A stretch of 64,000 nucleotides of DNA from a virus: positions 12,722 to 76,721 of IMG/VR virus record IMGVR_UViG_3300035142_000030; one strand, written 5' to 3'. How positions within the stretch are numbered: the stretch's first letter is position 1; the number at the start of each line of letters is the position of its first letter. Below the pieces are notes generated by a model. The model had not been told where the DNA came from, searched no databases, and saw nothing but the letters and a program-made list of their open reading frames with translations. The translations under genes and the position numbers were made by a program. Positions 1 to 64,000 of the stretch are shown here, one piece after another.

Positions 1-28
1 TCATTTTGATGGTACTAACTTTACGCAA

Positions 29-301
29 GTGTCTTCTGAAAATATAGATTTAGGAGCTGGTATTTCAATAAAATGTTTACAAGATGGCACTTTATTAATA
101 TGGAGAGATACGACAGAGAAGATATATAATTATAAGTATATAAATGGAGCTTTACATGTTCTTGATAGTGGCACAACGTTGAGAGCTTCTGTAGATTATG
201 GTGTAATTAATCTTATGTTTGATGGGAAGATTTTAGGACATTATACTGGAACTAGTGCCGATACTCCAGTTGATTTGTATTTTAGATATAAATTTTCATA
301 G
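29..301 (+). CDS. C-terminal part of a virion/tail-associated protein (probably starts upstream of window)
   Basis: Frame is open from the window start; lies just before the tail module. Confidence 0.4.
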   Translation: MSSENIDLGAGISIKCLQDGTLLIWRDTTEKIYNYKYINGALHVLDSGTTLRASVDYGVINLMFDGKILGHYTGTSADTPVDLYFRYKFS

Positions 302-661
302 ATGAGAAAAATTATTTTATGTTTGTTATTATTATTGTTATCTTTTATAGGTTTATCCCAAGTTAGGGATACTATAATTATTGATAACATAAAATATGAA
401 ATTATTATTAATACTATAACCCATAAGGTTAAGAGTTGTGAAATAATAGAAGAGGAAACATTTTTTGAAAAAATTTATATTGGATTTTCTACTCCTATAA
501 ATTATGGAAATTATAAGCAAGAGATTATATACGATGCTAGTGAGTGGGGAAAACTGTCGTTGGGATATGATTTTGGACATAAAGCAATAACTATTGGAGC
601 TTATGTTAGTTTAGGAAGGTTACATAAAAGAGAAGACAAAATTAATGTAATATATTTTTAG
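302..661 (+). CDS. Hypothetical protein with N-terminal signal peptide
   Basis: MRKIILCLLLLLLSFIGLSQ hydrophobic leader. Confidence 0.6.
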   Translation: MRKIILCLLLLLLSFIGLSQVRDTIIIDNIKYEIIINTITHKVKSCEIIEEETFFEKIYIGFSTPINYGNYKQEIIYDASEWGKLSLGYDFGHKAITIGAYVSLGRLHKREDKINVIYF

Positions 662-663
662 AT

Positions 664-1413
664 ATGGCTTACACAAATAATGATATATTAAATATAATCA
701 ACTTCACTATACGTAAAGATACTAATGGACAACCTCTAACACAAGAAAGGTTTACGAATCTATTAGATATGAGAGGATTAGAATATTTTGAGGAAATGTA
801 TGATAGATACGAACAGACTCAAGAGATGACTGATTCCTTAAAAAGATTTAAAGTGACAAATAGTTCTTTAACGCCTAGTGGTACAAATTATTTAACAATA
901 CCCACTAACTATGCTCATTCAGGATATTTATATTATAAAAAAGAAGGTATAGATATAAGGCCAGTAGAAATTGTGAGTGACGATCAATTTATGATGAGGC
1001 AAAGTTCATCAATAGAAGTCCCTAGCTCTAGTTATCCTATTGCAAGATTTACTACTGATTATATAGAATATTTACCTGCAACATTAGATGATAATTATTT
1101 TACTCTATCTTATTTGAGGTATCCAACATCTCCAGTATATGATTATTATATAGATGCTAATGGTATTGTACAGTATTTAGAGGTGGGAGAAGGTCATAAT
1201 TGGTCTGATGGAGAAACAGATTCAAGTGGAGTAGTACATAATGAAGCTAGTACGTCTGTAAGTGGATACGAATATACATCACAAACAGTAGAGTTGGATT
1301 TTAATGAAGAAGACAAGTTAAAGATAGCGGCTAAGATATTACAATCTATGAGTATTTCGATTAATGAAGCAGGAGTGTTCCAGTACGCAGAAAAAATTAA
1401 AAACGAAAGCTAA
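664..1413 (+). CDS. Tail ring/tubular adaptor protein (crAss-like)
   Basis: 249 aa; first of three similar-sized genes before the muzzle-like gene; YLRYP motif; podovirus tail gene order. Confidence 0.6.
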   Translation: MAYTNNDILNIINFTIRKDTNGQPLTQERFTNLLDMRGLEYFEEMYDRYEQTQEMTDSLKRFKVTNSSLTPSGTNYLTIPTNYAHSGYLYYKKEGIDIRPVEIVSDDQFMMRQSSSIEVPSSSYPIARFTTDYIEYLPATLDDNYFTLSYLRYPTSPVYDYYIDANGIVQYLEVGEGHNWSDGETDSSGVVHNEASTSVSGYEYTSQTVELDFNEEDKLKIAAKILQSMSISINEAGVFQYAEKIKNES

Positions 1414-2042
1414 TGATTACTAAAAAAGAATTAATAGAGCTAGTAAGGCATCGAGTGAATGGAGAATTTCAAGCCAAGCAGCTAGGTAAGGTTGGAGATC
1501 AGATGTTAGCTTATTATATAGGAAGAGCATTTAATCAGATGCTCATTGAGGTTTTTAGACGTAATCTAGCAAACTTTGATCCTTATACAAAAGAATATAC
1601 AGGTATAGCTATAAGTCAAGATGAAACTACTAATGTTTATTATTCCACATTACCAGCACCAGTAGTACAGTTACCTAGAATAGGTGATGGAGTGTTACAG
1701 GTAAGTGGAGACACTAGCGCAAGTTTAGAATTTGTGCCAATAACAAACAATTGTTTGCAGGTTAAAGATGGATTAGATGTAGATACGATAGATGATGTTG
1801 TTGGTTATTGTTTTAAGAATGGTCGAATAGAATATCAGGGGATAACTAACACGATTGCAGAAGGAACGGTCAGAATGCTTCTTGTAATACCTTTTGAGGA
1901 ATATTTAGAAGATGACTATGTTCAGATACCAACAGGTACAGATGAAGCTCTTATACGGTCTGTAATTGATCTTCTTATAGGTACTCCAGATGCAGATAGA
2001 GCTAACAACGCAAATTCACTAAATAAAAATATGATACAATAA
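1413..2042 (+). CDS. Tail ring protein (crAss-like)
   Basis: 209 aa; overlapping stop/start; position in tail module. Confidence 0.55.
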   Translation: MITKKELIELVRHRVNGEFQAKQLGKVGDQMLAYYIGRAFNQMLIEVFRRNLANFDPYTKEYTGIAISQDETTNVYYSTLPAPVVQLPRIGDGVLQVSGDTSASLEFVPITNNCLQVKDGLDVDTIDDVVGYCFKNGRIEYQGITNTIAEGTVRMLLVIPFEEYLEDDYVQIPTGTDEALIRSVIDLLIGTPDADRANNANSLNKNMIQ

Positions 2043-2761
2043 TGGCACACTCAAGTGGATGGATAAGTATAAAAAACATGACTAAAGAAATACTTCTTGA
2101 GACAGGTCGTGATATGGGAGAATATAAGAAGTTAATGCACTATGTTATTAACGGGGTTCGAGACCTTAACATATACCATTATGACAACGTAAAGACGGTA
2201 AAGAAAATATGCAATGATATAGGAGTTATAAACTTCCCTTCAGATTATGTGAGCTTTGTATCATTAGCTATGGCTGATGGAGGATTAATATGGACACTTA
2301 CACGTAGAGATGATCTGATACGCACAACAACTGAATTAAACGGAGACGAAACTTTAGATTCTACTATTGGAGAAGGGGTAGATATAGATACAGGAACGAA
2401 TTATGGATATAAAACTATCGGAGGGAAGAACGATTATTATTATACTTTAGAGGAAGAAAATAATAGGATAATAGTAAGACCAGTTTCTACTACTAGAACA
2501 TTTTTCTTACAATATATTACATCAGGAATAGATTTAGATGATGGAAACGAAACAACCATTCCAGTAAAAATTAAAGAAGCATTAAAATATTGGGTTTTAT
2601 ATAAAGAAGCTATGAATAGCGATAGTGGAAATAAGAATCTTGTGGCTATGTATAAGAACGAATACAGAGAAGAAGTAAGCAAATTAAGATTCTTACAGCT
2701 TCCTACAGCAGACGAATTAAGAGATATGGTATATGCTAATTATGAAAGATTAAATAGATAA
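2042..2761 (+). CDS. Tail ring protein (crAss-like)
   Basis: 239 aa; FPSDYV and IPVKIKEALKYWV segments typical of tubular/ring proteins; position. Confidence 0.55.
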   Translation: MAHSSGWISIKNMTKEILLETGRDMGEYKKLMHYVINGVRDLNIYHYDNVKTVKKICNDIGVINFPSDYVSFVSLAMADGGLIWTLTRRDDLIRTTTELNGDETLDSTIGEGVDIDTGTNYGYKTIGGKNDYYYTLEEENNRIIVRPVSTTRTFFLQYITSGIDLDDGNETTIPVKIKEALKYWVLYKEAMNSDSGNKNLVAMYKNEYREEVSKLRFLQLPTADELRDMVYANYERLNR

Positions 2762-5700
2762 TGAACGATATTACAGATCAAATATTATTTACAGGTGGAT
2801 TAGATCAAGACTCAGATGAGAAGTTTATACAACAGGGAGATTATGTGGATGCTAAGAATATAATTACAGTTGAAGATGGGAGTAAAGGTATAGTTATTAA
2901 CATTAAAGGAAATGAGTTTATTTTTTCTGCTGGAGGATATGGAAACTATATATATGATTTACTAGGATGGACATATTATGACAGGACAAACAGCGTTATT
3001 TTATTTCTCAAAGGAGTTCAGACAGGTTCTCCAGTTGTGGGGCAATTAGAGCAAATTATAGAATATAATCCAGAAAGTGATTCGTCTACAGTTCTTATTG
3101 ATGACACCGATGTATCTTTAGGTTTTTTAGACCCCAAAACTAATGATTATTACATTGATATAAAAGTAGCAGGAGATTGGTTGGCATGGGCAGACAATGT
3201 AAATCCTCCTCGTATGATTAATATTGAAGACGTTAGGAATGGAAATATTACTATAAATGAGGCATATCTAGATTTACATAAAAAAAGACCAACAGCATCA
3301 TCAGCAAGCAAGCATATTCCTCCATTGGTTTCGTTGGGATATGATTCCGATAAAGAATACAACAATTTAGATACAGGATATCAATTTAAATATAGATTTG
3401 GTTATTCAGATTTTAGATATAGCACATGGAGTCCCGCTTCTGATTTGGCTATTAATCGTAATTTAGTTAGAGCGGGAGATAATTACAATTTGTTAGGGAC
3501 AGAGAATTACATTGATGTACAATTTAATTCGGGAGATGTTAATGTAGATTATATAGATATAGCAGTTCGTGAAGGAAATACTGGTAATTGGTTTCGTATT
3601 ATTAAGATAGATAAAAGCGATCCAGAAAAAGTATACAGTACAGGAGGTGTTTTACAAACAAGTGCATTGTCTGACGACACAGATTATGATTATAGGTTTT
3701 ATAATAATGAAGGTAGAATAGCTGTTAGTAATGACGAAGCTAATAAAGCTTATGACATCGTTCCAGATACATGTGAAACTTTATCTTTTATTGGGGATAA
3801 TAGATTAGTGTTAGGAGGATGTGTTGAGGGTAAAAATCTAATTAATATAGATGTTAGCTTATCTGCTTATGATGTTTCAATAAACCAATTTGAGTCTTTA
3901 GGAATTAGTTCCGTTACTTTTTCTGGAAACAAAGTATATGTTGATTTTGATCTTTCTAATTGTATTTTTGATGACAACGGTGAAGCTTTAGCAGGAGACT
4001 ATGTTTATTTTTATTATAGGGTTGAGGTAACCTTAACACTTGGTGCATCAGATACAGCTGAAGCTGATCCGACTTATTGTGTGTTTCCAAATAATATTAC
4101 GGGGATTGATAATATAGGAAATTATTTAGCAGACAATTTAACGATTGGAGATAGTAGAAGTTACAATAGTTCAACAAATGTATTGAGGATAACATATCAA
4201 TATCCTGGATACAATGTAACAGGTGTTCAGTCTCCACCTTACACGACTGACAGTTCCTTAATATTTACTAAATCATATGACTTAAACACCTCTACTACAG
4301 GGTACGTAAATGATTTAGGTTTTAGTGATGGAACTACTCATAAATTTGCATTAATTTATGAAGATAAATATGGAGTTAAGTATCCAGCACTAACATCTTC
4401 AGACACAGAAATAGAAATTGAACCGATATCCAGTGGTACAACTCCAAAACACAGGTCTATAAGCTATACTATAAATAATACAGCACCATCAGGAGCAGTT
4501 GCTTATAGATGGGCGTATGCTTACAAACAAAAGAATTTTGTACAAACAATTATAACAGATGTTAGTCAATTTGAAGACGAAACAGGAGACCTTAATACAA
4601 ATATGTTAGCTTTAGATGTATCAGGTTATAGTCAAATTGATAATTTTGGATATACCTTTGAATCTGGGGATCATATTCGCATAATAAGGGAGGGAGGGAG
4701 TTATGGTTCTCTTGGATCATATGTTGATGACGCTCCTTTTTTTGTTGTTGAAGACGTTAAGAGCGTTATTAATGATGGAAGTGACGATCTTTATGGGAAA
4801 TGGTTAATTATCAAACAATCTTTAGTAGACGGATATTCCATATCAAATATAGGAGACCCATCTAAATTTATGAACGCTTTTATAGAAGTGCGAAAGTTAG
4901 AAGAACAAGACCAAGATTATGTGTTTTATGAAATAGGTAGTGGAGGGTATTGTGTAGGCGGAACTACGAATCACGATGATTGGTTTACTGGAACAAATAC
5001 TGGATATCTAAATCAAGGAGACGTTTGGTATCGTAATATTGTTGGGTATAGGAGAGAAGCGTCTGGAAAGGGTTCTGTTTCAGCAGGATCACCTTTTGGG
5101 CAGTCTCCACTTCCTTATGTAAATGCGCCCCGTAGGGATGTTGGGATTGCAGATGTTAATGTTGAATTTCCAGAATCAGAAAATAAATATTTTAACATTA
5201 TACGATGGTCTAATAACTTTATAGAAGATACTAAGGTAAATGGTTTGTCTACATTTGACAATTTAGATAGAGTTAAAGTATCTGAAAATCATGGAAAGAT
5301 TAAAGGATTAGAAGAATTAGGAGATAGTTTAGTTGTTATATGTGAAGAAAAGGTACTTAGTTCATATGTAGGAGCTACAGAGTATACAGATACGCAAGGA
5401 AATGTTAATGTAGTAAAAAGTACTACACCATTAAGTTACTTAAGGGCGCACAACGAAAGATATGGAACGTTCTTAAAAGAAAGCATTGTAAATACGGGTA
5501 GTTATATATACTTCTATGATTTATATAATGGAGTTGTAGTGCGCAAGTCTAAAAATGGATTATATCCTATATCTGGAAGAATAGAAACTTCTAATGGAGG
5601 GTATGACTATAAAATGAGAACATTCTTTAAACAGATATCTGATGATTTAGTTTCTACATTAGAAGATAATGACGTTTATGATGTTAAATGTTTTATGGGA

Positions 5701-6309
5701 TATGATCCATATTATGAGAACATTTACATTAAATTTTTAGATAGACAAACAGCAGCTAACAACAAATGCCTAATCTTTCACGAGCCATCAAATAGGTGGA
5801 TCGGAGAATATGAAGTAGATGATGGTAGTAATAAGTCTACATTATTCCCTTTTACTAAAAAAGATATATTTAGTTTTATTGAATCAGATGGAGGTTTATA
5901 TATATTAAACAGCGACAATGTTAATAGATGTAATATTTATGGATTAGCAAGAAGCTGTTACATCCAATTCGTAACGCATGAAAAACCTAATCTAATAAAA
6001 GTATTTAACAGCATAGGTATACATGCAGACAGCCAATGGACAGTAGACCCTATAGAAGGGGAGGCGAATAGCAACTATCCTAATGGATTCTATTCTAAGA
6101 TTATAGATAGCGAATTTATCAAAGAAGAAGGAGTGTGGAGAGTAGCTATGCCTCGAAATATGAAGACGCGTAGTTCGTCAGCAACTAATTACGATAGAAT
6201 TAACGGTGATGAAGCTCGCGGATATGTATTAAAGTTTAAATTGACCAATAGTGATACTGATGAAGCTAAACTATTTAAAGTGGACATTAATTCAATAGTG
6301 AGTAAGTAA
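2761..6309 (+). CDS. Tail muzzle/nozzle (P22 gp10-like stabilization) protein
   Basis: 1182 aa beta-rich; N-terminal FTGGLDQDSD..GDYVDAKN, WADNVNPPRMINI, C-terminal KEEGVW..INGDEARG as seen in crAss-like muzzle proteins. Confidence 0.75.
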   Translation: MNDITDQILFTGGLDQDSDEKFIQQGDYVDAKNIITVEDGSKGIVINIKGNEFIFSAGGYGNYIYDLLGWTYYDRTNSVILFLKGVQTGSPVVGQLEQIIEYNPESDSSTVLIDDTDVSLGFLDPKTNDYYIDIKVAGDWLAWADNVNPPRMINIEDVRNGNITINEAYLDLHKKRPTASSASKHIPPLVSLGYDSDKEYNNLDTGYQFKYRFGYSDFRYSTWSPASDLAINRNLVRAGDNYNLLGTENYIDVQFNSGDVNVDYIDIAVREGNTGNWFRIIKIDKSDPEKVYSTGGVLQTSALSDDTDYDYRFYNNEGRIAVSNDEANKAYDIVPDTCETLSFIGDNRLVLGGCVEGKNLINIDVSLSAYDVSINQFESLGISSVTFSGNKVYVDFDLSNCIFDDNGEALAGDYVYFYYRVEVTLTLGASDTAEADPTYCVFPNNITGIDNIGNYLADNLTIGDSRSYNSSTNVLRITYQYPGYNVTGVQSPPYTTDSSLIFTKSYDLNTSTTGYVNDLGFSDGTTHKFALIYEDKYGVKYPALTSSDTEIEIEPISSGTTPKHRSISYTINNTAPSGAVAYRWAYAYKQKNFVQTIITDVSQFEDETGDLNTNMLALDVSGYSQIDNFGYTFESGDHIRIIREGGSYGSLGSYVDDAPFFVVEDVKSVINDGSDDLYGKWLIIKQSLVDGYSISNIGDPSKFMNAFIEVRKLEEQDQDYVFYEIGSGGYCVGGTTNHDDWFTGTNTGYLNQGDVWYRNIVGYRREASGKGSVSAGSPFGQSPLPYVNAPRRDVGIADVNVEFPESENKYFNIIRWSNNFIEDTKVNGLSTFDNLDRVKVSENHGKIKGLEELGDSLVVICEEKVLSSYVGATEYTDTQGNVNVVKSTTPLSYLRAHNERYGTFLKESIVNTGSYIYFYDLYNGVVVRKSKNGLYPISGRIETSNGGYDYKMRTFFKQISDDLVSTLEDNDVYDVKCFMGYDPYYENIYIKFLDRQTAANNKCLIFHEPSNRWIGEYEVDDGSNKSTLFPFTKKDIFSFIESDGGLYILNSDNVNRCNIYGLARSCYIQFVTHEKPNLIKVFNSIGIHADSQWTVDPIEGEANSNYPNGFYSKIIDSEFIKEEGVWRVAMPRNMKTRSSSATNYDRINGDEARGYVLKFKLTNSDTDEAKLFKVDINSIVSK

Positions 6310-6343
6310 TATTTATATATTTATATGGTTGGGTTAAATTTAG

Positions 6344-6351
6344 TATATTTG
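6344..6351 (+). promoter_or_regulatory. Bacteroidota -7 promoter element (TAnnTTTG)
   Basis: TATATTTG 25 bp before the 6377 start. Confidence 0.6.
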
Positions 6352-6376
6352 TAAACAGTTTAAAATATTATAAGAT

Positions 6377-6976
6377 ATGAGTTTAGATATTGGCGCAATT
6401 GTACAAGGAGGTACTGGAATTGGCGAGATTGTTGCTGGCATGTTAATACAAGATAAAACAAGTGATAAGCTTAAATCTAATTGGGAAGATAGACCTGTAT
6501 ACGAAATTCCAACAAGTATACAACAACAAGTAGAGCTGTTGAGACAAAGAGCCCAACAAGGATTACCGGGAGAAGATTTAATAAGTTCACAAATACAACA
6601 AGAGACAGCACAAGGAGTTTCGGCTAGTAGGGAAGCGGCAACGTCAGCAGCAGATTTGTTGGGAGCTACAACTAATTTATATGGACAACAAACACAGGCT
6701 TTGACAGATTTGCAGATACAATCAGCAACGCAGAGAGCGGCTAATGAATTACAATATGCACAAGGTTTGGGGACTATGGCTCAATATGAAGATAAAGCTT
6801 GGAATTGGAACGAGAGTTTAGAGTGGCAAACTAGAAGGAATGAATTAATGGGAATACAACAATCTGCATATGATATGTTAGTAGGTGGCGTAAATACGCT
6901 AGCTCAATCAGGGGCTAATATGAGCGGTAGTGGTCAGAGCTTTAATACATCATCTAGTAACCCTAACAACTATTAA
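6377..6976 (+). CDS. Internal virion/ejection (cargo) protein 1
   Basis: Gly/Ala/Gln-rich helical protein with hydrophobic Gly-rich N-terminus, directly after the muzzle gene. Confidence 0.6.
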   Translation: MSLDIGAIVQGGTGIGEIVAGMLIQDKTSDKLKSNWEDRPVYEIPTSIQQQVELLRQRAQQGLPGEDLISSQIQQETAQGVSASREAATSAADLLGATTNLYGQQTQALTDLQIQSATQRAANELQYAQGLGTMAQYEDKAWNWNESLEWQTRRNELMGIQQSAYDMLVGGVNTLAQSGANMSGSGQSFNTSSSNPNNY

Positions 6977-7013
6977 TTCGAGGTCAATATATGTACAGAT
7001 AAATAAACAACAT

Positions 7014-8468
7014 ATGACATCAACACCAATAATATACACAGGCAAAGAAGTAGCAGTACCTAATTGGAATGAGTTTAATAGGAACTTCAATGCTCGTATG
7101 GCTCAAATAAGTCAACAAAGGCAACAACAGAGACAATTTGAACAACTACAAAAAGAAAGACGAAGAAAAGAGTTCTTTGAAAGTTTAGATATTGATCAGT
7201 TTAACTTTACAAGCGAGAACTTAAAATCTAAACAATATCAAGTTGTAAAGGGTGTTGAGGATTATATTACAAATACTCTTAAACAAAGTGATGGAGATTT
7301 ATCTGATGAAGATTTATTAAAATCAAGAATGCTTTCAGGGAGAGCCCAACAAGAAATACAGAAATATGCTAATTGGGAAAAGAATTGGAAAGTAGACTTA
7401 CAAGCAGCACAGGATAGCTTAGGAGTATTATATGACGAAGAAAAAGTTAAAGAACTTATTGCTGGTTGGGATGGTAACACACCTTATAAAAAATCAAGAT
7501 TAGAACAAGCTTTTAGAGATGTATCTCCAGAAGAAATTAGAGCAAGAAGATTCCAAAAAACACAAGACCCTAATTATATAAATGTAGTAGGACGCATGAA
7601 CGGTAAAGACGTTCAAGGAAGAGAACAATATGACGAAGCTTATTATAACAAAAGAGTAGATGAAGACGGTAATGAATATCTTGTGCCAGACTATAGAGCT
7701 CAGGTTGGATTTTTAAAGTCAATGACAGTAGAAGAAGAAGAGCAAGGATTGTTGGCAGAGAGAGCATACGATAAACAGTTTAATTCTTTAGGGGATGATC
7801 TTAAAAAGACATATATAGAAAAAGCTAAGGGATTAGGATTAGGAGAGGATGATGCTAAATATGTATATGAATTAGATCAAGCGGGAGGAGCATATTTTTC
7901 ACAGCCTACTAAATTTAAGGCTACAGAAAAACAAGACCCTAAGACAGGAGGTAAAGATAAACGAACAGTCATAGATGTAACGTCAGGAAGTGGTCAATTT
8001 GGAGATAAGTCTATAGTATCATCAGGTACTAAAATGTACTTTGATAAAGAAGGGAATAAGAAAAAAGGAACATTTAGAAGAGGAGATTTAGTATATACAG
8101 ATATTGAATGGGCAAAAAATCCAGAAACAGGAGATGAGGAATGGATGGTTAAAGGATATATCCCTAAAGCAGGAGAGATAGACATTCCAGAAGACGCATC
8201 AGAATCAGAATTAGTAAGAGCTATACTACAAGCATCTGCTATTAAGGGTGAACGTGCAGTAGAAGAAGTAAGAATACCTTACGAGTTCATTAAAGAAGAG
8301 ATGGATAGAAACTATAGGTTAGAAGGTATGGATGATTTTGAGCCACTTACAACTACCTATGTTTATAATGGTGCAGAATATAGTGAAGATGAAATACGAC
8401 AAGCAGCAGATGCGTTAGATATGTCTGTTGATGCGTATGTAAAAAAATACAAGATAAAGACTCAATAA
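7014..8468 (+). CDS. Internal virion/ejection protein 2
   Basis: Probable start at ATG 7014 (MTSTPII); Q-rich coiled-coil N-terminus; position. Confidence 0.55.
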   Translation: MTSTPIIYTGKEVAVPNWNEFNRNFNARMAQISQQRQQQRQFEQLQKERRRKEFFESLDIDQFNFTSENLKSKQYQVVKGVEDYITNTLKQSDGDLSDEDLLKSRMLSGRAQQEIQKYANWEKNWKVDLQAAQDSLGVLYDEEKVKELIAGWDGNTPYKKSRLEQAFRDVSPEEIRARRFQKTQDPNYINVVGRMNGKDVQGREQYDEAYYNKRVDEDGNEYLVPDYRAQVGFLKSMTVEEEEQGLLAERAYDKQFNSLGDDLKKTYIEKAKGLGLGEDDAKYVYELDQAGGAYFSQPTKFKATEKQDPKTGGKDKRTVIDVTSGSGQFGDKSIVSSGTKMYFDKEGNKKKGTFRRGDLVYTDIEWAKNPETGDEEWMVKGYIPKAGEIDIPEDASESELVRAILQASAIKGERAVEEVRIPYEFIKEEMDRNYRLEGMDDFEPLTTTYVYNGAEYSEDEIRQAADALDMSVDAYVKKYKIKTQ

Positions 8469-8471
8469 TAT

Positions 8472-11400
8472 ATGTCTACACAAAAGCCAATATTACCAGG
8501 ATTAGAAGGAAGCAATGTTTCTAACAAACCAATATTGCCAGGCCTAGATGTAAAAAAAAAAGAATTTACAGAGGAGCAATTAAAAGAAGCAGAAACTTCT
8601 TTAAAGGGATATTCAGTAGTGTCTCAAGAATTAAAATCAGAAGTCCCTTCTATTACTAAAGAATCCACAGAATTAGACATTGTTCAAGAACAAATAAAAA
8701 ACATAACTGATTTACGTGATAAAGCACAAGCAGAAAGAATGTCATATGCTCAGCGTAAGATATCTTTAGAAAGAGAAAAGAAACAACTAGAGAGACAACT
8801 TTCTTCATTGCGTGGATCATTAAGTTCCCCTACAGGAAGAACATCTGTTAAGATAGATAAGTCAAAACAGCAAATACAGGAGAGATTAAAAGAGATTAAT
8901 GATGAATTTAAGGTATCAGACCAAGATTTACAAACAACTATAGATAAAGAAAGAGATTTAGAGCAAGCACATGACTTCCTTAAAAAGTCAGAAACACTAC
9001 TAGAGCAACCTAATGACAATAGTCTAAAAACATTTAAAGAAGGGTTATTCTCTCCATTAGCTAAAGATTTTTTCACTTTAGGCGTATCGCAGATGGCTAG
9101 TCAATATAATATTATGGATATTGCTAACAAGTACAGAGAAGAGGGAGAAGAGGCTTTATCTAAAGAAGAAAGAGCCACTCTTGGTGCTTATGGTATGTTT
9201 TTATTAGCCAATCAACAGCCGCAGTCGGTTACATTTAATGTTGGTAAAGCAATCGCAGAAATGATCCCTTATATGGCTCAATTTGCGTTAACAGGTGGAG
9301 TAGGAGATTTAGCTAAAGGAGCAACCCAAACGTTACTTAAGGCTGGAACAAAAAAAGGAATACAAAAAGCACTATCTCAAGGTACTGCATTTGCAGCTGG
9401 GGCTCTAGCACGTACGCCATTAATGACAATGACGCAAGAAGGCTATGCTCGACGCAGAACGGGTTTAGTTGAACCTAAATTAACAAATGAGGGTATTGAG
9501 GGGGAAGTGAAAGCAGGAACGGAAGATAGTGTGGGAGAAGCCGCATATAAGGCATTTGCAACTACATTTGCAGAAGTGTTTACGGAAGAATTAGGAGGAA
9601 TTGTTACTAAACCATTAGGTAAATTAGCTAATAGAATAGGTATTAATAGTCTCACTAAGAATATTGATAACGCAATAATCTCAAGAATAAAAGATGTTGC
9701 TAAATTTAATGGTGTTGTAGGAGAATATTCTGAAGAGCTTATAAATAGTTATTTACAAGCAAGTCTTACTAGAGATCAACCTTTATCTGAGGTTTGGAAT
9801 GGCAAACAGCAATTAGAAACATTATTAACTGTTGGTACTATGGGGTCTTTATTTATGGTAGCGAACGTAACACTTCCTAAATCAAAAAAGAATAAATCTA
9901 AATTATCTGATGAAAGAACAAAGTCATTTGATAAAATTAACGATCAGTATAAAGAAGAAGTTCAAAAGATTTCAGATATAGAGGATGTTACCGAGAAGGC
10001 TACTGTTATGGAACAATACCTCTATGAAAAGAATATAGAAAGCGATCAACTAAAAAATATAGTAGAATACTTAACTTATGATAATACGATTAAATCTATA
10101 GATGTAGTAGAGGATGAAATACGCCCAGAAACTAAAATAAAAGCCGACACAGGCACTCAAATAGTTTCCGAAGAAGAAACTACCACAGAACAAAAAGAAG
10201 CCGTTAAGCAGGCTAAAATTAAAAAAACGGAGGTAAAAGATGTACAAGAGCAAGAAAAAATGCAAGAAGAAGCCTTACAAAAAGAGCAAGAAATACAAGC
10301 GCAAGTAGAGGTTTTAGAGAAAGAGAAAGATAGCTTACAAAAAACTTTAGAAAGAGTTCCTGAAGATCAAAAACCAAAGATTGAACGGGAGATAAGTGAT
10401 GTAAATCAACAAATTGAAACACTTAAAGAAGATGCCGAAAAAATTACACAGGTGCGTCAAGAAGTTACAGAGGAAGTGGTACAGCGAGAAGAGCAGTTGG
10501 GCGATATGCAAAAGCAGCCAAAAGAAGAAGCACAAAAAAAAGTAGAACCTTACAAAACGAAAGAAGAATTTAAAAAAGATTTCTTATCAAATGAGGTTAT
10601 TGGAGAAACAGGCAAGACTATTGCAGAGATTAACTTACAAGATACTAATGTTCCAGGTTTAAAAACTTCAGAAAAGATTTCTGCTGCTAAGAACTTGCGA
10701 GAGGGTAAGATGACTAAGCAAGCAGAGATATTGAAAGACTATCTCAATAAAGCTTTTGAATCTGGCACATTAGAAATAATTCCTATAAAAGCAGGAGGCA
10801 AATCTGTTAAAACAAATATGCCTATTACTGAAATTGCAAGACCGCAGCAAGTGATTGAAGAAACTCCTTTAACCAACAAAAGAGCTATGGGGCAAAAAGC
10901 TTTAGATTCTAAAGTATTAAATTCAGAAGTTAAAGCTAAAATAAAACAACATGGTATTGATTATTTTGTAAGAGGAGATCAAGTAGTAACCGAAGAAGCT
11001 AATGAGATAGCAAGAATATATCAGGTTACAGGTAATAGAGATGGATTAAAATCACTTATACTAGATACTACTAATAACATAAAAGGCGATACTCGTACAG
11101 AATTAGCTGTTGCTTACGCAGAAGAAACTCAAAAATTAGTAGATACAGCTAAGACGGTAGAAGAAAGAAAAGTTTATGAACAAGATATAGCTGATGTTTA
11201 TATAGCAGAGATGGAAGGAGCTACGGAGACAGCAAGAGATTTAAGATCAAAAGTAAGATGGCAGCGTGTTTTACAGAACAATCCAGATGTAGTTGTTGAG
11301 TACAAAAAGCGTCAAGTTAACAAAGAAAACCAAGAGTTTTTAGAAAAAAACAAAGACGACATAAAAACAGCTAAACAAGTTATTGATGAGTATTTAGAGA

Positions 11401-14237
11401 GTGATGACTTTAAAAAGAAAGTTAGAGAAGCTGTTAAGTTAGAAAAAGGAGAATCTATAACTAAACGTCGAGAAAGAGGACAACAAAAAATATCTAGTGC
11501 TTTAGATAAATTAGCAAATCTTTCAGGGGCTAAAAAGAATTTTGTAGCAGATAATGATGTAAATACTAATAAGGCAGATATTATTGAAGCTGTTACAGAA
11601 CTTGCTAGTGGGATATTAGACTTAGGAGTTGCCAATATAGAAGATTTAATTCATAAAATAAAAGTTCAAACGAGAGAATATCTTTCTCCAACAGTTATAG
11701 ATGATATTAAGGATAAGGTAATAAAAGCCACTGATGCTGAAAACAATCTGCAAGAGAAGAAGCTAACAGCAAAAGATGTCTTAGATTCTAAAGATATTAA
11801 GAAAGTTGTTGATAAGATATATTCAAAGGCATTAAAAGCAAACAGAGCAGACCTTAAACGAATACTCTTAGAATCTATTGATGTAATATTAGAAGAAGGG
11901 AGTATAGATAGCAATGCTTTTCAAGAACTATATGCTAAAGCAGCAGGCAAACCTTATGTAGATACAGAGCTATCCAATGAAATAAGACAGTCTCAAGAAA
12001 CCATAAATGATGCAAGAAAGATACGTAATAATATTGAGTCATTACTAGATGAGGCTATTGCCGAAACCAAGAAAGATAGTCCAGACACAGAGAGACTAAA
12101 AAGATTAGAAGATCAAATTAAAATACAACAAAAAGAGTACAAGAAAGCTTATAGAGAGGCAGAAAAAGCTAATGCCAACCTATCGAGGATATTTGCTCCA
12201 GAGATGACAGGAGCGCAGAAATTAAGTTCTGGTGTCCAGGCAGGACTTATGACGTTTTCTACATTCCTATTAAACCCATTAGCTAATATGGTATCTACTA
12301 TTCCTAGAACTGTAAAGATGTATATAGAATGGGGACTCGATTATGGAATGTATAGATTAGGAACAATAAAAGAAATATGGTTAGATAAACTAGACAGAAA
12401 AAAATATCCAACACTATATAGAACGATAGCTACATTGCCCGATCCTATAATGACAAGAAATGCACCTGCCTTTAGTAAGTATTATTTTAAAAACATCCCA
12501 TCAGCAGTTAAGCAATCATTTCAAGATGTACTTACAGGACAAACCCCAGATGATGCCTACGTAAGAGAAATTGCAAGGGGGCTACATCCTTTAGATGCAG
12601 CTATAAGAGTTTATGAGAGATTAATAGGCAAGCGCAAAAGAGATTTTGGAAAACTATTAGGAGATATGTGGGAGTCTAGTTTAGGAGCTTATGCAGAAGG
12701 AGTATTTAGACTTTTAAACTTAGGAGATAAACCATTTAGGATTCCTGCTATGTTAGCAAGATTAAATGAGATTGCAACCATTAAAAAGCTAAAAGGGTTA
12801 GAGAGGGAGAAATTCTTAATAAATCCTGATGAAGAATCTTTAAACGATGCTGTGCAAACAGGATTAGAATCAACATTCCAACAAACAACAAAAGCTTCTA
12901 AGATGATTATACAAATGAAGAATTGGGGGAATGATTTACCTTCAGACAATCCATTATCTAAAGTAGCTAAAGGGTTTGCAACATTATTTACTACAACACA
13001 AATACCTTTTGTTAAGACATTAGTAAATATAGCCAATGAAGGCGCTAAATACACATTTCCTTGGTATTCTGGAGTATTAGGGACAAGAGATGTGTTGCGA
13101 GGGAATAGACGGGGAGCATTGGATAACTATTCAAAAGCTATTGTAGCAAACATTATAGGAATGGGTATTGCAGAGCTAATGGCTACAGGTCTGATGACAT
13201 TAGGACGAGGAGGAAGAGAAGAAGATGATGATAAGTATAACAGAAGAAAAGTAGAAAAAGCTGAATATGTTGGTGATTATGGTGCAAACAGATTAAATAT
13301 AACAGGTACATTAAGATATTTAGCAGGAGGCAACCCAGAGTGGAGAGATGATGATGTGACGATTAATTATCAAGGATTAGGAATTATGGGAGTTGCAGCA
13401 TCAGCTAAAGCAGAAGCATATAGAGGATTATCGCCAGAGGAAATACAAGAACAAGCATGGTTTGATTATACATTAGGAATGGCGTGGGGTACGTTGCAGG
13501 GGGTGACAGAACAACCATTTTTTACAGGGCCAGCTACATTCTTGAGAGCATTTACAGAAGGAGGATACGCATTAGATAATTGGATTCAAAATACATTAAG
13601 TGCGTTAAAAGTAGCAGCAATACCAAATACATATGTAGCAATTAATAAATATAGAGATAATAGGATTAGAGAGGTAAGAGAAAAATATTTAGAACAAACT
13701 AAGAGCAAAGGATGGAAGGAAGTTAAGAATAGATTAATATCAGAACTAAAACCAAATTCAGACTTACCAGTTAAGGTATCTATTTATGGAGAAGATGTAG
13801 AGAGATATAAAGATAAGCAGTGGTGGAATTTGATTGATCCGTTAAAAATTAAAAGACATGAGTCAGACTTTGCTTTTAAGGTATTTGATTTATACAATAG
13901 GACTAAAGATGAATCTGTATTCCCATCATATCCTAAAGCATCTATAAAAGATAAGGACATTAGTAATGAATATGTAAAATTAGATGCTAATCTGTATAAC
14001 AAATACGCAAAAACATTGTTGTCATTTAAAGCTACAATTCTGAAAGCAGTAGTTAATTCTGCTGACTGGGAGCAAATGTCAGATAATGATAGAGTTGCTG
14101 TTTTAAGAAAAATACATGATATGTATATGCGAGAAGGAGAAGCTGGTTACATAATGAAAAAGGTTTTTATCGCACAAAATTATGAAGAGCTAAAATTATT
14201 AGCAGAAAAACAAAAGAAAGAAAAAGAAGATAATTAA
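8472..14237 (+). CDS. Large internal virion/ejection protein
   Basis: 1921 aa, helical/coiled-coil with hydrophobic segments; third gene of the ejection trio. Confidence 0.6.
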   Translation: MSTQKPILPGLEGSNVSNKPILPGLDVKKKEFTEEQLKEAETSLKGYSVVSQELKSEVPSITKESTELDIVQEQIKNITDLRDKAQAERMSYAQRKISLEREKKQLERQLSSLRGSLSSPTGRTSVKIDKSKQQIQERLKEINDEFKVSDQDLQTTIDKERDLEQAHDFLKKSETLLEQPNDNSLKTFKEGLFSPLAKDFFTLGVSQMASQYNIMDIANKYREEGEEALSKEERATLGAYGMFLLANQQPQSVTFNVGKAIAEMIPYMAQFALTGGVGDLAKGATQTLLKAGTKKGIQKALSQGTAFAAGALARTPLMTMTQEGYARRRTGLVEPKLTNEGIEGEVKAGTEDSVGEAAYKAFATTFAEVFTEELGGIVTKPLGKLANRIGINSLTKNIDNAIISRIKDVAKFNGVVGEYSEELINSYLQASLTRDQPLSEVWNGKQQLETLLTVGTMGSLFMVANVTLPKSKKNKSKLSDERTKSFDKINDQYKEEVQKISDIEDVTEKATVMEQYLYEKNIESDQLKNIVEYLTYDNTIKSIDVVEDEIRPETKIKADTGTQIVSEEETTTEQKEAVKQAKIKKTEVKDVQEQEKMQEEALQKEQEIQAQVEVLEKEKDSLQKTLERVPEDQKPKIEREISDVNQQIETLKEDAEKITQVRQEVTEEVVQREEQLGDMQKQPKEEAQKKVEPYKTKEEFKKDFLSNEVIGETGKTIAEINLQDTNVPGLKTSEKISAAKNLREGKMTKQAEILKDYLNKAFESGTLEIIPIKAGGKSVKTNMPITEIARPQQVIEETPLTNKRAMGQKALDSKVLNSEVKAKIKQHGIDYFVRGDQVVTEEANEIARIYQVTGNRDGLKSLILDTTNNIKGDTRTELAVAYAEETQKLVDTAKTVEERKVYEQDIADVYIAEMEGATETARDLRSKVRWQRVLQNNPDVVVEYKKRQVNKENQEFLEKNKDDIKTAKQVIDEYLESDDFKKKVREAVKLEKGESITKRRERGQQKISSALDKLANLSGAKKNFVADNDVNTNKADIIEAVTELASGILDLGVANIEDLIHKIKVQTREYLSPTVIDDIKDKVIKATDAENNLQEKKLTAKDVLDSKDIKKVVDKIYSKALKANRADLKRILLESIDVILEEGSIDSNAFQELYAKAAGKPYVDTELSNEIRQSQETINDARKIRNNIESLLDEAIAETKKDSPDTERLKRLEDQIKIQQKEYKKAYREAEKANANLSRIFAPEMTGAQKLSSGVQAGLMTFSTFLLNPLANMVSTIPRTVKMYIEWGLDYGMYRLGTIKEIWLDKLDRKKYPTLYRTIATLPDPIMTRNAPAFSKYYFKNIPSAVKQSFQDVLTGQTPDDAYVREIARGLHPLDAAIRVYERLIGKRKRDFGKLLGDMWESSLGAYAEGVFRLLNLGDKPFRIPAMLARLNEIATIKKLKGLEREKFLINPDEESLNDAVQTGLESTFQQTTKASKMIIQMKNWGNDLPSDNPLSKVAKGFATLFTTTQIPFVKTLVNIANEGAKYTFPWYSGVLGTRDVLRGNRRGALDNYSKAIVANIIGMGIAELMATGLMTLGRGGREEDDDKYNRRKVEKAEYVGDYGANRLNITGTLRYLAGGNPEWRDDDVTINYQGLGIMGVAASAKAEAYRGLSPEEIQEQAWFDYTLGMAWGTLQGVTEQPFFTGPATFLRAFTEGGYALDNWIQNTLSALKVAAIPNTYVAINKYRDNRIREVREKYLEQTKSKGWKEVKNRLISELKPNSDLPVKVSIYGEDVERYKDKQWWNLIDPLKIKRHESDFAFKVFDLYNRTKDESVFPSYPKASIKDKDISNEYVKLDANLYNKYAKTLLSFKATILKAVVNSADWEQMSDNDRVAVLRKIHDMYMREGEAGYIMKKVFIAQNYEELKLLAEKQKKEKEDN

Positions 14238-14266
14238 GTACAACAAACGATTAACTATTAATTTAG

Positions 14267-14274
14267 TATATTTG
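14267..14274 (+). promoter_or_regulatory. Bacteroidota -7 promoter element
   Basis: TATATTTG before 14298; same TTTAGTATATTTGTAA context as at 6344. Confidence 0.6.
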
Positions 14275-14297
14275 TAATAATTTTAAAATAGATAGAT

Positions 14298-14573
14298 ATG
14301 GGTAATGGATTTGGATATATTTTAGCAGGTAGAGGAGGAGTAGTTCCTTACAAAGGTACTACAGAAATAACAGAAACTTTTTATGGTTTTATTCCTCAAC
14401 AAGATATGACGCCAACATCATTAAAAGAGCATGGAAGCACAGATAATGTAGTTAAAGCAGGAGTAACCTACAAACAAGGACACTTCTATGCAGCAAGAAG
14501 CACTTACTTCACAAGTATGGTTATGGCTAATGCGGATGATGAGGTTGATATTGTATTGACTAAAGAACAATAA
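14298..14573 (+). CDS. Small virion protein (hypothetical)
   Basis: 91 aa ORF after promoter. Confidence 0.5.
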   Translation: MGNGFGYILAGRGGVVPYKGTTEITETFYGFIPQQDMTPTSLKEHGSTDNVVKAGVTYKQGHFYAARSTYFTSMVMANADDEVDIVLTKEQ

Positions 14574-14583
14574 TAGTGATATT

Positions 14584-15492
14584 ATGCCAGGAGTTGGAAT
14601 TATAAATAGAACACCAAGTATATTAAGAGCTGGGGCAGGATTACCTTACCCCACAGAAGGTTTAGAAATACAATTATTAAACTCAACCTATGAAGATGGT
14701 GGTACTACATATTACCGTAATTTATTAGGTCAAGATATTCCTGTAGTTGGAACTGATGGAGGCGATGATATACTTGATTTTTCAATTTTTAATGACGATA
14801 GATTTGATAAAGGGGCAGTAGTAGGTAATAGTTTAGGATTACCAGAATATTATAATAGTCCTTTAGATGATTATTTTTATTACGACGACACAAGTCAAAC
14901 AACAAGAAGATACTGGAAACTGAAAGATTTTCATTATTTTTATGTACAAAGGCAAACTGATATTACACCAAGATTATTAAATAACGAATTTTTCTTAAAA
15001 GCCAAAGCTACCACAGATACAAGTAATGTAATTGACAGTATAAGTGAGTTATTAATATATTCAACCGAACAAACCGATAACAACCTTTCTAAACTTAGAA
15101 AGTATATAGGTATTCAAGATGATTTTGAAATTAATATTTATGATTTTGGCGGATTTATTACTGACAGTTGGATTGCCAGAACAGGTGGAAGTATTGATTC
15201 AGAATATACAATATCTGGAAATGGAGCGTTTACAAATAATAAAATATTTGCAAGTGGCGTAAAATATAGATTATTAGTAGCGAGTGATGATTTTTCTAAT
15301 GTAAACAGTTTTTATGGTTCAGGATCAAGTGGAACAGATTGGTTTTATATAACATCGGATTTTGAAGATAATATATTTGTAGCTGGTGGTGATGGTGTAG
15401 TCGATAGAGGAATAGTTATAAATACATCTGGTCAATTTACCGTAGAAACTATATGTGTATGTCAAATATATGAAAACTACTATAAATCATGA
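14584..15492 (+). CDS. Putative tail fibre/appendage protein
   Basis: MPGVGI N-terminus; beta-rich S/G/D C-terminal domain; between ejection and lysis genes. Confidence 0.4.
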   Translation: MPGVGIINRTPSILRAGAGLPYPTEGLEIQLLNSTYEDGGTTYYRNLLGQDIPVVGTDGGDDILDFSIFNDDRFDKGAVVGNSLGLPEYYNSPLDDYFYYDDTSQTTRRYWKLKDFHYFYVQRQTDITPRLLNNEFFLKAKATTDTSNVIDSISELLIYSTEQTDNNLSKLRKYIGIQDDFEINIYDFGGFITDSWIARTGGSIDSEYTISGNGAFTNNKIFASGVKYRLLVASDDFSNVNSFYGSGSSGTDWFYITSDFEDNIFVAGGDGVVDRGIVINTSGQFTVETICVCQIYENYYKS

Positions 15493-15869
15493 GTGGAAAC
15501 AGAAATTTAAGTATAGAAATAAGAATAAGTGATATATCAAATATACCGCAAACTATAATTGATAAATATGATATTCAATTTTCAAGTAAAGAAAATTGTT
15601 ATATTCTTTGGATACATCCAGATGGATATAAATCATTTGATCGTAAGTTATTACCATATATGCAATATGTAAAAAGTGCTTACAATCGAAGAACGAAATC
15701 AGACCATTTAGATTTATTTATCGAAAGCAAAGAAATTGACGAATATGGAATTATCATCGGAGAAATCAAATATAAAAATATTCGATGGTCAGAGATTATG
15801 AATGTTGATTTATCTAAAATATTGCTTAAAAAAGAAATTGAAACGTTACAAAAACAAATGTTTAATTAA
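15489..15869 (+). CDS. Hypothetical protein
   Basis: 126 aa ORF, overlapping start. Confidence 0.5.
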   Translation: MSGNRNLSIEIRISDISNIPQTIIDKYDIQFSSKENCYILWIHPDGYKSFDRKLLPYMQYVKSAYNRRTKSDHLDLFIESKEIDEYGIIIGEIKYKNIRWSEIMNVDLSKILLKKEIETLQKQMFN

Positions 15870-15929
15870 TATTATAAATTATGAAAAATTTTAAAAAATT
15901 AGAAGACGAATTAGAAAAAGAAAAAGAGG

Positions 15930-16337
15930 GTGAAGATGATAAAAATAATGATGAAGTTGAGCCAGATCCTGATTAATAAAAAATTAATTTTACTTTTTAC
16001 TTTTTTGTTTATACTGGGAAGCTATCATTTGCTAATGACATTGGTAAAACTTAATGTATTTAATTTAAATGAAGAAGCTATTCCAAAAGTTACGTTTATA
16101 TTAATAAGATTTTACCATTTTAGTTATAGCATGTTAATAGGTTTAGGAATATCTTTTAAATGGGCAAAAAATATAAACTGGATTTGGTTATATTTAACAT
16201 TTAGGATAATTTACACTTTTTCAAGGCTAATACCAATTATAGATGATATTGTTAGTAAGACATTAATAGATGGTTTAAGTTTTGGAATTTTGATAATAGT
16301 GATATTGTTAATTTTCAGAAATGAAAAAAATTGGTAA
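15930..16337 (+). CDS. Multi-pass membrane protein (lysis region)
   Basis: About four hydrophobic segments; exact start uncertain. Confidence 0.5.
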   Translation: MKMIKIMMKLSQILINKKLILLFTFLFILGSYHLLMTLVKLNVFNLNEEAIPKVTFILIRFYHFSYSMLIGLGISFKWAKNINWIWLYLTFRIIYTFSRLIPIIDDIVSKTLIDGLSFGILIIVILLIFRNEKNW

Positions 16338-16521
16338 TTTTATATTGAAAAGTTTATACATTTTCATTTTGATGATATTATCATTAATTTTGTTTTGGGA
16401 ATTATACGCTAAAAATTACGTTCAAAAATATATCGATTTTGAATACGGTCACGACATCAAAGAAACTAAGAGTAATAGTAATTTAATAATTGAAATGTTA
16501 AACGATGAGCCCGAAGGATAA
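16321..16521 (+). CDS. Small membrane protein
   Basis: Single N-terminal TM segment. Confidence 0.45.
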   Translation: MKKIGNFILKSLYIFILMILSLILFWELYAKNYVQKYIDFEYGHDIKETKSNSNLIIEMLNDEPEG

Positions 16522-16828
16522 CAGTAGATTGAAAATAATAACTTGGATAGTCGCAATATTTATGCCCTTAATGTTTGCAATTCTTGTTGCTTATTTTCCG
16601 ATAATAAACAACAATTCAAAAGCGGCTACAGAAGCGTTGGTGGGAATCAAAAATTTAGAAAAAAGTCAAGCAAAAGAATTTGAAAATATTAACGATCAAA
16701 TTAACAATGTCAAAACCGATATTAGTATAAATAAACAAAATTTTAGAATAGTTACGGATAAATTGCGAGATCAGGGATTATTGAAAAATGTTGTAATAAT
16801 CGATAGAAGTTTTATTGAAAATAATTAA
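16505..16828 (+). CDS. Membrane-anchored coiled-coil protein (holin/antiholin-like)
   Basis: TM plus coiled coil immediately before the endolysin. Confidence 0.45.
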   Translation: MSPKDNSRLKIITWIVAIFMPLMFAILVAYFPIINNNSKAATEALVGIKNLEKSQAKEFENINDQINNVKTDISINKQNFRIVTDKLRDQGLLKNVVIIDRSFIENN

Positions 16829-16839
16829 AAATAAATAGC

Positions 16840-17214
16840 ATGAATTTATCAAATCATCAATTTGAATTTCTAAAAGATTTGTCGTCTTTGATTGATTTTA
16901 TATCAAATGTCAAAAAAATAAAAATAACAGCTACATGGTTGCATAGACCGCAAGAAGTTCAACAACAATTATATAATGAAGGTTTAACAAAAACATTAGA
17001 ATCAAATCATTTGTATAGTTGTGCGATTGATTTAAACATTTTTATTGGAAATCGAATTTTAACAAATTTAAGAAAAAAAGATTTAACAAAAGAAGAAGTT
17101 TATTTGTTAAATGAAATTGGTGCTTTTTGGGAAAATTTAAATAAATTAAATCGTTGGGGTGGTTTTTGGAAATCTATTTATGACCCTGGTCACTTTGAAC
17201 GAAATGTTAAATAA
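16840..17214 (+). CDS. Endolysin, M15 family L-Ala-D-Glu peptidase
   Basis: R..E.Q..LY, SNH....AIDL, RWGGFW, DPGHFE motifs. Confidence 0.85.
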   Translation: MNLSNHQFEFLKDLSSLIDFISNVKKIKITATWLHRPQEVQQQLYNEGLTKTLESNHLYSCAIDLNIFIGNRILTNLRKKDLTKEEVYLLNEIGAFWENLNKLNRWGGFWKSIYDPGHFERNVK

Positions 17215-17235
17215 TATAAAAAAATATATAATGAC

Positions 17236-17445
17236 ATGAAAAACGCAATGAAGGATTGGATCACTAATATAGTAGCTATATTATTATGGGGAATTAGTAC
17301 ATATGCTTATTTCTTTACCGATAAAGAAATGAAGTTCTTAGTTTATATTGGAGTGATGATGTTAGGTTTTTCTTTTTTGTTTATAGATTCTAAACAAATA
17401 AGAGCATTAATTATTAAGTTTGTAAATAAGAGAATAGAATCATGA
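17236..17445 (+). CDS. Putative holin
   Basis: 69 aa, two TM segments, basic C-terminus, next to endolysin. Confidence 0.6.
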   Translation: MKNAMKDWITNIVAILLWGISTYAYFFTDKEMKFLVYIGVMMLGFSFLFIDSKQIRALIIKFVNKRIES

Positions 17446-18155
17446 AAATACTAACAAAACTACTAAACGTTTTGGCAATGATCTTTGTGGTAATCGGCAT
17501 CTATTCGACTATCATGTATTTTATATCCATAAAACCATTAAAAGAAAAACACAGTGAACTTGTGCAAAAGAAGCACAGGTTGGATAGTATAATTCAAAAT
17601 AATGACAAAACAATAAATATTTTAAGGGATTCTATAGAAGTAAAAGAAGCAGAAATAAGATATTCAGAAGAGAGGATAGGAGAATTAGAAACAGACATCT
17701 ATAATCTAAAGAAGAAACATAAAGAAAAACTACAAGAGTTAGAGGATTACACTTTAGAACAAGTTTTAGATTATATTTTAGATTATTATGATACAGATAG
17801 TACAGAAGCATGTATCAGAACCACAGATAAAGGTATTGAGATCGTCATACAACCACGTTTAGTGTATGAGTGGACATATACTATAGAAAAACTAGAAAGT
17901 ACCTCAAATGAACTTATATTAACCAAAAATAAAGCATCAGAATATTCTATATTAACAGAAGACCTAAAAGATAAGATTAATTTACTAGAAGGAAGGGATA
18001 GTGTGATGGTTAATTCGTTGGAAACGGCACAAGAAAAGAATGGAGTTCTTCAACAGTTGATTGAAAATAGAGATAAACGCATCAAACAAATCAAAACACA
18101 ACGTAATATAGTTGCAGGAGTAGCAGTGATAATAATAGTAATTTCTTTAATATAG
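17442..18155 (+). CDS. Putative spanin-like protein
   Basis: N-terminal TM, long coiled coil, C-terminal TM; last gene of lysis cassette. Confidence 0.55.
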   Translation: MKILTKLLNVLAMIFVVIGIYSTIMYFISIKPLKEKHSELVQKKHRLDSIIQNNDKTINILRDSIEVKEAEIRYSEERIGELETDIYNLKKKHKEKLQELEDYTLEQVLDYILDYYDTDSTEACIRTTDKGIEIVIQPRLVYEWTYTIEKLESTSNELILTKNKASEYSILTEDLKDKINLLEGRDSVMVNSLETAQEKNGVLQQLIENRDKRIKQIKTQRNIVAGVAVIIIVISLI

Positions 18156-18178
18156 TTTCTTTTTCATGATTAGTTTTG

Positions 18179-18212
18179 GCGTCTGGCTTTTAGGAGTCAG
18201 ACGTTTTTTTTT
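18179..18212 (+). terminator. Intrinsic terminator ending late operon
   Basis: GCGTCTGGCT..AGTCAGACGT stem followed by T-run. Confidence 0.8.
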
Positions 18213-18303
18213 ATGAATAAATGTTAATAAATACTTGTTTATGTCAAAATTTAGTTGTATTTTTGGATAAAATTAATAGGTAAAAATTATGAAAGATGAA
18301 ATT

Positions 18304-18436
18304 TTATACAACGTTAAGCTTATGATACGTTGCGTTTAATAACATAACTTTTTGATAAAAATAAAAATTATATAAAATGAATATACTTAACAAATTAGCA
18401 AAATGTAAGCAATGGATTATACGCATTGTTAGCAGT
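18304..18436. repeat. attC-like imperfect inverted repeat (array 1, site 1)
   Basis: ACAACGTTAAGCTTATGATACGTTGC ... GCAATGGATTATACGCATTGTTAG; same subfamily as 38548-38677. Confidence 0.7.
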
Positions 18437-18757
18437 AGTTTATCTGGGAGGGTTTTTTATGATAATGGTAAAAAATATATTATTCCTAAACACGTTTGGT
18501 TTAGCACAACTTTTAAAAAATATGGGAATGTACATAAAGCAAAGTTTGTTATCAACAAATACTCAAAGTCAGAACCAAAACGAAGAATATGTAAATACAT
18601 AGATGTTACAACTGGAACATATTTTTGTTTTGTAACCGCAAAAAGCAAAATAGAAGCACAAAAATTATTTTATAAGCAATTGTGCGAATCAGGTGTTATT
18701 TTAAATGAAGAAGAAGAATGGAATCAATTTTTTTTCGGGCATGAACAAAGCGAATAA
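18377..18757 (+). CDS. Hypothetical cassette protein starting inside the repeat
   Basis: KQWIIRIVSSS is encoded by the repeat arm. Confidence 0.6.
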   Translation: MNILNKLAKCKQWIIRIVSSSLSGRVFYDNGKKYIIPKHVWFSTTFKKYGNVHKAKFVINKYSKSEPKRRICKYIDVTTGTYFCFVTAKSKIEAQKLFYKQLCESGVILNEEEEWNQFFFGHEQSE

Positions 18758-18768
18758 AATTTGACATT

Positions 18769-19041
18769 ATGGATATAGTAGAACATGCCATTAATAGAAT
18801 TGAGTTTAATGAACACAAAATAAATGAATCTTTAAAAGAATTAAAAGAACTTAAAGATAATTTAATTGTAAAATATAAACATCCTGAAATTGATATTAAG
18901 AGATTACTTCAAGATGAAAAATATAGATACATTATAGCACTTAAATTATCGAAAAATAATGTAGAAACTGCTAAATTATTAGGAACTACTGAAAGAACAT
19001 TTTATAGAAAAATGAATGAATTTAATTTACATAACCAATAA
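18769..19041 (+). CDS. Fis-type HTH protein
   Basis: ALKLSKNNVETAKLLGTTERTFYRKM resembles a Fis/HTH_8 motif. Confidence 0.75.
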   Translation: MDIVEHAINRIEFNEHKINESLKELKELKDNLIVKYKHPEIDIKRLLQDEKYRYIIALKLSKNNVETAKLLGTTERTFYRKMNEFNLHNQ

Positions 19042-19053
19042 AAATTAGAAATT

Positions 19054-19263
19054 ATGAGACAAGAAGTAAAATTTAGAGCACCAATTAAAGTAATTGAAAG
19101 CGACAACTATTATTTGGTAATAGAGGATGCCGTTGGAGTTACGCATTATTTTCACAAAGAACATGATAATAAGTATGGAAAATTTAAACAAGGCGAATAT
19201 GATGGATGGAGTAAACAAATTCGTAGTTTAAATGATAATACGAAAAAATGTTGTGGATTTTAA
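19054..19263 (+). CDS. Hypothetical protein
   Basis: 69 aa ORF with AT-rich leader. Confidence 0.55.
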   Translation: MRQEVKFRAPIKVIESDNYYLVIEDAVGVTHYFHKEHDNKYGKFKQGEYDGWSKQIRSLNDNTKKCCGF

Positions 19264-19355
19264 TGTCCCGTTTAGAGGTATATCCCGAAATAAAAAAAAA
19301 ACTCGTAGAGTTTTGGGGGTACGGGATGGGTTGTGGGAATACCGAGCAAGCAATG

Positions 19356-19431
19356 GTTTATAACACAGCGGGATTTATGGGACGGTTTGGGGCTTTTGCC
19401 CCAAAATGGACTATGAAATCACAGTTAGGCA
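19356..19431. repeat. attC-like site (array 1, site 2)
   Basis: GTTTATAACACAGCGGGATTTATGGGACGGTTTGGGGC-TTTT-GCCCCAAAATGGACTATGAAATCACAGTTAGGCA; extra G on the sense strand. Confidence 0.75.
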
Positions 19432-19445
19432 TAAAATTTTTTGAT

Positions 19446-19646
19446 ATGGAATTTATAGTAGAATTAGAAGAAGGTGTTTATTTGGCTACTTGGTCTGGCG
19501 ACCCTGGGCGAACACTAAAGATTGAAAACGCACAAGTATTTGTCCGCGATAAAGATGCTGATAATGCTCTTGTTAGAGCCAGATATTATAGACCATTTAA
19601 GTATGCCAAAGTGCGAAGGCAAAAGGAAGGGTTGCGAAGCAGCTAA
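19446..19646 (+). CDS. Hypothetical cassette protein (MEFIVELEEG...)
   Basis: Likely true start is 19446, since the upstream part of the track ORF is repeat DNA; bounded by 13-bp IR 19424-19436/19660-19672. Confidence 0.6.
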   Translation: MEFIVELEEGVYLATWSGDPGRTLKIENAQVFVRDKDADNALVRARYYRPFKYAKVRRQKEGLRSS

Positions 19647-19664
19647 GGATGGGGGGGATTTTTA

Positions 19665-19760
19665 TGCCTAACGGTTTGGCTATGTTTAGTAGCCTAACCA
19701 CTAACTTTGAAATATTTACTAAATTTGCATAGGCTATTAAATATAGCTTTTGTTATAAAC
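19665..19760. repeat. attC-like site (array 1, site 3)
   Basis: TGCCTAACGGTTTGGCTATGTTTAGTAGCCTA ... TAGGCTATTAAATATAGCTTTTGTTATAAAC. Confidence 0.8.
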
Positions 19761-19799
19761 TTTTAAGGGGGCTTCTTCGGAAGTATCAGCAGAAGGGGA

Positions 19800-19874
19800 A
19801 CTTCGATAGCACAGTTGGTATGAGGCAACGACTTCAAACATCGTATATCGTAGGTTCGATTCCTACCGAATGAC
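19800..19874 (+). pseudogene. Degenerate tRNA-like sequence, apparent anticodon TCA
   Basis: TAGC..TGGTA D-region and GTAGG-TTCGATT-CCTAC T-arm; anticodon and acceptor stems imperfect. Confidence 0.4.
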
Positions 19875-20024
19875 TTAAAACGAGGCGTTACTGCACGCCT
19901 ACCCTCTGCCCCCTTAATTGTTTTATAACTATTAAATAAACACACCTGCATTAAAACTATTATATTTAATATAAATTTTAATATAAAAATCAAGAATTAC
20001 CATAAAATTAGGGGAAATTTTTAT

Positions 20025-20032
20025 TATATTTG
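20025..20032 (+). promoter_or_regulatory. Bacteroidota -7 promoter element
   Basis: TATATTTG immediately before 20037. Confidence 0.55.
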
Positions 20033-20036
20033 TATT

Positions 20037-20390
20037 ATGAAAACACTAATATTATTTCTATTATTATTTCCTATCTATTCTTATTCGCAACAGGTAGGAG
20101 AAAAACTAACCCAAAAAGAATCATTAGCTCTTGTAGAAAAAGATCATTGTAACAAGTACTATTATACCTCAGAAGATAGTATCATTACTATTAGGACAAG
20201 AAAGTCAGATGATCTTATATGGGATATAGACTATCAAGTAAAGAGGACAAGTAAACTTTCATGGGTAACACAATACACTCAAATAGGAAGAAACGTATTC
20301 TATGATGAAGGAGATTATTATTTTGTATTTATTATAGGAGAATATTATTTAATACAGATTAGGAATGCGGAGAAAGTGTCGTCCTTATAA
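20037..20390 (+). CDS. Secreted hypothetical protein
   Basis: Signal peptide MKTLILFLLLFPIYSYS-Q. Confidence 0.6.
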   Translation: MKTLILFLLLFPIYSYSQQVGEKLTQKESLALVEKDHCNKYYYTSEDSIITIRTRKSDDLIWDIDYQVKRTSKLSWVTQYTQIGRNVFYDEGDYYFVFIIGEYYLIQIRNAEKVSSL

Positions 20391-21054
20391 TTATGTTAAT
20401 GTACATGAAATTATTAAAAGTGATAAGGTTTATGTGCCTAAGTTGAAATGGAAATTTGAATATGAAAGCTATTTTTTAAGTGGTGATAGGCAGCAAATAT
20501 TGGATGCTATGTTTCAGCCCAAAAGTAAGGTTGTAAGAACAAATACAAGTTTTATCAGGAAGTTGGTTATAGAGATAGGGATTCAGGAGTTAAAGATTCG
20601 TAAGATAGTAGAAGGTAAAACAGCTAAAGGGTATCCTAAGATTATAGTATCTTGGCATAAACATCCTGGAAAGTATATGATAGATGGGGAGGAGTTTAAT
20701 AATTCTAGCGCTAGCAATAAGGACAACATTTATGATACTATAGACTGTTTGCATTTAGTACAAGATAAAGATAGAGCTTCTTTTGCAAAATATTGGTTTA
20801 GACCATTTACTAATTCATTTTCAAGGGAAACATTATTAAGAATCCCTAAGGGAAGGAAGTTTAAATGTATAGTTGCTCATGTAGAAGAAGCTTTTAAGGA
20901 AAGAGACAAGCAGATGTATTACAAACAAGGGAACAGAATAGGGCAGCCAATAGTATTATTAAAGCCAGAGATAGTTAAGGTTTATCCATTAGAAACTCCC
21001 AATAAGGATATAAAAATAGATTATTTTAAATTATATAAACCTATAAAATTATAA
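20365..21054 (+). CDS. Hypothetical protein
   Basis: 229 aa ORF in operon. Confidence 0.55.
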   Translation: MRRKCRPYNYVNVHEIIKSDKVYVPKLKWKFEYESYFLSGDRQQILDAMFQPKSKVVRTNTSFIRKLVIEIGIQELKIRKIVEGKTAKGYPKIIVSWHKHPGKYMIDGEEFNNSSASNKDNIYDTIDCLHLVQDKDRASFAKYWFRPFTNSFSRETLLRIPKGRKFKCIVAHVEEAFKERDKQMYYKQGNRIGQPIVLLKPEIVKVYPLETPNKDIKIDYFKLYKPIKL

Positions 21055-21057
21055 AAC

Positions 21058-21399
21058 ATGGAACAAATAATAGAGTATGAAGCTTTAGAAAGGAAAACAA
21101 TATCTCGTGTTGTATGGTTAGACATGGATAGAGTGTTTTTTATTTTTAACGATGATTCTTTTTGTATTATTAAAGGAAGCGGGTGGGAAGAACCATATGC
21201 TGAAATAGATACAAATGAATATAATTTAGAACCTTACGAATGGAACTATAATGATTTATATAAATTAGGATTCATATCGAAAGAAGAATATAAGAAAATA
21301 GCTAATAATGCTAAGGATATGCACAGAAAGAGAATAGAAGAAGCAGATTTAGAAAAAATAAACATACTAAAACAAAAATACCCACAATATTTTAAATAA
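21058..21399 (+). CDS. Hypothetical protein
   Basis: 113 aa ORF in operon. Confidence 0.55.
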   Translation: MEQIIEYEALERKTISRVVWLDMDRVFFIFNDDSFCIIKGSGWEEPYAEIDTNEYNLEPYEWNYNDLYKLGFISKEEYKKIANNAKDMHRKRIEEADLEKINILKQKYPQYFK

Positions 21400-21400
21400 C

Positions 21401-22684
21401 ATGGATACACAATTTTTTACAATAGATGAAATATCAGCCAAAAACTTTAAAGGGCTTAAAGATTTTAAAGCTGACCTAAATAATGTTTCTGTAATATTAT
21501 CAGGATCAGAAGGAGTAGGCAAGTCTAATATCTATCATTTGGTTGAAGGATTAAGAAAATTTAAAGGAGCTAAAATTACTAAAGGGGAAAAAGAAGGTAG
21601 TGGAGAGATCAGCATAAGTAAAGGGGACACTAACTATCGATTCTGCTTTAGTTTTACAGAGGACAATAAACATAAACTAACAACATATGTAGATGGAGAA
21701 GCTAAACCGATAACAAAAGCAAGGCAAGCTTATATTTTAGAACAACTATTAGCTCCAACATTTGATATTGATGCCTTATTAAACTCTTCAGGACAGAAAC
21801 AAGCAGAAATGGTAAAAGAGGCTTTACGGATAGATACTGTAAAAGAAGAGGCATACTACCAACAGAAGTTTGAAGAAAGAAGAGATTTAAAAAGGGATTT
21901 ATCTAAAAATCCTAAACCAGAAGAAGTGCCGGAAGCTAAAGAGGTAGACATAAATGATCTTTTAAAGCAGAAAAAGGCGATAGAAGAATTTAATGCTGAA
22001 CAAGACGCTAAACAAAAGATTATAGATTTCTATTTATCTATGAGTAAGAAGTTAGATAAACAGATTACCGATCCTGGTTCAGATGCTTACCTTAAACATA
22101 TAGCTACCTCTAAAAACATGCATAAAGATATTATTAAGTTTATCACAGAAAACATTTTCAAGTTAGATCAACCTAAAAAACATAAAACGCTTGAAGATGT
22201 AAATAGAAGCCTTGAGGGTGCGCAAAAGACTAACGAGAACGCTTTAGCTTATAAAAAATATTTGAGCTCTATAAAGGCTTTTAATGAGCTTAAAATAAAA
22301 GTTGATAAAGCAGAAGATGAAGTAAAGGAGGCTAGAGAAAGATTGTTAAACAAGATGAAGCAAGTGGACATTCCTGTGGACGGGCTTGAACTAGATATGC
22401 AGATGTCAGATAGTGGAAAGATAAGCACTACATTAACTTATAATGGGCTAGAGATGAACGATGCTAATATTAATACGAGTAAAAAATACGCCATTGCAGC
22501 TTACTTACAAATGAATTTATTTAAAGAAGGGAATCTAGGAGTATTCCATGTTAATTCTTCATTTATGAGTAATTCTACATTGCAAGATATAGCAAGGGAG
22601 TGTAGAAGATTAAATTTACAATGTCTTTTTGAGATAACTAGTAGAAAAGCTAATGAACCACTTAAAGTTGAATCTATTTTATAA
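21401..22684 (+). CDS. SMC/Rad50-like P-loop ATPase
   Basis: ISAKNFKGL, Walker A GSEGVGKS, central coiled coil. Confidence 0.75.
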   Translation: MDTQFFTIDEISAKNFKGLKDFKADLNNVSVILSGSEGVGKSNIYHLVEGLRKFKGAKITKGEKEGSGEISISKGDTNYRFCFSFTEDNKHKLTTYVDGEAKPITKARQAYILEQLLAPTFDIDALLNSSGQKQAEMVKEALRIDTVKEEAYYQQKFEERRDLKRDLSKNPKPEEVPEAKEVDINDLLKQKKAIEEFNAEQDAKQKIIDFYLSMSKKLDKQITDPGSDAYLKHIATSKNMHKDIIKFITENIFKLDQPKKHKTLEDVNRSLEGAQKTNENALAYKKYLSSIKAFNELKIKVDKAEDEVKEARERLLNKMKQVDIPVDGLELDMQMSDSGKISTTLTYNGLEMNDANINTSKKYAIAAYLQMNLFKEGNLGVFHVNSSFMSNSTLQDIARECRRLNLQCLFEITSRKANEPLKVESIL

Positions 22685-22696
22685 AACAATTGCTAA

Positions 22697-22897
22697 ATGA
22701 GAATAAATAAGTGTAAACTATTTGGTCATAAATGGATTCCTGTATTTATTAAAGGAGAATATAATGGAAAAACCATTAAATTTATTGCTTGCTTTTGTGA
22801 TAGATGCAGGAAAGGATATAATGAGGCACATGATATTAATAAGGCAGCAATAAATAGAGAATATGGAACTTATAGTGAGAAATATTTTAAGGATTAA
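22697..22897 (+). CDS. Small Cys/His-containing hypothetical protein
   Basis: CKLFGHKW ... CDRC. Confidence 0.5.
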   Translation: MRINKCKLFGHKWIPVFIKGEYNGKTIKFIACFCDRCRKGYNEAHDINKAAINREYGTYSEKYFKD

Positions 22898-22900
22898 GTA

Positions 22901-23170
22901 ATGACCCAACAAAAGAAAACATTTCTAATTAAATATACGGCTTTTGACAAGAAAGGGAAGGTTCTTAAAGCTAATGGTGAAATGAAGGTCAAGAATAAGG
23001 TTAGTAAATTTGAAGCTCAATGTAGCTTTGAAGAACATCTTAAAAAGAAGTATAATGATTTTGGAAGACTTGTGATTCATGGTTGCACTGAAGATATTGT
23101 GAGTAATATGTTTGGCGATATCGATTCGAATGCAATGGATATTTTCAATAAAATGTTTGGAGGATTATGA
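22901..23170 (+). CDS. Hypothetical protein
   Basis: 89 aa ORF in operon. Confidence 0.55.
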   Translation: MTQQKKTFLIKYTAFDKKGKVLKANGEMKVKNKVSKFEAQCSFEEHLKKKYNDFGRLVIHGCTEDIVSNMFGDIDSNAMDIFNKMFGGL

Positions 23171-23314
23171 AATGATACTACTATGGATATTATTTATATT
23201 AATCATTGTTTACTATATCTTTAAACCAGATATAGATATAACAAGAGAGAAGGATGTAATTCTCTATTATAATTGGTATAATACCAGAAAGTACATAATA
23301 GTGTTTAGATTGTA

Positions 23315-23725
23315 ATGGAGCTAAAAATATACGACGAACAGTGTAAATTAGATTTGTATAATGAACTAAAACGTAGGCGGCTGCCCTATAAGGTTAAAAT
23401 AGCTCCTATATTTCAGAATAGAACTCCTACACAAAATAAATATTACTGGAGTGTTGTGGTTAGGGGGCTTTCAGAAGAACTTGGGTACTATCCACATGAG
23501 ATACACCAACTACTGTTAAGTATGTTTGCTATGTTAGAAGAAAAAATAGATGAATATGGGAAAGCATACATAGTAGTTGAAAGTACAGCAAACATGGATA
23601 GCGTAAGAATGGAAATCTACTTAGATGACATTAGAAACTTCTTTTTGGCTGACTTTAATATTTACATACCAATGCCAGGAGAAGTTATTATAGAAGAAGT
23701 AACAGAGAAAATAATATATAAATAA
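23315..23725 (+). CDS. NinB/Orf-like recombination accessory protein
   Basis: RTPTQNKYYW...ELGY..HEIH..L...STANM motif pattern. Confidence 0.65.
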   Translation: MELKIYDEQCKLDLYNELKRRRLPYKVKIAPIFQNRTPTQNKYYWSVVVRGLSEELGYYPHEIHQLLLSMFAMLEEKIDEYGKAYIVVESTANMDSVRMEIYLDDIRNFFLADFNIYIPMPGEVIIEEVTEKIIYK

Positions 23726-23727
23726 TT

Positions 23728-24201
23728 ATGGAAAACAGAAAATCTAAAACAAAAGAAAGAAAGTTTTATAAGGAAAGCGAATATAACGGAAGATCACAAT
23801 TTACTTTCTTAATAAAATTTGAAGGTGATGACAAACAATATGTTTATAATTCATCTGTGAAAGAACCTAAATATTTTAAAGAGGGGGAGGAACAAGAATA
23901 TACCTATGAACATAAGACAGGAACAAAAAAAGATGGCACATCATGGGAGATGCATGTAGTAAAGCCCGTATACCCTAAACCTAATTTTGGAGGAAAAGGA
24001 GGATTCCAGCAGATGACTATTGAGGATTACATTCAAAGACAGAAAGTAGATTCTGTAGGATATGCTATGAGCTATGCAGAGAAGTTAGCAGAAGCTAAAG
24101 CAATAGAAATAAATAATCTATCGGAATACGCTAAGATAGTCCTTAACTGGATGTTAGCAGAAATAGATGAAGTAGCTAAAACTTTTAAAGAAAACGAATA
24201 A
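23728..24201 (+). CDS. Hypothetical protein, possibly ssDNA-binding
   Basis: Beta-rich N-terminus with Gly-rich linker in recombination module. Confidence 0.4.
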   Translation: MENRKSKTKERKFYKESEYNGRSQFTFLIKFEGDDKQYVYNSSVKEPKYFKEGEEQEYTYEHKTGTKKDGTSWEMHVVKPVYPKPNFGGKGGFQQMTIEDYIQRQKVDSVGYAMSYAEKLAEAKAIEINNLSEYAKIVLNWMLAEIDEVAKTFKENE

Positions 24202-24869
24202 TGGAAGATTACACAGAACAAAGATTAATAAATGTCCTTACTTTGGATATTGAAACGCTGCCATCGGGTAATCGCTTGACAGTTGATGAAATGAGAGAGA
24301 ACGCCCCCAAAAACTATAAGAAAGAAGACACCATAGTTAAATGGTGTGAGGAAAATATAGAAAATGAATATAGAGGTAGATCGTTAGATAGTTTAAAAGG
24401 GCGCATTTTATGTATTGGAATGAAATATAATGACGAAGAACCTATCATTATTCCTTATTATAAAGATGAGAGAGACTTAATGGATGATTTTACAGAGAAG
24501 CTTAACTCAATAGGTAAAGAAATCTATTCATGCGCTATTATGGGACATAACATTCGCAAATTTGATCTTCCTTGGCTTATACAGAGAGGTTTTAAATATG
24601 GTTTAAAAGATATTATAAGATTACTTCCTACAGATAAGTTTGATAAAAGATTAGTAGATACTAATGAATTGTTTAATGTGGGAGTGTATGCTCATTATAC
24701 GAAATTAAAAGATATGTGTATGTTCTTGGGGGTAGATACTCCGAAAGATGATATTGACGGCTCAGAAGTATATGATGTGTTTATGAAAGGAGAATTAGAC
24801 AGAATCTATACTTACTGCAAAAAAGATGTAGTTGCTACTTATGAATGCTATCAAAAGATGTTACCATAA
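24201..24869 (+). CDS. DEDD 3'-5' exonuclease (PolB-exo/DnaQ-like)
   Basis: LDIET, GHNIRKFDLP, YCKKDV motifs. Confidence 0.85.
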   Translation: MEDYTEQRLINVLTLDIETLPSGNRLTVDEMRENAPKNYKKEDTIVKWCEENIENEYRGRSLDSLKGRILCIGMKYNDEEPIIIPYYKDERDLMDDFTEKLNSIGKEIYSCAIMGHNIRKFDLPWLIQRGFKYGLKDIIRLLPTDKFDKRLVDTNELFNVGVYAHYTKLKDMCMFLGVDTPKDDIDGSEVYDVFMKGELDRIYTYCKKDVVATYECYQKMLP

Positions 24870-25072
24870 TGAATATACACTACAAAAAGGGAAAGCGTGC
24901 CAAAGAGTTATTAAATATATATAAGAATCCTTATAGACAAAATACTTATGAACACGAACAATGGAAGAAAGGATTTGATGAGGGCATACATGAACCTATA
25001 GATTATGAAGTAGAGATTCCTGATTGTGATGATGTATTAATTGAATATGAACCCTTAAATATAGATAAATGA
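24869..25072 (+). CDS. Hypothetical protein
   Basis: ATG overlapping the upstream stop. Confidence 0.45.
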   Translation: MNIHYKKGKRAKELLNIYKNPYRQNTYEHEQWKKGFDEGIHEPIDYEVEIPDCDDVLIEYEPLNIDK

Positions 25073-25356
25073 CAGAACAGCTATATAGGAAGAAAGGACG
25101 TAGATATGTACCAATAGGATATTCGGATGGCTTTAATGGCTTTCCTAGTGATGGATTTTGGTTAGTTCAGCAACGAGATGGGGTTAAGTCTTCAGAATGC
25201 ATTATTAAGATAGATGATTTAGAAAACTTAAAACCTGCTGCTAATTTTATATATGCATATAAGGATAGAATAGTCGACTTTATGTTGAAAAATGAGGTAA
25301 GTAGCAACAGTCTTAATCAATATGTTTTACAAATGATAAAGAATATTACAAAATGA
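25069..25356 (+). CDS. Hypothetical protein
   Basis: LYRKKGRRYVPI N-terminus; overlapping ORF. Confidence 0.55.
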   Translation: MTEQLYRKKGRRYVPIGYSDGFNGFPSDGFWLVQQRDGVKSSECIIKIDDLENLKPAANFIYAYKDRIVDFMLKNEVSSNSLNQYVLQMIKNITK

Positions 25357-25652
25357 GTATGGGAAAAATATTTAATATTAACGATGATTATAGAATAACA
25401 TCAGATAAATATCAGTATATCGTACAGAAACGATTCATTATTGATAAAGAAGGATCAAAGAATCATGGACAAGTGGACTGGCGTAATGAAGTTTACTTAC
25501 CTAAAATAGAAGATGTATTAGAATATTTTATGGATTTAGGAATTAAAGACCACATAGAGCACATCCATATGATTAATGAATATTTTAAAGATATGAGTGG
25601 TAAGTTTAAAGAGTTCTTAGATGCTTATAAAGATAGGAAGGGAAGGAAATGA
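25353..25652 (+). CDS. Hypothetical protein
   Basis: YRITSDKYQYIVQKR; overlapping ORF. Confidence 0.55.
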   Translation: MSMGKIFNINDDYRITSDKYQYIVQKRFIIDKEGSKNHGQVDWRNEVYLPKIEDVLEYFMDLGIKDHIEHIHMINEYFKDMSGKFKEFLDAYKDRKGRK

Positions 25653-26161
25653 TAAAAATAGGAATCGATCCAGGAAAGAATGGATTTATATGCATAATGG
25701 ACGATATATCTGATATTGGATATATAGAGTGTAGATACTATCCTATTCCAGTTATTGGCAAGGAAATAGACTTAAAGGGATTAAATATTATATTTGAGAA
25801 CCCTAAATTGAAAATGGGAAATATACATTGCGTAATAGAAGATGTACATGCTATATTTGGTTCATCAGCTAAAGCTACATTTAGCTTTGGATGGATAGTA
25901 GGAGTATTAGAAGCTATGTTAGTGGCACATCAAATTTCTTATACTAAAGTTAAACCTAAAGATTGGCAAAAAGTAATGTGGGAAGGTATACCTAAACAAA
26001 AGAAACCTAATGGCAGAACAGACACTAAAGCTATGAGCTTATTAGCTGCAAAGAGATTGTTCCCTAATGAGGATTTAACAGCTACAGAAAGATCAATTAA
26101 ACCTCACGATGGAAAAATAGATGCTTTATTGTTAGCTGAATATTGTAGGAGGAAATTCTAA
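25649..26161 (+). CDS. RuvC-like Holliday junction resolvase
   Basis: IGIDPG, VIEDVH, FSFG, PKDWQK, HDGKIDALLLA motifs. Confidence 0.85.
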   Translation: MIKIGIDPGKNGFICIMDDISDIGYIECRYYPIPVIGKEIDLKGLNIIFENPKLKMGNIHCVIEDVHAIFGSSAKATFSFGWIVGVLEAMLVAHQISYTKVKPKDWQKVMWEGIPKQKKPNGRTDTKAMSLLAAKRLFPNEDLTATERSIKPHDGKIDALLLAEYCRRKF

Positions 26162-26655
26162 TGCCCAAACAATGTAAATATCCTGGATGTACAAATATTC
26201 CTTTCAGCAACACGCATGGATATTGCCTGTTTCACATGCCTAGAGCTCGTATAAAGAAAAAAAACATTTCTAAAGGGGAAAGTATTACAAAAAAGAGAAA
26301 GTCGATAAAAAACGCTTATTTTGGCTTTAAAACGCAAATGGAAATGTTTGACTATATATGGAACACAAGACCACACATTTGTTGGATGACACGAAGGCAA
26401 TTAAAATATGGCAAAGGAGATAGTAAATGGAAAAATCAGTTTGCACATGGTCTTCGTAAAGGAACTTACACATATTTTAAGTTGAATCCTGACAACATAA
26501 AACTACTTGATCCAATAATACATGATCTTGTAGATAATTTTAAAGAGGAATATAGACAACAACTTCCACATATAGATTTTGATAAATGGTTTAGTTACCA
26601 AGCAGAAATGAAAATTAAATACAAAGATTTTAAAGATAAAAATTTATTGGCATGA
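26161..26655 (+). CDS. HNH-like/NinG-like nuclease
   Basis: Cys-rich N-terminus; FAHGL.K..Y..FKLNPDNI.LL...H. Confidence 0.5.
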   Translation: MPKQCKYPGCTNIPFSNTHGYCLFHMPRARIKKKNISKGESITKKRKSIKNAYFGFKTQMEMFDYIWNTRPHICWMTRRQLKYGKGDSKWKNQFAHGLRKGTYTYFKLNPDNIKLLDPIIHDLVDNFKEEYRQQLPHIDFDKWFSYQAEMKIKYKDFKDKNLLA

Positions 26656-26927
26656 GAACTCCAAGAACAGACTTCGAAAAATTATTATTTGCTCATAATT
26701 ATATTAAGATACTCAAAAAACAAGTAAAAGATTTAGAGTATAAGGTGTATTGCCTTAGTTATTTAGAGAATGAAAAAGAAGTTAATATAGAGTCTAATAA
26801 GTTTAAAAAATATAATAGGAATCTAATTAAACAGAATAAGGATTTAATAAAAAAGAATAAACAGCAAAAGGATAATATTAACCAATTGCAAATAGCAATT
26901 AATAAATTAAAGAAGGAAAAAGTATGA
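26652..26927 (+). CDS. Coiled-coil hypothetical protein
   Basis: 91 aa overlapping ORF. Confidence 0.5.
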   Translation: MRTPRTDFEKLLFAHNYIKILKKQVKDLEYKVYCLSYLENEKEVNIESNKFKKYNRNLIKQNKDLIKKNKQQKDNINQLQIAINKLKKEKV

Positions 26928-27109
26928 AAATAAGCAAAACAATTAAAGAAGGCAAGATAACATCATTCTCTATCACATTTGAAGATGACGAGGAGGTAGG
27001 ATGTGCTGAAGATATGACTATATTCTCGGAAAGAGCATTGGTTAATCATTTTGAATATAGAAATAAACTACCAGATATTGTGTCACGCATTAAAAAGGAA
27101 CTACAATGA
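26924..27109 (+). CDS. Hypothetical protein
   Basis: 61 aa overlapping ORF. Confidence 0.45.
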   Translation: MKISKTIKEGKITSFSITFEDDEEVGCAEDMTIFSERALVNHFEYRNKLPDIVSRIKKELQ

Positions 27110-27288
27110 AAGAATATGAGCAATTTTTATTGGATGAATTTAATAATCTTAAAGAAGAATATCCAGCATTAATAAACACAGCAAAGGAATACAAAGAAGG
27201 ATTTAATATAGTCCTTGCAGCAATAGAACGTAGAACAAAAGCACATAAAGCAGTACTTACAAAATGGCTAAAGCAAAAACTATCATAG
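27106..27288 (+). CDS. Hypothetical protein
   Basis: 60 aa overlapping ORF. Confidence 0.45.
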   Translation: MKEYEQFLLDEFNNLKEEYPALINTAKEYKEGFNIVLAAIERRTKAHKAVLTKWLKQKLS

Positions 27289-27731
27289 AAGACCCTAAAA
27301 TAGATTCTATATGGAAAGTTATAGAATCTACAGTGTTGGGCGCATTGAATAAAGAACCTATGCTATTTGGTTCTCCTAAACATATCGTAACAGTAGATAT
27401 GTTACGCAATAAAGGGCGTAAAAAGGAAATAGTTGTATCTCGACAGTTGTGTTATTATTTTGCTATGTATGTTTTTAACGATGTACTAAACGATCAACCG
27501 GGACGTAATAAAGTTAATTATATGGCATTAGCATCCAGATACGATCAAGATCATGCTACAGTTATTCATTCAATAGAGACTATAAAAAAATATCGTGACA
27601 CAGAACGTCAAATATTACGTCTTATTCTTTCTTGTATAGACAAAATATTGGGTAAAATTAAAGACGGAAGTATAAGACAGCCAGCCCATAAATACTACGA
27701 TTGGTTGTATCCTAAAAGCGAAATATATTAA
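27264..27731 (+). CDS. DnaA C-terminal (domain IV) HTH-like protein
   Basis: GRKKEIVVSRQLCYY ... DHATVIHS signature. Confidence 0.75.
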   Translation: MAKAKTIIEDPKIDSIWKVIESTVLGALNKEPMLFGSPKHIVTVDMLRNKGRKKEIVVSRQLCYYFAMYVFNDVLNDQPGRNKVNYMALASRYDQDHATVIHSIETIKKYRDTERQILRLILSCIDKILGKIKDGSIRQPAHKYYDWLYPKSEIY

Positions 27732-27808
27732 TACATTTGTTTTGTTAAATTATTATTCGTATATTAGCCCCTTTAAAATTAACCAAATGTTAAACGAAAT
27801 TAAAAGTA

Positions 27809-28333
27809 ATGAAATGCGTAATAATAACTTTAATAGTCATTTTTATTAATTTAAGCACATTTAAAGGACTTTATACCCCGAATCTATCTAACTATGTCAC
27901 GGAACAAAAAGAGTCGAATATAGAGCGTAAAATACGCTTAAACGAAATTTTAAATCAAAAAGAGTTCTCTGAGCAAGCCTTAAGAGAACTTTTAGTATTA
28001 TTAGAAGTACCTGATCCTAAAATTTCTTTTAATCAAGCAAGACTTGAAACAGGAAACTTTACATCAAGAGTTTTTAAAGAGGGGAATAACTTATTTGGCA
28101 TGCACATGCCAAGAGTGAGAGACACTTATGCTTTTGAATATATGATAGCTGATAATAATAGAAGGGTAGCAAAGTATAGAAGTTGGCAATCAGGAGTGCT
28201 TGACTATGTACTTCTTATTAAATATTACTCTGATTTGGGGTACGACACTACTTGTTTTTATACATTTTTAATAAATATAAATTATTGCGAGTTAGGGGGA
28301 GGGTATCTAGATATTCTCAAACAAATGACGTAA
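27809..28333 (+). CDS. Glucosaminidase/FlgJ-like peptidoglycan hydrolase with N-terminal TM/signal
   Basis: QARLETGNF...NNLFGM ... Y.SW..GV.DY motifs. Confidence 0.75.
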   Translation: MKCVIITLIVIFINLSTFKGLYTPNLSNYVTEQKESNIERKIRLNEILNQKEFSEQALRELLVLLEVPDPKISFNQARLETGNFTSRVFKEGNNLFGMHMPRVRDTYAFEYMIADNNRRVAKYRSWQSGVLDYVLLIKYYSDLGYDTTCFYTFLININYCELGGGYLDILKQMT

Positions 28334-28365
28334 AAAAGGGAAGACTAATCATCTTCCCTTCCTTT
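28332..28365. terminator. Probable bidirectional terminator between convergent blocks
   Basis: AAGGGAAGA..TCTTCCCTT stem at the convergence point. Confidence 0.55.
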
Positions 28366-28563
28366 TAATACATTTCGTAATACTACGACATCTTCATTCT
28401 GTGTAAGCACCTTTCTAATCTTTCTAAAATCACCTGTTTTACTTTTGAAGTTATTGCGCTCTATACATAGCTCTACTGCTTGAGCTTCTTCTACAGGGTT
28501 TAACTTATAACTAAATTCAGGAAAATCTTGCATTACGCTTTCTAATTGTACTGTATCAATCAT
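28345..28563 (-). CDS. Hypothetical protein
   Basis: 72 aa ORF. Confidence 0.5.
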   Translation of the reverse strand: MIDTVQLESVMQDFPEFSYKLNPVEEAQAVELCIERNNFKSKTGDFRKIRKVLTQNEDVVVLRNVLKGREDD

Positions 28564-28626
28564 ATATGTTTATAGGTTTTAAATAAAGTAAAAATGGATT
28601 GTAAATATACTTCAAAAAAGGTTACA

Positions 28627-28899
28627 CTATTGCTCTATATTTTCTTCCTTAAAAACAAATAGTTGACCTGATTTTATATATTTAAGCAGATGTTCGTCTG
28701 TGGTGTGTTCGGTTATTTCATAAAGCTCATATCTTTTTGAGAGACATCCATAGATAAGATATTTCATTCCTATATTACGCCTGTGATAGTTCCATTCATT
28801 AGGGTCTATGGTTACAAAAGCCCATATACTTTTACATGGGCTTGCGTTGTCTGGTAGTTCATTGTAGAACTCTAATCCTAGAAAGTCTGTTTTATGCAT
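28627..28899 (-). CDS. Hypothetical protein
   Basis: 90 aa ORF. Confidence 0.55.
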   Translation of the reverse strand: MHKTDFLGLEFYNELPDNASPCKSIWAFVTIDPNEWNYHRRNIGMKYLIYGCLSKRYELYEITEHTTDEHLLKYIKSGQLFVFKEENIEQ

Positions 28900-28945
28900 C
28901 TTTATTTCTTATTTCTTTTTATTAAAACGCAATCTTTGTTATCTT

Positions 28946-29224
28946 TCATATCTTAGTATATTTAATTAATTCTTGAGGAAGTCTATATAGTGTAATAAGA
29001 ATATCATCATGAAAGAAAAATACATTCTCTCCATATATTCTAGGATTATTACATACTTTATGTATCTTCCATTTTCTGTTTAAATATTTTGTTAGTTTAC
29101 TTTTTGTGTCAGCATGAGTCATGCCTTCTTCAAATGCTTTCTTAGCCATTCTTTCTAATGTCTTGTTCTTCCATTTGAAGCGTTCTTTTGCCTTATCTTT
29201 GGCGTGAGATGTTATTTGTATCAT
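28946..29224 (-). CDS. Hypothetical protein (ITSHA..KA.ER motif, possible small RNase-like fold)
   Basis: Likely start MIQITSHAK. Confidence 0.45.
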   Translation of the reverse strand: MIQITSHAKDKAKERFKWKNKTLERMAKKAFEEGMTHADTKSKLTKYLNRKWKIHKVCNNPRIYGENVFFFHDDILITLYRLPQELIKYTKI

Positions 29225-29552
29225 AATATAATTCTTTTTTATCCGATTTCCCTTTAATGGCATATACTACTTGATCTCCTTTTTGAGTTTTAGGAATAGT
29301 GAATTCAGCAATAGCTAAGATAGTAAACTCATCAACTTTTGTAATGGACATTAAATACTCATCTATTTGTTTTATTTCGTATTCTCTTATTTCTTCCCAA
29401 TATTTATCTAATACAATTTCTTCATCAAACATAGGAATATTTTCTCCTTTAGGAGTCATCCAGAAGAAACTATTAGGGTCTAATATGGGCTTTGTATATA
29501 TCTTAACAACAATATCCCCATCTTTTATTTCATTTCCTTGCCAGTCTTTCAT
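29193..29552 (-). CDS. Hypothetical protein (YopX C-terminal-like start)
   Basis: KDWQGNEIKDGDIV. Confidence 0.5.
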   Translation of the reverse strand: MKDWQGNEIKDGDIVVKIYTKPILDPNSFFWMTPKGENIPMFDEEIVLDKYWEEIREYEIKQIDEYLMSITKVDEFTILAIAEFTIPKTQKGDQVVYAIKGKSDKKELYYDTNNISRQR

Positions 29553-30217
29553 AATATAGCCATTACATCTTTACGTTGAAAATAAACATATTGATTACCA
29601 TCTAATCTTAATTGGTATTCAGCTTCTAAAACAGGATAATTTTTAGCTTTAGTAATTACTTTACTTCCTTCAGTAATTATAGGATCATCGGTTATGTTGT
29701 CATCCTTGTAGGCAGTGTTATGAACTCCTGCTACTTTTATTTCAAATCTATCCTCGTAAAAGGATTCCTTAATCTCCAATTCAGATCCCTTTGTTTTAGG
29801 TAGTTTTTGAGCCAATACAAAGCCGTTTAACATCTCTGTGGTATCAGTGTCCATATTGGGATTTAATTGCAATATGAGGCTTCTATATGGTAATACGTAG
29901 TATATTATATTATCACATACTACTTTTTCACAGGTTATGCCTTCGAGGTAACCGAAATAAACAATGTTACCTATTCTAGGGACAGTAGGGTTATGCCAGG
30001 GAGTTCCTGCTTCGTCATAAGTAACGCTTTCTGGTAACTTAGTTATATAACCACGCCTTACGCTATGCTCACCAGCGTCCCAGTCTAATCCATCCTTTGT
30101 TTTGCCTAACTTTATTTCTACGTCTCCTATGTTTAGCTTATCAGTATCATCAATGATTTTTACTAAAACATAGTTCTTTCTTATTTTAGCTTTTTCTATA
30201 TCTGTTATTTGTATCAT
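29549..30217 (-). CDS. Tandem GroES-like co-chaperonin protein
   Basis: Two cpn10-like repeats (NYVLVK..G.I..GNIVYF; GFVLAQK..GSKVI..YVYFQRKDVMAIL). Confidence 0.55.
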   Translation of the reverse strand: MIQITDIEKAKIRKNYVLVKIIDDTDKLNIGDVEIKLGKTKDGLDWDAGEHSVRRGYITKLPESVTYDEAGTPWHNPTVPRIGNIVYFGYLEGITCEKVVCDNIIYYVLPYRSLILQLNPNMDTDTTEMLNGFVLAQKLPKTKGSELEIKESFYEDRFEIKVAGVHNTAYKDDNITDDPIITEGSKVITKAKNYPVLEAEYQLRLDGNQYVYFQRKDVMAIL

Positions 30218-30447
30218 ATTTTAGTTTTTATATATTCTTTAACATCTCGTAAAATAGTTCCATTATGCTTACATACAATATCAGCTATTTGTATATCATG
30301 CTCAAGTTCGTCATCATATTGAACATGTTCGATACTGTTATTTAATTGAGCCTCCAATGGATATACTAATAAGGCAGCTAATAAATCATTGTATTTGCCT
30401 AATAGTACCTCCATATACTTTTTATTAAAATATTCTTGTTTTGTCAT
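30214..30447 (-). CDS. Hypothetical protein
   Basis: 77 aa ORF. Confidence 0.5.
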   Translation of the reverse strand: MTKQEYFNKKYMEVLLGKYNDLLAALLVYPLEAQLNNSIEHVQYDDELEHDIQIADIVCKHNGTILRDVKEYIKTKI

Positions 30448-30449
30448 AA

Positions 30450-30680
30450 TTAATATTGTTTTAATGGTTCTTTAGAGTCTGGCCTTCTCATAAAATTTAA
30501 ATCGTTTATCAACTCTTTTGGTAAATGATCTAACATATGCATTTCAAAAACATTGTCCTCGATATGTTCAAACCAATAGGATAAAAATCTATATTTTATT
30601 ATACCCTCATGCGATATTTTAGTTCCGTGATTGATTAATAAATTCACTACATCTTCAGATAATTTTATTGTATATTTCAT
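30450..30680 (-). CDS. Hypothetical protein
   Basis: 76 aa ORF. Confidence 0.5.
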   Translation of the reverse strand: MKYTIKLSEDVVNLLINHGTKISHEGIIKYRFLSYWFEHIEDNVFEMHMLDHLPKELINDLNFMRRPDSKEPLKQY

Positions 30681-31615
30681 AACATATTTGAATTAAATTC
30701 TTCTGCTCTGCTTTCGAGCCTAAATATACGCATAAAGACACCTAACTCTTTGTATAAATATTCTTTTTTATTAGAGTCATTATTTATTACATAATTAAAT
30801 TCTGTGTCTTTCATGTTAAAGCGTCCTTTGTCCCTATCTACTCTTTCGTCTCCTACAGATTCTCTACGATCAAATTCTCCTCTGTGTATACGTACACTAT
30901 ATATATCATACACTTCTCCCCATTCTTTTTGTAACATCTCTAATCCATCTTCAGTAATAAGATAAGTATTTATATGACTCATATCATTAGTTAAAGAACA
31001 ATAGCTATATTGCTCTTTACCTTTTTCCCCAAAAGTAGTTTCTGCTAATTTTTCTCCTAAAAGATCATTATATTCTTTTGTAGATAGAAATATATGATCG
31101 GTATCTTCTGGATTACGTTGTTTTCTGTTTGTGTAGCTATTAACTAGATTAATATTATAATGATTATATAGATATTTAGCGGCTAGAGATTTTCCAGCTC
31201 CACTCTCACCAATAATACATATAATACAAGGTTTCTCTATAAATTCAAATTGTTTTAATGATGTATTCCAGAGTTGATTGTTATAATTCTCTAAACCAAT
31301 CATCTTTTTAAGGGTCACATCATTTAAGCTCTTATCATCTATATACACATCAGCGCTTATCTTTCTTGTGTCCGTACCATAACGTTCTATCAATAATGAA
31401 TCGTTCTCGTTAAAGTAATCGTACTTGATTCCTTCTGCTTCTAACCATATCTTAGCCTGTTCTGCATAATGTAAAGCACGACAAGTGTTGATTACAATTG
31501 TATGTCCCCTATTATATAAATAGTTAATACAATATTTTGCATTAGGCAATATGTCCCCTATAAAAGGATATTCTTGTTTACAAATAGTTCCGTCAAAATC
31601 ACAAGATATTACCAT
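30677..31615 (-). CDS. HAD-family phosphatase fused to guanylate-kinase-like domain
   Basis: DFDGT, NTCR, ADVYIDDK (HAD); GESGAGKS and SYTNRKQR (kinase). Confidence 0.8.
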   Translation of the reverse strand: MVISCDFDGTICKQEYPFIGDILPNAKYCINYLYNRGHTIVINTCRALHYAEQAKIWLEAEGIKYDYFNENDSLLIERYGTDTRKISADVYIDDKSLNDVTLKKMIGLENYNNQLWNTSLKQFEFIEKPCIICIIGESGAGKSLAAKYLYNHYNINLVNSYTNRKQRNPEDTDHIFLSTKEYNDLLGEKLAETTFGEKGKEQYSYCSLTNDMSHINTYLITEDGLEMLQKEWGEVYDIYSVRIHRGEFDRRESVGDERVDRDKGRFNMKDTEFNYVINNDSNKKEYLYKELGVFMRIFRLESRAEEFNSNML

Positions 31616-31617
31616 AA

Positions 31618-31914
31618 CTATTTTAATTTAGTTTCTAATATTCCTATTAAGTTACGACAATGTATCAGAATACCATCTTCAGTATCTTTTGCCCCAGATG
31701 TTGTAAAAGTTACCACATCTCCGGGTTCAACTTTTTTTTCTGTCCATTCTCCCTTTACAGCTAACTTTAATATAAGTACATATACATCATCTTTTATAGC
31801 TAATACAGTACCCTTACGCTCCTTTTTAAGATATTGTTTAGGTATATATATAGAAGAATTATTTTCTTGCTTATTTACTTTTAATAATACATATTTTCCT
31901 GTAGGCTTTATCAT
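31618..31914 (-). CDS. GroES-like co-chaperonin
   Basis: IKPTGKYVLLK...IYIP...GTVLAI...VEPGDVV. Confidence 0.7.
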   Translation of the reverse strand: MIKPTGKYVLLKVNKQENNSSIYIPKQYLKKERKGTVLAIKDDVYVLILKLAVKGEWTEKKVEPGDVVTFTTSGAKDTEDGILIHCRNLIGILETKLK

Positions 31915-32065
31915 AATAGTTTTAAATTAAATTCTTTAATAAGCCCCAGAAGTTGCTTATTCTTTTTATACATGATAATTATCTTCTCCTGGGGCGTTAG
32001 TTCTTTACCTTCTTTAGGTGTATGTTTCTTGTTTTTCATATAAGTCCTCAAAATATATTACCATT

Positions 32066-32428
32066 TTAGAATGGTAAAGGATCATTATCATTATCTTCCA
32101 CAGGTGGTATTTCTTCATTAGCAGAAGTTTTATTTGCTTCTACATGTGTTAGACGCCACGCTTGAAGACTATTAAAATAACCAACCCTACCATCTTTTTC
32201 CCACTTTCTGCCTCTTACATTAAATTCTACTTTAATGCCTTCTCCTACGGAAAAACTATCTAATGCAGATACGTTATTTTGGGTTATCTCAAACTTAATA
32301 TAGTCAACAAATTCTTTTTGTCCCACTAGCTCTGTTTTAGTAATTACAAACTCTCTTTTCTTAAATTTGTCAGATATTACTATAACATCTGTTTTCATTT
32401 CTAATTTTCCTTCAATTGAATAATTCAT
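32066..32428 (-). CDS. DUF3127 family (Bacteroidota SSB-like) protein
   Basis: FKKREFVI, FNVRGRKW, YFNSLQAW, acidic DPLPF tail. Confidence 0.85.
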   Translation of the reverse strand: MNYSIEGKLEMKTDVIVISDKFKKREFVITKTELVGQKEFVDYIKFEITQNNVSALDSFSVGEGIKVEFNVRGRKWEKDGRVGYFNSLQAWRLTHVEANKTSANEEIPPVEDNDNDPLPF

Positions 32429-32819
32429 TTTTTTCTTTTTTATATTTATAATTAAACCATGCTTCAAATTCTTTTTCTGAAAACTCTCCACTTAATTCTT
32501 TTACGTCTCTATAACATTCTTTTAGCTCTTCTTTTAAAAGTTTTTCAATATCTTCTTCTATTCGATAATACCTTAAAAGGTCTACTCTATAACCAGTGTT
32601 GGATTTCTCCTTGTATTTGTAGAGTATGTTATCAATTTTATCCTCTATCATTAAAATTTTAGATTCTACATCAACAACATCAGATATATTTAAATCTTCT
32701 GCTTGTGTAGTCATAGGATAAAATTCCCATTTAACTTCAGGGTTAAATTCATTCATTTTGCTTAAGAAGTTATCTAAAGCAACTTTATTTTCTGGATTTA
32801 AGTTTTTTATATTTGCCAT
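32412..32819 (-). CDS. Hypothetical protein
   Basis: 135 aa ORF. Confidence 0.55.
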   Translation of the reverse strand: MANIKNLNPENKVALDNFLSKMNEFNPEVKWEFYPMTTQAEDLNISDVVDVESKILMIEDKIDNILYKYKEKSNTGYRVDLLRYYRIEEDIEKLLKEELKECYRDVKELSGEFSEKEFEAWFNYKYKKEKNELFN

Positions 32820-33289
32820 AATAATAAATTTTTATTGGTTATTAATTCTAATATATATTTGTACTGCTCTCAGCGCAACAATTTATAACTACGTATAAAT
32901 TCAAAAACCATGTGATAAGCTCATAAACTTTAAGATTACTCCGTAATCCAGTTTCTGAACTTATACGTTTGAACGTTAGGCTCAATCGCTTGCACTCCTT
33001 CCCTCATTTAAAATTGTATCAATTTGTTATTTTAAATGCTAAAATATCAACAGTTAATCGGATTTAATACGGTTAATTGCTTATATTTAAACAATTTTAA
33101 ATTCCATCCTTACAACCCTCAAAATGCCAAATATTATTTTGCCTAACAATTTGGAAAATAAGCCTTCACACAAGTCCTTTAACGTCTCTTCTATCTGTTG
33201 CATTTTACCTAATATTACAATGCCTAACTAGTAAATAAAGTCCATAAAAATCAAAACTCTGTGTTTATAAAAAATAAAACCACCGCACA

Positions 33290-33586
33290 CTACCAACTGT
33301 TATAGAATCTGATTTTATGCACACCTTTAGGTAAATCTTTAATAAATATCTCATATCCAGAAGAAGCATCGTCATCATATTCTTTATAATGTTTTCCTGC
33401 TTCTAAGTTTATTTCTAATTTTTCATCCAATAAGTATTCTTCTGGATATTCACTGCCAAAATATTCAGCAGTAGCCTTTGGTAAATCTACATCAGCTTCT
33501 AAACAGGCTAATAATACTTTTTTGTGTTTTTGGTAAGTTTCATCCGTATCAGGTATGAATGCTTGTACATGTGTTGACATTCCCAT
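33290..33586 (-). CDS. Hypothetical cassette protein
   Basis: 98 aa ORF in the loop of a degenerate site. Confidence 0.65.
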   Translation of the reverse strand: MGMSTHVQAFIPDTDETYQKHKKVLLACLEADVDLPKATAEYFGSEYPEEYLLDEKLEINLEAGKHYKEYDDDASSGYEIFIKDLPKGVHKIRFYNSW

Positions 33587-33637
33587 CTCTTTTTATTTTT
33601 CCGTCAAACATATTTTTAATTTTTCATAACGTTCAAA

Positions 33638-33874
33638 TTAACAACACAAAAATTCAATCGCATCTTGTTCTTTTTTAAAGGGGCTTTCACATCCTTCAAT
33701 TAAAAAAGATGATTTATATGGGTAAATAACACCAATAACAGATAAGCATCCTTTATTTGCTACAATTAATTTATTTCCACATCTTTTAAATAAGAATTTA
33801 GGAAGTTTAATTTCTTCTTCTTCTTCTACATTATTATTTTTAATAAAATCTAATGACAAAATTTCTTCTTTCAT
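33638..33874 (-). CDS. Hypothetical protein
   Basis: 78 aa ORF downstream of a TACATTTG promoter on the minus strand (~33898-33905). Confidence 0.5.
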   Translation of the reverse strand: MKEEILSLDFIKNNNVEEEEEIKLPKFLFKRCGNKLIVANKGCLSVIGVIYPYKSSFLIEGCESPFKKEQDAIEFLCC

Positions 33875-34027
33875 AATAGTAAGTTTTAAAGTCTAATCAA
33901 ATGTATGGTAAATATTTTTAATATGCAAATTATATCCCTAAAAAGATTAATATAATTACTACAGATTTAATAAAAAGAAATCCTCCTATTATCCAAAGTA
34001 GTGCTACTGCTAGTAATTTTAACTTTT

Positions 34028-34330
34028 TCATAGTTTTCTATTTAAAAATGTAAATAATGCTGGTATATTCTCTCTAAATATAGAAGCATTTAACTCAGTA
34101 CCCTCTATTTCTTCATATAAAGCTGTATAGTCGTCTTTCAATACTTTCATATATATTTGCCCCAAATTAAGACCATTATACTCCTGAGCGAGTATATCTG
34201 CCTTTAAAATGAATTGATTAAATTTAACTTGCTTGTCCATAATTCTATGTTTTATGAGTTGTTTTCTTTTTAGTTCTTTTAGATGTTTATGGTTTAACAT
34301 CTCTAAGTGATCACATATAAAATCATTCAT
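34028..34330 (-). CDS. Hypothetical protein
   Basis: Likely start MNDFICDHL. Confidence 0.45.
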   Translation of the reverse strand: MNDFICDHLEMLNHKHLKELKRKQLIKHRIMDKQVKFNQFILKADILAQEYNGLNLGQIYMKVLKDDYTALYEEIEGTELNASIFRENIPALFTFLNRKL

Positions 34331-34745
34331 TGTTTTTATTAATATCCGATAATTTTTCAAAATAAAAAACTCCATCAAAAGGTTTATTCTCAGTAATTCC
34401 AAAATATTCAGCAACTTTTAATAAATACTTTTTACGCTTAATAGACTTTTCAGTTTTTGGATTTTTAGGTAACTTTCTAAGTCTTTTATGTAAGCCGCCT
34501 AAATACCAAGTTCTGAAAGTTTCTAAATCTAGTGATCCTTTATAATGGTTTATTATTTTTTGAACGGGAAACATATTTTCAATATTATGCGCTCTTTCAT
34601 TCATAGCCGTATTAGTCCACCAATTTCTAATTAGTGGTTCAACATGGTCTACTTGCCAATCATCTTCCAGATCAGTTCCTGAATAGGCACATTTACCATT
34701 GAATTTTGGTCTTATAATTTCTCTATTCTTTTTTGAAATGTACAT
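34323..34745 (-). CDS. HNH endonuclease
   Basis: KCAYSG...WQVDHVEP...NMFP....INHYKG. Confidence 0.8.
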   Translation of the reverse strand: MYISKKNREIIRPKFNGKCAYSGTDLEDDWQVDHVEPLIRNWWTNTAMNERAHNIENMFPVQKIINHYKGSLDLETFRTWYLGGLHKRLRKLPKNPKTEKSIKRKKYLLKVAEYFGITENKPFDGVFYFEKLSDINKNNE

Positions 34746-34803
34746 ATATTACAAAGTTTTCGAATGCTATTAATAAGTTCTATTTGGTAAAGTCTAAGTA
34801 AAA

Positions 34804-35049
34804 TCATACAATCATTTTTTCAATAATAAAAAAAGTTTTTCCAAGTATTAAATAAGGAATTTTACCTGATTCAATTCTGTTTCTAACAGTTTTATCATTT
34901 ACTTTATATTTTTTCACATATTCTGATATTTCAATTAATTCATATTGATTAAACATAAATACAATTAATTGTAAATATTCAGAATAATCGAGATGCTTAT
35001 TTACAATTTTTTGTATATCAAATAGACAATACTTTCTTATATTGTTCAT
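34804..35049 (-). CDS. Small HTH DNA-binding protein (excisionase-like)
   Basis: ISEYVKKYKVNDKTVRNRIESGKIPY. Confidence 0.55.
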   Translation of the reverse strand: MNNIRKYCLFDIQKIVNKHLDYSEYLQLIVFMFNQYELIEISEYVKKYKVNDKTVRNRIESGKIPYLILGKTFFIIEKMIV

Positions 35050-35109
35050 AATATCAATTAGTTAAAATTTATGTTCCACCTATCGATTAGTTAGCTGTAA
35101 TAAAATTTA

Positions 35110-35379
35110 CTATCGTTCTACCCAAAAAGGATATTCCCCTGTATAAACTACTTTATTGCCAGCATTTGGCACGTATTCCCCTCGCTCGGTTTTCATCCAG
35201 TTCATTAGTGGTTCAAATGATGTTTTAGTTTCGTAACCGAAGCATCCATATTTAAACTTTATCTCCTTTTTGAAACCTTCATTTTCAGTTAAATCTCCAA
35301 ATGGTGTAACATAAGGGAATACTACCATATCACCCTCGCACACTTCAATTCCGTTTTTATCAAATATATTACTTTTCAT
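35110..35379 (-). CDS. YopX-family cassette protein
   Basis: DKNGIEVCEGDMV...IKFKYGCF; likely start MKSNIF (track extension is repeat DNA). Confidence 0.7.
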   Translation of the reverse strand: MKSNIFDKNGIEVCEGDMVVFPYVTPFGDLTENEGFKKEIKFKYGCFGYETKTSFEPLMNWMKTERGEYVPNAGNKVVYTGEYPFWVER

Positions 35380-35545
35380 GCCGTAAATTTTACATACCGC
35401 TAACAAGCGGTCATAGTTAATAAAGCCAATTAAGTTTAGTTCGTTGTAGGTTGCGGTAGTGGGTGGCTTTACTAACCATACCGCATCTACGTTACAGACA
35501 ATTGCCCGCACGGCATTCCGCACGGGCTATCGCTCACAACCCACT

Positions 35546-35902
35546 CTAAATTTTGTTTAGAATTTGTTCCAACGCCCAATACTCTGGATTTGCAAGAGCA
35601 GTAACTACATTATTAATATCACAAATACTAATAATCAGCCAAATACATAAAATGATTGCAAGTATAACAATTGCAATCCAATGTCCAACTTCAGTATCAT
35701 TATCATAGCATTTTTGATAATTTTTAGCAAACCATTTTATGTATCGCACATATGGTATAATTAAGAGAAAAGAAATAATGATTAAGGTAATTCCCACAAA
35801 TGCATCAATAGGTGCTTGCTTAATCATAACTCCCCACAAGTATTCGGTCGTTGTACCAAGCTTACTTGCTAAGCTTTCTAATAATGTTGTTAATTCATTC
35901 AT
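35546..35902 (-). CDS. Membrane protein (cassette)
   Basis: LASKLGTTTEYLWGVMIKQA, two TM segments, NPEYWAL; bounded by a 14-bp IR. Confidence 0.7.
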   Translation of the reverse strand: MNELTTLLESLASKLGTTTEYLWGVMIKQAPIDAFVGITLIIISFLLIIPYVRYIKWFAKNYQKCYDNDTEVGHWIAIVILAIILCIWLIISICDINNVVTALANPEYWALEQILNKI

Positions 35903-36280
35903 TTTAATATAATTTAGTTAAACAAAATTTTCTAATGTCAATTGTCTGTAACAGTCGCCTAAATACAGCATTCGTCGCAGCTTCGTATCAAATTGGTTCA
36001 TATCGTATTGAAACCCTAAGGCAACTATCTGTAACTACTAAATACAAGCCAGCGAGACAAGCTCGCCATCGTGTATTTAGGCGACTGTTAGATTCCATAC
36101 TCCCACGGCATTCCCACAAACCCCGCTACGCCCCACCGCACAAAAACCATCGTATGAAATCTAATGGTACGGCAAGTAGTACCACTCGCTCAATACCATT
36201 TACGTATCTGAATCTTATTACTTCCTCCAACGTACAGAATCTAACTGTCAAGTCAGAGGAAAGTAATTTTAGAACTCATT

Positions 36281-36505
36281 CTAAACAATACGTTTACAGC
36301 TTAATTCCCAATGTACTTGTTCGGCAACTTTTAATCTACGAACTGAACTTTTTCCAGTTTCAGGTAATTTGCCTTCATTTAACCATAATAATATCATTTG
36401 TATAAAGTTGCCTGCTGGCAATTCTACTTTTTGACCTTTACCATCTATATAATAAACTGTATCAGTCAATTCGCTGTAAACTAATTCTTTTTTTTGCTCA
36501 ATCAT
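36281..36505 (-). CDS. Hypothetical protein within hairpin loop
   Basis: 74 aa ORF between inner arm (36242) and right arm (36537-36572). Confidence 0.6.
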   Translation of the reverse strand: MIEQKKELVYSELTDTVYYIDGKGQKVELPAGNFIQMILLWLNEGKLPETGKSSVRRLKVAEQVHWELSCKRIV

Positions 36506-36675
36506 TTCTATATAATTTTATCTGTTAATAAACAATGTTCTAAAATTCCCATCCACTACTTGCCGTACCATTGTAACTCAATTGACAGCTCTCCATCCGC
36601 ACAAGGCTTCCCATCCGCCCCGCAAAATACCAAAGCAATTGAGTTACAACGCTCGGAGTTCATTCGATGTAAAAA

Positions 36676-36930
36676 TTATGAAACACCGAGTTTATGAGCT
36701 TCTTCATCAAATGCAATTTTTATATTTGTAATTTCAGTTTGAATTTCTAATAAAAGTTCATGAAATTCTTGTTGCTTATCTTCAATTTGTTTGTCAGCAA
36801 ATTGCATTTTTGAAATTATGTTCTCCTTATAAGCATAAGCAGAGTTCAAATCATTTTTTAATTTTGTGTGCTTAGCTTTAAGAACATCAAGTCTATTTAA
36901 GTAATTACCATACTGTTCTTGAAAATTCAT
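36676..36930 (-). CDS. Coiled-coil hypothetical protein between outer and inner arms
   Basis: 84 aa ORF. Confidence 0.6.
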   Translation of the reverse strand: MNFQEQYGNYLNRLDVLKAKHTKLKNDLNSAYAYKENIISKMQFADKQIEDKQQEFHELLLEIQTEITNIKIAFDEEAHKLGVS

Positions 36931-37121
36931 AATTTTTACCTTTCTATATTTAAGTTTATAATGTTCGATACGTCACAGCGTACAACTACGTGTAATGCAG
37001 AATTGCTACAATCGAATGATGCCGATTTACGGCTTTACTTTGCCTTGCGGCAAATCGCCGCAACTCAGCATACACTCCGAGCGTTATGCGTAAAAATACC
37101 CGCATCCTAGTTCGCTAACGC

Positions 37122-37217
37122 TCACCCATCCGCATCCTCCCACTTATCAATATACAATTTTAGCTTATAAATAAGTATTCCTATTACAATTCCGATTCCT
37201 ATTAATATTAAATTCAT
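37122..37217 (-). CDS. 31-aa membrane peptide cassette (MNLILIGIGIVIGILIYKLKLYIDKWEDADG)
   Basis: Only ORF within the 16-bp IR 37083-37098/37225-37240. Confidence 0.5.
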   Translation of the reverse strand: MNLILIGIGIVIGILIYKLKLYIDKWEDADG

Positions 37218-37374
37218 ATCCAAATATTTTTACGCATAACACCAGAGAAAATATACCGTCCCGCAGGAGACGTTCTCCAGTATCTGCAAGTTTATATTCC
37301 TAATATTTCTACTCATAACTAAAAAATCATAGCACATTAAAATCAAAACTCTGTGTTTAATAAAATAAAGCCAA

Positions 37375-37725
37375 TTAATATATATTCTTTCTACCCCTGT
37401 CAGCGTGCAATGGTACTAAATGATCACACGAACCGCAAAAATGTTTAGCTTTAGTCTCCCAGTAAATTCCTTCAGAATGTGTATCAAAAAGCGAATTACA
37501 ATTGCTACACATCTCAATATGGTCTGGTAGTAAAGGAAAATGTTCTTGTAAATAATAAATTATTGCAAACGCTTTTTTAGCTGTCATCTTTGGCTGATGC
37601 CCACGCTTAAAAGAAAGTTGTTCAGGTAATTCACCTTGTAAAAAATTGTAAAATTCTTCTATCCATTCAAGGTCTGTATCAATCCTCTGATCATTATTTT
37701 TAAGCAATTTTATTTCATTGTACAT
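37375..37725 (-). CDS. Zn-finger hypothetical protein within hairpin loop
   Basis: CSNC ... CGSC; enclosed by TAAAATAAAGCC/GGCTTTATTTTA IR. Confidence 0.65.
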   Translation of the reverse strand: MYNEIKLLKNNDQRIDTDLEWIEEFYNFLQGELPEQLSFKRGHQPKMTAKKAFAIIYYLQEHFPLLPDHIEMCSNCNSLFDTHSEGIYWETKAKHFCGSCDHLVPLHADRGRKNIY

Positions 37726-37865
37726 AAGGCTTTATTTTTAATTAGTACTAAATTTATAATCATATTTTACCTGTAATTTCATCAAGTTTCAATCAATGTT
37801 TTAATTTTACCGTCCCATATTTTCTCTGGTGTTAGAAAACATGCCGTTTCGAACGGACGCAAAAA

Positions 37866-38147
37866 TCATTTTGCTTTCTTATATTTAGAGCCTTTACTAT
37901 TACAAAAATCACATATTGCATTGTTAGGTTTGTTAGATATACATGAACTGCAAAATTTCCATTTTTGCTCATGTTTTCTAACGGTTTCACGTTCGTTTGA
38001 TATTAAAATTTGATTGATAAAGTCATTCAATTGGACTATAGCGTATTCAACAGACAACATATCTAATGTGTCTTCATCTCCAATTGTATCAAGTCTATCC
38101 ATTAATATCTTACGTATTCCATCAGTATAATCTTTTTTATGTTTCAT
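37866..38147 (-). CDS. Hypothetical protein reading through a repeat arm
   Basis: NERETVRKHE is encoded by outer arm 37970-37992; Cys-rich tail. Confidence 0.55.
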   Translation of the reverse strand: MKHKKDYTDGIRKILMDRLDTIGDEDTLDMLSVEYAIVQLNDFINQILISNERETVRKHEQKWKFCSSCISNKPNNAICDFCNSKGSKYKKAK

Positions 38148-38320
38148 AATATCAAATTTTAATTATTAATACTAATTTAGTTTATCAATTCTCAACGTCA
38201 CGATTTTCTAACCAACGTTTATGCTTAATTAAAGCTATCAAACGATGCTCCGTTAAAGCTTTTCTTGCGTTTCACGCAACCGCTTTAACAAAGCATACAC
38301 GTGAAACCGTTAGAGTGCAT

Positions 38321-38608
38321 TTAATCCAAGTGAATAAGCATTTCTCCCCACGCACTTCTACCTTTCACTTTCGGTAGTGATGTGTAGTGTAGTGTCATTC
38401 CTGTAAATTCACACTCTTTGTTATTTAAACTTTTTTTAACCATCCAGTCTTTTGCTTCTTTCCTTATAATATCATCTTCATTGTTTCGATGCCAGCCCAC
38501 GCTAATTATCAAATTACCAATTCTAATTTTACTAAGTGAAAAACGCACTCTAACAATAGATAAAATCCATTGCTTAAAATGTGCTAATTCGTTACGTAAG
38601 TATTTCAT
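38321..38608 (-). CDS. Hypothetical cassette protein starting inside the repeat
   Basis: MKYLRNELAHFKQWILSIVRVR is homologous to the N-terminus of 18377. Confidence 0.6.
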   Translation of the reverse strand: MKYLRNELAHFKQWILSIVRVRFSLSKIRIGNLIISVGWHRNNEDDIIRKEAKDWMVKKSLNNKECEFTGMTLHYTSLPKVKGRSAWGEMLIHLD

Positions 38609-38764
38609 ATCAATGTTTTTATAAGTTTGAAAATTCAGTTCATTAAATCGCAACGTATCTTATCAGAGCCGTTGCACACAATGCCCCATCTAGGGGACGT
38701 GCGACTCGCTATCGCTCCTGTCGCACTCATTGTGTGCAACAGTTTGGCGTTAGCTTGTAAATAA

Positions 38765-38941
38765 TTATTCGCTCAGTACTTCTAAACTATAAGATGATAC
38801 ATAATCAATCTTTTTACCAACTATTACAACTGCATACGGTATATCATCAGCTCCCCGCACGTATCCATCAATGTATCCAACATCTCCAACCTTAAACATC
38901 ATATGTTGGTATTCTTTAATAATTTTAACTTTTGTCTTCAT
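38765..38941 (-). CDS. 58-aa hypothetical protein (MKTKVKIIKEYQH...GYIDGYVRGADDIPYAVV)
   Basis: Clean ORF between duplicated TGTGCAAC cores; below the track size cutoff. Confidence 0.55.
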   Translation of the reverse strand: MKTKVKIIKEYQHMMFKVGDVGYIDGYVRGADDIPYAVVIVGKKIDYVSSYSLEVLSE

Positions 38942-38976
38942 AATTATTTATTTAGTTATTTGTTAATTTCTGCTTA

Positions 38977-39147
38977 CTAGATGGTGCACAATGTGCAACT
39001 AGCGTTTATGCGTAATTGTAATAGGCAATTTCCAATCTCCCAGTAACTTGCGCCTAAACGTTCCAATATCATTTCAGCTTTCTCAAAGCTCCAACTTTTA
39101 TAACATTGATAAAAGTTCCCTTTATAGGTATACATTATATGAATCAT
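38977..39147 (-). CDS. Hypothetical protein ending in a repeat arm
   Basis: MIHIMYTYKG...LGASYWEIG; tail QLRINASCT is encoded by the arm. Confidence 0.5.
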   Translation of the reverse strand: MIHIMYTYKGNFYQCYKSWSFEKAEMILERLGASYWEIGNCLLQLRINASCTLCTI

Positions 39148-39532
39148 AATTTTATATTTAAAGTTTGTACTAAATTTTAACAATACCCTAAAAATCCTTC
39201 CCATATCTTTCGGAGTGTTATGGCTCAATTTCGCTACGCTCTACGATGACTTCATTTAATTGAGCCATAACGAGACAACGTATGAAGTACAGGCTCAGTG
39301 TACTATATTAATTCTATTTTAATTTATCCGCTCAACTAGAGCATAACTACATATAAGCGTAATACTATGAGCCTTACTTCAAAGCTCTCAGAATATTTCA
39401 CCGATAAAAATCGGCTCATATTCCTACGCTTATACGTTGTCTCGTTAGTAGCAAGCGGGTTCAGTTCTCGTATCAAACATTGTGCGTATTTGAAAGAAAA
39501 AGAAAAGCCCCGCCCGCTTTTGGCAAAGCCAA

Positions 39533-40147
39533 TTAGGATAAAGCTGCAAGTAGTTCAGTTACCCACTTATTTGAATCTTCACATCTTTTCAATTCTGCAT
39601 TGTGTTCTTTTGTGTGGTATTCAATATCCCAGTTGGCATCTGCAATCATATCCTTTCTAATATCAGCAGCATTTATGTTTTCTAATTGAGAATCTATCTT
39701 GCTTAACTCATCATCGTGGTACTTTGTGTCTCCATCGTGGTCAATAGTTGTCACTATCTGTTCAATCATAAATTTAGCAATTCCTTCGTGGTCTTTTGTT
39801 GGTGGTTTGAAATCCCTTGCTTTAATTAAAAACTCATCAAGTTTAACCCTTGCTTTTTTTATTTCCTTAATTCTTTCGGTGTGATAGGTTCTACTTTCTT
39901 TTATCTGTTTTTTGCGAGAGGCAATTATTTCAGAATCGGTAAGTTTCTCAGCTTGATTTAATTTTTCATTAGCTGTTTTTAACGCTTTAATATGGTAATC
40001 GCTCGGCGTTCTTGGCACGTACTCTTTATTCATACTTTCATCTCTCATATGTATAGTTGCTCCAAAAGCTCTCATACATTGTTTTGCAAAATCTTGGAAT
40101 GTTTCGGTTGTGCCGTCAATAATTCCTGCTGTGTAACCTGTTGGCAT
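39533..40147 (-). CDS. Conserved phage hypothetical protein (MPTGYTA-type)
   Basis: 204 aa helical; MPTGYTAGI..TFQDFA..CMRAFGA. Confidence 0.7.
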   Translation of the reverse strand: MPTGYTAGIIDGTTETFQDFAKQCMRAFGATIHMRDESMNKEYVPRTPSDYHIKALKTANEKLNQAEKLTDSEIIASRKKQIKESRTYHTERIKEIKKARVKLDEFLIKARDFKPPTKDHEGIAKFMIEQIVTTIDHDGDTKYHDDELSKIDSQLENINAADIRKDMIADANWDIEYHTKEHNAELKRCEDSNKWVTELLAALS

Positions 40148-40193
40148 AATTTCTAATATTTAGTTATTAATAAAATTCTTTTTCCCACAAGCA

Positions 40194-40541
40194 TCAATCA
40201 AAATAAATGACTTGCTTAAATTTAGGTTCAACAAACTCAACTTTATATTCCGTATGTGGAAATTTAGATTGAACTTTTATGTATTTGTCATTTATTTTTA
40301 ATATGCTAAAATCATAATGTTCAAATGTTTCAACGTATAACTCTTTTAAATAAGTCTTATCCATAGCCCACACACAAACTTCTTCTAACATCCACATAGC
40401 TGTATATAAGTCATTAGCTACATAAGTCAAAAACTTATTTTTAGTATCAGTTAAACTACATTTATCTCTATCAATTTTATCCCAATGTTTATTTGCAAAT
40501 TCATACATATATTCACAAATAAGTTTTTCTTCTGGTTTCAT
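40194..40541 (-). CDS. Hypothetical protein
   Basis: 115 aa ORF. Confidence 0.55.
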   Translation of the reverse strand: MKPEEKLICEYMYEFANKHWDKIDRDKCSLTDTKNKFLTYVANDLYTAMWMLEEVCVWAMDKTYLKELYVETFEHYDFSILKINDKYIKVQSKFPHTEYKVEFVEPKFKQVIYFD

Positions 40542-40574
40542 AATTCTATAATATTTTATTTTTAGTTTAATAAA

Positions 40575-40832
40575 TCATAAATTTCGTTGTTTCTGAATGT
40601 TAATGTCAGATTTACGCTGTGTTCTGTACTCTCCATCTATTTCAAATATTTCTAGATTATTATATATTTTATGTTTAGGCTTAATCCCATCACGTACTCT
40701 AAACCATCCCATAATAGTATCACGAGGTATATTTAATAAATCCCTTAAAACACCTTTATTTTTACATAGATATTGTTCTCCTGTACTACGGTCTCTTACA
40801 AATACTTTAGTAGTTCTTCTAAATATTATCAT
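40575..40832 (-). CDS. Small DNA-binding protein (NUMOD1-like)
   Basis: VFVRDRSTGEQY..LRDLLNIPRDTI. Confidence 0.4.
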   Translation of the reverse strand: MIIFRRTTKVFVRDRSTGEQYLCKNKGVLRDLLNIPRDTIMGWFRVRDGIKPKHKIYNNLEIFEIDGEYRTQRKSDINIQKQRNL

Positions 40833-41359
40833 TTTCTTATTTGTGTAAGTGGATTAATATACTTTAGTCCCTCTTTCATCCTATCGTGGAATTGCCTATT
40901 AAGGTATGATTGCCTGGGGTTGTTCCCAAATTTAGCAATTATCATTGCCCTCACTGCTTCTTTTGATATGCCAAGCTCTTTACCTATTTTAGTATACCAC
41001 CAACGCTTATTGGTAAATAGATGATATGCCTTCTCTTTAATATCGTTGGGTATCTCTTTACCTTCAATGTTAAGTGTTAGATTCTCTTTATCGTTGTTTT
41101 GGATATCTCCGTCTTTATGTATCACTTTAGCGTGAGGGTTGAATATTCCATAAAACATCAAATATTTGAACTCATCTACCGACACATCCACACGAAGCGA
41201 ATAACCGAGCATTAATCGGTAGATGTATTTCTTATTTATAAACATCACTTTTACGGGTCTTTTCTGCTTTGTATTTAATAGCTCTTCTTTTTTAGTGTCA
41301 AAGGTATACTTACCGATAGAAAGTGCCCCTAAACAAACGTACTGAGTTTTTAAATCCAT
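40829..41359 (-). CDS. Degenerate HNH-HTH protein
   Basis: VIHKDGDIQNNDKENL; C-terminal HTH YTKIGKELGISKEAV. Confidence 0.55.
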   Translation of the reverse strand: MDLKTQYVCLGALSIGKYTFDTKKEELLNTKQKRPVKVMFINKKYIYRLMLGYSLRVDVSVDEFKYLMFYGIFNPHAKVIHKDGDIQNNDKENLTLNIEGKEIPNDIKEKAYHLFTNKRWWYTKIGKELGISKEAVRAMIIAKFGNNPRQSYLNRQFHDRMKEGLKYINPLTQIRK

Positions 41360-41360
41360 G

Positions 41361-41810
41361 TTATTTATTTAAAGTTTTAATTACTTGTCTGTAGATCTCT
41401 TTAAGAGATTCTACAGGAACGTATTTTCTCCATTTATCTCCGAATATATCAGGAAAAATATTTATTCCTTTAAAATATAAAGAGCACGCATCAGAGAATA
41501 GATAGTCACTATCAAAGTGTTTATGGAACTCCTGTTTTTCATCCATAAACCCCCTATAAAAGTTAAATAGTATAGATTTTCTATTATATACTTTGCAAGG
41601 ATCAAGATTACATCCTTTTAATATTCCTTTCTCATACACAAATCTTGCATAGTCACCAAGCTCATGCATATCAGTAAAAAAAACCTTTGGATGTGTCTGT
41701 TTAGAAGATATGAACTTAAAGATTTCGCTCCAGCAATGAGAAATTACAGTCTTAGGAATATCTTTTCTTCTGGATACTATTTGAATAGTTGTTGGATGTA
41801 GTAGCCTCAT
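41361..41810 (-). CDS. Hypothetical protein
   Basis: 149 aa ORF. Confidence 0.5.
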   Translation of the reverse strand: MRLLHPTTIQIVSRRKDIPKTVISHCWSEIFKFISSKQTHPKVFFTDMHELGDYARFVYEKGILKGCNLDPCKVYNRKSILFNFYRGFMDEKQEFHKHFDSDYLFSDACSLYFKGINIFPDIFGDKWRKYVPVESLKEIYRQVIKTLNK

Positions 41811-41862
41811 AACTATAATTTTTGTGCAAGATACAATTAATTTTCATAAAAGTCAAATAGTA

Positions 41863-42075
41863 TTACAAATAATCTAAAATTAACTTAAACATTATCTGAC
41901 TATTAAAGTTGTTTAAAGAGTCTTTATTCCTATAAACATAGACTAAGAATTGTTTTCTCTGTAGGACATTTAATTGAGATACCCCCATCTCAAATCCTAT
42001 ATAATCTTGATCCTTAAAAATATCAATTAAAGAATCAAAATATAAATCCTGTTGTTCTTTTGAATCGAATCTCAT
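41863..42075 (-). CDS. Hypothetical protein
   Basis: 70 aa ORF. Confidence 0.5.
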   Translation of the reverse strand: MRFDSKEQQDLYFDSLIDIFKDQDYIGFEMGVSQLNVLQRKQFLVYVYRNKDSLNNFNSQIMFKLILDYL

Positions 42076-42267
42076 AAAATGCTTTTTTAATAGTTAGTAT
42101 TTTTATTTTGCTTTTTATATTCCTTTTAAAATATTAGTTTCATTGTTAATATTAAGAAGAACGCATTAAATTCTAATTTGCGTTTAAAATTATTAACCAT
42201 CTCTTATTGTCAATATGTAATTTTGCGTCATTGTTAAGTATTATAATCAAATCTTAGTTACCTTTAT

Positions 42268-42465
42268 TTACCCATTAGAACGTATATAATACAAGTTAGT
42301 GCATTTTGATATATACATACTACTTTCAATAGTTATTGGATTAGAAGCGTTAAAATGTGCCTTAATTAGTTTACTAAACATATAACTATCTATTTTATGA
42401 TATTCTGGTATTAAATGCCCATATATAGATAGTATCTTTTTTATATGTTCCTTATCTAGTTTCAT
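42268..42465 (-). CDS. Hypothetical protein
   Basis: 65 aa ORF. Confidence 0.45.
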   Translation of the reverse strand: MKLDKEHIKKILSIYGHLIPEYHKIDSYMFSKLIKAHFNASNPITIESSMYISKCTNLYYIRSNG

Positions 42466-42517
42466 AATCTGAGAATTATAATTCTTTTGCGTTTCCCATT
42501 TTATCGATGATTTTTAG

Positions 42518-42724
42518 TTAATATTTAAGTAATTCATTATTTAAGCCGTCTATACGACCTTTACAAAACTTAATCTGCTCGTTTATTTTGTGATATGTAT
42601 CACAAGCAAAATTACCGTGAAGATTTACGTCAGTATTATATATTCCTTTTATTTTTTTCAAAGCAGCAATACTTTTTTCATATTTTCGAATATTTTCTTT
42701 AATAATTAATTTTCTTGGTTTCAT
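42518..42724 (-). CDS. Hypothetical protein
   Basis: 68 aa ORF. Confidence 0.5.
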   Translation of the reverse strand: MKPRKLIIKENIRKYEKSIAALKKIKGIYNTDVNLHGNFACDTYHKINEQIKFCKGRIDGLNNELLKY

Positions 42725-43257
42725 AATTTTAATATTTAAATTTATTTTTAGTTAATACTTCGGTTATAGATATAACGGTTTCTATTCGTTAATATATAGT
42801 ATATAACAATTAATTGAATAGTGTATCAATTCAGAGGGTTTAAACGTCCTTTATTCGTAAAGGCAGATTAATAAAATTTAACTATATTTATACAATACAT
42901 TAACGACCAAGTTTTGAAACCGTAACAAATTGCCTGGATTTTGCTTTTAATCTGATTTTTTAGCCTCTTTTCTGTCTCTTTTGGTTTAGTTTCGATATAA
43001 TCAAACTCTGCTGTGCTAGACAATAAACAGCTATGTGTTATTGGGGTGAGATTAAAGCCAAAACAATGCAACATTGGAAAGGATTTTTCCAATAACACAA
43101 GCTGAATATTTAGTTTCTTTGTATTCTGCATTATTTTAACTTAATCTCAAATGCAAATATACAAAATATATCAATACCCTATTTTTTAGTAAATGTAAGA
43201 ACGTTTGTTTAATATTTTTTATCTGTTCATTGTCGCTGAACAAACAAAATAAATGAA

Positions 43258-43446
43258 CTAATAAGCTAAATTATAATAAATAGATGGTTCGCTAGTCACA
43301 TTATATATATAACTTCCACACTTAACAAGAAGAACATCTTTACCATAATATTTATCTTTCATTCCTTTTATACTGCCTGATGCGCTAAAATTAGGTAAAT
43401 CCTTTACTTTGTCGTAAAATTCAGCTTTTAAATATTTTGTTTTCAT
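43258..43446 (-). CDS. Hypothetical protein (putative early gene)
   Basis: 62 aa; PNFSASGSIKGMK..YYG. Confidence 0.6.
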   Translation of the reverse strand: MKTKYLKAEFYDKVKDLPNFSASGSIKGMKDKYYGKDVLLVKCGSYIYNVTSEPSIYYNLAY

Positions 43447-43471
43447 AATTTCATAATTTTAGTTAATAATT

Positions 43472-43535
43472 TTGCGCCCCTATACCGAATCGAACGGCCT
43501 TCCTTATTATTTCGGACACTCCAAGTATTAGAGGC
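43472..43535 (-). ncRNA. Short tRNA-like element
   Basis: Minus strand GCCTCTA...GCCG-TTCGATT-CGGT-A-TAGGGGC: acceptor-like stem and T-arm, no proper D or anticodon arm. Confidence 0.3.
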
Positions 43536-43644
43536 TTATTTTTAGCCTAAATAATGAACCATTAAACCAAACAGATATAAAACTATCAGAATAGATAAAA
43601 ATATCATTAAATAGGCTAATATATAGTTAAATTTGTGTTTCATT

Positions 43645-43923
43645 TTATAACATCTTACTTTTGCATCCTTGATAAGTATAATTTGTGTGTAGTAATTCGT
43701 CTTCTGATACTTCAAACACAGCTACGTGATTTGTGTCTTCACAAAAGTGCTTATACTCCCAAGCTTGTTTTGCTGTTTCTGGTTCGTTGTCCGTGCCTTC
43801 CGGGCAGAAGTCTGTTTCTTCATACATTCTTTTAAATTCCTGTTCAATTTCTTGTAAATTATCACTTGCAAACACTTCTTTTGCAATTTGTTGTCCCGAT
43901 TTATAAATTCCTATTTTATACAT
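43645..43923 (-). CDS. Acidic hypothetical protein
   Basis: 92 aa ORF. Confidence 0.55.
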   Translation of the reverse strand: MYKIGIYKSGQQIAKEVFASDNLQEIEQEFKRMYEETDFCPEGTDNEPETAKQAWEYKHFCEDTNHVAVFEVSEDELLHTNYTYQGCKSKML

Positions 43924-44125
43924 AACATTAAATCTTTTAAGGGTTAAAAAATAATACTAAGAATAGTTAAGCCAATTATAAATGATAATACAATAGCTTT
44001 TAATGTACGAACATTCTTTTTAGTAATTAGTTCGTGTTGCTTTTTGAGTTCCATAACAGATATATTATTGTTATCTGCTATAATTCTTAATTCTTGTTTA
44101 GTTAAGTTTTTCATAGTTGTATAGT

Positions 44126-44350
44126 TTAGTGTAAAACTTTATGTAATATTTTACCATTCCTTAAATAATTAAAATAGTTATCGTGAGAATCGTAAGGAAA
44201 TAAACTATTTCCTTTATTGTCCTGTGTAATTTTACAACCACATACATAGTCTATATGTATTTGTAGTTGTTTTAAACTAAATTTTGGATGTACATTGTCG
44301 TTAAAACTATCAAGACAATCAATAATGTGTTTATCGTTTATAATTTTCAT
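44126..44350 (-). CDS. Hypothetical protein
   Basis: 74 aa ORF. Confidence 0.45.
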   Translation of the reverse strand: MKIINDKHIIDCLDSFNDNVHPKFSLKQLQIHIDYVCGCKITQDNKGNSLFPYDSHDNYFNYLRNGKILHKVLH

Positions 44351-45012
44351 TATATTTTAGATATTTCAAAAACATCAAAAGTTTTTCCGCTTGCAATAGT
44401 TTTAAAACTAAAACCTACTTTTTGCATAATATCATCATAACAAGAAACGCCTACACCACCTTCTAAATGTGGTAAAATACCATAACCAATACCATAACTA
44501 AATAATTCATGATTTTTAGTCTCAATATTAATATCTTTTAAAGTATAAAGTAATTTTCTAAAAGATAAACTTTGATTTACTGCTTTTGCTACTGCTACAC
44601 TTTCCTTGTCATAGCCGCACCCAGAAATAGAACCAGAGTTAAAATGCTCGCATGTTCCATCGGTATAAAATACTGTTGCTTCTGCTGTTGGATTTTTCCC
44701 CCACATTTGGGACTTTTTCCACTCAACACTAATTGTAATGATTTTTAATTCTTTTGCGCTTTTAACTTGTTCAATGTGGCTTAATTGATCATTTAGTTTT
44801 TTAGCAGCTTTTTTATTTAATCTTTTAATTAAATAGTCTTTTAATTGGTCAACATTTTCCCAATCTCTATTCCTACTACTTGCAGGTATTAAATTATTGT
44901 AATACCATTTATTAAGAATATCCTTTATTGATGTTTCTTTTTTAAGATCGCTTAAACTCTCGTTTAACTCTCTTTTATTTTCTTCTGTGATGTGATTAAT
45001 TAAATTTTTCAT
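44350..45012 (-). CDS. Conserved phage hypothetical protein
   Basis: 220 aa; SGCGYDKES.AVA, EGGVGVSC motifs; first gene of leftward block. Confidence 0.65.
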   Translation of the reverse strand: MKNLINHITEENKRELNESLSDLKKETSIKDILNKWYYNNLIPASSRNRDWENVDQLKDYLIKRLNKKAAKKLNDQLSHIEQVKSAKELKIITISVEWKKSQMWGKNPTAEATVFYTDGTCEHFNSGSISGCGYDKESVAVAKAVNQSLSFRKLLYTLKDINIETKNHELFSYGIGYGILPHLEGGVGVSCYDDIMQKVGFSFKTIASGKTFDVFEISKI

Positions 45013-45323
45013 AGCTGTAAATTTTAGTTGTTTAAATCTTTAGCAATATTACAACCGATATTTCAAAAAAACAAATTTATTTTTAATGATTTTGTAAAAT
45101 ATTTTAAGGCCATTAATTAAAATACGCATAAATAAAGGCTTTAAACCATAAACATAGAATGATTTTAAATTAATAAATCTTTAAGGGACATAAACACACC
45201 TTATATATATAAGAACTAATACGCATGAAAAAATAATGCCCTGAAACCATTATAAAGTATAAAAAAATGAAAATAAATTAAAAATAATTAATAAAATACT
45301 TGACTTATATAATAATTTATTTA

Positions 45324-45331
45324 TACATTTG
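45324..45331 (+). promoter_or_regulatory. Bacteroidota -7 promoter element
   Basis: TACATTTG before 45370; divergent from the leftward block. Confidence 0.6.
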
Positions 45332-45369
45332 CAGAATAAAACTAAATATTAATTTAAAACTATAGAGAT

Positions 45370-45657
45370 ATGAAACAAGAAGAGATTATACAAAACAATA
45401 AACTTATTGCTGAGTTTATGACAGGACAAAGCAAAGAATCGACAGTATTTATGGATTTGAACCGTTCTGCAAATGATTTAGAATATCATTCATCTTGGGA
45501 TTGGTTAATGCCTGTAATTAATAAAATATATGAAATTCCTTTAAATCATGGGTGGTTTAGAATTAAATATATTATAGACTCTTTTTATCCTATGGATATT
45601 GAAAAGACTTATAAAGAAGTTGTGGAGTATATTGAATGGTATAACGAAAACAAATAA
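45370..45657 (+). CDS. Conserved phage hypothetical protein
   Basis: NNKLIAEFM...YHSSWDWLMPV..KI motif. Confidence 0.7.
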   Translation: MKQEEIIQNNKLIAEFMTGQSKESTVFMDLNRSANDLEYHSSWDWLMPVINKIYEIPLNHGWFRIKYIIDSFYPMDIEKTYKEVVEYIEWYNENK

Positions 45658-45859
45658 TTAATTTATTTAAAAAAATTTTAAACATATAAGGATATGAAGA
45701 CAAAAAAAGAACTACAAAAAGAAAATAAAGAATTAAAAGAATCTTTAAAAGATATAATTCGACAAGTAGAATATCCACAAAGATCATTAAGTGACAGGAA
45801 TGGAATTATGATACAAAAACCAATATTAAAGATAAAAATATTAGATTTAGTTTCATAGT

Positions 45860-47040
45860 TTAATAGTTAATTTTAGTTGATTTAAAGGCCTGTATTTAAT
45901 CGTACAGGCTTTTTTAATATAATATACCTCATAGGATATAAAATAGCCTTAAAAGCCTTAAATTATATCTTTTCGGGTATAATTACACGCATAAACTAGG
46001 AATTAACAATAATTATAACTATATTTGTAACTCTATTAGTAATAGTACCCAGAACCAAATAACAATTAATATGAATTAACGAGATGTAGACCGGCCTGGC
46101 GATAAATCCAGAAGAACACACAAGAAAAGGAATTATAAAAACAAGTGTTAAACTTATTTTTATTGTACAAATAGCCTGGTTTAAATTAGATCAGGTTATT
46201 TTTTATGCTTAAAGATTAAGTTTATTAAGTCTAAATAAACGTTAAAAGCCTAGATATTAAGATTTAAACCCTCTGAGAATTGAATATTTGAAACGCTCAT
46301 GCACTATGATACTGTACAGATTACTCTCAAGGACTTAAATATTAAGAACTTAAACAAATAACACGCATAAACCATAAATCAAACATAAAATCCTTTCAAG
46401 GATATTACATATATAAGAAAGAGACAATAACAAAAAAAAACATCAATATAATAAATAATAAATACCAGCAAACTATTTAACAATTATTATATATTTCTGT
46501 TTGCTGGATAGAATAGAGTAAGTATTTGGACAGGAAATAGATATAAATAGTATTTTAACTCCGTTAGAATTGGATATTCATATCTATTGTGTAATATGAT
46601 AGATGATATTATAAAGAATCTGTATTAAATAGATAGAATATAGTGTTATTTCAGCTAAAATATACCTTTTTGACTCACATTTTTAGTTAAAATATCATAT
46701 TTAATAATCAGGCACTTATATAATTTTGGTCTCAGTTCCACACAGCGCGAAGACCAACTTTTGAAGATTTAATATACCTCAGTTATTATCTTAGATATAT
46801 AGAGAGGATTTTAACAGGATATTAGTATTATTAAAGAATGGGCAAGCTCATCAACTAATAATATATAGCATACTACTATGTTATACCAAGTGTTTCAAAA
46901 TGGAACACTTTTAGGTAAAATAAACCCAACCTATTTTTTAGGTTGGGAACAAAAAAGGCTGTAAGGCTTATAAATACTAAAGAATTGTGAAAAACGATAA
47001 ATTGATTATTTGTCCAATAATTAGTATTTTGTTAATATGA
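45860..47040. other. Long AT-rich non-coding region (candidate origin or genome-end region)
   Basis: No ORF of 60 aa or more; terminator-like hairpins ~45886 and ~46172; repeated ACGCATAAA. Confidence 0.4.
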
Positions 47041-47050
47041 TTATGAGACA

Positions 47051-47647
47051 TTATAGCACATCAGGCTTGAACTCAAAGATATATGCTTTATGCCTAGTTT
47101 CATCTTTTAAATATCGATTAATTGTTTTGCGATCTACACCGAAATGTTTAGCCGCATCGACAACAGAATCAAACTGTAATTGTTCCCTGGTTTGTATGTG
47201 TGTGGTTAATATAGGTTTTTTCTTTGCATTTGACATTTTTATGCGTGTTTCAAGGTTGTGCGGAGGTTTTATTTTGCCTTTCCAATAACTATTCCTTTGT
47301 CCTGTCTGAAAGGATTTTAATATGTTTTCGCTATGAGTTACCCACTCTAAGTTAGATATATGATTATTTAACTTATCGTGGTCAATATGGTTAACCTCTT
47401 TCTTATATTTATTGTCGCTATATCCCTTGAAAGTGATTAATACGAGCCTATGAGCGAAGAATATCTTTGTGCGTGGTTTATCTCTGTTCTCTTCTGTCTT
47501 CTCTTGCGTAAGATGGTATAATATATAGCCACAACTATTTAGTTGAGGTTTTAAGAATCTTTGCTTTCTGATAGAATACACATCACCGTTTTCATATATA
47601 TAATATAAGTTTTCAAATCCTGGTAACATTATTGTTTTTCTTTTCAT
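47051..47647 (-). CDS. NUMOD4-HNH homing endonuclease with NUMOD3/NUMOD1-like tail
   Basis: GFENLYYIYENGDV, HRLV, VNHIDHDKLNNHISNLEWVT, FDSVVDAAKHFG. Confidence 0.9.
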   Translation of the reverse strand: MKRKTIMLPGFENLYYIYENGDVYSIRKQRFLKPQLNSCGYILYHLTQEKTEENRDKPRTKIFFAHRLVLITFKGYSDNKYKKEVNHIDHDKLNNHISNLEWVTHSENILKSFQTGQRNSYWKGKIKPPHNLETRIKMSNAKKKPILTTHIQTREQLQFDSVVDAAKHFGVDRKTINRYLKDETRHKAYIFEFKPDVL

Positions 47648-48023
47648 AATGAATTATTTAATTAATATTGATGTGTGACAAATGTACAAAATATAATTAA
47701 TATATACAAATTGCTTTTTCTTTGGCTCAAACATTTAGGAAGGAAATAATACTAGGAGTATGTTTATTTACTTAATACAGACGATCTGATGCACTTTTAT
47801 AGTATGAGCGGATACTTTTTCATTTTCAATAAGTTAATGTCTTTAAAGGGGTTAATTTTAAAGGGGGTAGGTTCGCAAATTTCGTTTTAGGTTAGCAAGT
47901 GACACCCCTCATTTTATATCTTTAAGCCCATATAGAGAATAGTACAAACATTTTAAATCCTTAAAATATACACTATTAGCTATAATAATCAGTAATAAAT
48001 TATGATATTAACTATTTTATCCT

Positions 48024-48031
48024 TATATTTG
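48024..48031 (+). promoter_or_regulatory. Bacteroidota -7 promoter element at head of array 3
   Basis: TATATTTG. Confidence 0.55.
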
Positions 48032-48208
48032 TATAAAATAAAATATAATATGTGAATGTACTAAGTTTATTTGATGAGATATCATCAAAGCTACTTCATC
48101 TTAATGGAGTCTAATGGTTGAGTATATGAGTAGTGTCCCAAACGTACAGTGGGACGCACATAAATTTTAAAAAATGTACAAACGAGAATATAAACTATAA
48201 AAACACGA

Positions 48209-48625
48209 GTGATGAAAAATTTAAAACAGGCATTAATTGAAAATATCGCTGACATTTTAGATAGTGAAGATGTACGGTGTGAAGAGGTGTTAAACGGAAT
48301 TTCCGACCCGATAAAAAGAGAAAAAAGCGAGTTGCATATAAGGATGGCAGAAGCTGCACTTGCTGAATACAAAAGAACGTGCGAGGACAGGGCAATGGAA
48401 TTAGATATTGAAATATTTGACAAAAACAGAAAGGTATTACATATAGGTAGTATTATAAGCCGTTATTTATTTAAACTTGCAGAAAAGCACGATAAAGATG
48501 TTGAAGATTTACTACTAGGTATAGAACTAAGCCAACCAATTAGAGATGATGGAAAGAACATCATAGAATTAGTGGACTTAGACCTTAATAGAATTGACAA
48601 GGTTTTATGTTCTAATGGCTTATAA
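48209..48625 (+). CDS. Hypothetical cassette protein reading through a repeat arm
   Basis: KVLHIGSIISR is encoded by the arm; stop codon falls in the next core (TATAAC). Confidence 0.55.
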   Translation: MMKNLKQALIENIADILDSEDVRCEEVLNGISDPIKREKSELHIRMAEAALAEYKRTCEDRAMELDIEIFDKNRKVLHIGSIISRYLFKLAEKHDKDVEDLLLGIELSQPIRDDGKNIIELVDLDLNRIDKVLCSNGL

Positions 48626-48709
48626 CGTTGAATGTATGGGTAGGGCGTGAAATACCTGCAGCCCTACACGCGATAGATAAACATTAAATAACATAAATAG
48701 CGAACGATT

Positions 48710-49105
48710 ATGAAACACGTAATAGAATTACTTACAGAACAATTAGAATTGATTAGTGACGAAATAAGATATGCAGAAGGTGAAGAACTGAAACAGTTAG
48801 ACTGCAGAAACACAGAAATAGGGACTGCTCTTAAAATACTGCAGTTAGTGAGCGGTGTAAATACGGAGAACGAACAAGCCTTACCTATACATATTGTTAG
48901 GGTTTGTGCTTGGGAGGATGCTGCAGACGAGGATAAAGTACCATTTTTAGAAAAAGCTGCAGAACTTGCAGGTGATTCAATGTTTTGTACGCGCGTTTGG
49001 AGTGCGTGGGGAGTTGGAACTATGAGCGAGAACGACTTTGTTGATGCTGCAGATGATGATGATTACGTATACGAAATAGCAAAAGCGATTTGGGAGGGGT
49101 ATTAA
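48710..49105 (+). CDS. Hypothetical cassette protein reading through a repeat arm
   Basis: QALPIHIVRVC is encoded by the arm; C-terminal domain CTRVWSAWGVGTMSENDF. Confidence 0.6.
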   Translation: MKHVIELLTEQLELISDEIRYAEGEELKQLDCRNTEIGTALKILQLVSGVNTENEQALPIHIVRVCAWEDAADEDKVPFLEKAAELAGDSMFCTRVWSAWGVGTMSENDFVDAADDDDYVYEIAKAIWEGY

Positions 49106-49255
49106 CCCTAACGCCTTAAAGCGTAAACTCCGTTACATGGAGAACGTAGTTCGGGAATGTAACGAGTTTAAAATGCTGTAATGGAGTTTACGCATAGTTA
49201 CAAACCGTGCCAATGGCACAAAGATTATTAGAATGTTGAACTTAAAATAAATTTT

Positions 49256-49405
49256 ATGAAACGTTTATGTAAAATGAAACCATATTATGTAATACCAAGA
49301 GTATTTTATATATATGCTGGCTATACTGGATTAGATAATGGATTAGCAATAGGTTGGCTTGGCAGAATGTTTATTATAATTATTCCTGTTAATGAAAGGG
49401 AATAA
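49256..49405 (+). CDS. 49-aa hypothetical peptide between inner and outer arms
   Basis: MKRLCKMKPYYVIPRVFYIYAG...LAIGWLGRMFIIII. Confidence 0.45.
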   Translation: MKRLCKMKPYYVIPRVFYIYAGYTGLDNGLAIGWLGRMFIIIIPVNERE

Positions 49406-49744
49406 AATTTATGCATTTTAGCTTTAAGGCGTTACAAAACCATAGGCAAACAGTGGAAACGGTGAGCGAAGCGAATAAGTTTCGTTTGCCGTGCCTCGAT
49501 GGCATGGTTTTGTAACGTACGTGTATACGCCTGTTGGTATGATTATTAATAGTATAAACTTAAATTAATAAATAATAAAATTACGTAAATTCGCAAAAAT
49601 AATAAAGACAACGAAAACAGATTTGCAGAAATGATAATACCCAGAAAAGATATTGATATAATAATTAAGAGACAAAGATCAATATTATAACAAAGTGTTA
49701 ATCAAAAATTGAATGAATAATAAACGTATTAAATATATAATATT

Positions 49745-49912
49745 ATGATAGAGCGATTTGAAGCTTTAATAGGACAATATGAAGCTGAACTAAAGAAATT
49801 ACTTAATGAATTTCGAAAAGCTGAACCATCTCCACATAAATCTGAATTAGAGATTATGATTAGGGAAAAAAAAAGAGTAATTTCTGATTTAAAGTGGGTT
49901 TTAGTTTATTAG
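49745..49912 (+). CDS. 55-aa hypothetical protein
   Basis: MIERFEALIGQYEAELKK... Confidence 0.4.
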   Translation: MIERFEALIGQYEAELKKLLNEFRKAEPSPHKSELEIMIREKKRVISDLKWVLVY

Positions 49913-49960
49913 AATAACAAACTTTAAAAAATTATTAAAAATTTATAAAAAATATGAGCG

Positions 49961-50134
49961 ATGGTAACAAGCGACAATTATTACGAAAAGAAAATTAAAA
50001 ACAGTATTGGGAAAAGATTCACACAAAAAGAAGCAATTGAATTTGAAAGAGAAATGATTAATTCCCCAACTGGCACTAACAATTATACATGGTTTGATAG
50101 TAAAACAAAACAGCCAATTGCGTTTAATTATTGA
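49961..50134 (+). CDS. 57-aa hypothetical protein
   Basis: MVTSDNYYEKK...; ends just before the 50136 site. Confidence 0.4.
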   Translation: MVTSDNYYEKKIKNSIGKRFTQKEAIEFEREMINSPTGTNNYTWFDSKTKQPIAFNY

Positions 50135-50230
50135 GCGGTAACGGTGGCAATAAGATTAAGCGTAGCGACCCGTAGGGTTAATTTTATTGCGTGTTATACA
50201 CTAGCACGAATTATTACTAAAGATGATTAA

Positions 50231-51211
50231 ATGAACGAAAGTAGCAATAACAGTTTTTTGAGCGTTGGTGGAAAAGCCGAAGGGATAAATGTAGTAAGTA
50301 TGTTTGATGGTGCAAGCTGTGGACAAATAGCTTTAGAAAAAGCAAAAGTAATGGTAAAAAATTATGTTGCTTCTGAAATAAAGCCACATGCTATAGTAAC
50401 ATCTAAATTACATTACCCAAACACTATACATGTTGGAGATGTTAGATACTTGCATGTAGTAAATACGGGTGTTGAAGTTAATATTAATAGAGCACAATAT
50501 AGAACAATAGGAATTGGATTAATTGATTTAATAATCGGTGGTAGCCCCTGCAAAGGGATAAGCAGATTAAACAAAAATCAAGAAGGGTTAAAGCACAAGG
50601 AAAGTATTTTATTTTGGGAGTTTGTGAGGGTTTTAGAACAAGCTAAACTGTGTAACCCAGATGTATATTTTTTACTTGAAAATACGCACGGAAATAAAGA
50701 AGCAACTCAAATAATAACTGAGACATTAGGCGTTAAACCTATTAGCATTAACAGTAAACTTGTTACAGCACAAAATAGACCTAGATACTATTGGACAAAT
50801 ATACCAGGCATTGAGCAACCAAAAGACAAAGGAATAACGACCAACGATGTTTTTAAATACAACGGGGACATAGTAGATGATTGTAGGGTAAAATGGCTTA
50901 ATAACGATAGTGGTAAAAACTCTGTAAAAAAAGGATACACAAGAATAAACCCTTACCCTAAAAGTGGTTGCTTAACTGCCAATGGACATAAAAAATGGAA
51001 CGAGAATTATTTGTATAAAGATGGTGTGTACAGATATTTATCTAAAGAAGAGCTAGAGGTATTGCAAACATTTCCAATTGGATATACAAAACATTTAAGT
51101 TATGATGATGCTTATGATTTAATTGGCGAGGCTTGGACGATTGATATTATAGCACATATATTTTCTTATTTGCCGATAGGCAAAAGAGGGGGAGAAAAAG
51201 ATGTATGTTAA
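50231..51211 (+). CDS. dcm: C5 cytosine DNA methyltransferase
   Basis: SMFDG (motif I), GGSPC (IV), FLLEN (VI), QNRPRYYW (VIII). Confidence 0.9.
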   Translation: MNESSNNSFLSVGGKAEGINVVSMFDGASCGQIALEKAKVMVKNYVASEIKPHAIVTSKLHYPNTIHVGDVRYLHVVNTGVEVNINRAQYRTIGIGLIDLIIGGSPCKGISRLNKNQEGLKHKESILFWEFVRVLEQAKLCNPDVYFLLENTHGNKEATQIITETLGVKPISINSKLVTAQNRPRYYWTNIPGIEQPKDKGITTNDVFKYNGDIVDDCRVKWLNNDSGKNSVKKGYTRINPYPKSGCLTANGHKKWNENYLYKDGVYRYLSKEELEVLQTFPIGYTKHLSYDDAYDLIGEAWTIDIIAHIFSYLPIGKRGGEKDVC

Positions 51212-51320
51212 TAGCAGCGGCTATTAGACCAGATGTTTTTATTGATGCCGGGATTATTTTTGTTGTCATGATTATTGGACTTATTGCAGACGTTTATGAG
51301 TTTTATCAAAAACAAACAAA

Positions 51321-51509
51321 ATGGAAAATATAAAAGATTTAGAACTAGGTAACTTTTTTAGTAATGGTCAGGTATATTTATTTAAATGTCCTGAGTGCAG
51401 AAGAGAGAATTGCGCTATAAATGTATCAACTGGTATTTGCACTTGGTGCGGATTGGATGGTAATAACTATTACAAAGATAAATTTAAGTTCGATAATAGC
51501 AATATATAA
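51321..51509 (+). CDS. Small Zn-ribbon protein
   Basis: CPEC...CTWCG. Confidence 0.6.
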   Translation: MENIKDLELGNFFSNGQVYLFKCPECRRENCAINVSTGICTWCGLDGNNYYKDKFKFDNSNI

Positions 51510-51528
51510 TATTTAGTATCTTTGTTAT

Positions 51529-51909
51529 ATGATTAGATTTAAAGAGATACGGCTATTTCCTACGGAATTTACTTTAGATGTTTATGTGGTTGATGATGCT
51601 TCTATACTTTCTGATATGTTTGAAGAAAGATATGGGGCGGATGAAAGTTTTATTCTTACCCTAAAAACTAATGAGTGTTTATCGTTTGAAACTGATCTAT
51701 ATTCTGATTTAAAAGGAGATAGGGTATTTGTGCTCATATTAGACAATTTAAAACCTTACATTGTCGCTCATGAGCTTGTACATCTTTTATGGCAATTAAG
51801 TGAAACTATAGGCGTAGAAATGAATCCTGACAGCCAGGAATGGCAAGCTTTATTTATAGAACATTTAACCTCTGAAATATTAAAAGATAATTACCACGAG
51901 ATAAACTAA
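51529..51909 (+). CDS. Zincin-like (HExxH) hypothetical protein
   Basis: IVAHELVH ... EWQA. Confidence 0.6.
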   Translation: MIRFKEIRLFPTEFTLDVYVVDDASILSDMFEERYGADESFILTLKTNECLSFETDLYSDLKGDRVFVLILDNLKPYIVAHELVHLLWQLSETIGVEMNPDSQEWQALFIEHLTSEILKDNYHEIN

Positions 51910-52034
51910 TATTATTGATAGAGTAAATCATGTTGTTGTAGAATGTCTTACTTGTAGAACCATTACAACTATAAATGATGAATATATAGTTCAGAATATG
52001 TTATCAGATATATTTAACAATCTTTCTAAAATAA

Positions 52035-52065
52035 TAAAAGCCTAGTATAATTACTAGGCTTTATT
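52035..52065. terminator. Bidirectional terminator at convergence
   Basis: AAAGCCTAGTA-TAAT-TACTAGGCTTT. Confidence 0.7.
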
Positions 52066-52068
52066 TGT

Positions 52069-52311
52069 TTAGATTTCTTTCATTTCTTCCACTATCTCCT
52101 TCTTGCGTTTTTCTTGCTCTATAATAGCATTCTCGCAGTGTTTAATGTAAGTGTTTATGGATTCTAACTCTCCAGTCAACCTTTTCTTTTTATAATCTTT
52201 GCGTTCTACTGCTTTCCCATTAATAATGTCATACTTATCGGTATCTACAATGTTGTAGTTAAACCTGACAGATGTGCTCCACCAGTTCTCCCAAAAATCT
52301 CTCTCGTACAT
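52069..52311 (-). CDS. Hypothetical protein
   Basis: 80 aa ORF. Confidence 0.55.
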   Translation of the reverse strand: MYERDFWENWWSTSVRFNYNIVDTDKYDIINGKAVERKDYKKKRLTGELESINTYIKHCENAIIEQEKRKKEIVEEMKEI

Positions 52312-52419
52312 ATTGTTTAATTTAATTGTTTAACTTCACTAATCATCTTACAAACTATGTTCCAAAATGGAACACATTCATTCTGTCAGTTAAAAACTAT
52401 TAACTATTATGACAAATCG

Positions 52420-52605
52420 TCACAAAGACTTTTCTATCTTATCTAATTTATTATATATTAATGCTCCAATCACAATAATAGACCACACAATGATAAATCT
52501 ATCATGTTTTTCTGGGGCTAAATTAAATACATAATTAATTATTACTGTTATCGTCCACACAAAACTACATGCTGATAATAAGTTCTTAACATTAAACCGT
52601 TTCAT
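52420..52605 (-). CDS. Small two-TM membrane protein
   Basis: Two hydrophobic segments. Confidence 0.5.
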   Translation of the reverse strand: MKRFNVKNLLSACSFVWTITVIINYVFNLAPEKHDRFIIVWSIIVIGALIYNKLDKIEKSL

Positions 52606-52916
52606 TATTCCTCCTCCACTTTAAGTTCTTTGCTAAATACTTCTTTGTAGCATTCTTTGATGTCTGCTTTAGCTTCTTCAGCAGCTTTCTCTGTACGATA
52701 GTATCGAATGATGTCATCAATATGATCTGCATATTTGCCTACCCGCTTCTCTAGTAATTCGTTCTTTTCTTGACGTGCTTTGTCGCCTTGTTCAGCAGCC
52801 TCATCATAAGCAGCTTTAAACGCTCTCACATCACGTCTTTTAGCTAAAGGTTTATTTAATCCCTTTAAAGCTTCTTTACCTTTTTCATATAAGGTGTCGT
52901 ATAAACTCTTTTCCAT
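52605..52916 (-). CDS. Helical hypothetical protein
   Basis: 103 aa ORF. Confidence 0.6.
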   Translation of the reverse strand: MEKSLYDTLYEKGKEALKGLNKPLAKRRDVRAFKAAYDEAAEQGDKARQEKNELLEKRVGKYADHIDDIIRYYRTEKAAEEAKADIKECYKEVFSKELKVEEE

Positions 52917-52918
52917 AA

Positions 52919-53884
52919 TTAAATTATTGGTTTGTTAATATTTATTTTAATGCGTTTTTGTTTTGATATCTTTATTTCGGGTTTTTGTAATATATTAAAA
53001 CAACACTCATTTGGAGTCATTGGAAAACATTTTCGATACATGTCTAATTCTACTTGAAGCATTGTTTTTCCATTGGAATATCTCTCAAGTAATTTATTTT
53101 TCATCCACTCATCTACGCATTCGTCCGATCCTTCAGCCCAGAAAATATTATATTTCTTAAGTCTCTCAATAACATCTTTAGCATTTTCTCCTTTTTGTGG
53201 AAAAATATCTATCTTCTTCTCAGGTTTATTCTCATGCCATTTAATAACACCGTCTTCCTCTAATTTAGTTGCTGTATGTCCATACATTACAGGACTCCAT
53301 TTTTTACTAGAATTAATTAGAGCCATATTTAAATTATTGGATGAAAAATTTCTAGGGATCAATACAAACACATCTCCTTTTTCAAATCTATTACCATTAC
53401 TAATACAAGTTTCTAATATCTCCACATAAGTACCTACACTCCATTTAGGTTTGCTAACAATGCTATTACCAGTACTATTTAAGGAATTTTCTTGAAATTC
53501 ATATATTAACTTATATTTATCATTTATAATATAACACCCATAAAGATTTTCCATTAATAATTGCTCTTTTACTGAATCAATTACAAATTCATAAGCTTTA
53601 CCATCAATGTGTTTTGCTAATACGATTTCTCCTTTCTTAAATTTAGGTCTGTTTTTTGGATATTTAAGATATTTATTAGCATCTTCAATAGATATACATG
53701 CAGTCCATTTGATACATCCAATTCCTTTTATATCAACAAGCCCGTTCTTTTTGTCTATATTTTCTACAATACACCTATAGGTATTAATCTTCTTATCATA
53801 AAAAAATGGTTCTTGTTTTATATAATCATAAGCATCTAATTCCTGTCCTTTTAAGAAAAAGGGAGCTTTAGGTTTTTTGTTCAT
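52919..53884 (-). CDS. Hypothetical multi-domain protein (SH3/KOW-like repeats)
   Basis: PKFKKGEIV, PKWSVGTYV, RFEKGDVF repeats. Confidence 0.55.
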   Translation of the reverse strand: MNKKPKAPFFLKGQELDAYDYIKQEPFFYDKKINTYRCIVENIDKKNGLVDIKGIGCIKWTACISIEDANKYLKYPKNRPKFKKGEIVLAKHIDGKAYEFVIDSVKEQLLMENLYGCYIINDKYKLIYEFQENSLNSTGNSIVSKPKWSVGTYVEILETCISNGNRFEKGDVFVLIPRNFSSNNLNMALINSSKKWSPVMYGHTATKLEEDGVIKWHENKPEKKIDIFPQKGENAKDVIERLKKYNIFWAEGSDECVDEWMKNKLLERYSNGKTMLQVELDMYRKCFPMTPNECCFNILQKPEIKISKQKRIKININKPII

Positions 53885-54275
53885 ATATCTCTAATTTTTC
53901 TACAAATATAACTTTAATATTTTAGAATAACAAATATTTTTACAAAAAAAAACGTATTATAATGTGTTTTTATTGTCAAATTAACTTATTAAAGAGTAAA
54001 TAAACACTAAAAGCACAATATAATGTGGTTTTGGTATCCATTAAAATATAATCTCTTACTCAGGGTTACTGGTTTTCCAATTATTATGTAATATCTATTA
54101 TTAACCCTTTTTTTAATATTACTCTACACCTGTAGAAGTGGACTAACAGCTCTCCTTATTTCTAGTGGGTTTTGTAAGAGATTATATATTTTATTATAAA
54201 AATCCCAACTTCGGCTAAGAAGAAGGGATGAAAAACTAACTAAACGCTGATGATACAAATATACGAATTATTCTT

Positions 54276-54866
54276 TCATACGTTTTGGGCACTAATGAAC
54301 TCTTTTAGTTGTTTAATGCTTGTCGGTTCTTTCCCATTTTTCTTAATATAATTACTAACCCATTGTTCTGTTTTTACTATAGTATCCTGATTTAATTTGT
54401 TATATTTATTTTTATGTTTAGAAATAAATTTGGATGTTTTTAGAGAAACATTTAATTCTCCTTTCCATCCTAACAAGTTTCTAAGTATTATATTCTCTTC
54501 TATAAGCCTGTTAGATGCAATATTTTCTTCATAACCATGTATTTCATTCAACAAGAATTTAAAAGTAGCTAACAGCTTAAAATATGCCTTATTTAATGAA
54601 TTTTTATATGATTTTATTACAGATTCCTTGCTACTTTGTTTTTTCTTTAAAAACGCAGCTTCTTCGTCAAAAAATTTTAATACTCTCTTAAATTCTTTTA
54701 TTTCTTTAGAGTCATAAATTTCTTTAACCCAATTTTCATACTCTGCAAGATTACATATTATATCTCTGTTTTTTATTAATACAGCAAAATCATTCTTGTT
54801 TGTTAAGGCTTTATTTAGCCTATTAGCATCTACTAAAATTTGTAATAACGTATCTTTATCCTCCAT
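54276..54866 (-). CDS. Hypothetical protein
   Basis: 196 aa ORF. Confidence 0.55.
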   Translation of the reverse strand: MEDKDTLLQILVDANRLNKALTNKNDFAVLIKNRDIICNLAEYENWVKEIYDSKEIKEFKRVLKFFDEEAAFLKKKQSSKESVIKSYKNSLNKAYFKLLATFKFLLNEIHGYEENIASNRLIEENIILRNLLGWKGELNVSLKTSKFISKHKNKYNKLNQDTIVKTEQWVSNYIKKNGKEPTSIKQLKEFISAQNV

Positions 54867-55183
54867 TAAAAAGCATTCATTATAAATTCAGAACATCCGT
54901 TTTTTACATATTCTGTATCTACATCAAACCCATCGAATAATTCTTTCATAGATACAGTCCACACTTTACTATTATCGTCAGTGAGTTTTATAGCAAACCT
55001 TTTCGTTCGTCCATTACTTGATGGTTTCATAATATAGTTTGTTTCTTCGTTTTTTACCCTAAAATAATTACTCTTTTTATAACGAGTAAATCTTGCTCTT
55101 CCAATAGGTATCCAATACTCATTAGTAAATGAAAAATCTGGATTAAAATATTCTGAATGTTCGTAAATGTCTGTCGCAGTCAT
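54866..55183 (-). CDS. NUMOD4-like protein
   Basis: EYWIPI...YKKSNYFRVKN; likely start MTATDI. Confidence 0.45.
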   Translation of the reverse strand: MTATDIYEHSEYFNPDFSFTNEYWIPIGRARFTRYKKSNYFRVKNEETNYIMKPSSNGRTKRFAIKLTDDNSKVWTVSMKELFDGFDVDTEYVKNGCSEFIMNAF

Positions 55184-55305
55184 ATTTAATAATTTGTATG
55201 TTTGCACAAAAATAATAATATTTTTTAACAATAACAAACTATTTTGCATAAAAGTTTTGTATAGTTATTTAGATTATTTATCTTAGTGTTATAATTCAAT
55301 TATTT

Positions 55306-55638
55306 ATGGAAAGACAAAGTTTAAATGATGCGAAAAAGTTAAAGCAGGTAAAGAAACATCTGTTTGACAATCGCAAGACTTTAACAGAGGATCAATTTTC
55401 TGATCTTATTCAAAGTCTTGCTCAAGAAGTATATGCTTATGCGTATAACGAAGGGTGGAAAGCACGTAATCAAATTACTAGGTCTTGTTCTACTGCACGT
55501 AGAATAAGAATGAGACAAGACTACAGTAATTTCCATGCAGAACAAGTAGCTGCTATTCGGGATATTGATGGCACAAAACCTCTTAACCTAAATCAATTAG
55601 AAATAATTTGGGATAAATTAATTAGAGATTGGATGTGA
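55306..55638 (+). CDS. Hypothetical protein
   Basis: 110 aa ORF. Confidence 0.55.
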   Translation: MERQSLNDAKKLKQVKKHLFDNRKTLTEDQFSDLIQSLAQEVYAYAYNEGWKARNQITRSCSTARRIRMRQDYSNFHAEQVAAIRDIDGTKPLNLNQLEIIWDKLIRDWM

Positions 55639-55667
55639 TCTCGGTAGTATTAACAAATAAAAAGTAT

Positions 55668-56396
55668 ATGAAGGAATATGCACCAAGAATACGCTTAAAT
55701 CAAGAAGAATATGATTTAATAATAAAGCGTAGAAAAGCTAATAAAGAAAACCGAAATTTAATAGTAGGTGATTTACATGCTCCGTTTATTTTAGAAGGAT
55801 ACTTAGATTTTTCAATAGAAATGTATGATAAGCACAACTGCAATAACGTTATTTTTATAGGAGACTTAATAGACAACCATTTCTCATCATATCACGAAAC
55901 AGATGCAGACGGTATGGGAGCAGGAGAAGAATTGAGCAAAGCTAAAGAAATGATACAAGTATGGCACGACACTTTTCCTAACTCAAAAGTATGCTTAGGT
56001 AATCACGATTTGATAGTTGCCCGCAAAGCGCAAACATCAGGATTATCTCAACAATGGATTAGAACCTTATCCGAAGTTTTAGAAACTCCAACATGGGAAT
56101 ATGATGAAGAGTTTTATATAGATGATGTAATGTATTGTCATGGCACTGCTAAAAAAGCTAAAGCAAGGGCTAAAAACGAACTCATTAGCGTAGTGCAAGG
56201 TCATTATCATTCAGAATCTTATGTAGAACATTTAGTGGGTAAATATAGACACATATGGGCGCTTCAAGTAGGATGTGGAATTGATAAAGATTCTTATGCA
56301 ATGTCTTATGGAAAACATTTTCCTAAGCCTCACATTAACGTAGGTATCGTTTTAGAGAACGGAACATTACCATTTTTAGAATACATGAAATTATAA
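55668..56396 (+). CDS. Calcineurin-like metallophosphoesterase
   Basis: GDLH, GDLID, GNHD, HG, GHYH motifs. Confidence 0.9.
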   Translation: MKEYAPRIRLNQEEYDLIIKRRKANKENRNLIVGDLHAPFILEGYLDFSIEMYDKHNCNNVIFIGDLIDNHFSSYHETDADGMGAGEELSKAKEMIQVWHDTFPNSKVCLGNHDLIVARKAQTSGLSQQWIRTLSEVLETPTWEYDEEFYIDDVMYCHGTAKKAKARAKNELISVVQGHYHSESYVEHLVGKYRHIWALQVGCGIDKDSYAMSYGKHFPKPHINVGIVLENGTLPFLEYMKL

Positions 56397-56400
56397 TAAT

Positions 56401-56670
56401 ATGAAAATAAATTATAAACCATTAAAGGATAAAGTAATTGTATTACCAGTAAAAGCAAAAGAGAAAACTACAAGCGGATTATATATTCCAGAAACGGCAC
56501 AAGAAAAACCTCAGAAAGGACATGTTATTGCCGTATCTGATGTATCAGAACTTAAAGTAAATAGTTTGGTTGTATATGGAAAATATGCAGGAACAGAATT
56601 AGAAATAGATAAAGTAAAGTATTTACTATTAAAAGAAGATGATATTTTATTAACACAAGAAGATGAGTAA
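56401..56670 (+). CDS. groES: Co-chaperonin GroES
   Basis: KPLKDKVIV..EKTTSGLYIPETAQEKPQKG..YGKYAGTE..LLKEDDIL. Confidence 0.9.
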   Translation: MKINYKPLKDKVIVLPVKAKEKTTSGLYIPETAQEKPQKGHVIAVSDVSELKVNSLVVYGKYAGTELEIDKVKYLLLKEDDILLTQEDE

Positions 56671-57479
56671 ATACACAATAGCAGTTCCATTAGGTAAAGG
56701 AACAACATGGGAAAATAACGAACTTCGATATATGTTAAGAAGTTTAGACAAATATCTACAATTTGATTTTGATGTTGTTGTATTCTGTTCCCAAAAAGTT
56801 GATTGGTTAAATTGTAAACAAGTAATAGTCTCAAGAACATATCCTAAAGAATCATTAGATTATTTTCAAGGGATACGTCATTACGAAAACTACTACGATG
56901 TATTTCATAAGTTACAAGTAGCAATACAAGATGAGGACGTAACCGAAGAGTTCTTTTTTTGTTTATGATGATGTCTTGCTATTACACGATGTATGTATAG
57001 CAGATATGAAGATGATTGTTGCAGGAAATCACTACACCAACAAACCAGAGTTCTTTGATAAACCTAAAAACAAATGGACACAAACCATACACGCATCAAT
57101 GGAAATATGTAAGTCTTATGGATATTCACTATATTCTTATGAAACTCATCTTCCAAGATATTATACTAAATCTAAGTTAACAGCTATGTTTGATAAGCAT
57201 AAGTTTGGAAATAATCATATTCCATATGCTATATCGTCTGTTTATTATAATATGTTTTATAAAGAACCTGATGTTTGTTATATGCCTAAAAACAATATTA
57301 AAGCAGGTTTTTATGGAGGCTTAATAGGTAATGATGGATTTAACTCAAACAGGAATAAAGATATTAAATATGCCGTCAAAGATAAAATGTGGATCAATTA
57401 TAATAACAGAGGACTAACAGGACATTTAAAGCTATGGATAGAAAGTAAATATACACAAAAATCAAAATGGGAAAAGTAA
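56663..57479 (+). CDS. Stealth-like sugar-phosphate transferase, split by a frameshift in a T7 run
   Basis: ELRYMLRSL motif; removing one T at 56954-56960 gives EEFFFVYDDV and joins the two track ORFs. Confidence 0.6.
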
Positions 57480-59266
57480 AAGTAACATCATACGCCAACA
57501 AGCCGAGTTTAAATTGCAAGTTTTCAATTGTAATCCCTACACTTTGGAAAAGCGATAAGCTATTTGCAATGTTAGATATTTATGAGCAATCGAAATACGT
57601 TTCTGAAGTAATTATTATTGATAACGATCCAATGAAACGTCCAAAAATATCTCACTCTAAAGTAAAAATACACACTAGAGGACAAAATATATTTGTAAAT
57701 CCAGCATGGAATTGGGGCGTAGCTTTATCTAAAAACGAAGATATTATAATAGCTAATGATGATGTTATTGTTAGAAAACTTGATTTATTGTTGCCCAAAT
57801 TGCATTTAAATAAATATCATTTAGTAGGTGTAGATTACGAAAACACAAGAACAGATTCTAAAATAAAAATAACAGAAGCTGATAAGTTAACATATGGATA
57901 TGGGTGTTTTATGTATGTCAGGAAATCTCATTACATCCAGTTGCCTTATAACCTTAAGATATGGAGAGGAGATTTTTTACTAAGAAAACATATTTTAAGC
58001 GGAAAATTTTCTGGAATCTATGTAGAAACGGAAATGAGCACAACCGTTAATGAATTTAAAAATAAAGCATATAAGGATACTTTATTATACAGAAAATGGA
58101 AAAATACACCAAAAGACCTTAGTGTTATTATTATTACGTATAATAGGCTAAAGTACACTAAAAAATGCATAGATACACTAACTAAATATACTCATTGTAA
58201 TTATTTCATTACAATAATAGATAATGGTTCTACTGATGGCACTGTGGAATATTTAAAATCTTTACCTATAGATAATATTATGATTATTCTTAGTGAAGAA
58301 AATTTAATGCCTAGAAGAAGCAATCAAATAGGACTGAAACTTTCATTTCCCTCAAAACATTATTTATTGTGTGATAATGATGGAGAATTTACTAAAGGGT
58401 GGTATGAAAAAGCTACTAATATAATGTCGGGATCGGATATAGCTTGCTTACGTAAATCAAGGTGGTTGCCTACTCATAAATTTACGACAATTACATCTAT
58501 TAATGGTATTAAATGTCATCCGACAAGATATATTGGATCATTTTCTATAATGAACCACGAAACGAGAGGATTGTTAATAGATAATTTACGTGGATTATGG
58601 ATAGGTAAACAAATAGGAGAAATAGCAATATCAAATCATAAGACTTGCATTCAAGTTGCAGATGGATATATATTAGATCAATCAGACAACGATATGGATA
58701 ATCCTGAATACAGAGAGCAATATATTGAGTTATGGAAGAAAAAAAATAGACTTAATTCTTTTAACAGAAGGATTGAGATATTAAAAATAGAGCAAAACGC
58801 AGGAGATGTAATAGAGTTAAAACAACATTATAACAACACTGCTAAAATACATATCAACAAAGAAAAAGGTATTGTTATTAAAGAGATTATTTCTAATGAA
58901 TATAAAGAACTTATAATAAGAGAAAAATATTGGTTAGGTATATTAAGCGATACTGGATTTGTTCCACAATTATTAGACCACATAAATAATAAATTAGTAT
59001 TGGAATATTGTGGAGAAGTTCTTACAGAGGACAATGCTCCCAGAGATTTATATGAGCAATTATATAACATAAACATAGAACTATTAAAACATCACTGTTA
59101 TTATAACGATTGGAAGAAAGGTAATGTATTAGTGAGAGAAGATAAAATATATTTAATAGATTTTGGATGGTGTCCTAAAATCATTGAAGATTATACGTGT
59201 GGAGCTGTAATTAATACCAATAGAATAAAGAAAAAAAGCGGAAATTATTTTACTAAAATTTTATAA
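57467..59266 (+). CDS. Double GT2 glycosyltransferase fused to a kinase-like domain
   Basis: SIVIPT..IIIDN..IANDD; SVIIITYNR..IIDNGSTDGT..CDND; C-terminal YNDWKKGNVL..LIDFG. Confidence 0.8.
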   Translation: MGKVKVTSYANKPSLNCKFSIVIPTLWKSDKLFAMLDIYEQSKYVSEVIIIDNDPMKRPKISHSKVKIHTRGQNIFVNPAWNWGVALSKNEDIIIANDDVIVRKLDLLLPKLHLNKYHLVGVDYENTRTDSKIKITEADKLTYGYGCFMYVRKSHYIQLPYNLKIWRGDFLLRKHILSGKFSGIYVETEMSTTVNEFKNKAYKDTLLYRKWKNTPKDLSVIIITYNRLKYTKKCIDTLTKYTHCNYFITIIDNGSTDGTVEYLKSLPIDNIMIILSEENLMPRRSNQIGLKLSFPSKHYLLCDNDGEFTKGWYEKATNIMSGSDIACLRKSRWLPTHKFTTITSINGIKCHPTRYIGSFSIMNHETRGLLIDNLRGLWIGKQIGEIAISNHKTCIQVADGYILDQSDNDMDNPEYREQYIELWKKKNRLNSFNRRIEILKIEQNAGDVIELKQHYNNTAKIHINKEKGIVIKEIISNEYKELIIREKYWLGILSDTGFVPQLLDHINNKLVLEYCGEVLTEDNAPRDLYEQLYNINIELLKHHCYYNDWKKGNVLVREDKIYLIDFGWCPKIIEDYTCGAVINTNRIKKKSGNYFTKIL

Positions 59267-59268
59267 AA

Positions 59269-59769
59269 ATGTATATTACTAAAAAGAAATTCGAAGAGAA
59301 AGCTCAATCAATTGGAGGAAAACACTGGGCTACTTATGAAGACCGATGGGAATACTATCAAAAAACTATTAAACTAATTAAAGAACTAAAATTAAAACCA
59401 GAAGAAATATTAGAAATAGGAAGTGTTGGAATTAAGCTGATTGATGGTTCTGATGAATTGGATTACGATGCAAAACCTGTATGGCAAACATTTAATCCTA
59501 CATATTATCATGATTTAAAATCTTTCCCTTATCCTATAAAAGATAAACAATATAAATTGGTTGTTGCTCTTAGAGTATTTCATCATTTACATGGATTGCA
59601 ACATAAATGTTTTAAAGAAATATTTAGAATAACAGACAATTTTATTATGGCTATACCTTATTCAAAATATAATATAAAAGATGTTATTGAATGGGCTGGA
59701 AGTGATCCTGATCAAATATCACCATGTGTTGACACATCTACTCATATCTATTTTTGGAAAAACATATGA
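59269..59769 (+). CDS. Class I SAM-dependent methyltransferase-like protein
   Basis: ILEIGS; HDL..FPYPIKDKQYKLVVALRVFHHL. Confidence 0.65.
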   Translation: MYITKKKFEEKAQSIGGKHWATYEDRWEYYQKTIKLIKELKLKPEEILEIGSVGIKLIDGSDELDYDAKPVWQTFNPTYYHDLKSFPYPIKDKQYKLVVALRVFHHLHGLQHKCFKEIFRITDNFIMAIPYSKYNIKDVIEWAGSDPDQISPCVDTSTHIYFWKNI

Positions 59770-60215
59770 CAAATATAAGGAAAGCAAAGCAATCAGATAA
59801 AAGATGGTTCTTAAAAACCTATAATCCTAAAGAAAACAGGTATTGGTTAGAAGATAATCAAATCCTTAGAAAAGAATGGTATAAATCATTAATTACCAGA
59901 GTATCTTCTTTATGGTTTATAATCTATAATGAAGAAGGAGAAAGAGTAGGATTATTCAATACATTTTTTAAAGGAAATAAATATCTTTTTGGGATTATCA
60001 TATCTAAACAACACAGAAGAAAAGGATATGCTAGAGATACTATAAAAGATTTCCTTAAAATAACTGATAAGAATAAAATGGATGTATACTTAGAATGTTT
60101 CTCTGATAATCCTGCTATGAAGCTATATAAAAAATTAGGTTTTCAACAAACAAACACATTTAAAACAGTTAGAGGACGAAAGTTTGTTGAAATGAAACGA
60201 AAATCGTGTGAATAA
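59766..60215 (+). CDS. GNAT acetyltransferase
   Basis: HRRKGYA, NPAMKLYKKLGF. Confidence 0.85.
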   Translation: MTNIRKAKQSDKRWFLKTYNPKENRYWLEDNQILRKEWYKSLITRVSSLWFIIYNEEGERVGLFNTFFKGNKYLFGIIISKQHRRKGYARDTIKDFLKITDKNKMDVYLECFSDNPAMKLYKKLGFQQTNTFKTVRGRKFVEMKRKSCE

Positions 60216-60254
60216 CTATTTATTTATACCCAAAACGGATAAAGAAATTTTTAT

Positions 60255-60365
60255 TATATTTGTGGCATGATTAAGTATCTCGTAAATTATATTGTTTTTA
60301 TTTTGCCGAAAGGCTAATTATATAACCAGGTGGAACTACGAGATACTTTATCCATCTGGTTTTTC
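60255..60365 (+). promoter_or_regulatory. Promoter plus leader ORF and terminator/antiterminator
   Basis: TATATTTG; leader 60267-60317; stem AACCAGGTGGA/TCCATCTGGTT plus T-run; 12-bp IR 60273-60284/60337-60348. Confidence 0.5.
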
Positions 60366-60404
60366 CTATGTATATGGACGAGATATCCAAACCACCAGCA
60401 TATG

Positions 60405-60640
60405 CGTAGTAAGATTGACCACTGGGGGGATTTGCACACAATAGGTCAAACGTGGCACTAAGAGACGAGCGGATATGTGTGACGGCTTGCTGTAAAGTCG
60501 GAAGTAGGTCTCAACCCAAAGGACGCAGCGTTTCACTTTGGGCACTATGCCGACGGGGCTCGTTTATACGAAGCAAGATTGGTATACGTGAGTTGAAAAC
60601 CTTACAACACCTGTAGGGATTAACTTCTCACGTTCACTAA
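60405..60640 (+). ncRNA. Putative structured RNA upstream of nuclease gene
   Basis: GC-richer island with nested helices (TTGACC/GGTCAA; ACGAGC/GCTCGT; GTCGG/CCGAC; CCCAAAG/CTTTGGG; ACGTGAG/CTCACGT). Confidence 0.45.
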
Positions 60641-60709
60641 CCTCAAAAGCTGATTACCAAAGCAATTAGTTAAATATATAATACTTAATATATAAATAAT
60701 AACTAAATA

Positions 60710-61183
60710 ATGGAACATATTAATAGACCTTATGTATACCTTATTACAGATTGTAGATATTATAAAATAGGGAAAAGTTTAAATCCATTTAAAAGACTAA
60801 AGCAATTGAGAACAGCAAATCCAAATTGCGAACTACTTGGATATTCTAAAAAATATACAGAAAAGACTTTGCATAAAAGATATAAGAAGTGGAAAGTTTC
60901 TGGCGAGTGGTATAATTTGCCTCAATATGAAGTGGAGCATATATTATTAGTTATGCGTTCACCTAAAAAGAAAAGAAGTCACGTAGAGTTTAAGAAAATG
61001 GAGATGTCTAATTATGTTGTGCCATATGGAGAATATAAAGGCAGAAAGTTAAATACAATGAATAGCGTTGACGAAATAAGGTATCTTAGAAAACAAATAA
61101 GAGAATTGCCAAGATTATGTGAAGAGTGGGTAATGTTTACAAGGTGGAATAAAGAATGGATTATTAATAATCCTGTTAAATAA
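60710..61183 (+). CDS. GIY-YIG superfamily (T5orf172-like) nuclease
   Basis: YVYLI...YKIGKS..P.KRLKQL.T.NP...EK.LH.....GEWY. Confidence 0.8.
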   Translation: MEHINRPYVYLITDCRYYKIGKSLNPFKRLKQLRTANPNCELLGYSKKYTEKTLHKRYKKWKVSGEWYNLPQYEVEHILLVMRSPKKKRSHVEFKKMEMSNYVVPYGEYKGRKLNTMNSVDEIRYLRKQIRELPRLCEEWVMFTRWNKEWIINNPVK

Positions 61184-61229
61184 TTTGTTTTCAATAAAAA
61201 ATATTCTTATCTCTACAACCAAATATGAA

Positions 61230-61281
61230 AGCGTCTGGCTTACATTCAGAAGATCGGTGGTTTGAATCCATCAGCAGGTAC
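61230..61281 (+). pseudogene. 5'-truncated tRNA-Val(TAC)
   Basis: TCTGG-CTTACAT-TCAGA anticodon arm and T-arm present; 5' acceptor and D-arm missing. Confidence 0.5.
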
Positions 61282-61321
61282 TATTTTTTTTAATATATTT
61301 GTTAATTTAAAATATTTTTAT

Positions 61322-61459
61322 TATATTTGCAGTATGAAAAGATTTTGGTGTTTATATAGTTATTCGTTTTTGCTTTTCGCTATACAGGCGAGAGAATAGA
61401 ATAATTGTATATATACTATAATTATTGTTTCCTCGCCAAAAGCGGGGATTTGTTGTTTT
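61322..61459 (+). promoter_or_regulatory. Promoter plus leader peptide (61334-61399) attenuator before tRNA cluster
   Basis: MKRFWCLYSYSFLLFAIQARE; terminator TCCTCGC/GCGGGGA plus T-rich tail; GGCGAG can pair with CTCGCC. Confidence 0.6.
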
Positions 61460-61461
61460 AT

Positions 61462-61536
61462 GGCTCTGTGGTGGACGCGGCAATACACAACGGTTTTAAG
61501 CACCGTCTTTCGCGGGTTGGAGTCCCGCCAGAGCTA
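61462..61536 (+). tRNA. tRNA-Leu(TAA), short variable loop
   Basis: GGCTCTG/CAGAGCT acceptor; ACGGT-TTTAAGC-ACCGT. Confidence 0.75.
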
Positions 61537-61540
61537 CTAA

Positions 61541-61615
61541 GCCCATATGGCGGACGCGGGAATACGCGATAGTCTTAGGAACTATTTTTCACAGGTTCGA
61601 GTCCTGTTATGGGCA
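61541..61615 (+). tRNA. tRNA-Leu(TAG), short variable loop
   Basis: GCCCATA/TATGGGC acceptor; ATAGT-CTTAGGA-ACTAT; GGTTCGAGTCC. Confidence 0.85.
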
Positions 61616-61619
61616 CAAT

Positions 61620-61703
61620 GGAAGGATCGACAGCGGCCTGTCAGGGAGTCTTGAAAACTCTTATGCGATGTAACAGTTGGGGGATCGACACCTCATCCTT
61701 CCG
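61620..61703 (+). tRNA. tRNA-Ser(TGA)
   Basis: GGAAGGA/TCCTTCC acceptor, G discriminator, CTTGAAA loop, long variable region. Confidence 0.7.
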
Positions 61704-61709
61704 CAATTA

Positions 61710-61776
61710 GGGGTAGAACGGGTGGAAGCCTGGTCTGTAAAACCATTGCTCTGAAGTTCGATACTTCACTACCCCA
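61710..61776 (+). tRNA. tRNA-Tyr(GTA), atypical (short D arm)
   Basis: GGGGTAG/CTACCCC acceptor; TGGT-CTGTAAA-ACCA. Confidence 0.55.
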
Positions 61777-61780
61777 CAAA

Positions 61781-61865
61781 GGAAGATTGACTGAAAGGTA
61801 AGGTGCTGGTTTGCTAAACCAAGGCTAGGGTAATACCTAAACAGGCTCGATACCTGTATCTTCCG
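61781..61865 (+). tRNA. tRNA-Ser(GCT)
   Basis: GGAAGAT/ATCTTCC acceptor; TTGCTAA loop; long variable arm. Confidence 0.8.
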
Positions 61866-61870
61866 CAAAT

Positions 61871-61938
61871 AGATGTGAGCCAAGGTGGTGATGTAGCCTC
61901 CAAAACTACAGAAGAGAGTTCGATCCTCGTACGGAGTA
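61871..61938 (+). tRNA. tRNA-Trp(CCA), degenerate acceptor (possible pseudogene)
   Basis: GTAG-C-CTCCAAA-A-CTAC anticodon arm; GAG-TTCGATC-CTC T-arm. Confidence 0.45.
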
Positions 61939-61943
61939 CAAAT

Positions 61944-62014
61944 TGCCCTATAGAATAATGGTAGTTCATCTGACTTTGGATCAGATAGTTCCAGTTCAAA
62001 TCTGGATAGGGCAT
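61944..62014 (+). tRNA. tRNA-Gln(TTG)
   Basis: TGCCCTA/TAGGGCA acceptor; TCTGA-CTTTGGA-TCAGA. Confidence 0.85.
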
Positions 62015-62056
62015 CAAAATAATTTTTATTAATTTTTATTATTAAATAATTTTTTG

Positions 62057-62219
62057 TATATTTGTAAAATACTTTAAAGGATTATGATTTCATTAGGTAG
62101 AAAAAATATGGTTAATATTGATCGTGGAGCAACGCTAAACGAACAGGAGGATTTATTTGTCTAAATGAATTAAATAAAAAGACTAAGAGCCCTCCAAGAA
62201 ATTGAGAGGGCTCTTTTAT
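62057..62219 (+). promoter_or_regulatory. Promoter plus leader peptide (62084-62164) and terminator before second tRNA pair
   Basis: TATATTTG; MISLGRKNMVNIDRGATLNEQEDLFV; AAGAGCCCTC/GAGGGCTCTT plus T-run; GGAGG/CCTCC alternative pairing. Confidence 0.55.
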
Positions 62220-62292
62220 TGGCGCATAGTATAATTGGTAAGTACGCAAGGCTGATGCCCCTGAAATCTAGGTTCAATCCCTAGTGTGCCAA
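62220..62292 (+). tRNA. tRNA with GAT anticodon (Ile), atypical body
   Basis: TGGCGCA/TGTGCCA acceptor; CTGATGC loop; CTAGG-TTCAATC-CCTAG. Confidence 0.6.
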
Positions 62293-62298
62293 CAAAAC

Positions 62299-62372
62299 AG
62301 CGGGGTGGATTGGAGAGGCTTCCAGCTCTGTCTCATAAGCAGAACGACACGGGTTCGACTCTCGTCACGACC
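62299..62372 (+). tRNA. tRNA-Met(CAT), degenerate 3' acceptor
   Basis: TCTGT-CTCATAA-GCAGA; GGTTCGACTC; acceptor pairs poorly. Confidence 0.5.
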
Positions 62373-62687
62373 TCTTATCATTTAATTAACATTCAGTTAA
62401 TAATTTTCTTCTATACATTTATTTACTATATTTGAGCTATGAAAATAGCGATTATAATACTAGTATTAATGATTATCTCTTCAGGAGAAGAGAGAAAAAA
62501 AAAACTGTTGTAGACACAGAACTATTCAAGAAAGAACTTAATGAATCTATTTTAGAAGGATTTGGAGATATGCCTAAAGAATTTCTGTATTTTGTTAAAT
62601 AATAGTATATTGTTTTTTTTATTATATTTGCCATAATTAAATTTATTATTAACTAAGTTCAAACGGACGTAAAAATTCAAAAGAATT

Positions 62688-63134
62688 ATGGCACTTGTGA
62701 CTGTAACCACCACTTATCGAAACGATAAGGTATCGGCAGAAACACTTTTATTAAACACAGCAAAGATCGTCGATTTTTATAGTAAAGATGTTTCAAACAC
62801 AATTTTTTACTATAAAGAATTAGAAGATAGACGAGAAAAAACTATTAAGTACGAAACAGCATTAACTAATGCACAATTCGAAGCATTGTTCGATGAGGCG
62901 TTGTATGTAACTAGAATTGCATTACCCGTATTAGAGATTTATTCTCCATCGAAAAGGACATTTGCAGAAACGCTGAATGTAGCAGCAGGAGATATTATTA
63001 AGGCAAAAGACATTGATACAACTACTTCTTACTTATGGTTTGCTCGTGGAGCATTCCAGAAAGTAAAAGTAAAAGTAAATGCTACAATTGCAGAAATTGA
63101 AAGCGCTTCTAGCACATCAGATTCTATTTTATAG
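62688..63134 (+). CDS. Hypothetical (probably virion-associated) protein with internal duplication
   Basis: Two similar halves (AETLLLNTAKIV / AETLNVAAGDII); TATATTTG at 62623; terminator ~63158-63190. Confidence 0.55.
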   Translation: MALVTVTTTYRNDKVSAETLLLNTAKIVDFYSKDVSNTIFYYKELEDRREKTIKYETALTNAQFEALFDEALYVTRIALPVLEIYSPSKRTFAETLNVAAGDIIKAKDIDTTTSYLWFARGAFQKVKVKVNATIAEIESASSTSDSIL

Positions 63135-63213
63135 CAGCAAACTAATTTAATTAATTAAGGGACTAGACATTAATTTGTTTAGTCCTTTTGTTGTAAATAA
63201 AACTAACCAAACG

Positions 63214-63888
63214 ATGAATATACAAGAGATAGACGGAAGCGTATTTAAGTATAATCCTACAAGCAAGAATGCTCTTAAACAACTTCAAAAGGATTATCCT
63301 GAATTTGGAGAGTCACATTTGAAGGCAGGGTTAGGAAGCAATTCTATAGAGTATGACTTAGAACCTTTTAGGGAGAATGTTCTTAAATACGTTATTCTCT
63401 TGTATGATAAAAATTCACCTTTATGGAGCACAATACAAGATTTTAATCATAGAAAGATAACAGCCTTACAAATGGCAGGGTTTAAAGTTCAACCTAATGG
63501 GCAATTCTCTGTAGAAGTACAACAAGGAATAATTATGGGAAAGAACTCTGTAGTAAATAATATGATTGTGAGATACGTGTTCTTATTTAACAATCCTAAG
63601 TTTGTTATGCTTGTAGGATTGTTACAGGTATATATAAATCTATTTACAAAAATACAAAGTTCTAGCCCTAAAAAAGAAGAGCTTCTAATGTTTAAGCAGA
63701 CAGCAGAAGATATTGATAAACTAACTGCTGATATATTTGGGGGAAAAGAAAACCAAGAGTTAGAGAATACACTATACGAAGTTCTAAACATGAATAAGAT
63801 GTTGTTTAGACCAGAACATGTAGCAGAAAGAATAGCTAACGGAGAAGAACCAACTAACGCTAAGCCTTATGAACAAAGCGCAAGCTAA
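63214..63888 (+). CDS. Hypothetical protein, possibly terminase small subunit
   Basis: YVILLYDKNSPLW; overlaps the next gene; position after tRNAs. Confidence 0.4.
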   Translation: MNIQEIDGSVFKYNPTSKNALKQLQKDYPEFGESHLKAGLGSNSIEYDLEPFRENVLKYVILLYDKNSPLWSTIQDFNHRKITALQMAGFKVQPNGQFSVEVQQGIIMGKNSVVNNMIVRYVFLFNNPKFVMLVGLLQVYINLFTKIQSSSPKKEELLMFKQTAEDIDKLTADIFGGKENQELENTLYEVLNMNKMLFRPEHVAERIANGEEPTNAKPYEQSAS

Positions 63889-64000
63889 AGTAAAATATCA
63901 TGGTACAGAATATAGAAAATATGTAGATAAATATCAAGATGTAGACGAATACCAATGGTTAAATACAGATGATATAGACCTACATCCTATACGCACAAAG
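63869..64000 (+). CDS. 5' part of next gene (possibly terminase large subunit), truncated by window
   Basis: ATG 63869, MNKAQAKVKYHG..., open to the window end. Confidence 0.35.
   Translation, partial: MNKAQAKVKYHGTEYRKYVDKYQDVDEYQWLNTDDIDLHPIRTK

Follow-up and report, generated by a model that had tools for sequence, protein, structure and literature searches.

Genes in the hairpin-loop position and in the cargo position of an integron-like array in a phage genome

In the phage studied, whose complete genome (76.7 kb) carries direct terminal repeats, a run of small genes of about 4 kb, located at 35.4-39.5 kb of the window (the whole stretch of 64,000 nucleotides analysed), is divided into modules by integron-like sites. 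This organization raises the question of which positions genes can occupy with respect to such sites and how they reached them. The earlier note had distinguished three independent structural slots (between sites, inside the hairpin loop, and between outer and inner arms), and all the ORFs and arm pairs that it named were found in place.

The region 35400-39500 contained 16 perfect inverted repeats of at least 12 nt (12-19 bp), versus a mean of 0.55 in 200 dinucleotide shuffles of the same region, and 10 of at least 14 nt, versus a shuffle mean of 0.04. The outer ends of nine of the 16 coincided with a TAAC/GTTA core, which was at most 2 nt off in two more, and the surroundings of the cores matched the full 7-nt consensus RYYYAAC/GTTRRRY loosely. 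Adjacent arms overlapped by the shared 4-nt core, either TAAC or GTTA. The scanning of 659 kb of other phage loci revealed neither core-ended repeats of at least 14 nt nor chains of this kind. A generic scan for AAC..GTT folds proved too unspecific to serve as a site definition.

Each segment between cores was closed by its own complementary arms, and two polarities alternated along the chain: GTTA..TAAC (X), which is that of the integron cargo position, and TAAC..GTTA (Y), which is that of the attC hairpin. The sites had the form x'-TAAC-y, with arms that paired perfectly, over 9-15 nt past the core, with the flanking half-sites y'-GTTA and GTTA-x. Because the arms pair with neighbouring half-sites, a single strand can be folded into hairpins that abut one another in a row, with their polarity alternating. 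The long-range stems were all stable as single-stranded DNA despite their gene-sized loops, with computed energies of -5 to -15 kcal/mol. Beyond the 4-nt core the arms had no common consensus, and every arm was paired with its own partner, with no third copy in the window. The edges of the arms were sharp, with pure Watson-Crick pairing, random pairing immediately outside, no excess of wobble pairs and no G-U pairs, a pattern that fits DNA copying or recombination. This was also the case of the gene-bearing pairs e, g, i and k, and bulges were present only in the small near hairpins 35448-35490, 36029-36090 and 49110-49188. The features are listed in Table 1.

Table 1. Segments of the array and of two related loci of the window (window coordinates).
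Feature	Position	Strand	Arms	Content
X slot a	35491-35952	-	35491-35504/35939-35952, 14 bp perfect, GTTA..TAAC	gene118 and G-rich terminator-like tail
Y hairpin b	35949-36090		35949-35967/36072-36090, 19 bp perfect	104-nt loop
Pair e	36163-36572	-	18 bp perfect, AAT/ATT replacing AAC/GTT on both sides	encloses gene74 (36281-36505)
Y hairpin f	36571-36649		10-14 bp	G-rich 51-nt loop
Y hairpin g	36648-37085	-	contiguous arm 36648-36682 pairs with 37074-37085, 37012-37020 and 36926-36939	gene84 (36676-36930)
X slot h	37083-37240	-	16 bp perfect	126 nt; 31-codon hydrophobic ORF (37122-37217) and G-rich tail
Y hairpin i	37237-37834	-	18 bp perfect, TAAC..GTTA	562-nt loop; promoter region, gene116 (37375-37725), 3' module (37225-37374)
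X slot j	37831-37982	-	13 bp perfect	126 nt; encodes zinc-ribbon-like C-terminal tail of ORF93
Y hairpin k	37977-38314	-	13-16 bp perfect	306-nt loop; local hairpin, promoter region, first 52 codons of ORF93
gene58 unit	38671-38999	-	arm 38671-38693; near partner 38728-38740 (13 bp perfect); far partner 38977-38999 (83% over 23 nt)	gene58 (38765-38941)
Chain end	39217-39447		X hairpin 39217-39271; TAAC shared with Y hairpin 39268-39447 (16 bp)	27 nt (X); 148-nt loop (Y)
Paralogue of 37060-37375	32930-33290	-		downstream of unrelated gene 33290-33586
Plus-strand array, same syntax	49109-49517	+	arm 49109-49122; near imperfect hairpin to 49188; far perfect partner 49421-49434	

Genes of this array occupy the attC-loop position as well as the cargo position. 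The placing between sites of gene118 (35546-35902, a membrane protein, phrog_1486) and of the ORF 37122-37217 stands, as they are enclosed by arms of X polarity (GTTACAGACAATTG/CAATTGTCTGTAAC and GTTATGCGTAAAAATA/TATTTTTACGCATAAC, respectively), and the content of several X segments is nil or very small (0, 27, 68 and 126 nt). At least four Y loops are enlarged to 306-562 nt and contain a promoter with a gene or the front of one; these loops (306, 374, 414 and 562 nt) hold among them gene84, gene116, gene74 and the front half of ORF93. The position of these genes in the attC loop is a true one because of their polarity, which reads identically on either strand and cannot be changed by recombination at the cores. 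The earlier placing of whole genes in a hairpin loop was thus right for gene116 and for gene74, the latter with an AAT/ATT core on both sides, but not for 33290-33586, which is flanked only by an AT-rich 34-nt repeat (74% match) and lacks the arm that its paralogy requires. Reading pair e as an X slot that had lost its core was abandoned, since AAT/ATT fits better. In addition, gene74 is closely flanked by an imperfect ..TAGAAC/GTTCTA.. pair (36255-36275/36537-36557), and hairpin f abuts hairpins e and g through empty X slots (GTTAC / GTTGTAAC, gene sense). A case that had been overlooked is that of ORF93 (37866-38147), which reads through the site 37970-37992, so that the 3' arm and core of hairpin k are translated.

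The genes assigned to a space between outer and inner arms (36676-36930, 38765-38941 and 49256-49405) do lie there, but they are better described by a single arm that can pair with either of two partners. In gene84, the start codon and the stop codon are inside the innermost 14-bp pair of hairpin g; gene58 sits between the near and far partners of its arm; and the ORF 49256-49405 has the near hairpin 49110-49188 on one side and the far arm 49421-49434 on the other, the X hairpin 49430-49517 coming next. One arm would have a near and a far partner because half-sites were duplicated beside the genes. The loop genes and the genes between arms form a single class, the latter arising from duplicated half-sites, and the three slots are replaced by two polarities plus such duplications. 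Half-sites are duplicated at 36022-36046 (a diverged second 5' copy within hairpin b) and at 36147-36165, while an 83-nt tandem duplication suspected in 35930-36270 was discarded, as only short half-site copies were in common. The small ORFs 37122-37217 and 49256-49405 have no support as genes. A search for sequence homologues of gene84 found none, and the Atlas look-alikes of gene84 and gene58 are leads only.

With regard to how genes entered the loops, the segment of gene116 lies between two copies of an 8-nt direct repeat, ACCGTCCC (37255-37262 and 37809-37816), exactly at the inner ends of both arms of hairpin i, as expected for an insertion into an 8-nt loop. The 21-mer that had been noted downstream of gene116 and of 33290-33586 is indeed shared, and it is part of a paralogy of 150-300 nt, by which the same 3' module stands behind two unrelated proteins. 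The paralogous locus (32930-33290) has, like 37060-37375, this module, the GTTA core, the start of the X slot and the next TAAC site, without the far arm. As the module folds no better than shuffles, it does not constitute a hairpin site of its own. The arms of hairpin i have kept complementarity at 18 of 18 positions, whereas the divergence of the paralogous module has reached about 80% identity. The loop-insertion reading of gene116 rests on one 8-nt repeat, and the order of events is uncertain because the homology to the paralogous module crosses the boundary of that repeat.

Empty versions of the scaffold, which the earlier note proposed to look for, were not found in viral contigs by exact-match scans, a weak test, either for the empty hairpin i (TAACACCAGAGAAAATAT-ACCGTCCC-ATATTTTCTCTGGTGTTA) or for the 20-mer common to both loci. 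The contigs of the source run, the sole one with this array, contained no structural variants or joints, rare forms being beyond their reach. Overall, the searches run revealed no exchange, empty site or variant of this array itself, and GenBank phages had no DNA similar to 35400-39500.

Arrays of related phages provided a reference. In L009 and L151/L152, genes are present in X only and the Y loops are non-coding, of 50-130 nt. The former consists of nine cassettes with genes within 9-16-bp GTT..AAC arms, separated by homogeneous AAC..GTT hairpins of about 125 nt. L151 and L152 have in common a block of about 350 nt, comprising a hairpin and a gene (92% identity), which is bounded by AAC(GG) and has unrelated flanks; therefore, units have been swapped at the cores in these relatives. 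Homologues of gene116 (L005/L076, L009/L010, L098 and L128/L129) and of gene74 (L151/L152), found in viral contigs from alignments, occupy X slots and never Y; single-protein scans of viral contigs for both genes gave no match. None of the six gene116 homologues in GTDB genomes was in a cassette. The gene families of the Y loops are found outside cassettes in most genomes and in standard cassettes in a few. The core-ended 12-mers of L007 were rejected as sites, since they fall within coding sequence and resemble chance occurrences. In L070, related to the flanking gene 39533-40147, the 1 kb looked at consisted of small genes of the ordinary kind, with no chain of repeats.

In consequence, the suggestion that the scaffold captures unrelated genes is partly supported, by the polarity of the Y-loop genes, their X-slot homologues elsewhere, the 8-nt repeat and the common 3' module, though not in the form of three slots; likewise, the observation behind it is largely real, though confirmed in part, and it may bear on how cassettes are created.

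We favour, with moderate confidence, that the region is part of an integron-like array without recombinase, resembling the clusters termed CALINs. These have been reported in virulent phages, together with their use by IntI1, in a work employing an attC x attI conjugation assay (Qi et al., 2023; PMC9892861). The present array is similar in having AAC/GTT cores at the base of folded sites and cassette ends complementary to the next site, in its location in a phage without integrase, in its cargo of small accessory genes, and in the swapping of units at the cores among related phage contigs. Neither the whole phage nor four related records yielded a tyrosine, serine or Y1-HUH recombinase (for PF00589, no match at E<=1 in either), and no transposase was identified in the phage. 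Since an IntI-type tyrosine recombinase is lacking, in contrast to complete integrons, the array is at most CALIN-like. The strand in the sense of the genes is G-rich at the sites, as are attC bottom strands (PMC5027507). Unlike in integrons, the genes lie on this bottom-like strand, and for this reason each hairpin precedes its gene. The sites also differ from attC in their perfect arms of 9-15 nt past the core, without the extrahelical bases by which the bottom strand of attC is marked and without its unpaired central spacer, in a crossover point situated mid-stem, and in loops of 306-562 nt with promoters and genes, 3-4 times longer than any recorded attC (57-141 bp; PMC5027507).

The mechanism of the array is inferred. 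X segments would be the cargo, and Y segments would correspond to attC in folded form, apical loop included. A structure-recognising tyrosine recombinase, from the host or another element, may swap units at the AAC cores. Most likely, genes would have entered the apical loops of pre-existing hairpin sites; in gene116 the 8-nt loop would have been duplicated upon insertion, and half-sites may also have been duplicated beside genes. Together, the G-rich hairpin and the T-rich arm found where each gene ends are probably a terminator as well.

Among the alternatives, the far perfect arms may be passive scars, now functionless, of short template switches or aborted recombination at GTT/AAC microhomology, in which one arm was copied in inverted form. 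The copies are indeed perfect and sharp-edged, the half-sites are duplicated at the two places given above, and comparable inverted copies occur near an HNH gene, outside the arrays. Nevertheless, ten events in 4 kb following one alternating, core-abutting syntax are hard to obtain without selection or a dedicated mechanism, and hairpin i kept perfect arms despite the divergence of the paralogous module. We regard this explanation as unlikely.

Still less probable is that the arms work in RNA. In this case a long minus-strand transcript would have every one of its cistrons closed by a 5'-3' stem, for RNase III cutting or end protection, and in gene84 the stem would also hide the start codon. 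The use of a single strand by all the genes of the run, with cistrons bracketed by arms, is in agreement with it, as are the codons of gene84 within the 14-bp pair, the terminator-like hairpins followed by T-rich arms at gene ends and, by analogy with the DNA energies, stems that would be stable in RNA too. Against it, an RNA model gives no function to the cores that end the arms or to the strictly alternating polarities, G-U pairs and frayed ends are lacking, some far arms are placed upstream of the probable promoter of the enclosed gene, and the same syntax marks points of DNA exchange in relatives. Moreover, Rfam gives no match for the region: at the gathering score only tRNAs outside it were detected, and at E<=5 two chance-level matches, nothing credible.

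The pdif (XerC/XerD) modules of Acinetobacter plasmids have alternating sites flanked by inverted half-sites, and any segment between sites can hold genes; their arms follow the XerC/XerD consensus, with conserved 11-bp arms and a 6-bp spacer. A comparably low probability is given to double-stranded sites of about 28 bp of this type, at which a host Xer-type recombinase would move or invert modules without hairpin folding. The sites of the array, of 27-30 bp, do alternate in inverted orientation, every module lies between inverted half-sites and genes are present in both kinds of segment. Unlike pdif, they share 4 nt only and each arm is unique to its partner; as the arms have no consensus past the core, a sequence-specific protein could not bind all sites. 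Furthermore, the sites of related arrays are folded ones of typical attC-like form. The promoter-early stem-loop (PeSL) cassettes of T4-type phages, which shuffle genes by means of one conserved motif acting by homology, are comparable in that short motifs with structure separate small accessory genes within a plastic part of the phage genome, but the arms of the array are unique, core-bounded and long-range. Finally, a transposon or MITE with terminal inverted repeats was rejected, because the arms differ between units, a direct repeat is present at hairpin i only and there is no transposase.

Returning to the CALIN-like array, the presence of such clusters in phages was known; what is new is the finding of whole genes in the hairpin loop, which is short and non-coding in known integrons and in the related phage arrays. 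In practice, sites of this kind will escape attC finders whose limit is about 150 nt. Provided that the hairpins are active, a site can tolerate a loop of 300-560 nt, cargo is possible on either arc of the cassette circle, and phages may be a place of cassette making. As regards the birth of cassettes, in which a gene is joined to a folded recombination site, ordinary phage gene families are found here inside the hairpin of such a site, in one case (gene116) with an insertion footprint. It is tentatively conceivable, though doubtful, that folded hairpins serve as landing pads, where a promoter and its gene would be captured in the apical loop, the loop duplicated and the arms found ready-made, providing a route from an ordinary gene to a mobile cassette. 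Such loop capture, if true, would be an answer to how integron-type cassettes are born.

The region 35400-39500 contained 16 exact inverted repeats of 12-19 nt with partners at most 1.2 kb apart, 10 of them at least 14 nt long, against mean values of 0.55 (at least 12 nt) and 0.04 (at least 14 nt) in 200 dinucleotide-preserving shuffles. Nine of the 16 pairs had GTT at one outer end and AAC at the other, and two more had them within 2 nt. Other phage and metagenome loci, 659 kb in total, contained no core-ended perfect repeats of at least 14 nt. Consecutive arms overlapped by the core tetranucleotide (37225-37240 with 37237-37254; 37817-37834 with 37831-37843). Arm ends were sharp, pairing being random over the six positions past each end, and no G-T enrichment was seen at the first mismatches beyond the arms. 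As single-stranded DNA with gene-sized loops, all stems were favourable (-5 to -15 kcal/mol).

When the array is read as integron recombination (attC) sites, each site would have the form x'-TAAC-y, its left arm pairing with GTTA-x and its right arm with y'-GTTA on the opposite side. Two types of closed segment alternated, X (GTTA-x..x'-TAAC) and Y (TAAC-y..y'-GTTA). The integron counterpart of X is the cargo, since a cassette opens with a core site complementary to the inverse core of the attC belonging to it; Y corresponds to an attC in folded form, terminal loop included. The polarity of the segments was identical on either strand and, as we reason, a crossover at the cores (insertion, excision or inversion) could not alter it; therefore, strand or orientation cannot explain away the genes found in Y. 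The plus-strand array near 49.1 kb had the same syntax as the minus-strand chain.

Segments of the array on the minus strand (gene sense, from 38314 downward) and associated features
Segment or feature	Position	Length (nt)	Content
Y(k)		306	promoter region, ORF93 (37866-38147) codons 1-52
X(j)		126	ORF93 codons 58-93, small terminator-like hairpin
Y(i)		562	gene116 (37375-37725), 3' module of 150 nt
X(h)		126	hydrophobic 31-codon ORF, G-rich tail
Y(g)		414	gene84 (36676-36930)
X between g and f			empty; GTTGTAAC
Y(f)		51	G-rich
X between f and e			empty
Y(e)		374	gene74 (36281-36505); core AAT/ATT on both sides
X between e and b		~68	G-rich
Y(b)		104	
X(a)		434	gene118 (35546-35902), G-rich hairpin
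X and Y hairpins outside the main map	39217-39447		X, 27 nt content; Y, 148 nt
G-rich tails	35501-35550, 36086-36160, 37096-37160, 19296-19355, 19611-19665, 48971-49040; locus L098 2300-2330, 2900-2925		
Inverted copies, intergenic/HNH gene	46360-46423 vs 47238-47408		pairs 46360/47249, 46386/47319, 46411/47408; first begins AAC..GTT
gene116 homologues in X-type arms	loci L005/L076, L009/L010, L098, L128/L129		

The earlier note had placed ORFs between sites, inside hairpin loops, and between outer and inner arms. The first placement was correct. Loop genes were confirmed for gene116 and gene74 but not for 33290-33586, whose flanks form only an AT-rich 74% repeat and lack the far arm expected from its paralogue. 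The third arrangement exists but is not a separate class: it has the same polarity, in units whose duplicated half-site gives a single arm two partners, one near and one far. Arm 38671-38693 had partners at both 38728 and 38977, arm 49109 formed an imperfect near hairpin and had a perfect far partner, and hairpin b carried a diverged copy of its 5' half, x' part included, at 36022-36046. In hairpin g, the contiguous 35-nt arm 36648-36682 had a partner split into three pieces by inserts of 53 and 71 nt; the innermost pair took in both the start and the stop codon of gene84. A fourth situation, absent from that scheme, was ORF93, which is translated through y'-GTTA-x at 37970-37992; its sole homologue (P0096) matches it C-terminally, from about residue 50 onward (a few codons ahead of the arm), and has a different N-terminus.

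Pair e (36163-36165/36570-36572) had AAT and ATT in place of the AAC and GTT of all other pairs; the core is thus altered on both sides, the conserved triplet being lost and the pairing kept. G-rich tails of 40-60 nt (gene sense) preceded x'-TAAC at cassette ends; those at 36100-36140 and 19315-19345 were homologous, and the latter matches a G-quadruplex pattern. Part of these tails fold as terminator-like hairpins followed by a T-rich arm. Five such hairpins lay at gene ends, where 1.5 were expected. They are in line with a role in RNA, as RNase III stems or in 5'-3' end pairing; this less probable reading might coexist with a role in DNA but leaves the cores, the alternation and the absence of wobble pairs unexplained.

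With respect to how genes may have entered loops, hairpin i carries the 8-mer ACCGTCCC in direct orientation immediately inside both arms (37255-37262 and 37809-37816), and deletion of the 554 nt between the copies gives a perfect 18-bp hairpin with an 8-nt loop. The chance of an 8/8 match at exactly those positions among about 15 pairs is about 2 in 10,000. An extruded hairpin cut at both stem-loop junctions, followed by fill-in round an inserted fragment, would produce such an exact loop duplication. The 150 nt 3' of gene116 were about 80% identical to the DNA 3' of the unrelated gene 33290-33586, and the paralogy (32930-33290 vs 37060-37375, about 300 nt) spanned the 3' module, i' arm, GTTA core, X-slot start and next TAAC site. 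Therefore, one 3' scaffold follows two different genes and array segments were duplicated. As this homology crosses the presumed insertion border, either the insertion came before the paralogue or the 8-mer arose in a different way. The i' arm of the paralogue has diverged and lacks a far partner, whereas the i arms have kept 18/18 complementarity, which suggests that their pairing has been maintained. Passive scars of template switching would account for perfect, sharp-edged copies, but neither for ten copies under a single syntax nor for the kept perfection of i. Double-strand sites of the pdif type match the array in geometry but fail for want of a consensus among the arms.

The integron-like reading was also compared with related arrays. 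For gene116, the comparison covered 94 protein homologues and about 150 loci; most loci lacked a repeat around the gene. In four independent contexts it lay between perfect 9-bp GTTA..TAAC arms with imperfect hairpins adjoining, and never, in these loci, inside an AAC..GTT pair. Locus L009 was a clean array of nine genes in X (arms of 9-16 bp), separated by seven aligned, gene-free members of a single AAC..GTT hairpin family of about 125 nt. Gene74 is a member of a real family (34 representatives); its product here (74 residues) matches repeated domains of giant proteins, e.g., 15 stretches in a 4471-residue protein, in a comparison with P0098. In loci L151 and L152, the gene74 homologue occupied an X slot, GTTGGCAGCAGTAAC..GTTATTGCTGCCAAC. 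These otherwise unrelated contigs shared a hairpin and gene block of about 350 nt (2411-2763 in both) with 92% identity, AAC(GG) at both ends and unrelated flanks. This clean natural case of cassette exchange is direct evidence that phage arrays of this family swap a hairpin and its following gene as one unit at AAC cores. The hairpin lies 5' of its gene, in agreement with the sites being G-rich on the gene-sense strand and with attC having a purine-rich bottom strand (PMC5027507). No tyrosine recombinase was found in the related-array records examined.

The phage record is complete (76.7 kb, direct terminal repeats; window, bases 12722-76721), and the G+C content of the window is about 30%. 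Between 29.5 and 45 kb, small minus-strand genes prevail, most without a Pfam or PHROG family. Genes for a tyrosine recombinase, a serine recombinase or a Y1 HUH transposase are absent from the window and from the phage as a whole. No close relative was found among GenBank phages by DNA similarity to 35400-39500, nor population variants of the array in contigs of the source sample, nor an empty version of the site in exact-match scans of viral contigs, which are weak tests. A C-5 cytosine DNA methyltransferase gene (PF00145, 50231-51211) adjoins the plus-strand array at 48.1-50.2 kb; methyltransferases also occur among the phage cassettes of Qi et al. (PMC9892861). Three collinear perfect inverted copies of 12-13 nt tie the inside of an HNH endonuclease gene (47051-47647) to an intergenic stretch. 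A tRNA cluster (61462-62293) holds five to six genes (Leu-TAA, Leu-TAG, Ser-TGA, Gln-TTG, Ile-GAT and one more at 61781-61865, an Rfam match only).

Clusters of attC sites without integrase (CALINs) in virulent phages have already been published (PMC9892861). As far as the searchable literature shows, the continuous chain of perfect arm pairs with common cores, the whole promoter-gene units at the attC-loop position and the putative insertion footprint for one loop unit are new. An attC site has unpaired marks in its stem and a size of 57-141 bp, whereas the gene-bearing hairpins of the window lack such marks and fall outside that size. Since these two defining features are missing, we class the array not as a canonical attC set but as an integron-like variant, which would work in the manner of an integron array.

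Follow-up and report, generated by a model that had tools for sequence, protein, structure and literature searches.

Small-gene arrays with AAC-bounded hairpins in a phage genome: candidate DNA cassettes inverted relative to integrons

Introduction

In integrons, the attC site lies 3' of its gene, the crossover takes place at the 3' GTT of the gene-sense strand and the recombined bottom strand is antisense to the gene. A single-strand logic with strand specificity is also followed by IS200/IS605 elements and their transposase-less derivatives, which insert beside a fixed tetranucleotide and carry a hairpin near the end. RNase III hairpins of T7-like phages and rRNA processing stems are imperfect sense-strand hairpins between co-transcribed genes, with stems that enclose whole genes and internal non-Watson-Crick features at fixed positions. 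In T4-type phages, short structured intergenic elements, the promoter-early stem-loops (PeSL), flank non-essential small genes of hyperplastic regions, and the indels or replacements that distinguish related phages end at these elements (PMC2839356).

We analysed a 64,000-nucleotide stretch (the window; positions 12,722 to 76,721 of IMG/VR record IMGVR_UViG_3300035142_000030) of the complete 76.7-kb genome of a flavobacterial-type phage, in which three arrays of small genes are punctuated by structured sites. Our survey of the literature did not turn up any account of comparable phage sites.

Anatomy of the arrays

The sites and genes of array 3, read directly from the sequence, are the following:

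48024..48031, + strand: -7 promoter motif of the Bacteroidota type (TAnnTTTG), 5' of array 3
48109-50199, + strand: array 3, with five sites (A-E) between small genes
48110..48160, + strand: site A, stem 48133-48140 / 48150-48157 with one T.G wobble
48212..48625, + strand: gene 1, 137 aa, no family assigned
48624..48898, + strand: AAC...GTT segment of site B, stem 48632-48646 / 48878-48892 with two G.T
48710..49105, + strand: gene 2, 131 aa
48896..49112, + strand: enclosing stem of the family type, 5' arm 48896-48909 and 3' arm 49099-49112
49110..49199, + strand: site C, AAC...GTT hairpin, stem 49121-49137 / 49177-49193 with one G.T
49109..49434, + strand: perfect 14-nt inverted repeat, arms 49109-49122 / 49421-49434, with TAAC...GTTA ends
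49256-49405, + strand: gene 3, within the perfect inverted repeat
49430..49517, + strand: site D, perfect 14-bp stem 49430-49443 / 49504-49517 of the GTTAC...GTAAC type
49745..50134, + strand: genes 4 and 5, 55 and 57 aa, without a hairpin in between
50140..50195, + strand: site E, from AAC at 50140 to GTT at 50193, stem 50147-50159 / 50178-50190 with one G.T
50231..51211, + strand: C-5 cytosine DNA methyltransferase, the gene 3' of site E

Site A, the first of the array, is degenerate (TAAT replaces TAAC) and lies within the 5' leader of gene 1, whose TAA stop codon provides the first three bases of the next TAAC core (48623-48626). Site B reads AAC-G-TTGA, stem, AT-T-GTT, a spacer layout like that of site E; its 231-nt loop contains a local hairpin (48641-48647 / 48662-48668) and codons 1-56 of gene 2, and its GTT core is an in-frame Val codon inside this gene. 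In the enclosing stem (48896..49112), position 10 is T.T, positions 11 and 13 are both G.T, and the 3' arm terminates in TAAC (49109-49112). Site C follows the order AAC-G plus 7 nt, stem, ATA-GTT, and is surrounded, together with gene 3, by the perfect inverted repeat. In site D, the loop is structured (60 nt) and the 3' arm has an alternative partner at 49197-49210, where the 5' arm recurs as a direct repeat; 49514-49516 is the position of the next AAC core. Site E carries an apical loop of 19 nt, invariant in its hairpin family.

Two further arrays were identified in the window:

19300..19920, + strand: array 1, nested, outer arms 19356 / 19752 and inner arms 19424-19436 / 19660-19672
35380..39540, - strand: array 2, ten small genes with structured elements of 140-380 nt between them

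The inner arms of array 1 surround one small gene, and its hairpin (19679-19747) has a stem with two G.T (19679-19696 / 19730-19747); this example and the array 3 structures do lie at the places given in a preliminary description of this DNA. In array 2, perfect inverted repeats of 12-19 nt with GTT/AAC ends follow one another as a chain, and several of them surround whole genes. The window contains 15 perfect inverted repeats of at least 14 nt within 800 nt, compared with 0.7 in shuffles, and 12 of the 15 fall in arrays 2 and 3. All genes of each array share one orientation, and the window hairpins have no common sequence past the core. Some arms read GTTAGGC/GCCTAAC, one GTT is able to pair with either of two AACs, and there are arms present twice, in a diverged and a perfect version (such as 36035 and 35952 or 49197 and 49431).

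After the promoter motif at 48024..48031, the next TAnnTTTG on the + strand occurs only at 50299, and arrays 2 and 3 contain no internal copy on their sense strand, so that the elements are expected within polycistronic RNA; the arrays appear to form part of polycistronic transcripts.

The site E hairpin family

Site E belongs to a large family whose roughly 100 copies come from aquatic metagenomes, from viral contigs and from the Winogradskyella phage Peternella_1, with 76 distinct variants and stem covariation at positions 3 and 6-9. In a search of cultured-phage DNA, site E alone was matched and no relatives of arrays 1 and 2 were retrieved. Neither the family nor the array elements match an Rfam 15 family, only tRNAs being detected at the gathering score; E-values up to 5-10 added nothing credible for the arrays and site E, only noise.

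The family core is (T)AAC(G)...(T)GTT(A), where a G follows AAC in 83% of the copies and a T precedes GTT in 87%, which together give one more sense-strand G.T; these counts relate to the extra G that had been assigned to the sense strand in the preliminary description. The spacers are asymmetric (5' mode 5 nt, 3' mode 2-3 nt). On the sense strand, the family stems contain 91 G.T versus 6 A.C, and at one stem position G.U and A-U alternate. Hairpin orientation coincides with that of the flanking ORFs (75 vs 9 upstream and 72 vs 8 downstream, in about 100 copies) and the wobbles are sense-strand specific; in this larger set, therefore, the sites follow gene direction, as had been noted for array 3, instead of being randomly oriented.

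On other contigs, the genes behind the hairpin include those for DNA methyltransferases, an anti-Thoeris gene (Tad3), Mom and RecA. A methyltransferase-specific leader was rejected, since DNA-modification enzymes account for just 11 of the 71 downstream genes, the others being diverse, and a host repeat of the REP type was also discarded, since site E occurs once in each of the three bacterial assemblies carrying it.

Arms across the gene and AAC breakpoints

Each hairpin flank of the family has a private partner across the adjacent gene and not in the opposite flank. A gene-enclosing partner matching at 12 or more of 14 positions was found for flanks of 20 of the 81 loci (2 of 340 controls), and the left and right flanks of one hairpin paired no better than controls. 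This lack of complementarity between a hairpin's two flanks rules out chained repeats derived from a stem sequence common to neighbouring hairpins. In the 58 arm pairs identified (14-16 bp), the stems share a conserved signature: the sequence is private at positions 5-9, position 10 is often T.T, and position 11, which lies 11 nt from the core, carries a conserved G.T, position-specific in 36 of the pairs; in total, the pairs contain 67 G.T and 12 A.C. In the diverged homologues L003 and L006, the arm adjoining a coding 5' arm has remained complementary.

Homology between loci starts within 0-5 nt of the 5' AAC in ~10 independent groups of loci, and shared modules have exact breakpoints at an AAC on either side, each module being preceded by (T)AAC and ending in it. 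The loci L011 and L101 share 763 nt at 100% identity, from AAC to the next TAACG, with unrelated flanks on both sides; closely related phages (L054, L080, L089 and L102) differ in the set of cassettes that separates a conserved TAAC from the site E AAC; and homology between the window and L059 ends at the TAAC at 39447-39444. The variable parts of the hairpin are shared together with the right flank, that of the downstream gene, in 22 pairs and with the left flank only in 0, while the pairs that share the left flank only amount to 1. Selection against gene-breaking recombinants could in part account for breakpoints at module edges.

Strand asymmetry

The preliminary description had reported that arm mismatches are mostly G-T on the gene-sense strand, and the counts agree: with both mismatches scored alike, all stems of the three arrays contain 52 G.T and 23 A.C on this strand, when base composition predicts a ratio of just 1.2-1.5. 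On our own reading of the list, made with no formal filter, the A.C cases are mostly found in A+T-rich, probably chance pairs.

With RNA parameters, the sense strand is the better fold in 16 of the 17 elements (-790 vs -600 kcal/mol). Nevertheless, dinucleotide shuffles account for about three quarters of the sense-antisense energy difference and folding z-scores in these shuffles are similar for both strands, so that the energy asymmetry is weak evidence alone: the strands do differ in the expected direction, mostly because of composition. The related premise that the integron bottom strand folds better holds only weakly, as both strands of attC-aadA7 fold with similar energy and the canonical structure is obtained for 46% vs 36% between strands across attC sites (PMC6393395). 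The solid part of the strand asymmetry is the wobble bias at the level of base pairs.

A composition artefact or chance, by which a G- and T-rich sense strand would produce apparent G.T pairs and better folding, agrees with those shuffles and with a short-motif scan of the window for arm signatures, which did not separate the strands and was too noisy for orientation. It is refuted by the excess of perfect repeats, by the covariation over the 76 variants and by the position-specific G.T of the arm pairs, and the features are kept in about 100 unrelated contexts; we assign it a negligible probability.

An mRNA function was also considered, in which hairpins and gene-enclosing stems would be selected as punctuation of long polycistronic transcripts, whether for RNase III-like processing, for stability or for the control of translation, and the breakpoints would be secondary, resulting from modular exchange and selection. 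The sense-strand wobbles would then be G.U pairs, alternating with A-U at one stem position, and a conserved tandem U.U/G.U keeps a constant spacing to the end of the helix. The co-orientation of elements and genes, the polycistronic transcription expected for arrays 2 and 3, the complementarity retained in L003 and L006 and the invariant loop of site E, which resembles a binding or tertiary motif, are also in line with this proposal. By itself, however, it explains neither the single-nucleotide AAC breakpoints that delimit 100%-identical modules on both sides where the contexts are unrelated nor why hairpin flanks are non-cognate when arms across the gene are cognate. Many array 2 stems are perfect over 14-19 bp, as expected of recent DNA events and not of selection on RNA, ribosomes would open those arms that are located in coding sequence, and the elements have no Rfam match. 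RNase III and rRNA processing sites are not known as recombination breakpoints. Altogether, we consider selection for an mRNA function, the other option raised in the preliminary description, less likely than DNA cassettes but a serious alternative.

Comparison with mobile cassette systems

The arrays resemble those of integrons in their co-oriented small genes, in imperfect hairpins that keep structure and not sequence, in the AAC/GTT core at the hairpin foot (with some GTTAGGC/GCCTAAC arms), in the order stem, unpaired spacer, stem, variable loop, in strand-specific unpaired or wobble features, and in hybrid junctions, in which the part beyond the core has its pairing partner at the opposite end of its own cassette. 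Compared with the attC boxes, the picture is mixed: the YAAC/GTTR core, the asymmetric spacer (about 5 vs 2-3 nt) and the variable loop are present, but RRRY is not conserved and G.T/T.T pairs replace extrahelical bases. As in integrons, the cassette start is complementary to its own inverse core (arms cognate, hairpin flanks not).

In contrast to attC sites, the hairpin is located 5' of the gene and is tied to the downstream gene rather than the upstream one, the junction is at the sense-strand 5' AAC, and the folded strand is the sense strand. Complementarity past the core extends for 13 nt and not 6, conservation is limited to YAAC/GTTR instead of RYYYAAC/GTTRRRY, and the strand markers are wobble pairs instead of extrahelical bases. 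No integrase, attI or Pc was recognised, and the carriers are genomes of lytic and Mu-like phages. The arrays belong outside the integron family. Systematic inversion of the cassettes relative to integrons, one of the two options raised in the preliminary description, is corroborated by the breaks at the 5' AAC and by the linkage of hairpin and downstream gene (22 vs 0).

Searches of the complete phage genome detected neither a recombinase of the tyrosine, serine or Y1-HUH type nor a reverse transcriptase, with no match to PF00589 or to PF01797 (Y1-HUH transposase, TnpA). Ordinary attC sites without an integrase could be recombined by a host integron integrase; however, 0 of 201 genomes, sampled from the family of the site E-carrying Algibacter genome G001, which may not be the family of the phage host, reach the TIGR02249 cut-off for this enzyme. 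Together with the differences listed above, this makes the attC explanation highly improbable.

The elements could, alternatively, be transposase-less cargo relatives of IS200/IS605 that rely on a Y1-HUH transposase of the host and move in single-stranded form, with insertion 3' of TAAC and the hairpin-foot GTT as a guide pairing with AAC cleavage sites at the ends. Strand specificity, (T)AAC before and at the end of each module, a hairpin close to the left end and a GTT that pairs with either of two AACs, allowing cleavage sites to be read by base pairing, would all be accommodated, and tandem arrays are expected if the right end recreates the target. Unlike these elements, the arrays carry cargo genes and no transposase, a long-range stem takes the place of a second, right-end subterminal hairpin, and the cassettes differ in hairpin sequence, when one transposase normally recognises one; site E, found once per bacterial genome carrying it, is no host repeat. 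We consider this origin very unlikely, if slightly less so than the attC explanation.

PeSLs, for which circular mini-cassettes were proposed or observed, differ from the arrays in being a conserved promoter and terminator sequence, repeated in the genome and exchanged by homologous recombination (PMC2839356). No such repeated promoter and terminator stem-loop sequence was found in the window, where the hairpins have just a 3-4-nt core and a structural signature in common, the arms are private and the breakpoints are nucleotide-exact.

Other possibilities were discarded. For invertons, including intragenic ones, in-silico inversion of repeat-flanked segments gave no credible alternative ORFs, and no inverted joints were seen in the one DNA sequencing run with the phage; take-off and landing codons mismatch, as opposed to programmed ribosomal bypass; and the bulge-helix-bulge motif of tRNA-type splicing is absent.

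A proposed hairpin-first cassette

We favour, with moderate confidence, the explanation that the sites are boundaries of DNA gene cassettes set by structure and not by sequence. The sequence evidence supports a cassette of the form AAC-hairpin-GTT-gene-(T)AAC, which would be inverted relative to integrons. On the sense strand, it would read AAC(G), hairpin (spacer, stem, variable loop), (T)GTT, 5' arm, cargo, usually one small gene, and a 3' arm ending in T, directly followed by the next AAC. The two arms of one cassette would pair together and hairpin flanks in the array would not, which is what would result if a circular or looped-out cassette with one long hairpin were opened and joined at the AAC core inside that stem. 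The logic would be the same as that of the integron attC, with the hairpin at the gene-proximal 5' end and the sense strand folded. Exchange may involve a single strand that folds and is cut at its AAC core, by an enzyme that would be provided by the host or be an unrecognised phage protein.

Several observations count against DNA cassettes. Besides the lack of a recombinase in the phage genome, no excision products or variants were seen in the single DNA run, which is probably the source sample and in which one contig spans the region with no informative joints (among the sequencing runs listed, this one contains the phage and no RNA run does), and no proteins are common to this phage and Peternella_1, with which it shares the site E element. 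Site E, given its invariant apical loop, seems to have an additional function, unnecessary for recombination. The duplicated arms are a feature that the cassette explanation leaves unaccounted for, and, because ORFs run across several of the cores and gene starts occur within some AAC...GTT segments, equating one cassette with one gene is too simple.

Implications

We tentatively propose that aquatic Bacteroidota phages may contain an undescribed cassette system, hairpin-first and exchanged at the sense-strand AAC core, whose enzyme would be neither phage-encoded nor an integron integrase, and in which the apical domain of site E would be a new, near-invariant motif with its own function. If the fold acts in RNA, the elements would instead represent a new and widespread punctuation of phage polycistronic mRNAs. 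Should the cassettes be genuine, phages of a major marine bacterial group would own an integron-like trade of accessory genes, with a site geometry unlike that of every described system, and part of phage mosaicism would be explained to the single nucleotide. The signature (arm, AAC, hairpin, GTT, arm) is searchable in metagenomes for mobile counter-defence genes and would point to an unknown recombinase or nuclease.

Hairpin arrays of the phage genome

The parent virus record, of which the window covers bases 12722–76721, is a complete genome of 76.7 kb with direct terminal repeats, and its structural proteins are distant relatives of those of Cellulophaga and Flavobacterium phages. The window has a G+C content of approximately 30%, gene direction is tracked throughout it by G/C skew, and three regions of small genes were identified as local-folding outliers:

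Array 1: about 19300–19920, + strand genes
Array 2: 35380–39540, − strand genes
Array 3: 48100–50230, + strand genes

Between the ten small genes of array 2 lie non-coding, G+C-rich elements measuring 140–380 nt, a spacing that is unusual for phages. All stems listed in the preliminary description are present in the sequence, and perfect inverted repeats (at least 14 nt, at most 800 nt apart) number 15 in the window versus 0.7 in block shuffles; arrays 2 and 3 contain 12 of the 15, the majority with GTT/AAC ends.

Recurrent G-rich words (GGATGGG, GTGGGAATGCCGTGGG and similar) were noticed in the sense-strand loops of arrays 1 and 2 (for example 19325–19345, 35505–35540, 36100–36160 and 36590–36625), and the loop of hairpin 19679–19747 in array 1 carries a full Bacteroidota promoter-like motif (TTTG, 17–23 nt, TAnnTTTG; within 19675–19727). 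Array 1 also contains a tRNA-like fragment (19807–19866; 25 bits against Rfam tRNA, slightly under threshold; no tRNA call by ARAGORN) with D and T arms and a CUUCAAA anticodon loop, without acceptor stem, surrounded by a perfect 10-bp stem (19763–19772/19908–19917; region 19765–19917).

The folding strand

When arms were extended with equal scores for G·T and A·C, the stems of the three arrays contained 52 G·T versus 23 A·C pairs on the sense strand, beyond the ratio of 1.2–1.5 expected from composition, in agreement with the earlier reading that the wobbles are mainly of the sense strand; judging from the list, the A·C pairs fall mostly within A+T-rich, probably chance pairings. Folding energy is also lower on the sense strand in 16 of 17 elements, but dinucleotide shuffles account for about three quarters of the difference and z-scores are similar between strands with both RNA and DNA parameters, so that the energy argument is weak. 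The pair-level evidence for a sense-strand fold is strong.

The site E hairpin family

Site E, a hairpin of array 3 (50140–50195), is 87% identical (blastn) to an intergenic stretch of the Winogradskyella phage Peternella_1, a Mu-like phage, the neighbouring genes being unrelated. Exact-pattern scans with its loop, which also returned some chance matches in G+C-rich coding DNA, matched 5 viral and 114 metagenome contigs and single copies in Algibacter, Arenibacter and Cryomorphaceae assemblies. The 76 distinct variants of this family, absent from Rfam, follow one common plan: (T/C)AAC, G, a spacer of 4–5 nt and the stem; a nearly invariant loop of 19 nt; the returning stem, a spacer of 2–3 nt and (T)GTT(A/G). 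Stem positions 3 and 6–9 covary, a single stem position is G·T in 61 variants, A-T in 15 and A·C in none, and wobbles total 91 G·T versus 6 A·C, from which we conclude that the fold is genuine and belongs to the sense strand of the neighbouring genes. That sites follow gene direction was confirmed, since the nearest ORF is co-oriented with the element in 75/84 cases upstream and 72/80 downstream. The stop codon of the upstream gene is usually located within, or directly ahead of, TAAC; downstream genes include DNA-modification enzymes (11 of 71), RecA, ribonucleotide reductase, Tad3, HNH and many unknowns. The apical loop (50160–50181) is almost invariant over about 100 unrelated contexts (for example L001:1520–1560), has no Rfam match and has the appearance of a binding site or a tertiary motif that serves its own function.

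Breakpoints and arms

In an all-against-all comparison of site E loci (L-numbers), many alignments start 0–5 nt from AAC and extend hundreds to thousands of bases downstream, with unrelated upstream sequences.

Table. Site E loci with alignments starting 0–5 nt from AAC
L011/L101: 100%, 763 nt
L086/L096: 98%, 672 nt
L060/L080/L089/L102: 93–98%, up to 3 kb, four distinct upstream neighbours
Further groups and pairs: L045/L074/L084/L113, L044/L097, L001/L041, L005/L055, L021/L040, L032/L115, L071/L112

Shared modules whose end falls inside the contig stop at the following (T)AAC(G) (four cases) or at a GTT (one case). Among pairs with a common hairpin variable part, 22 have the right flank in common and none the left flank alone; one pair shares the left flank alone. 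Near-identical phages differ in the number of small cassettes within the segment that a conserved TAAC and the site E AAC delimit, and the 87.5% homology of the window to contig L059 ends at the TAAC 39447–39444. The exchange unit is therefore AAC-hairpin-GTT-arm-cargo-arm-T, the arms being the paired stretches flanking the cargo, and the proposed inversion relative to integrons is supported by breakpoints and hairpin/downstream linkage, independently of wobbles.

For the 11 nt before AAC, a complementary GTT-starting partner 130–1000 nt upstream (at least 12/14) was identified in 20 of 81 loci versus 2 of 340 mismatched controls, and the right flank has an equivalent partner downstream; complementarity between the left and right flanks of one hairpin is not above that of random pairs. 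Across 58 non-redundant arm pairs, positions 1–4 are GTTA/TAAC, positions 5–9 are private and Watson-Crick paired, position 10 is A-T or T·T and position 11 is G·T in 36 (G on the 5′ arm), with 67 G·T versus 12 A·C over all positions. The array 3 pairing 48896–48909/49099–49112 carries this signature (T·T at position 10, G·T at position 11), and site B of that array has a spacer layout identical to that of site E and a 231-nt loop containing the start of gene 2. Duplicated arms comprise a diverged copy with the G·T signature and, nearer, a perfect copy. Some cores (AAC...GTT at the hairpin foot) fall within ORFs, with GTT in frame 0 in 8 of 11 such cases among site E loci and, on reading the sequence, in the window cases seen.

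The leader and N-terminal part (38530–38656, −) of the array 2 gene 38321–38608 resemble 18327–18431 (+) and metagenome contig L121 (78–81% DNA identity); the similarity stops slightly beyond the GTT arm, which suggests common N-terminal leaders with differing C-terminal parts. L003 and L006 present this pattern too.

DNA cassettes or RNA elements

The strand-specific G·T pairs imply that one single strand folds, either non-template DNA, lagging-strand DNA or the transcript. In the best-supported model, a DNA cassette with a long hairpin (3′ arm, AAC, inner hairpin, GTT, 5′ arm) would be opened at the AAC core and inserted into another such site, leaving arms flanking the cargo and every array junction hybrid. 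This would explain the interlocking repeat chain, the nesting in array 1 (outer arms 19356/19752, inner arms 19424/19660), the private arms and the exact breakpoints. A fold acting in polycistronic transcripts, with cistron-enclosing stems that could direct processing or protect ends, is a less probable alternative: the Bacteroidota −7 promoter motif is absent from the sense strand within arrays 2 and 3 and present at 48024, directly upstream of array 3, so that the elements should lie in long polycistronic transcripts, and the invariant loop of site E suggests a role beyond crossover marking. RNA function by itself accounts neither for breakpoint precision nor for the non-cognate hairpin flanks.

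Integron cassettes carry attC at their 3′ end; recombination uses the antisense strand, and on the gene-sense strand the junction falls at the 3′ GTT. The attC bottom strand is preferred, with roles described for extrahelical bases, an unpaired central spacer and a variable terminal structure (PMC6393395). Integron cassettes are the nearest in logic to the hairpin-first cassettes of this phage, and PeSL cassettes of T4-type phages the nearest in setting; the sites correspond fully to none of integrons, IS200/IS605 elements, PeSLs, invertons or Rfam families, and the literature searched contains no account of them. We regard them as structure-defined cassette sites that depart from the known ones, with a substantial chance that they form a separate system.

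Enzyme searches and other genes

The complete phage genome gave no match in searches for reverse transcriptase or for recombinases of the tyrosine, serine and Y1-HUH types, and no proteins common to this phage and Peternella_1 were found. Among 201 genomes sampled from the family of the site E-bearing Algibacter, none gave an integron integrase match above the cut-off. A site E contig encodes a 271-aa tyrosine recombinase (L003:4941–5756; Phage_integrase, E = 1.5e-33) adjoining two GTT/AAC-ended repeat pairs, a gene absent from the window's phage. In Peternella_1, an HNH gene is directly upstream of the hairpin region. The window encodes:

21401–22684, +, AAA_15 ATPase
40829–41359, −, HNH endonuclease, adjoining array 2
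47051–47647, −, HNH endonuclease with NUMOD1 and NUMOD4 domains, adjoining array 3
55629–56396, +, calcineurin-like phosphoesterase, with homologues in four site E contigs
60710–61183, +, T5orf172/MUG113 protein, farther off

If the AAA_15 ATPase and the phosphoesterase form an SbcCD-like hairpin nuclease, they could turn the hairpins into recombination hot spots.

Follow-up and report, generated by a model that had tools for sequence, protein, structure and literature searches.

A candidate leader-peptide attenuator upstream of a phage tRNA block and its counterparts in cultured phages of the Flavobacteriaceae

The window examined in the current study, a stretch of 64,000 nucleotides, forms the final 64 kb of a phage contig of 76.7 kb that has a terminal repeat of 127 bp and a G+C content of 31%; a look-up of sequencing runs carrying the phage gave no RNA run and only its likely source, a DNA sample from a wetland metagenome. 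The gene for the large terminase (TerL) starts at 63869 and runs on at the genome start, and its product is ~25% identical to the terminases of the Cellulophaga phi46:3-group phages, the Flavobacterium 'elemo' phages and Tenacibaculum phage Gundel. Because of this resemblance, the host is very probably a member of the Flavobacteriaceae. A short distance upstream of TerL lies a tRNA island, which is adjoined by a homing-endonuclease-like gene and in which a promoter, a short ORF, a terminator and a block of tRNA genes are followed by a second, decayed unit. The features of the island, all on the + strand, are as follows (basis in brackets):

61294-61301, +: upstream copy of TATATTTG (motif scan, sequence)
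61322-61329, +: -7 box TATATTTG of a Bacteroidota-type promoter, TAnnTTTG (motif enrichment, sequence)
61334-61399, +: leader ORF of 21 codons plus TAG, predicted peptide MKRFWCLYSYSFLLFAIQARE (ORF list, codon analysis)
61341-61423, +: long imperfect hairpin, regions 1:2 (minimum-energy fold)
61343-61378, +: putative regulatory codon run, codons 4-15, F W C L Y S Y S F L L F (masking simulation, codon match)
61366-61392, +: predicted antiterminator segments (masking simulation, duplex test)
61430-61461, +: predicted intrinsic terminator, a 7-bp hairpin at 61430-61448 with a U-rich tail, abutting the first tRNA (terminator scan, fold)
61462-61537, +: tRNA-Leu(UAA), 76 nt, without a long variable arm (ARAGORN default, Rfam)
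61541-61616, +: tRNA-Leu(UAG), 76 nt, without a long variable arm (ARAGORN default, Rfam)
61620-61704, +: tRNA-Ser(UGA) (ARAGORN default, Rfam)
61710-61777, +: tRNA-Tyr(GUA), 68 nt, with a reduced D arm and without a long variable arm (Rfam 30.3 bits, ARAGORN 85% thresholds)
61781-61866, +: tRNA-Ser(GCU) (Rfam 41.5 bits, ARAGORN 85% thresholds)
61866-61943, +: degenerate tRNA-Trp-like remnant, 78 nt (partial alignment to phage tRNA-Trp genes)
61944-62015, +: tRNA-Gln(UUG), last gene of the block (ARAGORN default, Rfam)
62057-62373, +: second, decayed unit (leader-set match, masking simulation, box test), composed of the four features below
62057, +: promoter of the second unit
62084-62164, +: 26-codon ORF of the second unit, core LGRKNMVNIDRGAT, of ANN/GNN type
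62185-62215, +: strong terminator of the second unit, 13 bp, abutting tRNA-Ile
62220-62293 and 62302-62373, +: tRNA-Ile(GAU) and a weak tRNA(CAU), respectively

The initial annotation of this stretch had listed seven tRNAs in the first block. Leu(TAA), Leu(TAG), Ser(TGA), Tyr, Ser(GCT) and Gln are all recovered by ARAGORN and Rfam, whereas the presumed Trp gene is a degenerate remnant. The segment 61866-61943 receives neither an ARAGORN default call nor an Rfam call and has no stable fold (z=+0.6), and its similarity to phage tRNA-Trp genes is confined to the anticodon arm (CUCCAAA loop, CCA) and the T arm. Since both the acceptor stem and a stable fold are missing, it is classified here as a remnant. 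A 'tRNA-Thr(ggt)' called at 61855-61941 by ARAGORN at 70% thresholds was rejected as noise.

Both the promoter at 61322 and the 21-codon ORF had been noted before, and both are borne out: TATATTTG lies at this position, conforms to TAnnTTTG and occurs 30 times in the window versus 11.3 expected, while the ORF contains the exact codons previously listed and ends in TAG. The upstream copy of the octamer places a TTTG at 61298-61301, 20 nt ahead of the -7 box, and can be read either as supplying a -33 element or as a tandem promoter. The leader ATG follows the -7 box by 4 nt, and therefore a leaderless transcript is implied. Leaderless starts seem to be normal for this phage, because the same N4-ATG layout is found at the boxes at 20025, 60255 and 62427 of the window, where it is followed by an ORF of 117 aa (20037) and by mini-ORFs starting at 60267 and 62439, respectively. 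The mini-ORF at 62439, located downstream of the second unit, is hydrophobic. As in an attenuator, the transcript thus opens with a short ORF, predicted to be translated, and the tRNA block follows. With the exception of AGU and CUU, the regulatory run consists of UNN codons throughout. The leader peptide has no match to a PHROGs family, and no relatives of it were found.

The space between the ORF and the first tRNA (61400-61461) contains no TAnnTTTG or sigma-70-like site. It does contain the predicted terminator, whose hairpin has seven pairs, five of them G-C, followed by TTTGTTGTTT, with 13 nt between the end of the hairpin and the start of tRNA-Leu at 61462. Upstream of it, the long hairpin at 61341-61423 pairs the 5' part of the ORF with its 3' part and the spacer, and within this predicted fold an apical hairpin (61375-61393) sequesters a GGCGAG box in the untranslated leader. 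The minimum free energy of the leader is -38.5 kcal/mol (z=-5.2), which was equalled by none of 200 shuffles. The long hairpin is a feature of the RNA level, because the + strand folds far better than the - strand (-27.8 versus -8.0 kcal/mol) by virtue of its many G-U pairs; a palindrome at the DNA level was ruled out by the same value for the minus strand.

The GGCGAG box (61387-61392) is complementary to the 5' arm of the terminator, CTCGCC (61432-61437), and the segment GUUUUUGCUUUU (61366-61377) pairs with 61438-61449, which comprises the loop and 3' arm of the terminator. The terminator at 61430-61448 with its T-rich tail and the alternative pairing of GGCGAG with the CTCGCC arm were both part of the initial annotation; the former was found again by the terminator scan, and the latter is supported by a best box-to-arm duplex of -12.6 kcal/mol versus a shuffle mean of -4.9 (P=0.002). 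To model a translating ribosome, the RNA was hidden from its 5' end to 12 nt past the A-site codon and the remainder was folded to minimum energy. In this masking simulation, the fold includes the terminator in the ribosome-free RNA and for A-site positions at codons 1-3 or 15-22, whereas with the A site at codons 4-14 the antiterminator replaces it. A ribosome-dependent switch arose in just 4 of 250 mononucleotide shuffles of the upstream 96 nt, the evidence for both the switch and the antiterminator being entirely thermodynamic modelling. As modelled, the folding behaviour is of the trp type, with 1:2 and 3:4 pairings in the untranslated leader, 2:3 upon stalling and 3:4 with the ribosome at the stop codon. 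An Rfam cmscan of 60000-64000 at E<=1 returned the tRNA hits plus two chance-level hits elsewhere and no leader or attenuator family, with the Trp, His, Leu and Thr leader, Bacteroid-trp and T-box covariance models all unmatched. When searched as an exact pattern in IMG/VR, the terminator sequence yielded two chance hits on unrelated contigs without tRNAs.

When examining the codons of the leader, it is evident that its central part resembles a list of the downstream genes. Of the eight codons 7-14, all but one are decoded by five tRNAs of the block, namely Leu(taa), Tyr, Ser(gct), Ser(tga) and Leu(tag), and the leader includes codons of all four Leu and Ser families that are served by a tRNA. 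In a comparison set of 234 small ORFs of the genome (18-24 codons), all seven codon classes are covered by one, the leader itself; six classes, without Trp, are covered by 1.7%, and at least seven cognate codons in eight consecutive ones are found in 1.5%, all of which are post hoc figures and should be taken as suggestive. It had also been proposed that each tRNA has a codon in the leader. This holds for the Leu, Ser, Tyr and Gln genes, with the Gln codon being codon 18 and hence outside the sensing window; for the Trp codon, only a gene remnant is left. Three of the matches depend upon wobble (TCG, CAG and CTT), with CTT reaching Leu(tag) only by U:U wobble. Conversely, the codons for Phe (four copies), Cys and Trp are orphans having no working tRNA partner. 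Overall, the leader's own block provides a tRNA for 7 of 14 core residues, compared to 10-14 of 14 in the cultured-phage units described below. This own-set match of 0.50 compares with 0.57-0.64 for the UNN-type tRNA sets of other phages, and because the leader agrees slightly better with these foreign sets than with its own, the unit looks like a UNN-row leader in front of a block from which Phe, Cys and Trp have disappeared and in which two Leu genes and Gln are found.

The unit at 62057-62373 is decayed, since the core of its leader matches its own tRNA set at 0.14, no ribosome position in the masking simulation opened its terminator, and its box falls short of significance (P=0.159). The same leader core has a match of 0.79 to the tRNA sets of phi4:1-B and Calle-1.

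The comparison to cultured phages comprised nine units, three from phi4:1, one from phi10:1, three from Calle (also present in phi40:1) and two from Gundel. All nine have a TAnnTTTG promoter, an ORF of 20-32 codons and a hairpin with a U tract abutting the first tRNA; the distance from the promoter to the ATG is 4 nt in six units and 12-22 nt in the other three. From about codon 4-7 onwards, each ORF has a stretch of 10-16 codons that enumerates the amino acids carried by the tRNAs of its own block. In phi4:1, for example, the core QRLHLQELEQP precedes Pro-Glu-Gln-His-Leu-Leu-Arg, TKTGITVIDKTKGARA precedes Ala-Lys-Ile-Gly-Met-Asp-Thr-Val-Arg-Met and NYCTYNNSNWSFSY precedes Tyr-Ser-Ser-Asn-Trp-Phe, while in phi10:1 the core WSYSCFSYSF precedes Tyr-Trp-Phe-Ser-Cys. 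Annotation of these mini-ORFs goes no further than hypothetical proteins, such as gp075 and gp076 of phi4:1. Upon exchanging the tRNA sets among the leaders, a mean of 41.5 core residues were matched, compared to 106 of 126 with each leader's own block (P=2e-5); including both units of the window, the count is 115 of 154 (P<1e-5). Covariation of leader codons with tRNA content in other phages, which the initial annotation had named as a check of its proposal, is therefore found. Agreement extends to the codon family, as 48 residues of six-codon amino acids belong to a family served by their own block, 7 to the sister family only and 9 to none.

The position of the box is conserved as well. Across the 11 units, the best complement of the terminator 5' arm invariably falls in codons 16-26 of the ORF; in 9 of the 11, it ends 0-14 nt before the stop codon, and P<=0.024 was obtained in 9 of the 11. 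The value of 0.002 for the window was the best of nine units tested together, and those of both Gundel units were lower still. In most units of other phages, the terminators have 11-17 bp and were never displaced in the minimum-energy simulation. For these strong-terminator units, the model implies that the switch must be kinetic and decided while the 3' arm is yet to be transcribed, or else that the simple model is incomplete.

The window unit has all of the features of this class, including promoter, ORF, codon run, box and terminator. It resembles the cultured-phage units in its promoter type, N4-ATG start, ORF length (20-32 codons), the position of the matched run, the location of the box just before the stop codon, the 55-100 nt from stop codon to tRNA, and a terminator abutting the first tRNA. 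It differs in the 7 bp of its terminator, compared to 9-17 bp, and in a block that includes two Leu genes and Gln, but no Phe, Cys or Trp tRNAs. The 19-nt promoter and start TATATTTGCAGTATGAAAA is also present in Gundel unit 2, and promoter and start are likewise common to phi4:1 unit C. The core LYSYS is shared with Gundel unit 1, except that the order of the TCN and AGY serine codons is swapped, as would be expected from selection acting upon codon type rather than sequence. A blind scan of IMG/VR using the shared promoter/start motif yielded 80 loci, and every ORF of 18-32 codons with tRNAs within 160 nt lists the amino acids of those tRNAs. The design is not universal among phages of Bacteroidota, because it is absent from Bacteroides phage SJC03, in which a single tRNA lies inside an operon, and the tRNA array of crAss001 has no such leaders or terminators. 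Taken by these shared features, the window unit is a member of a putative family in Flavobacteriaceae phages that is sorted roughly by codon row.

Closer relatives of the phage provide a different view of the island. The nearest TerL relatives (57-84% identity) are metagenomic and none has tRNAs near TerL; no tRNA cluster was found in 112 TerL-related loci (JGI metagenomes, IMG/VR) or in five whole IMG/VR records. Leader orthologues for covariation analysis are thus unavailable, because the close TerL relatives have no tRNA island. Likewise, near and distant searches of the phage collection with the DNA of 61200-62700 returned no match, and neither the 224-aa neighbour nor TerL alone identified a close relative in IMG/VR. 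On the syntenic contig of a sister phage (L005), a zinc-ribbon ORF and an RNA ligase (PF09414, 75 bits) take the place of the homing-endonuclease-like ORF and the tRNA island, and because of this replacement at the same stretch the island is accessory. At another locus (L034), a hairpin abuts a tRNA that has no leader ORF.

Based upon these features, we consider the locus to be quite probably a ribosome-mediated leader-peptide transcription attenuator, which gates the phage tRNA operon. Host RNA polymerase would start at the TAnnTTTG promoter to produce a transcript beginning at or next to the AUG, and a ribosome would load onto the leaderless 21-codon ORF. If the leader is left untranslated, the 1:2 hairpin would lock up the GGCGAG box, allowing the 3:4 terminator to form and transcription to stop before tRNA-Leu. 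A ribosome proceeding smoothly to the stop codon would cover the box, and again the terminator would form. A ribosome slowed at any of codons 4-14 should instead hold region 1 open and leave the box free, such that GGCGAG and the U-rich segment 61366-61377 could pair with both arms of the terminator. Following antitermination, the polymerase would read through into Leu(UAA), Leu(UAG), Ser(UGA), Tyr, Ser(GCU) and Gln. The outcome would be a sensor for a shortage affecting any of these codons, with negative feedback: as the phage tRNAs accumulate, the leader would be read rapidly and the block shut off. We infer translation of the ORF, ribosome stalling, termination at the hairpin and increased read-through upon shortage. 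The attenuator reading had already been put forward in the initial annotation; its structural part holds in silico and is strongly backed by the comparison across phages, while the codon match in the window is partial.

The proposed trigger had been the depletion of tRNAs by host anticodon nucleases, and a feedback between supply and demand would explain the design equally well. A more specific version of the former idea, which we think rather unlikely, is that of a counter-defence sensor located within an exchangeable anti-defence slot. The leader would detect the loss of tRNAs to defence nucleases and switch on nuclease-resistant tRNAs, with the sister phage employing the same slot for an RNA ligase (repair) instead of tRNAs (replacement). 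The replacement tRNAs under that reading include Leu and Tyr species without a long variable arm. The RNA ligase at the sister-phage locus and the odd shapes of the tRNAs are only hints of a defence trigger. The partial codon match could also signify that the unit descends from a fuller UNN-type attenuator, yet no longer provides useful regulation, the tRNAs being made by constitutive leakage through the weak 7-bp terminator. The orphaned Phe, Trp and Cys codons, the degenerate Trp gene and the decay of the neighbouring second unit (own-set match 0.14, no switch) all point in this direction, as does an island missing from close relatives and adjoining a homing-endonuclease-like gene. However, none of promoter, ORF, box and terminator is damaged, P for the box is 0.002, the window is among the few units exhibiting the switch at the minimum-energy level, and orphan codons can still sense the tRNAs of the host, all of which renders loss of function improbable.

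Two further explanations dispense with attenuation. The ORF could be incidental to a structured 5' leader RNA having another role, such as a platform for RNase III/RNase P processing or a put-like terminator-resistance RNA. The long, stable and strand-specific hairpin would fit such a role, as would the existence of hairpins that abut a first tRNA with no leader ORF (L034) or no visible switch, but it accounts neither for the agreement between the composition of the ORF and the tRNA set of its block, seen in at least 11 units, nor for the constant position of the terminator-arm complement directly ahead of the stop codon. Together with the absence of any Rfam match, this makes a purely structural role very improbable. 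Alternatively, the ORF could be an independent gene for a small hydrophobic peptide (a membrane peptide or similar to a type I toxin) with its own terminator, in which case the codon match would be a by-product of T-rich hydrophobic sequence. The peptide does combine a KR head with a hydrophobic core of 14 residues and a polar tail, a second leaderless hydrophobic mini-ORF exists at 62439, and windows of hydrophobic genes reach at least six codon classes in 3.8% of cases. Nevertheless, the leaders of other block types are hydrophilic (QRLHLQELEQP, TKTGITVIDKTKGA) despite having the same architecture, no PHROGs family was matched, the tRNAs would be left with no promoter of their own, and the cross-phage data favor codon content over peptide sequence. 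Accordingly, we attach hardly any weight to the ORF being a peptide gene in its own right, and a ribosome-mediated attenuator is the reading we retain.

The enterobacterial attenuators include several multivalent leaders, such as those of thr (Thr and Ile) and ilvGMEDA (Ile, Leu and Val), in addition to trpL, hisL, leuL and pheL. The candidate phage attenuator resembles them in having a short ORF after the start site, a run of regulatory codons and 1:2, 2:3 and 3:4 pairings, in the masking of region 2 by a ribosome finishing at the stop codon, and in that a single leader may sense several amino acids. In contrast to these leaders, the window unit would regulate tRNA genes rather than biosynthetic enzymes; it is phage-encoded, has a leaderless mRNA and a Bacteroidota TAnnTTTG promoter, and bears no sequence relation to them. 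The phage units also list up to nine amino acids, mostly with 1-3 codons each and no tandem repeats. Genes of the translation apparatus are controlled according to tRNA status by the pheST attenuator of E. coli (leader pheM) and by the T-box riboswitches of Firmicutes, which similarly tie a component of the decoding machinery to codon or tRNA service via a choice between terminator and antiterminator. However, pheM responds to a single amino acid and governs the expression of a synthetase, whereas T-boxes bind uncharged tRNA directly and require no ribosome; the Rfam scan of 60000-64000 detected no T-box or specifier structure. The logic of the phage units is consequently that of classical attenuation. 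What appears to be new, in that we could not find it described, is the combination of tRNA genes as the target, phages as the carriers and a checklist of many amino acids; in the literature, we found no description of such control of phage tRNA blocks.

To our knowledge, the control of phage tRNA genes has hardly been addressed. Their purpose is the subject of a decades-long debate, in which codon compensation and escape from tRNA-targeting defences are the opposing views (PMC10264068). If the attenuator reading is true, phages would gauge the speed of decoding for each codon and replenish just those tRNAs in shortage, which amounts to a feedback loop on the translation apparatus and places classic attenuation on a new kind of target. 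It would furthermore explain why phage tRNA arrays are sorted into codon-row blocks, provide an annotation rule for dozens of unexplained mini-ORFs and offer compact, programmable codon-specific sensors. The same design is available in cultured systems, namely Cellulophaga baltica with phi4:1, phi10:1 and phi38:1/Calle as well as Tenacibaculum with Gundel; for phi38:1, RNA-seq of infected cells has been published (PMC5335546).

Lastly, the sequence preceding the promoter on the + strand contains a partial tRNA-like stretch at 61217-61272 (Rfam 22.3 bits, below the cut-off), in which an anticodon loop with UAC is followed by a T run. This stretch is probably a relic of an earlier block.

The non-coding stretch at the head of the following list probably represents a structured phage RNA not previously described.

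Features of the window and of related loci
Window 60267-60700: G+C-richer non-coding stretch, immediately after the TATATTTG promoter (60255) and ahead of a homing-endonuclease-like ORF
Window 60710-61183: that T5orf172/MUG113 homing-endonuclease-like ORF, preceding the tRNA island
Window 61217-61291: partial tRNA-like sequence (Rfam, 22 bits) with UAC in its anticodon loop, then a run of eight T
Window 62427-62602: third promoter with an ATG 4 nt after the promoter box, and a 24-codon hydrophobic ORF (MKIAIIILVLMII...)
L005:6574-7668 (contig of a syntenic relative): zinc-ribbon ORF and RNA ligase (PF09414, 75 bits) replacing the tRNA island, versus window 60330-62990
L124:1460-1620 (Calle_1, first leader-tRNA unit of Calle): unannotated Ala(UGC)-like tRNA gene, first after the terminator
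L127:762-830 (Gundel_1, first such unit of the Tenacibaculum phage Gundel): unannotated Tyr(GUA)-like tRNA gene, first after the terminator (Rfam, 27.8 bits)
L034:400-580 (short contig of a distant relative): GC hairpin and U tract, stopping 6 nt 5' of a tRNA-Met

The stretch at 60267-60700, which has no match in Rfam, is conserved in two relatives, L027 (4108-4324) and L005 (6200-6428), and RNAalifold, run on all three sequences, gave 39 pairs; at 14 of these, both bases have changed in a compensatory way. The large terminase (TerL) of L005 is 75% identical to that of the window. An HNH endonuclease is located between one leader and its tRNAs in Gundel, and four relatives of the window's TerL (P0006, P0063, P0087 and P0120) are 150-400 residues longer and contain Pfam domains of inteins or homing endonucleases (PF05203, PF05204 and PF14528), none of which is found in the window's own TerL.

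In both Calle and Gundel, the first tRNA following the terminator is absent from the deposited annotation, and each leader contains the corresponding amino acid (Ala and Tyr, respectively). Since L034 has its hairpin, with a TATCTTTG motif ~60 nt upstream, and lacks a leader ORF at 400-580, tRNA-adjoining hairpins evidently exist without a mini-ORF as well.

A long variable arm is normal in bacterial Leu and Tyr tRNAs. The window's two tRNA-Leu genes (61462-61616; 76 nt each) and its tRNA-Tyr gene (61710-61777; 68 nt) are without one and have a reduced D arm, features that may be relevant to how synthetases or tRNA-targeting nucleases recognize them. A 76-nt Leu(tag) is also present in the Cellulophaga phage phi4:1.

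The tRNA-like element at 61217-61291, just 5' of the promoter of the proposed attenuator (61322), may be either a relic tRNA or the terminator of the upstream gene. The 24-codon ORF within 62427-62602 has its end after a run of ten A, where a one-base shift would fuse it with a 56-codon frame (62432-62602); the arrangement could reflect a homopolymer error, programmed slippage, or a leader whose tRNA block was lost.
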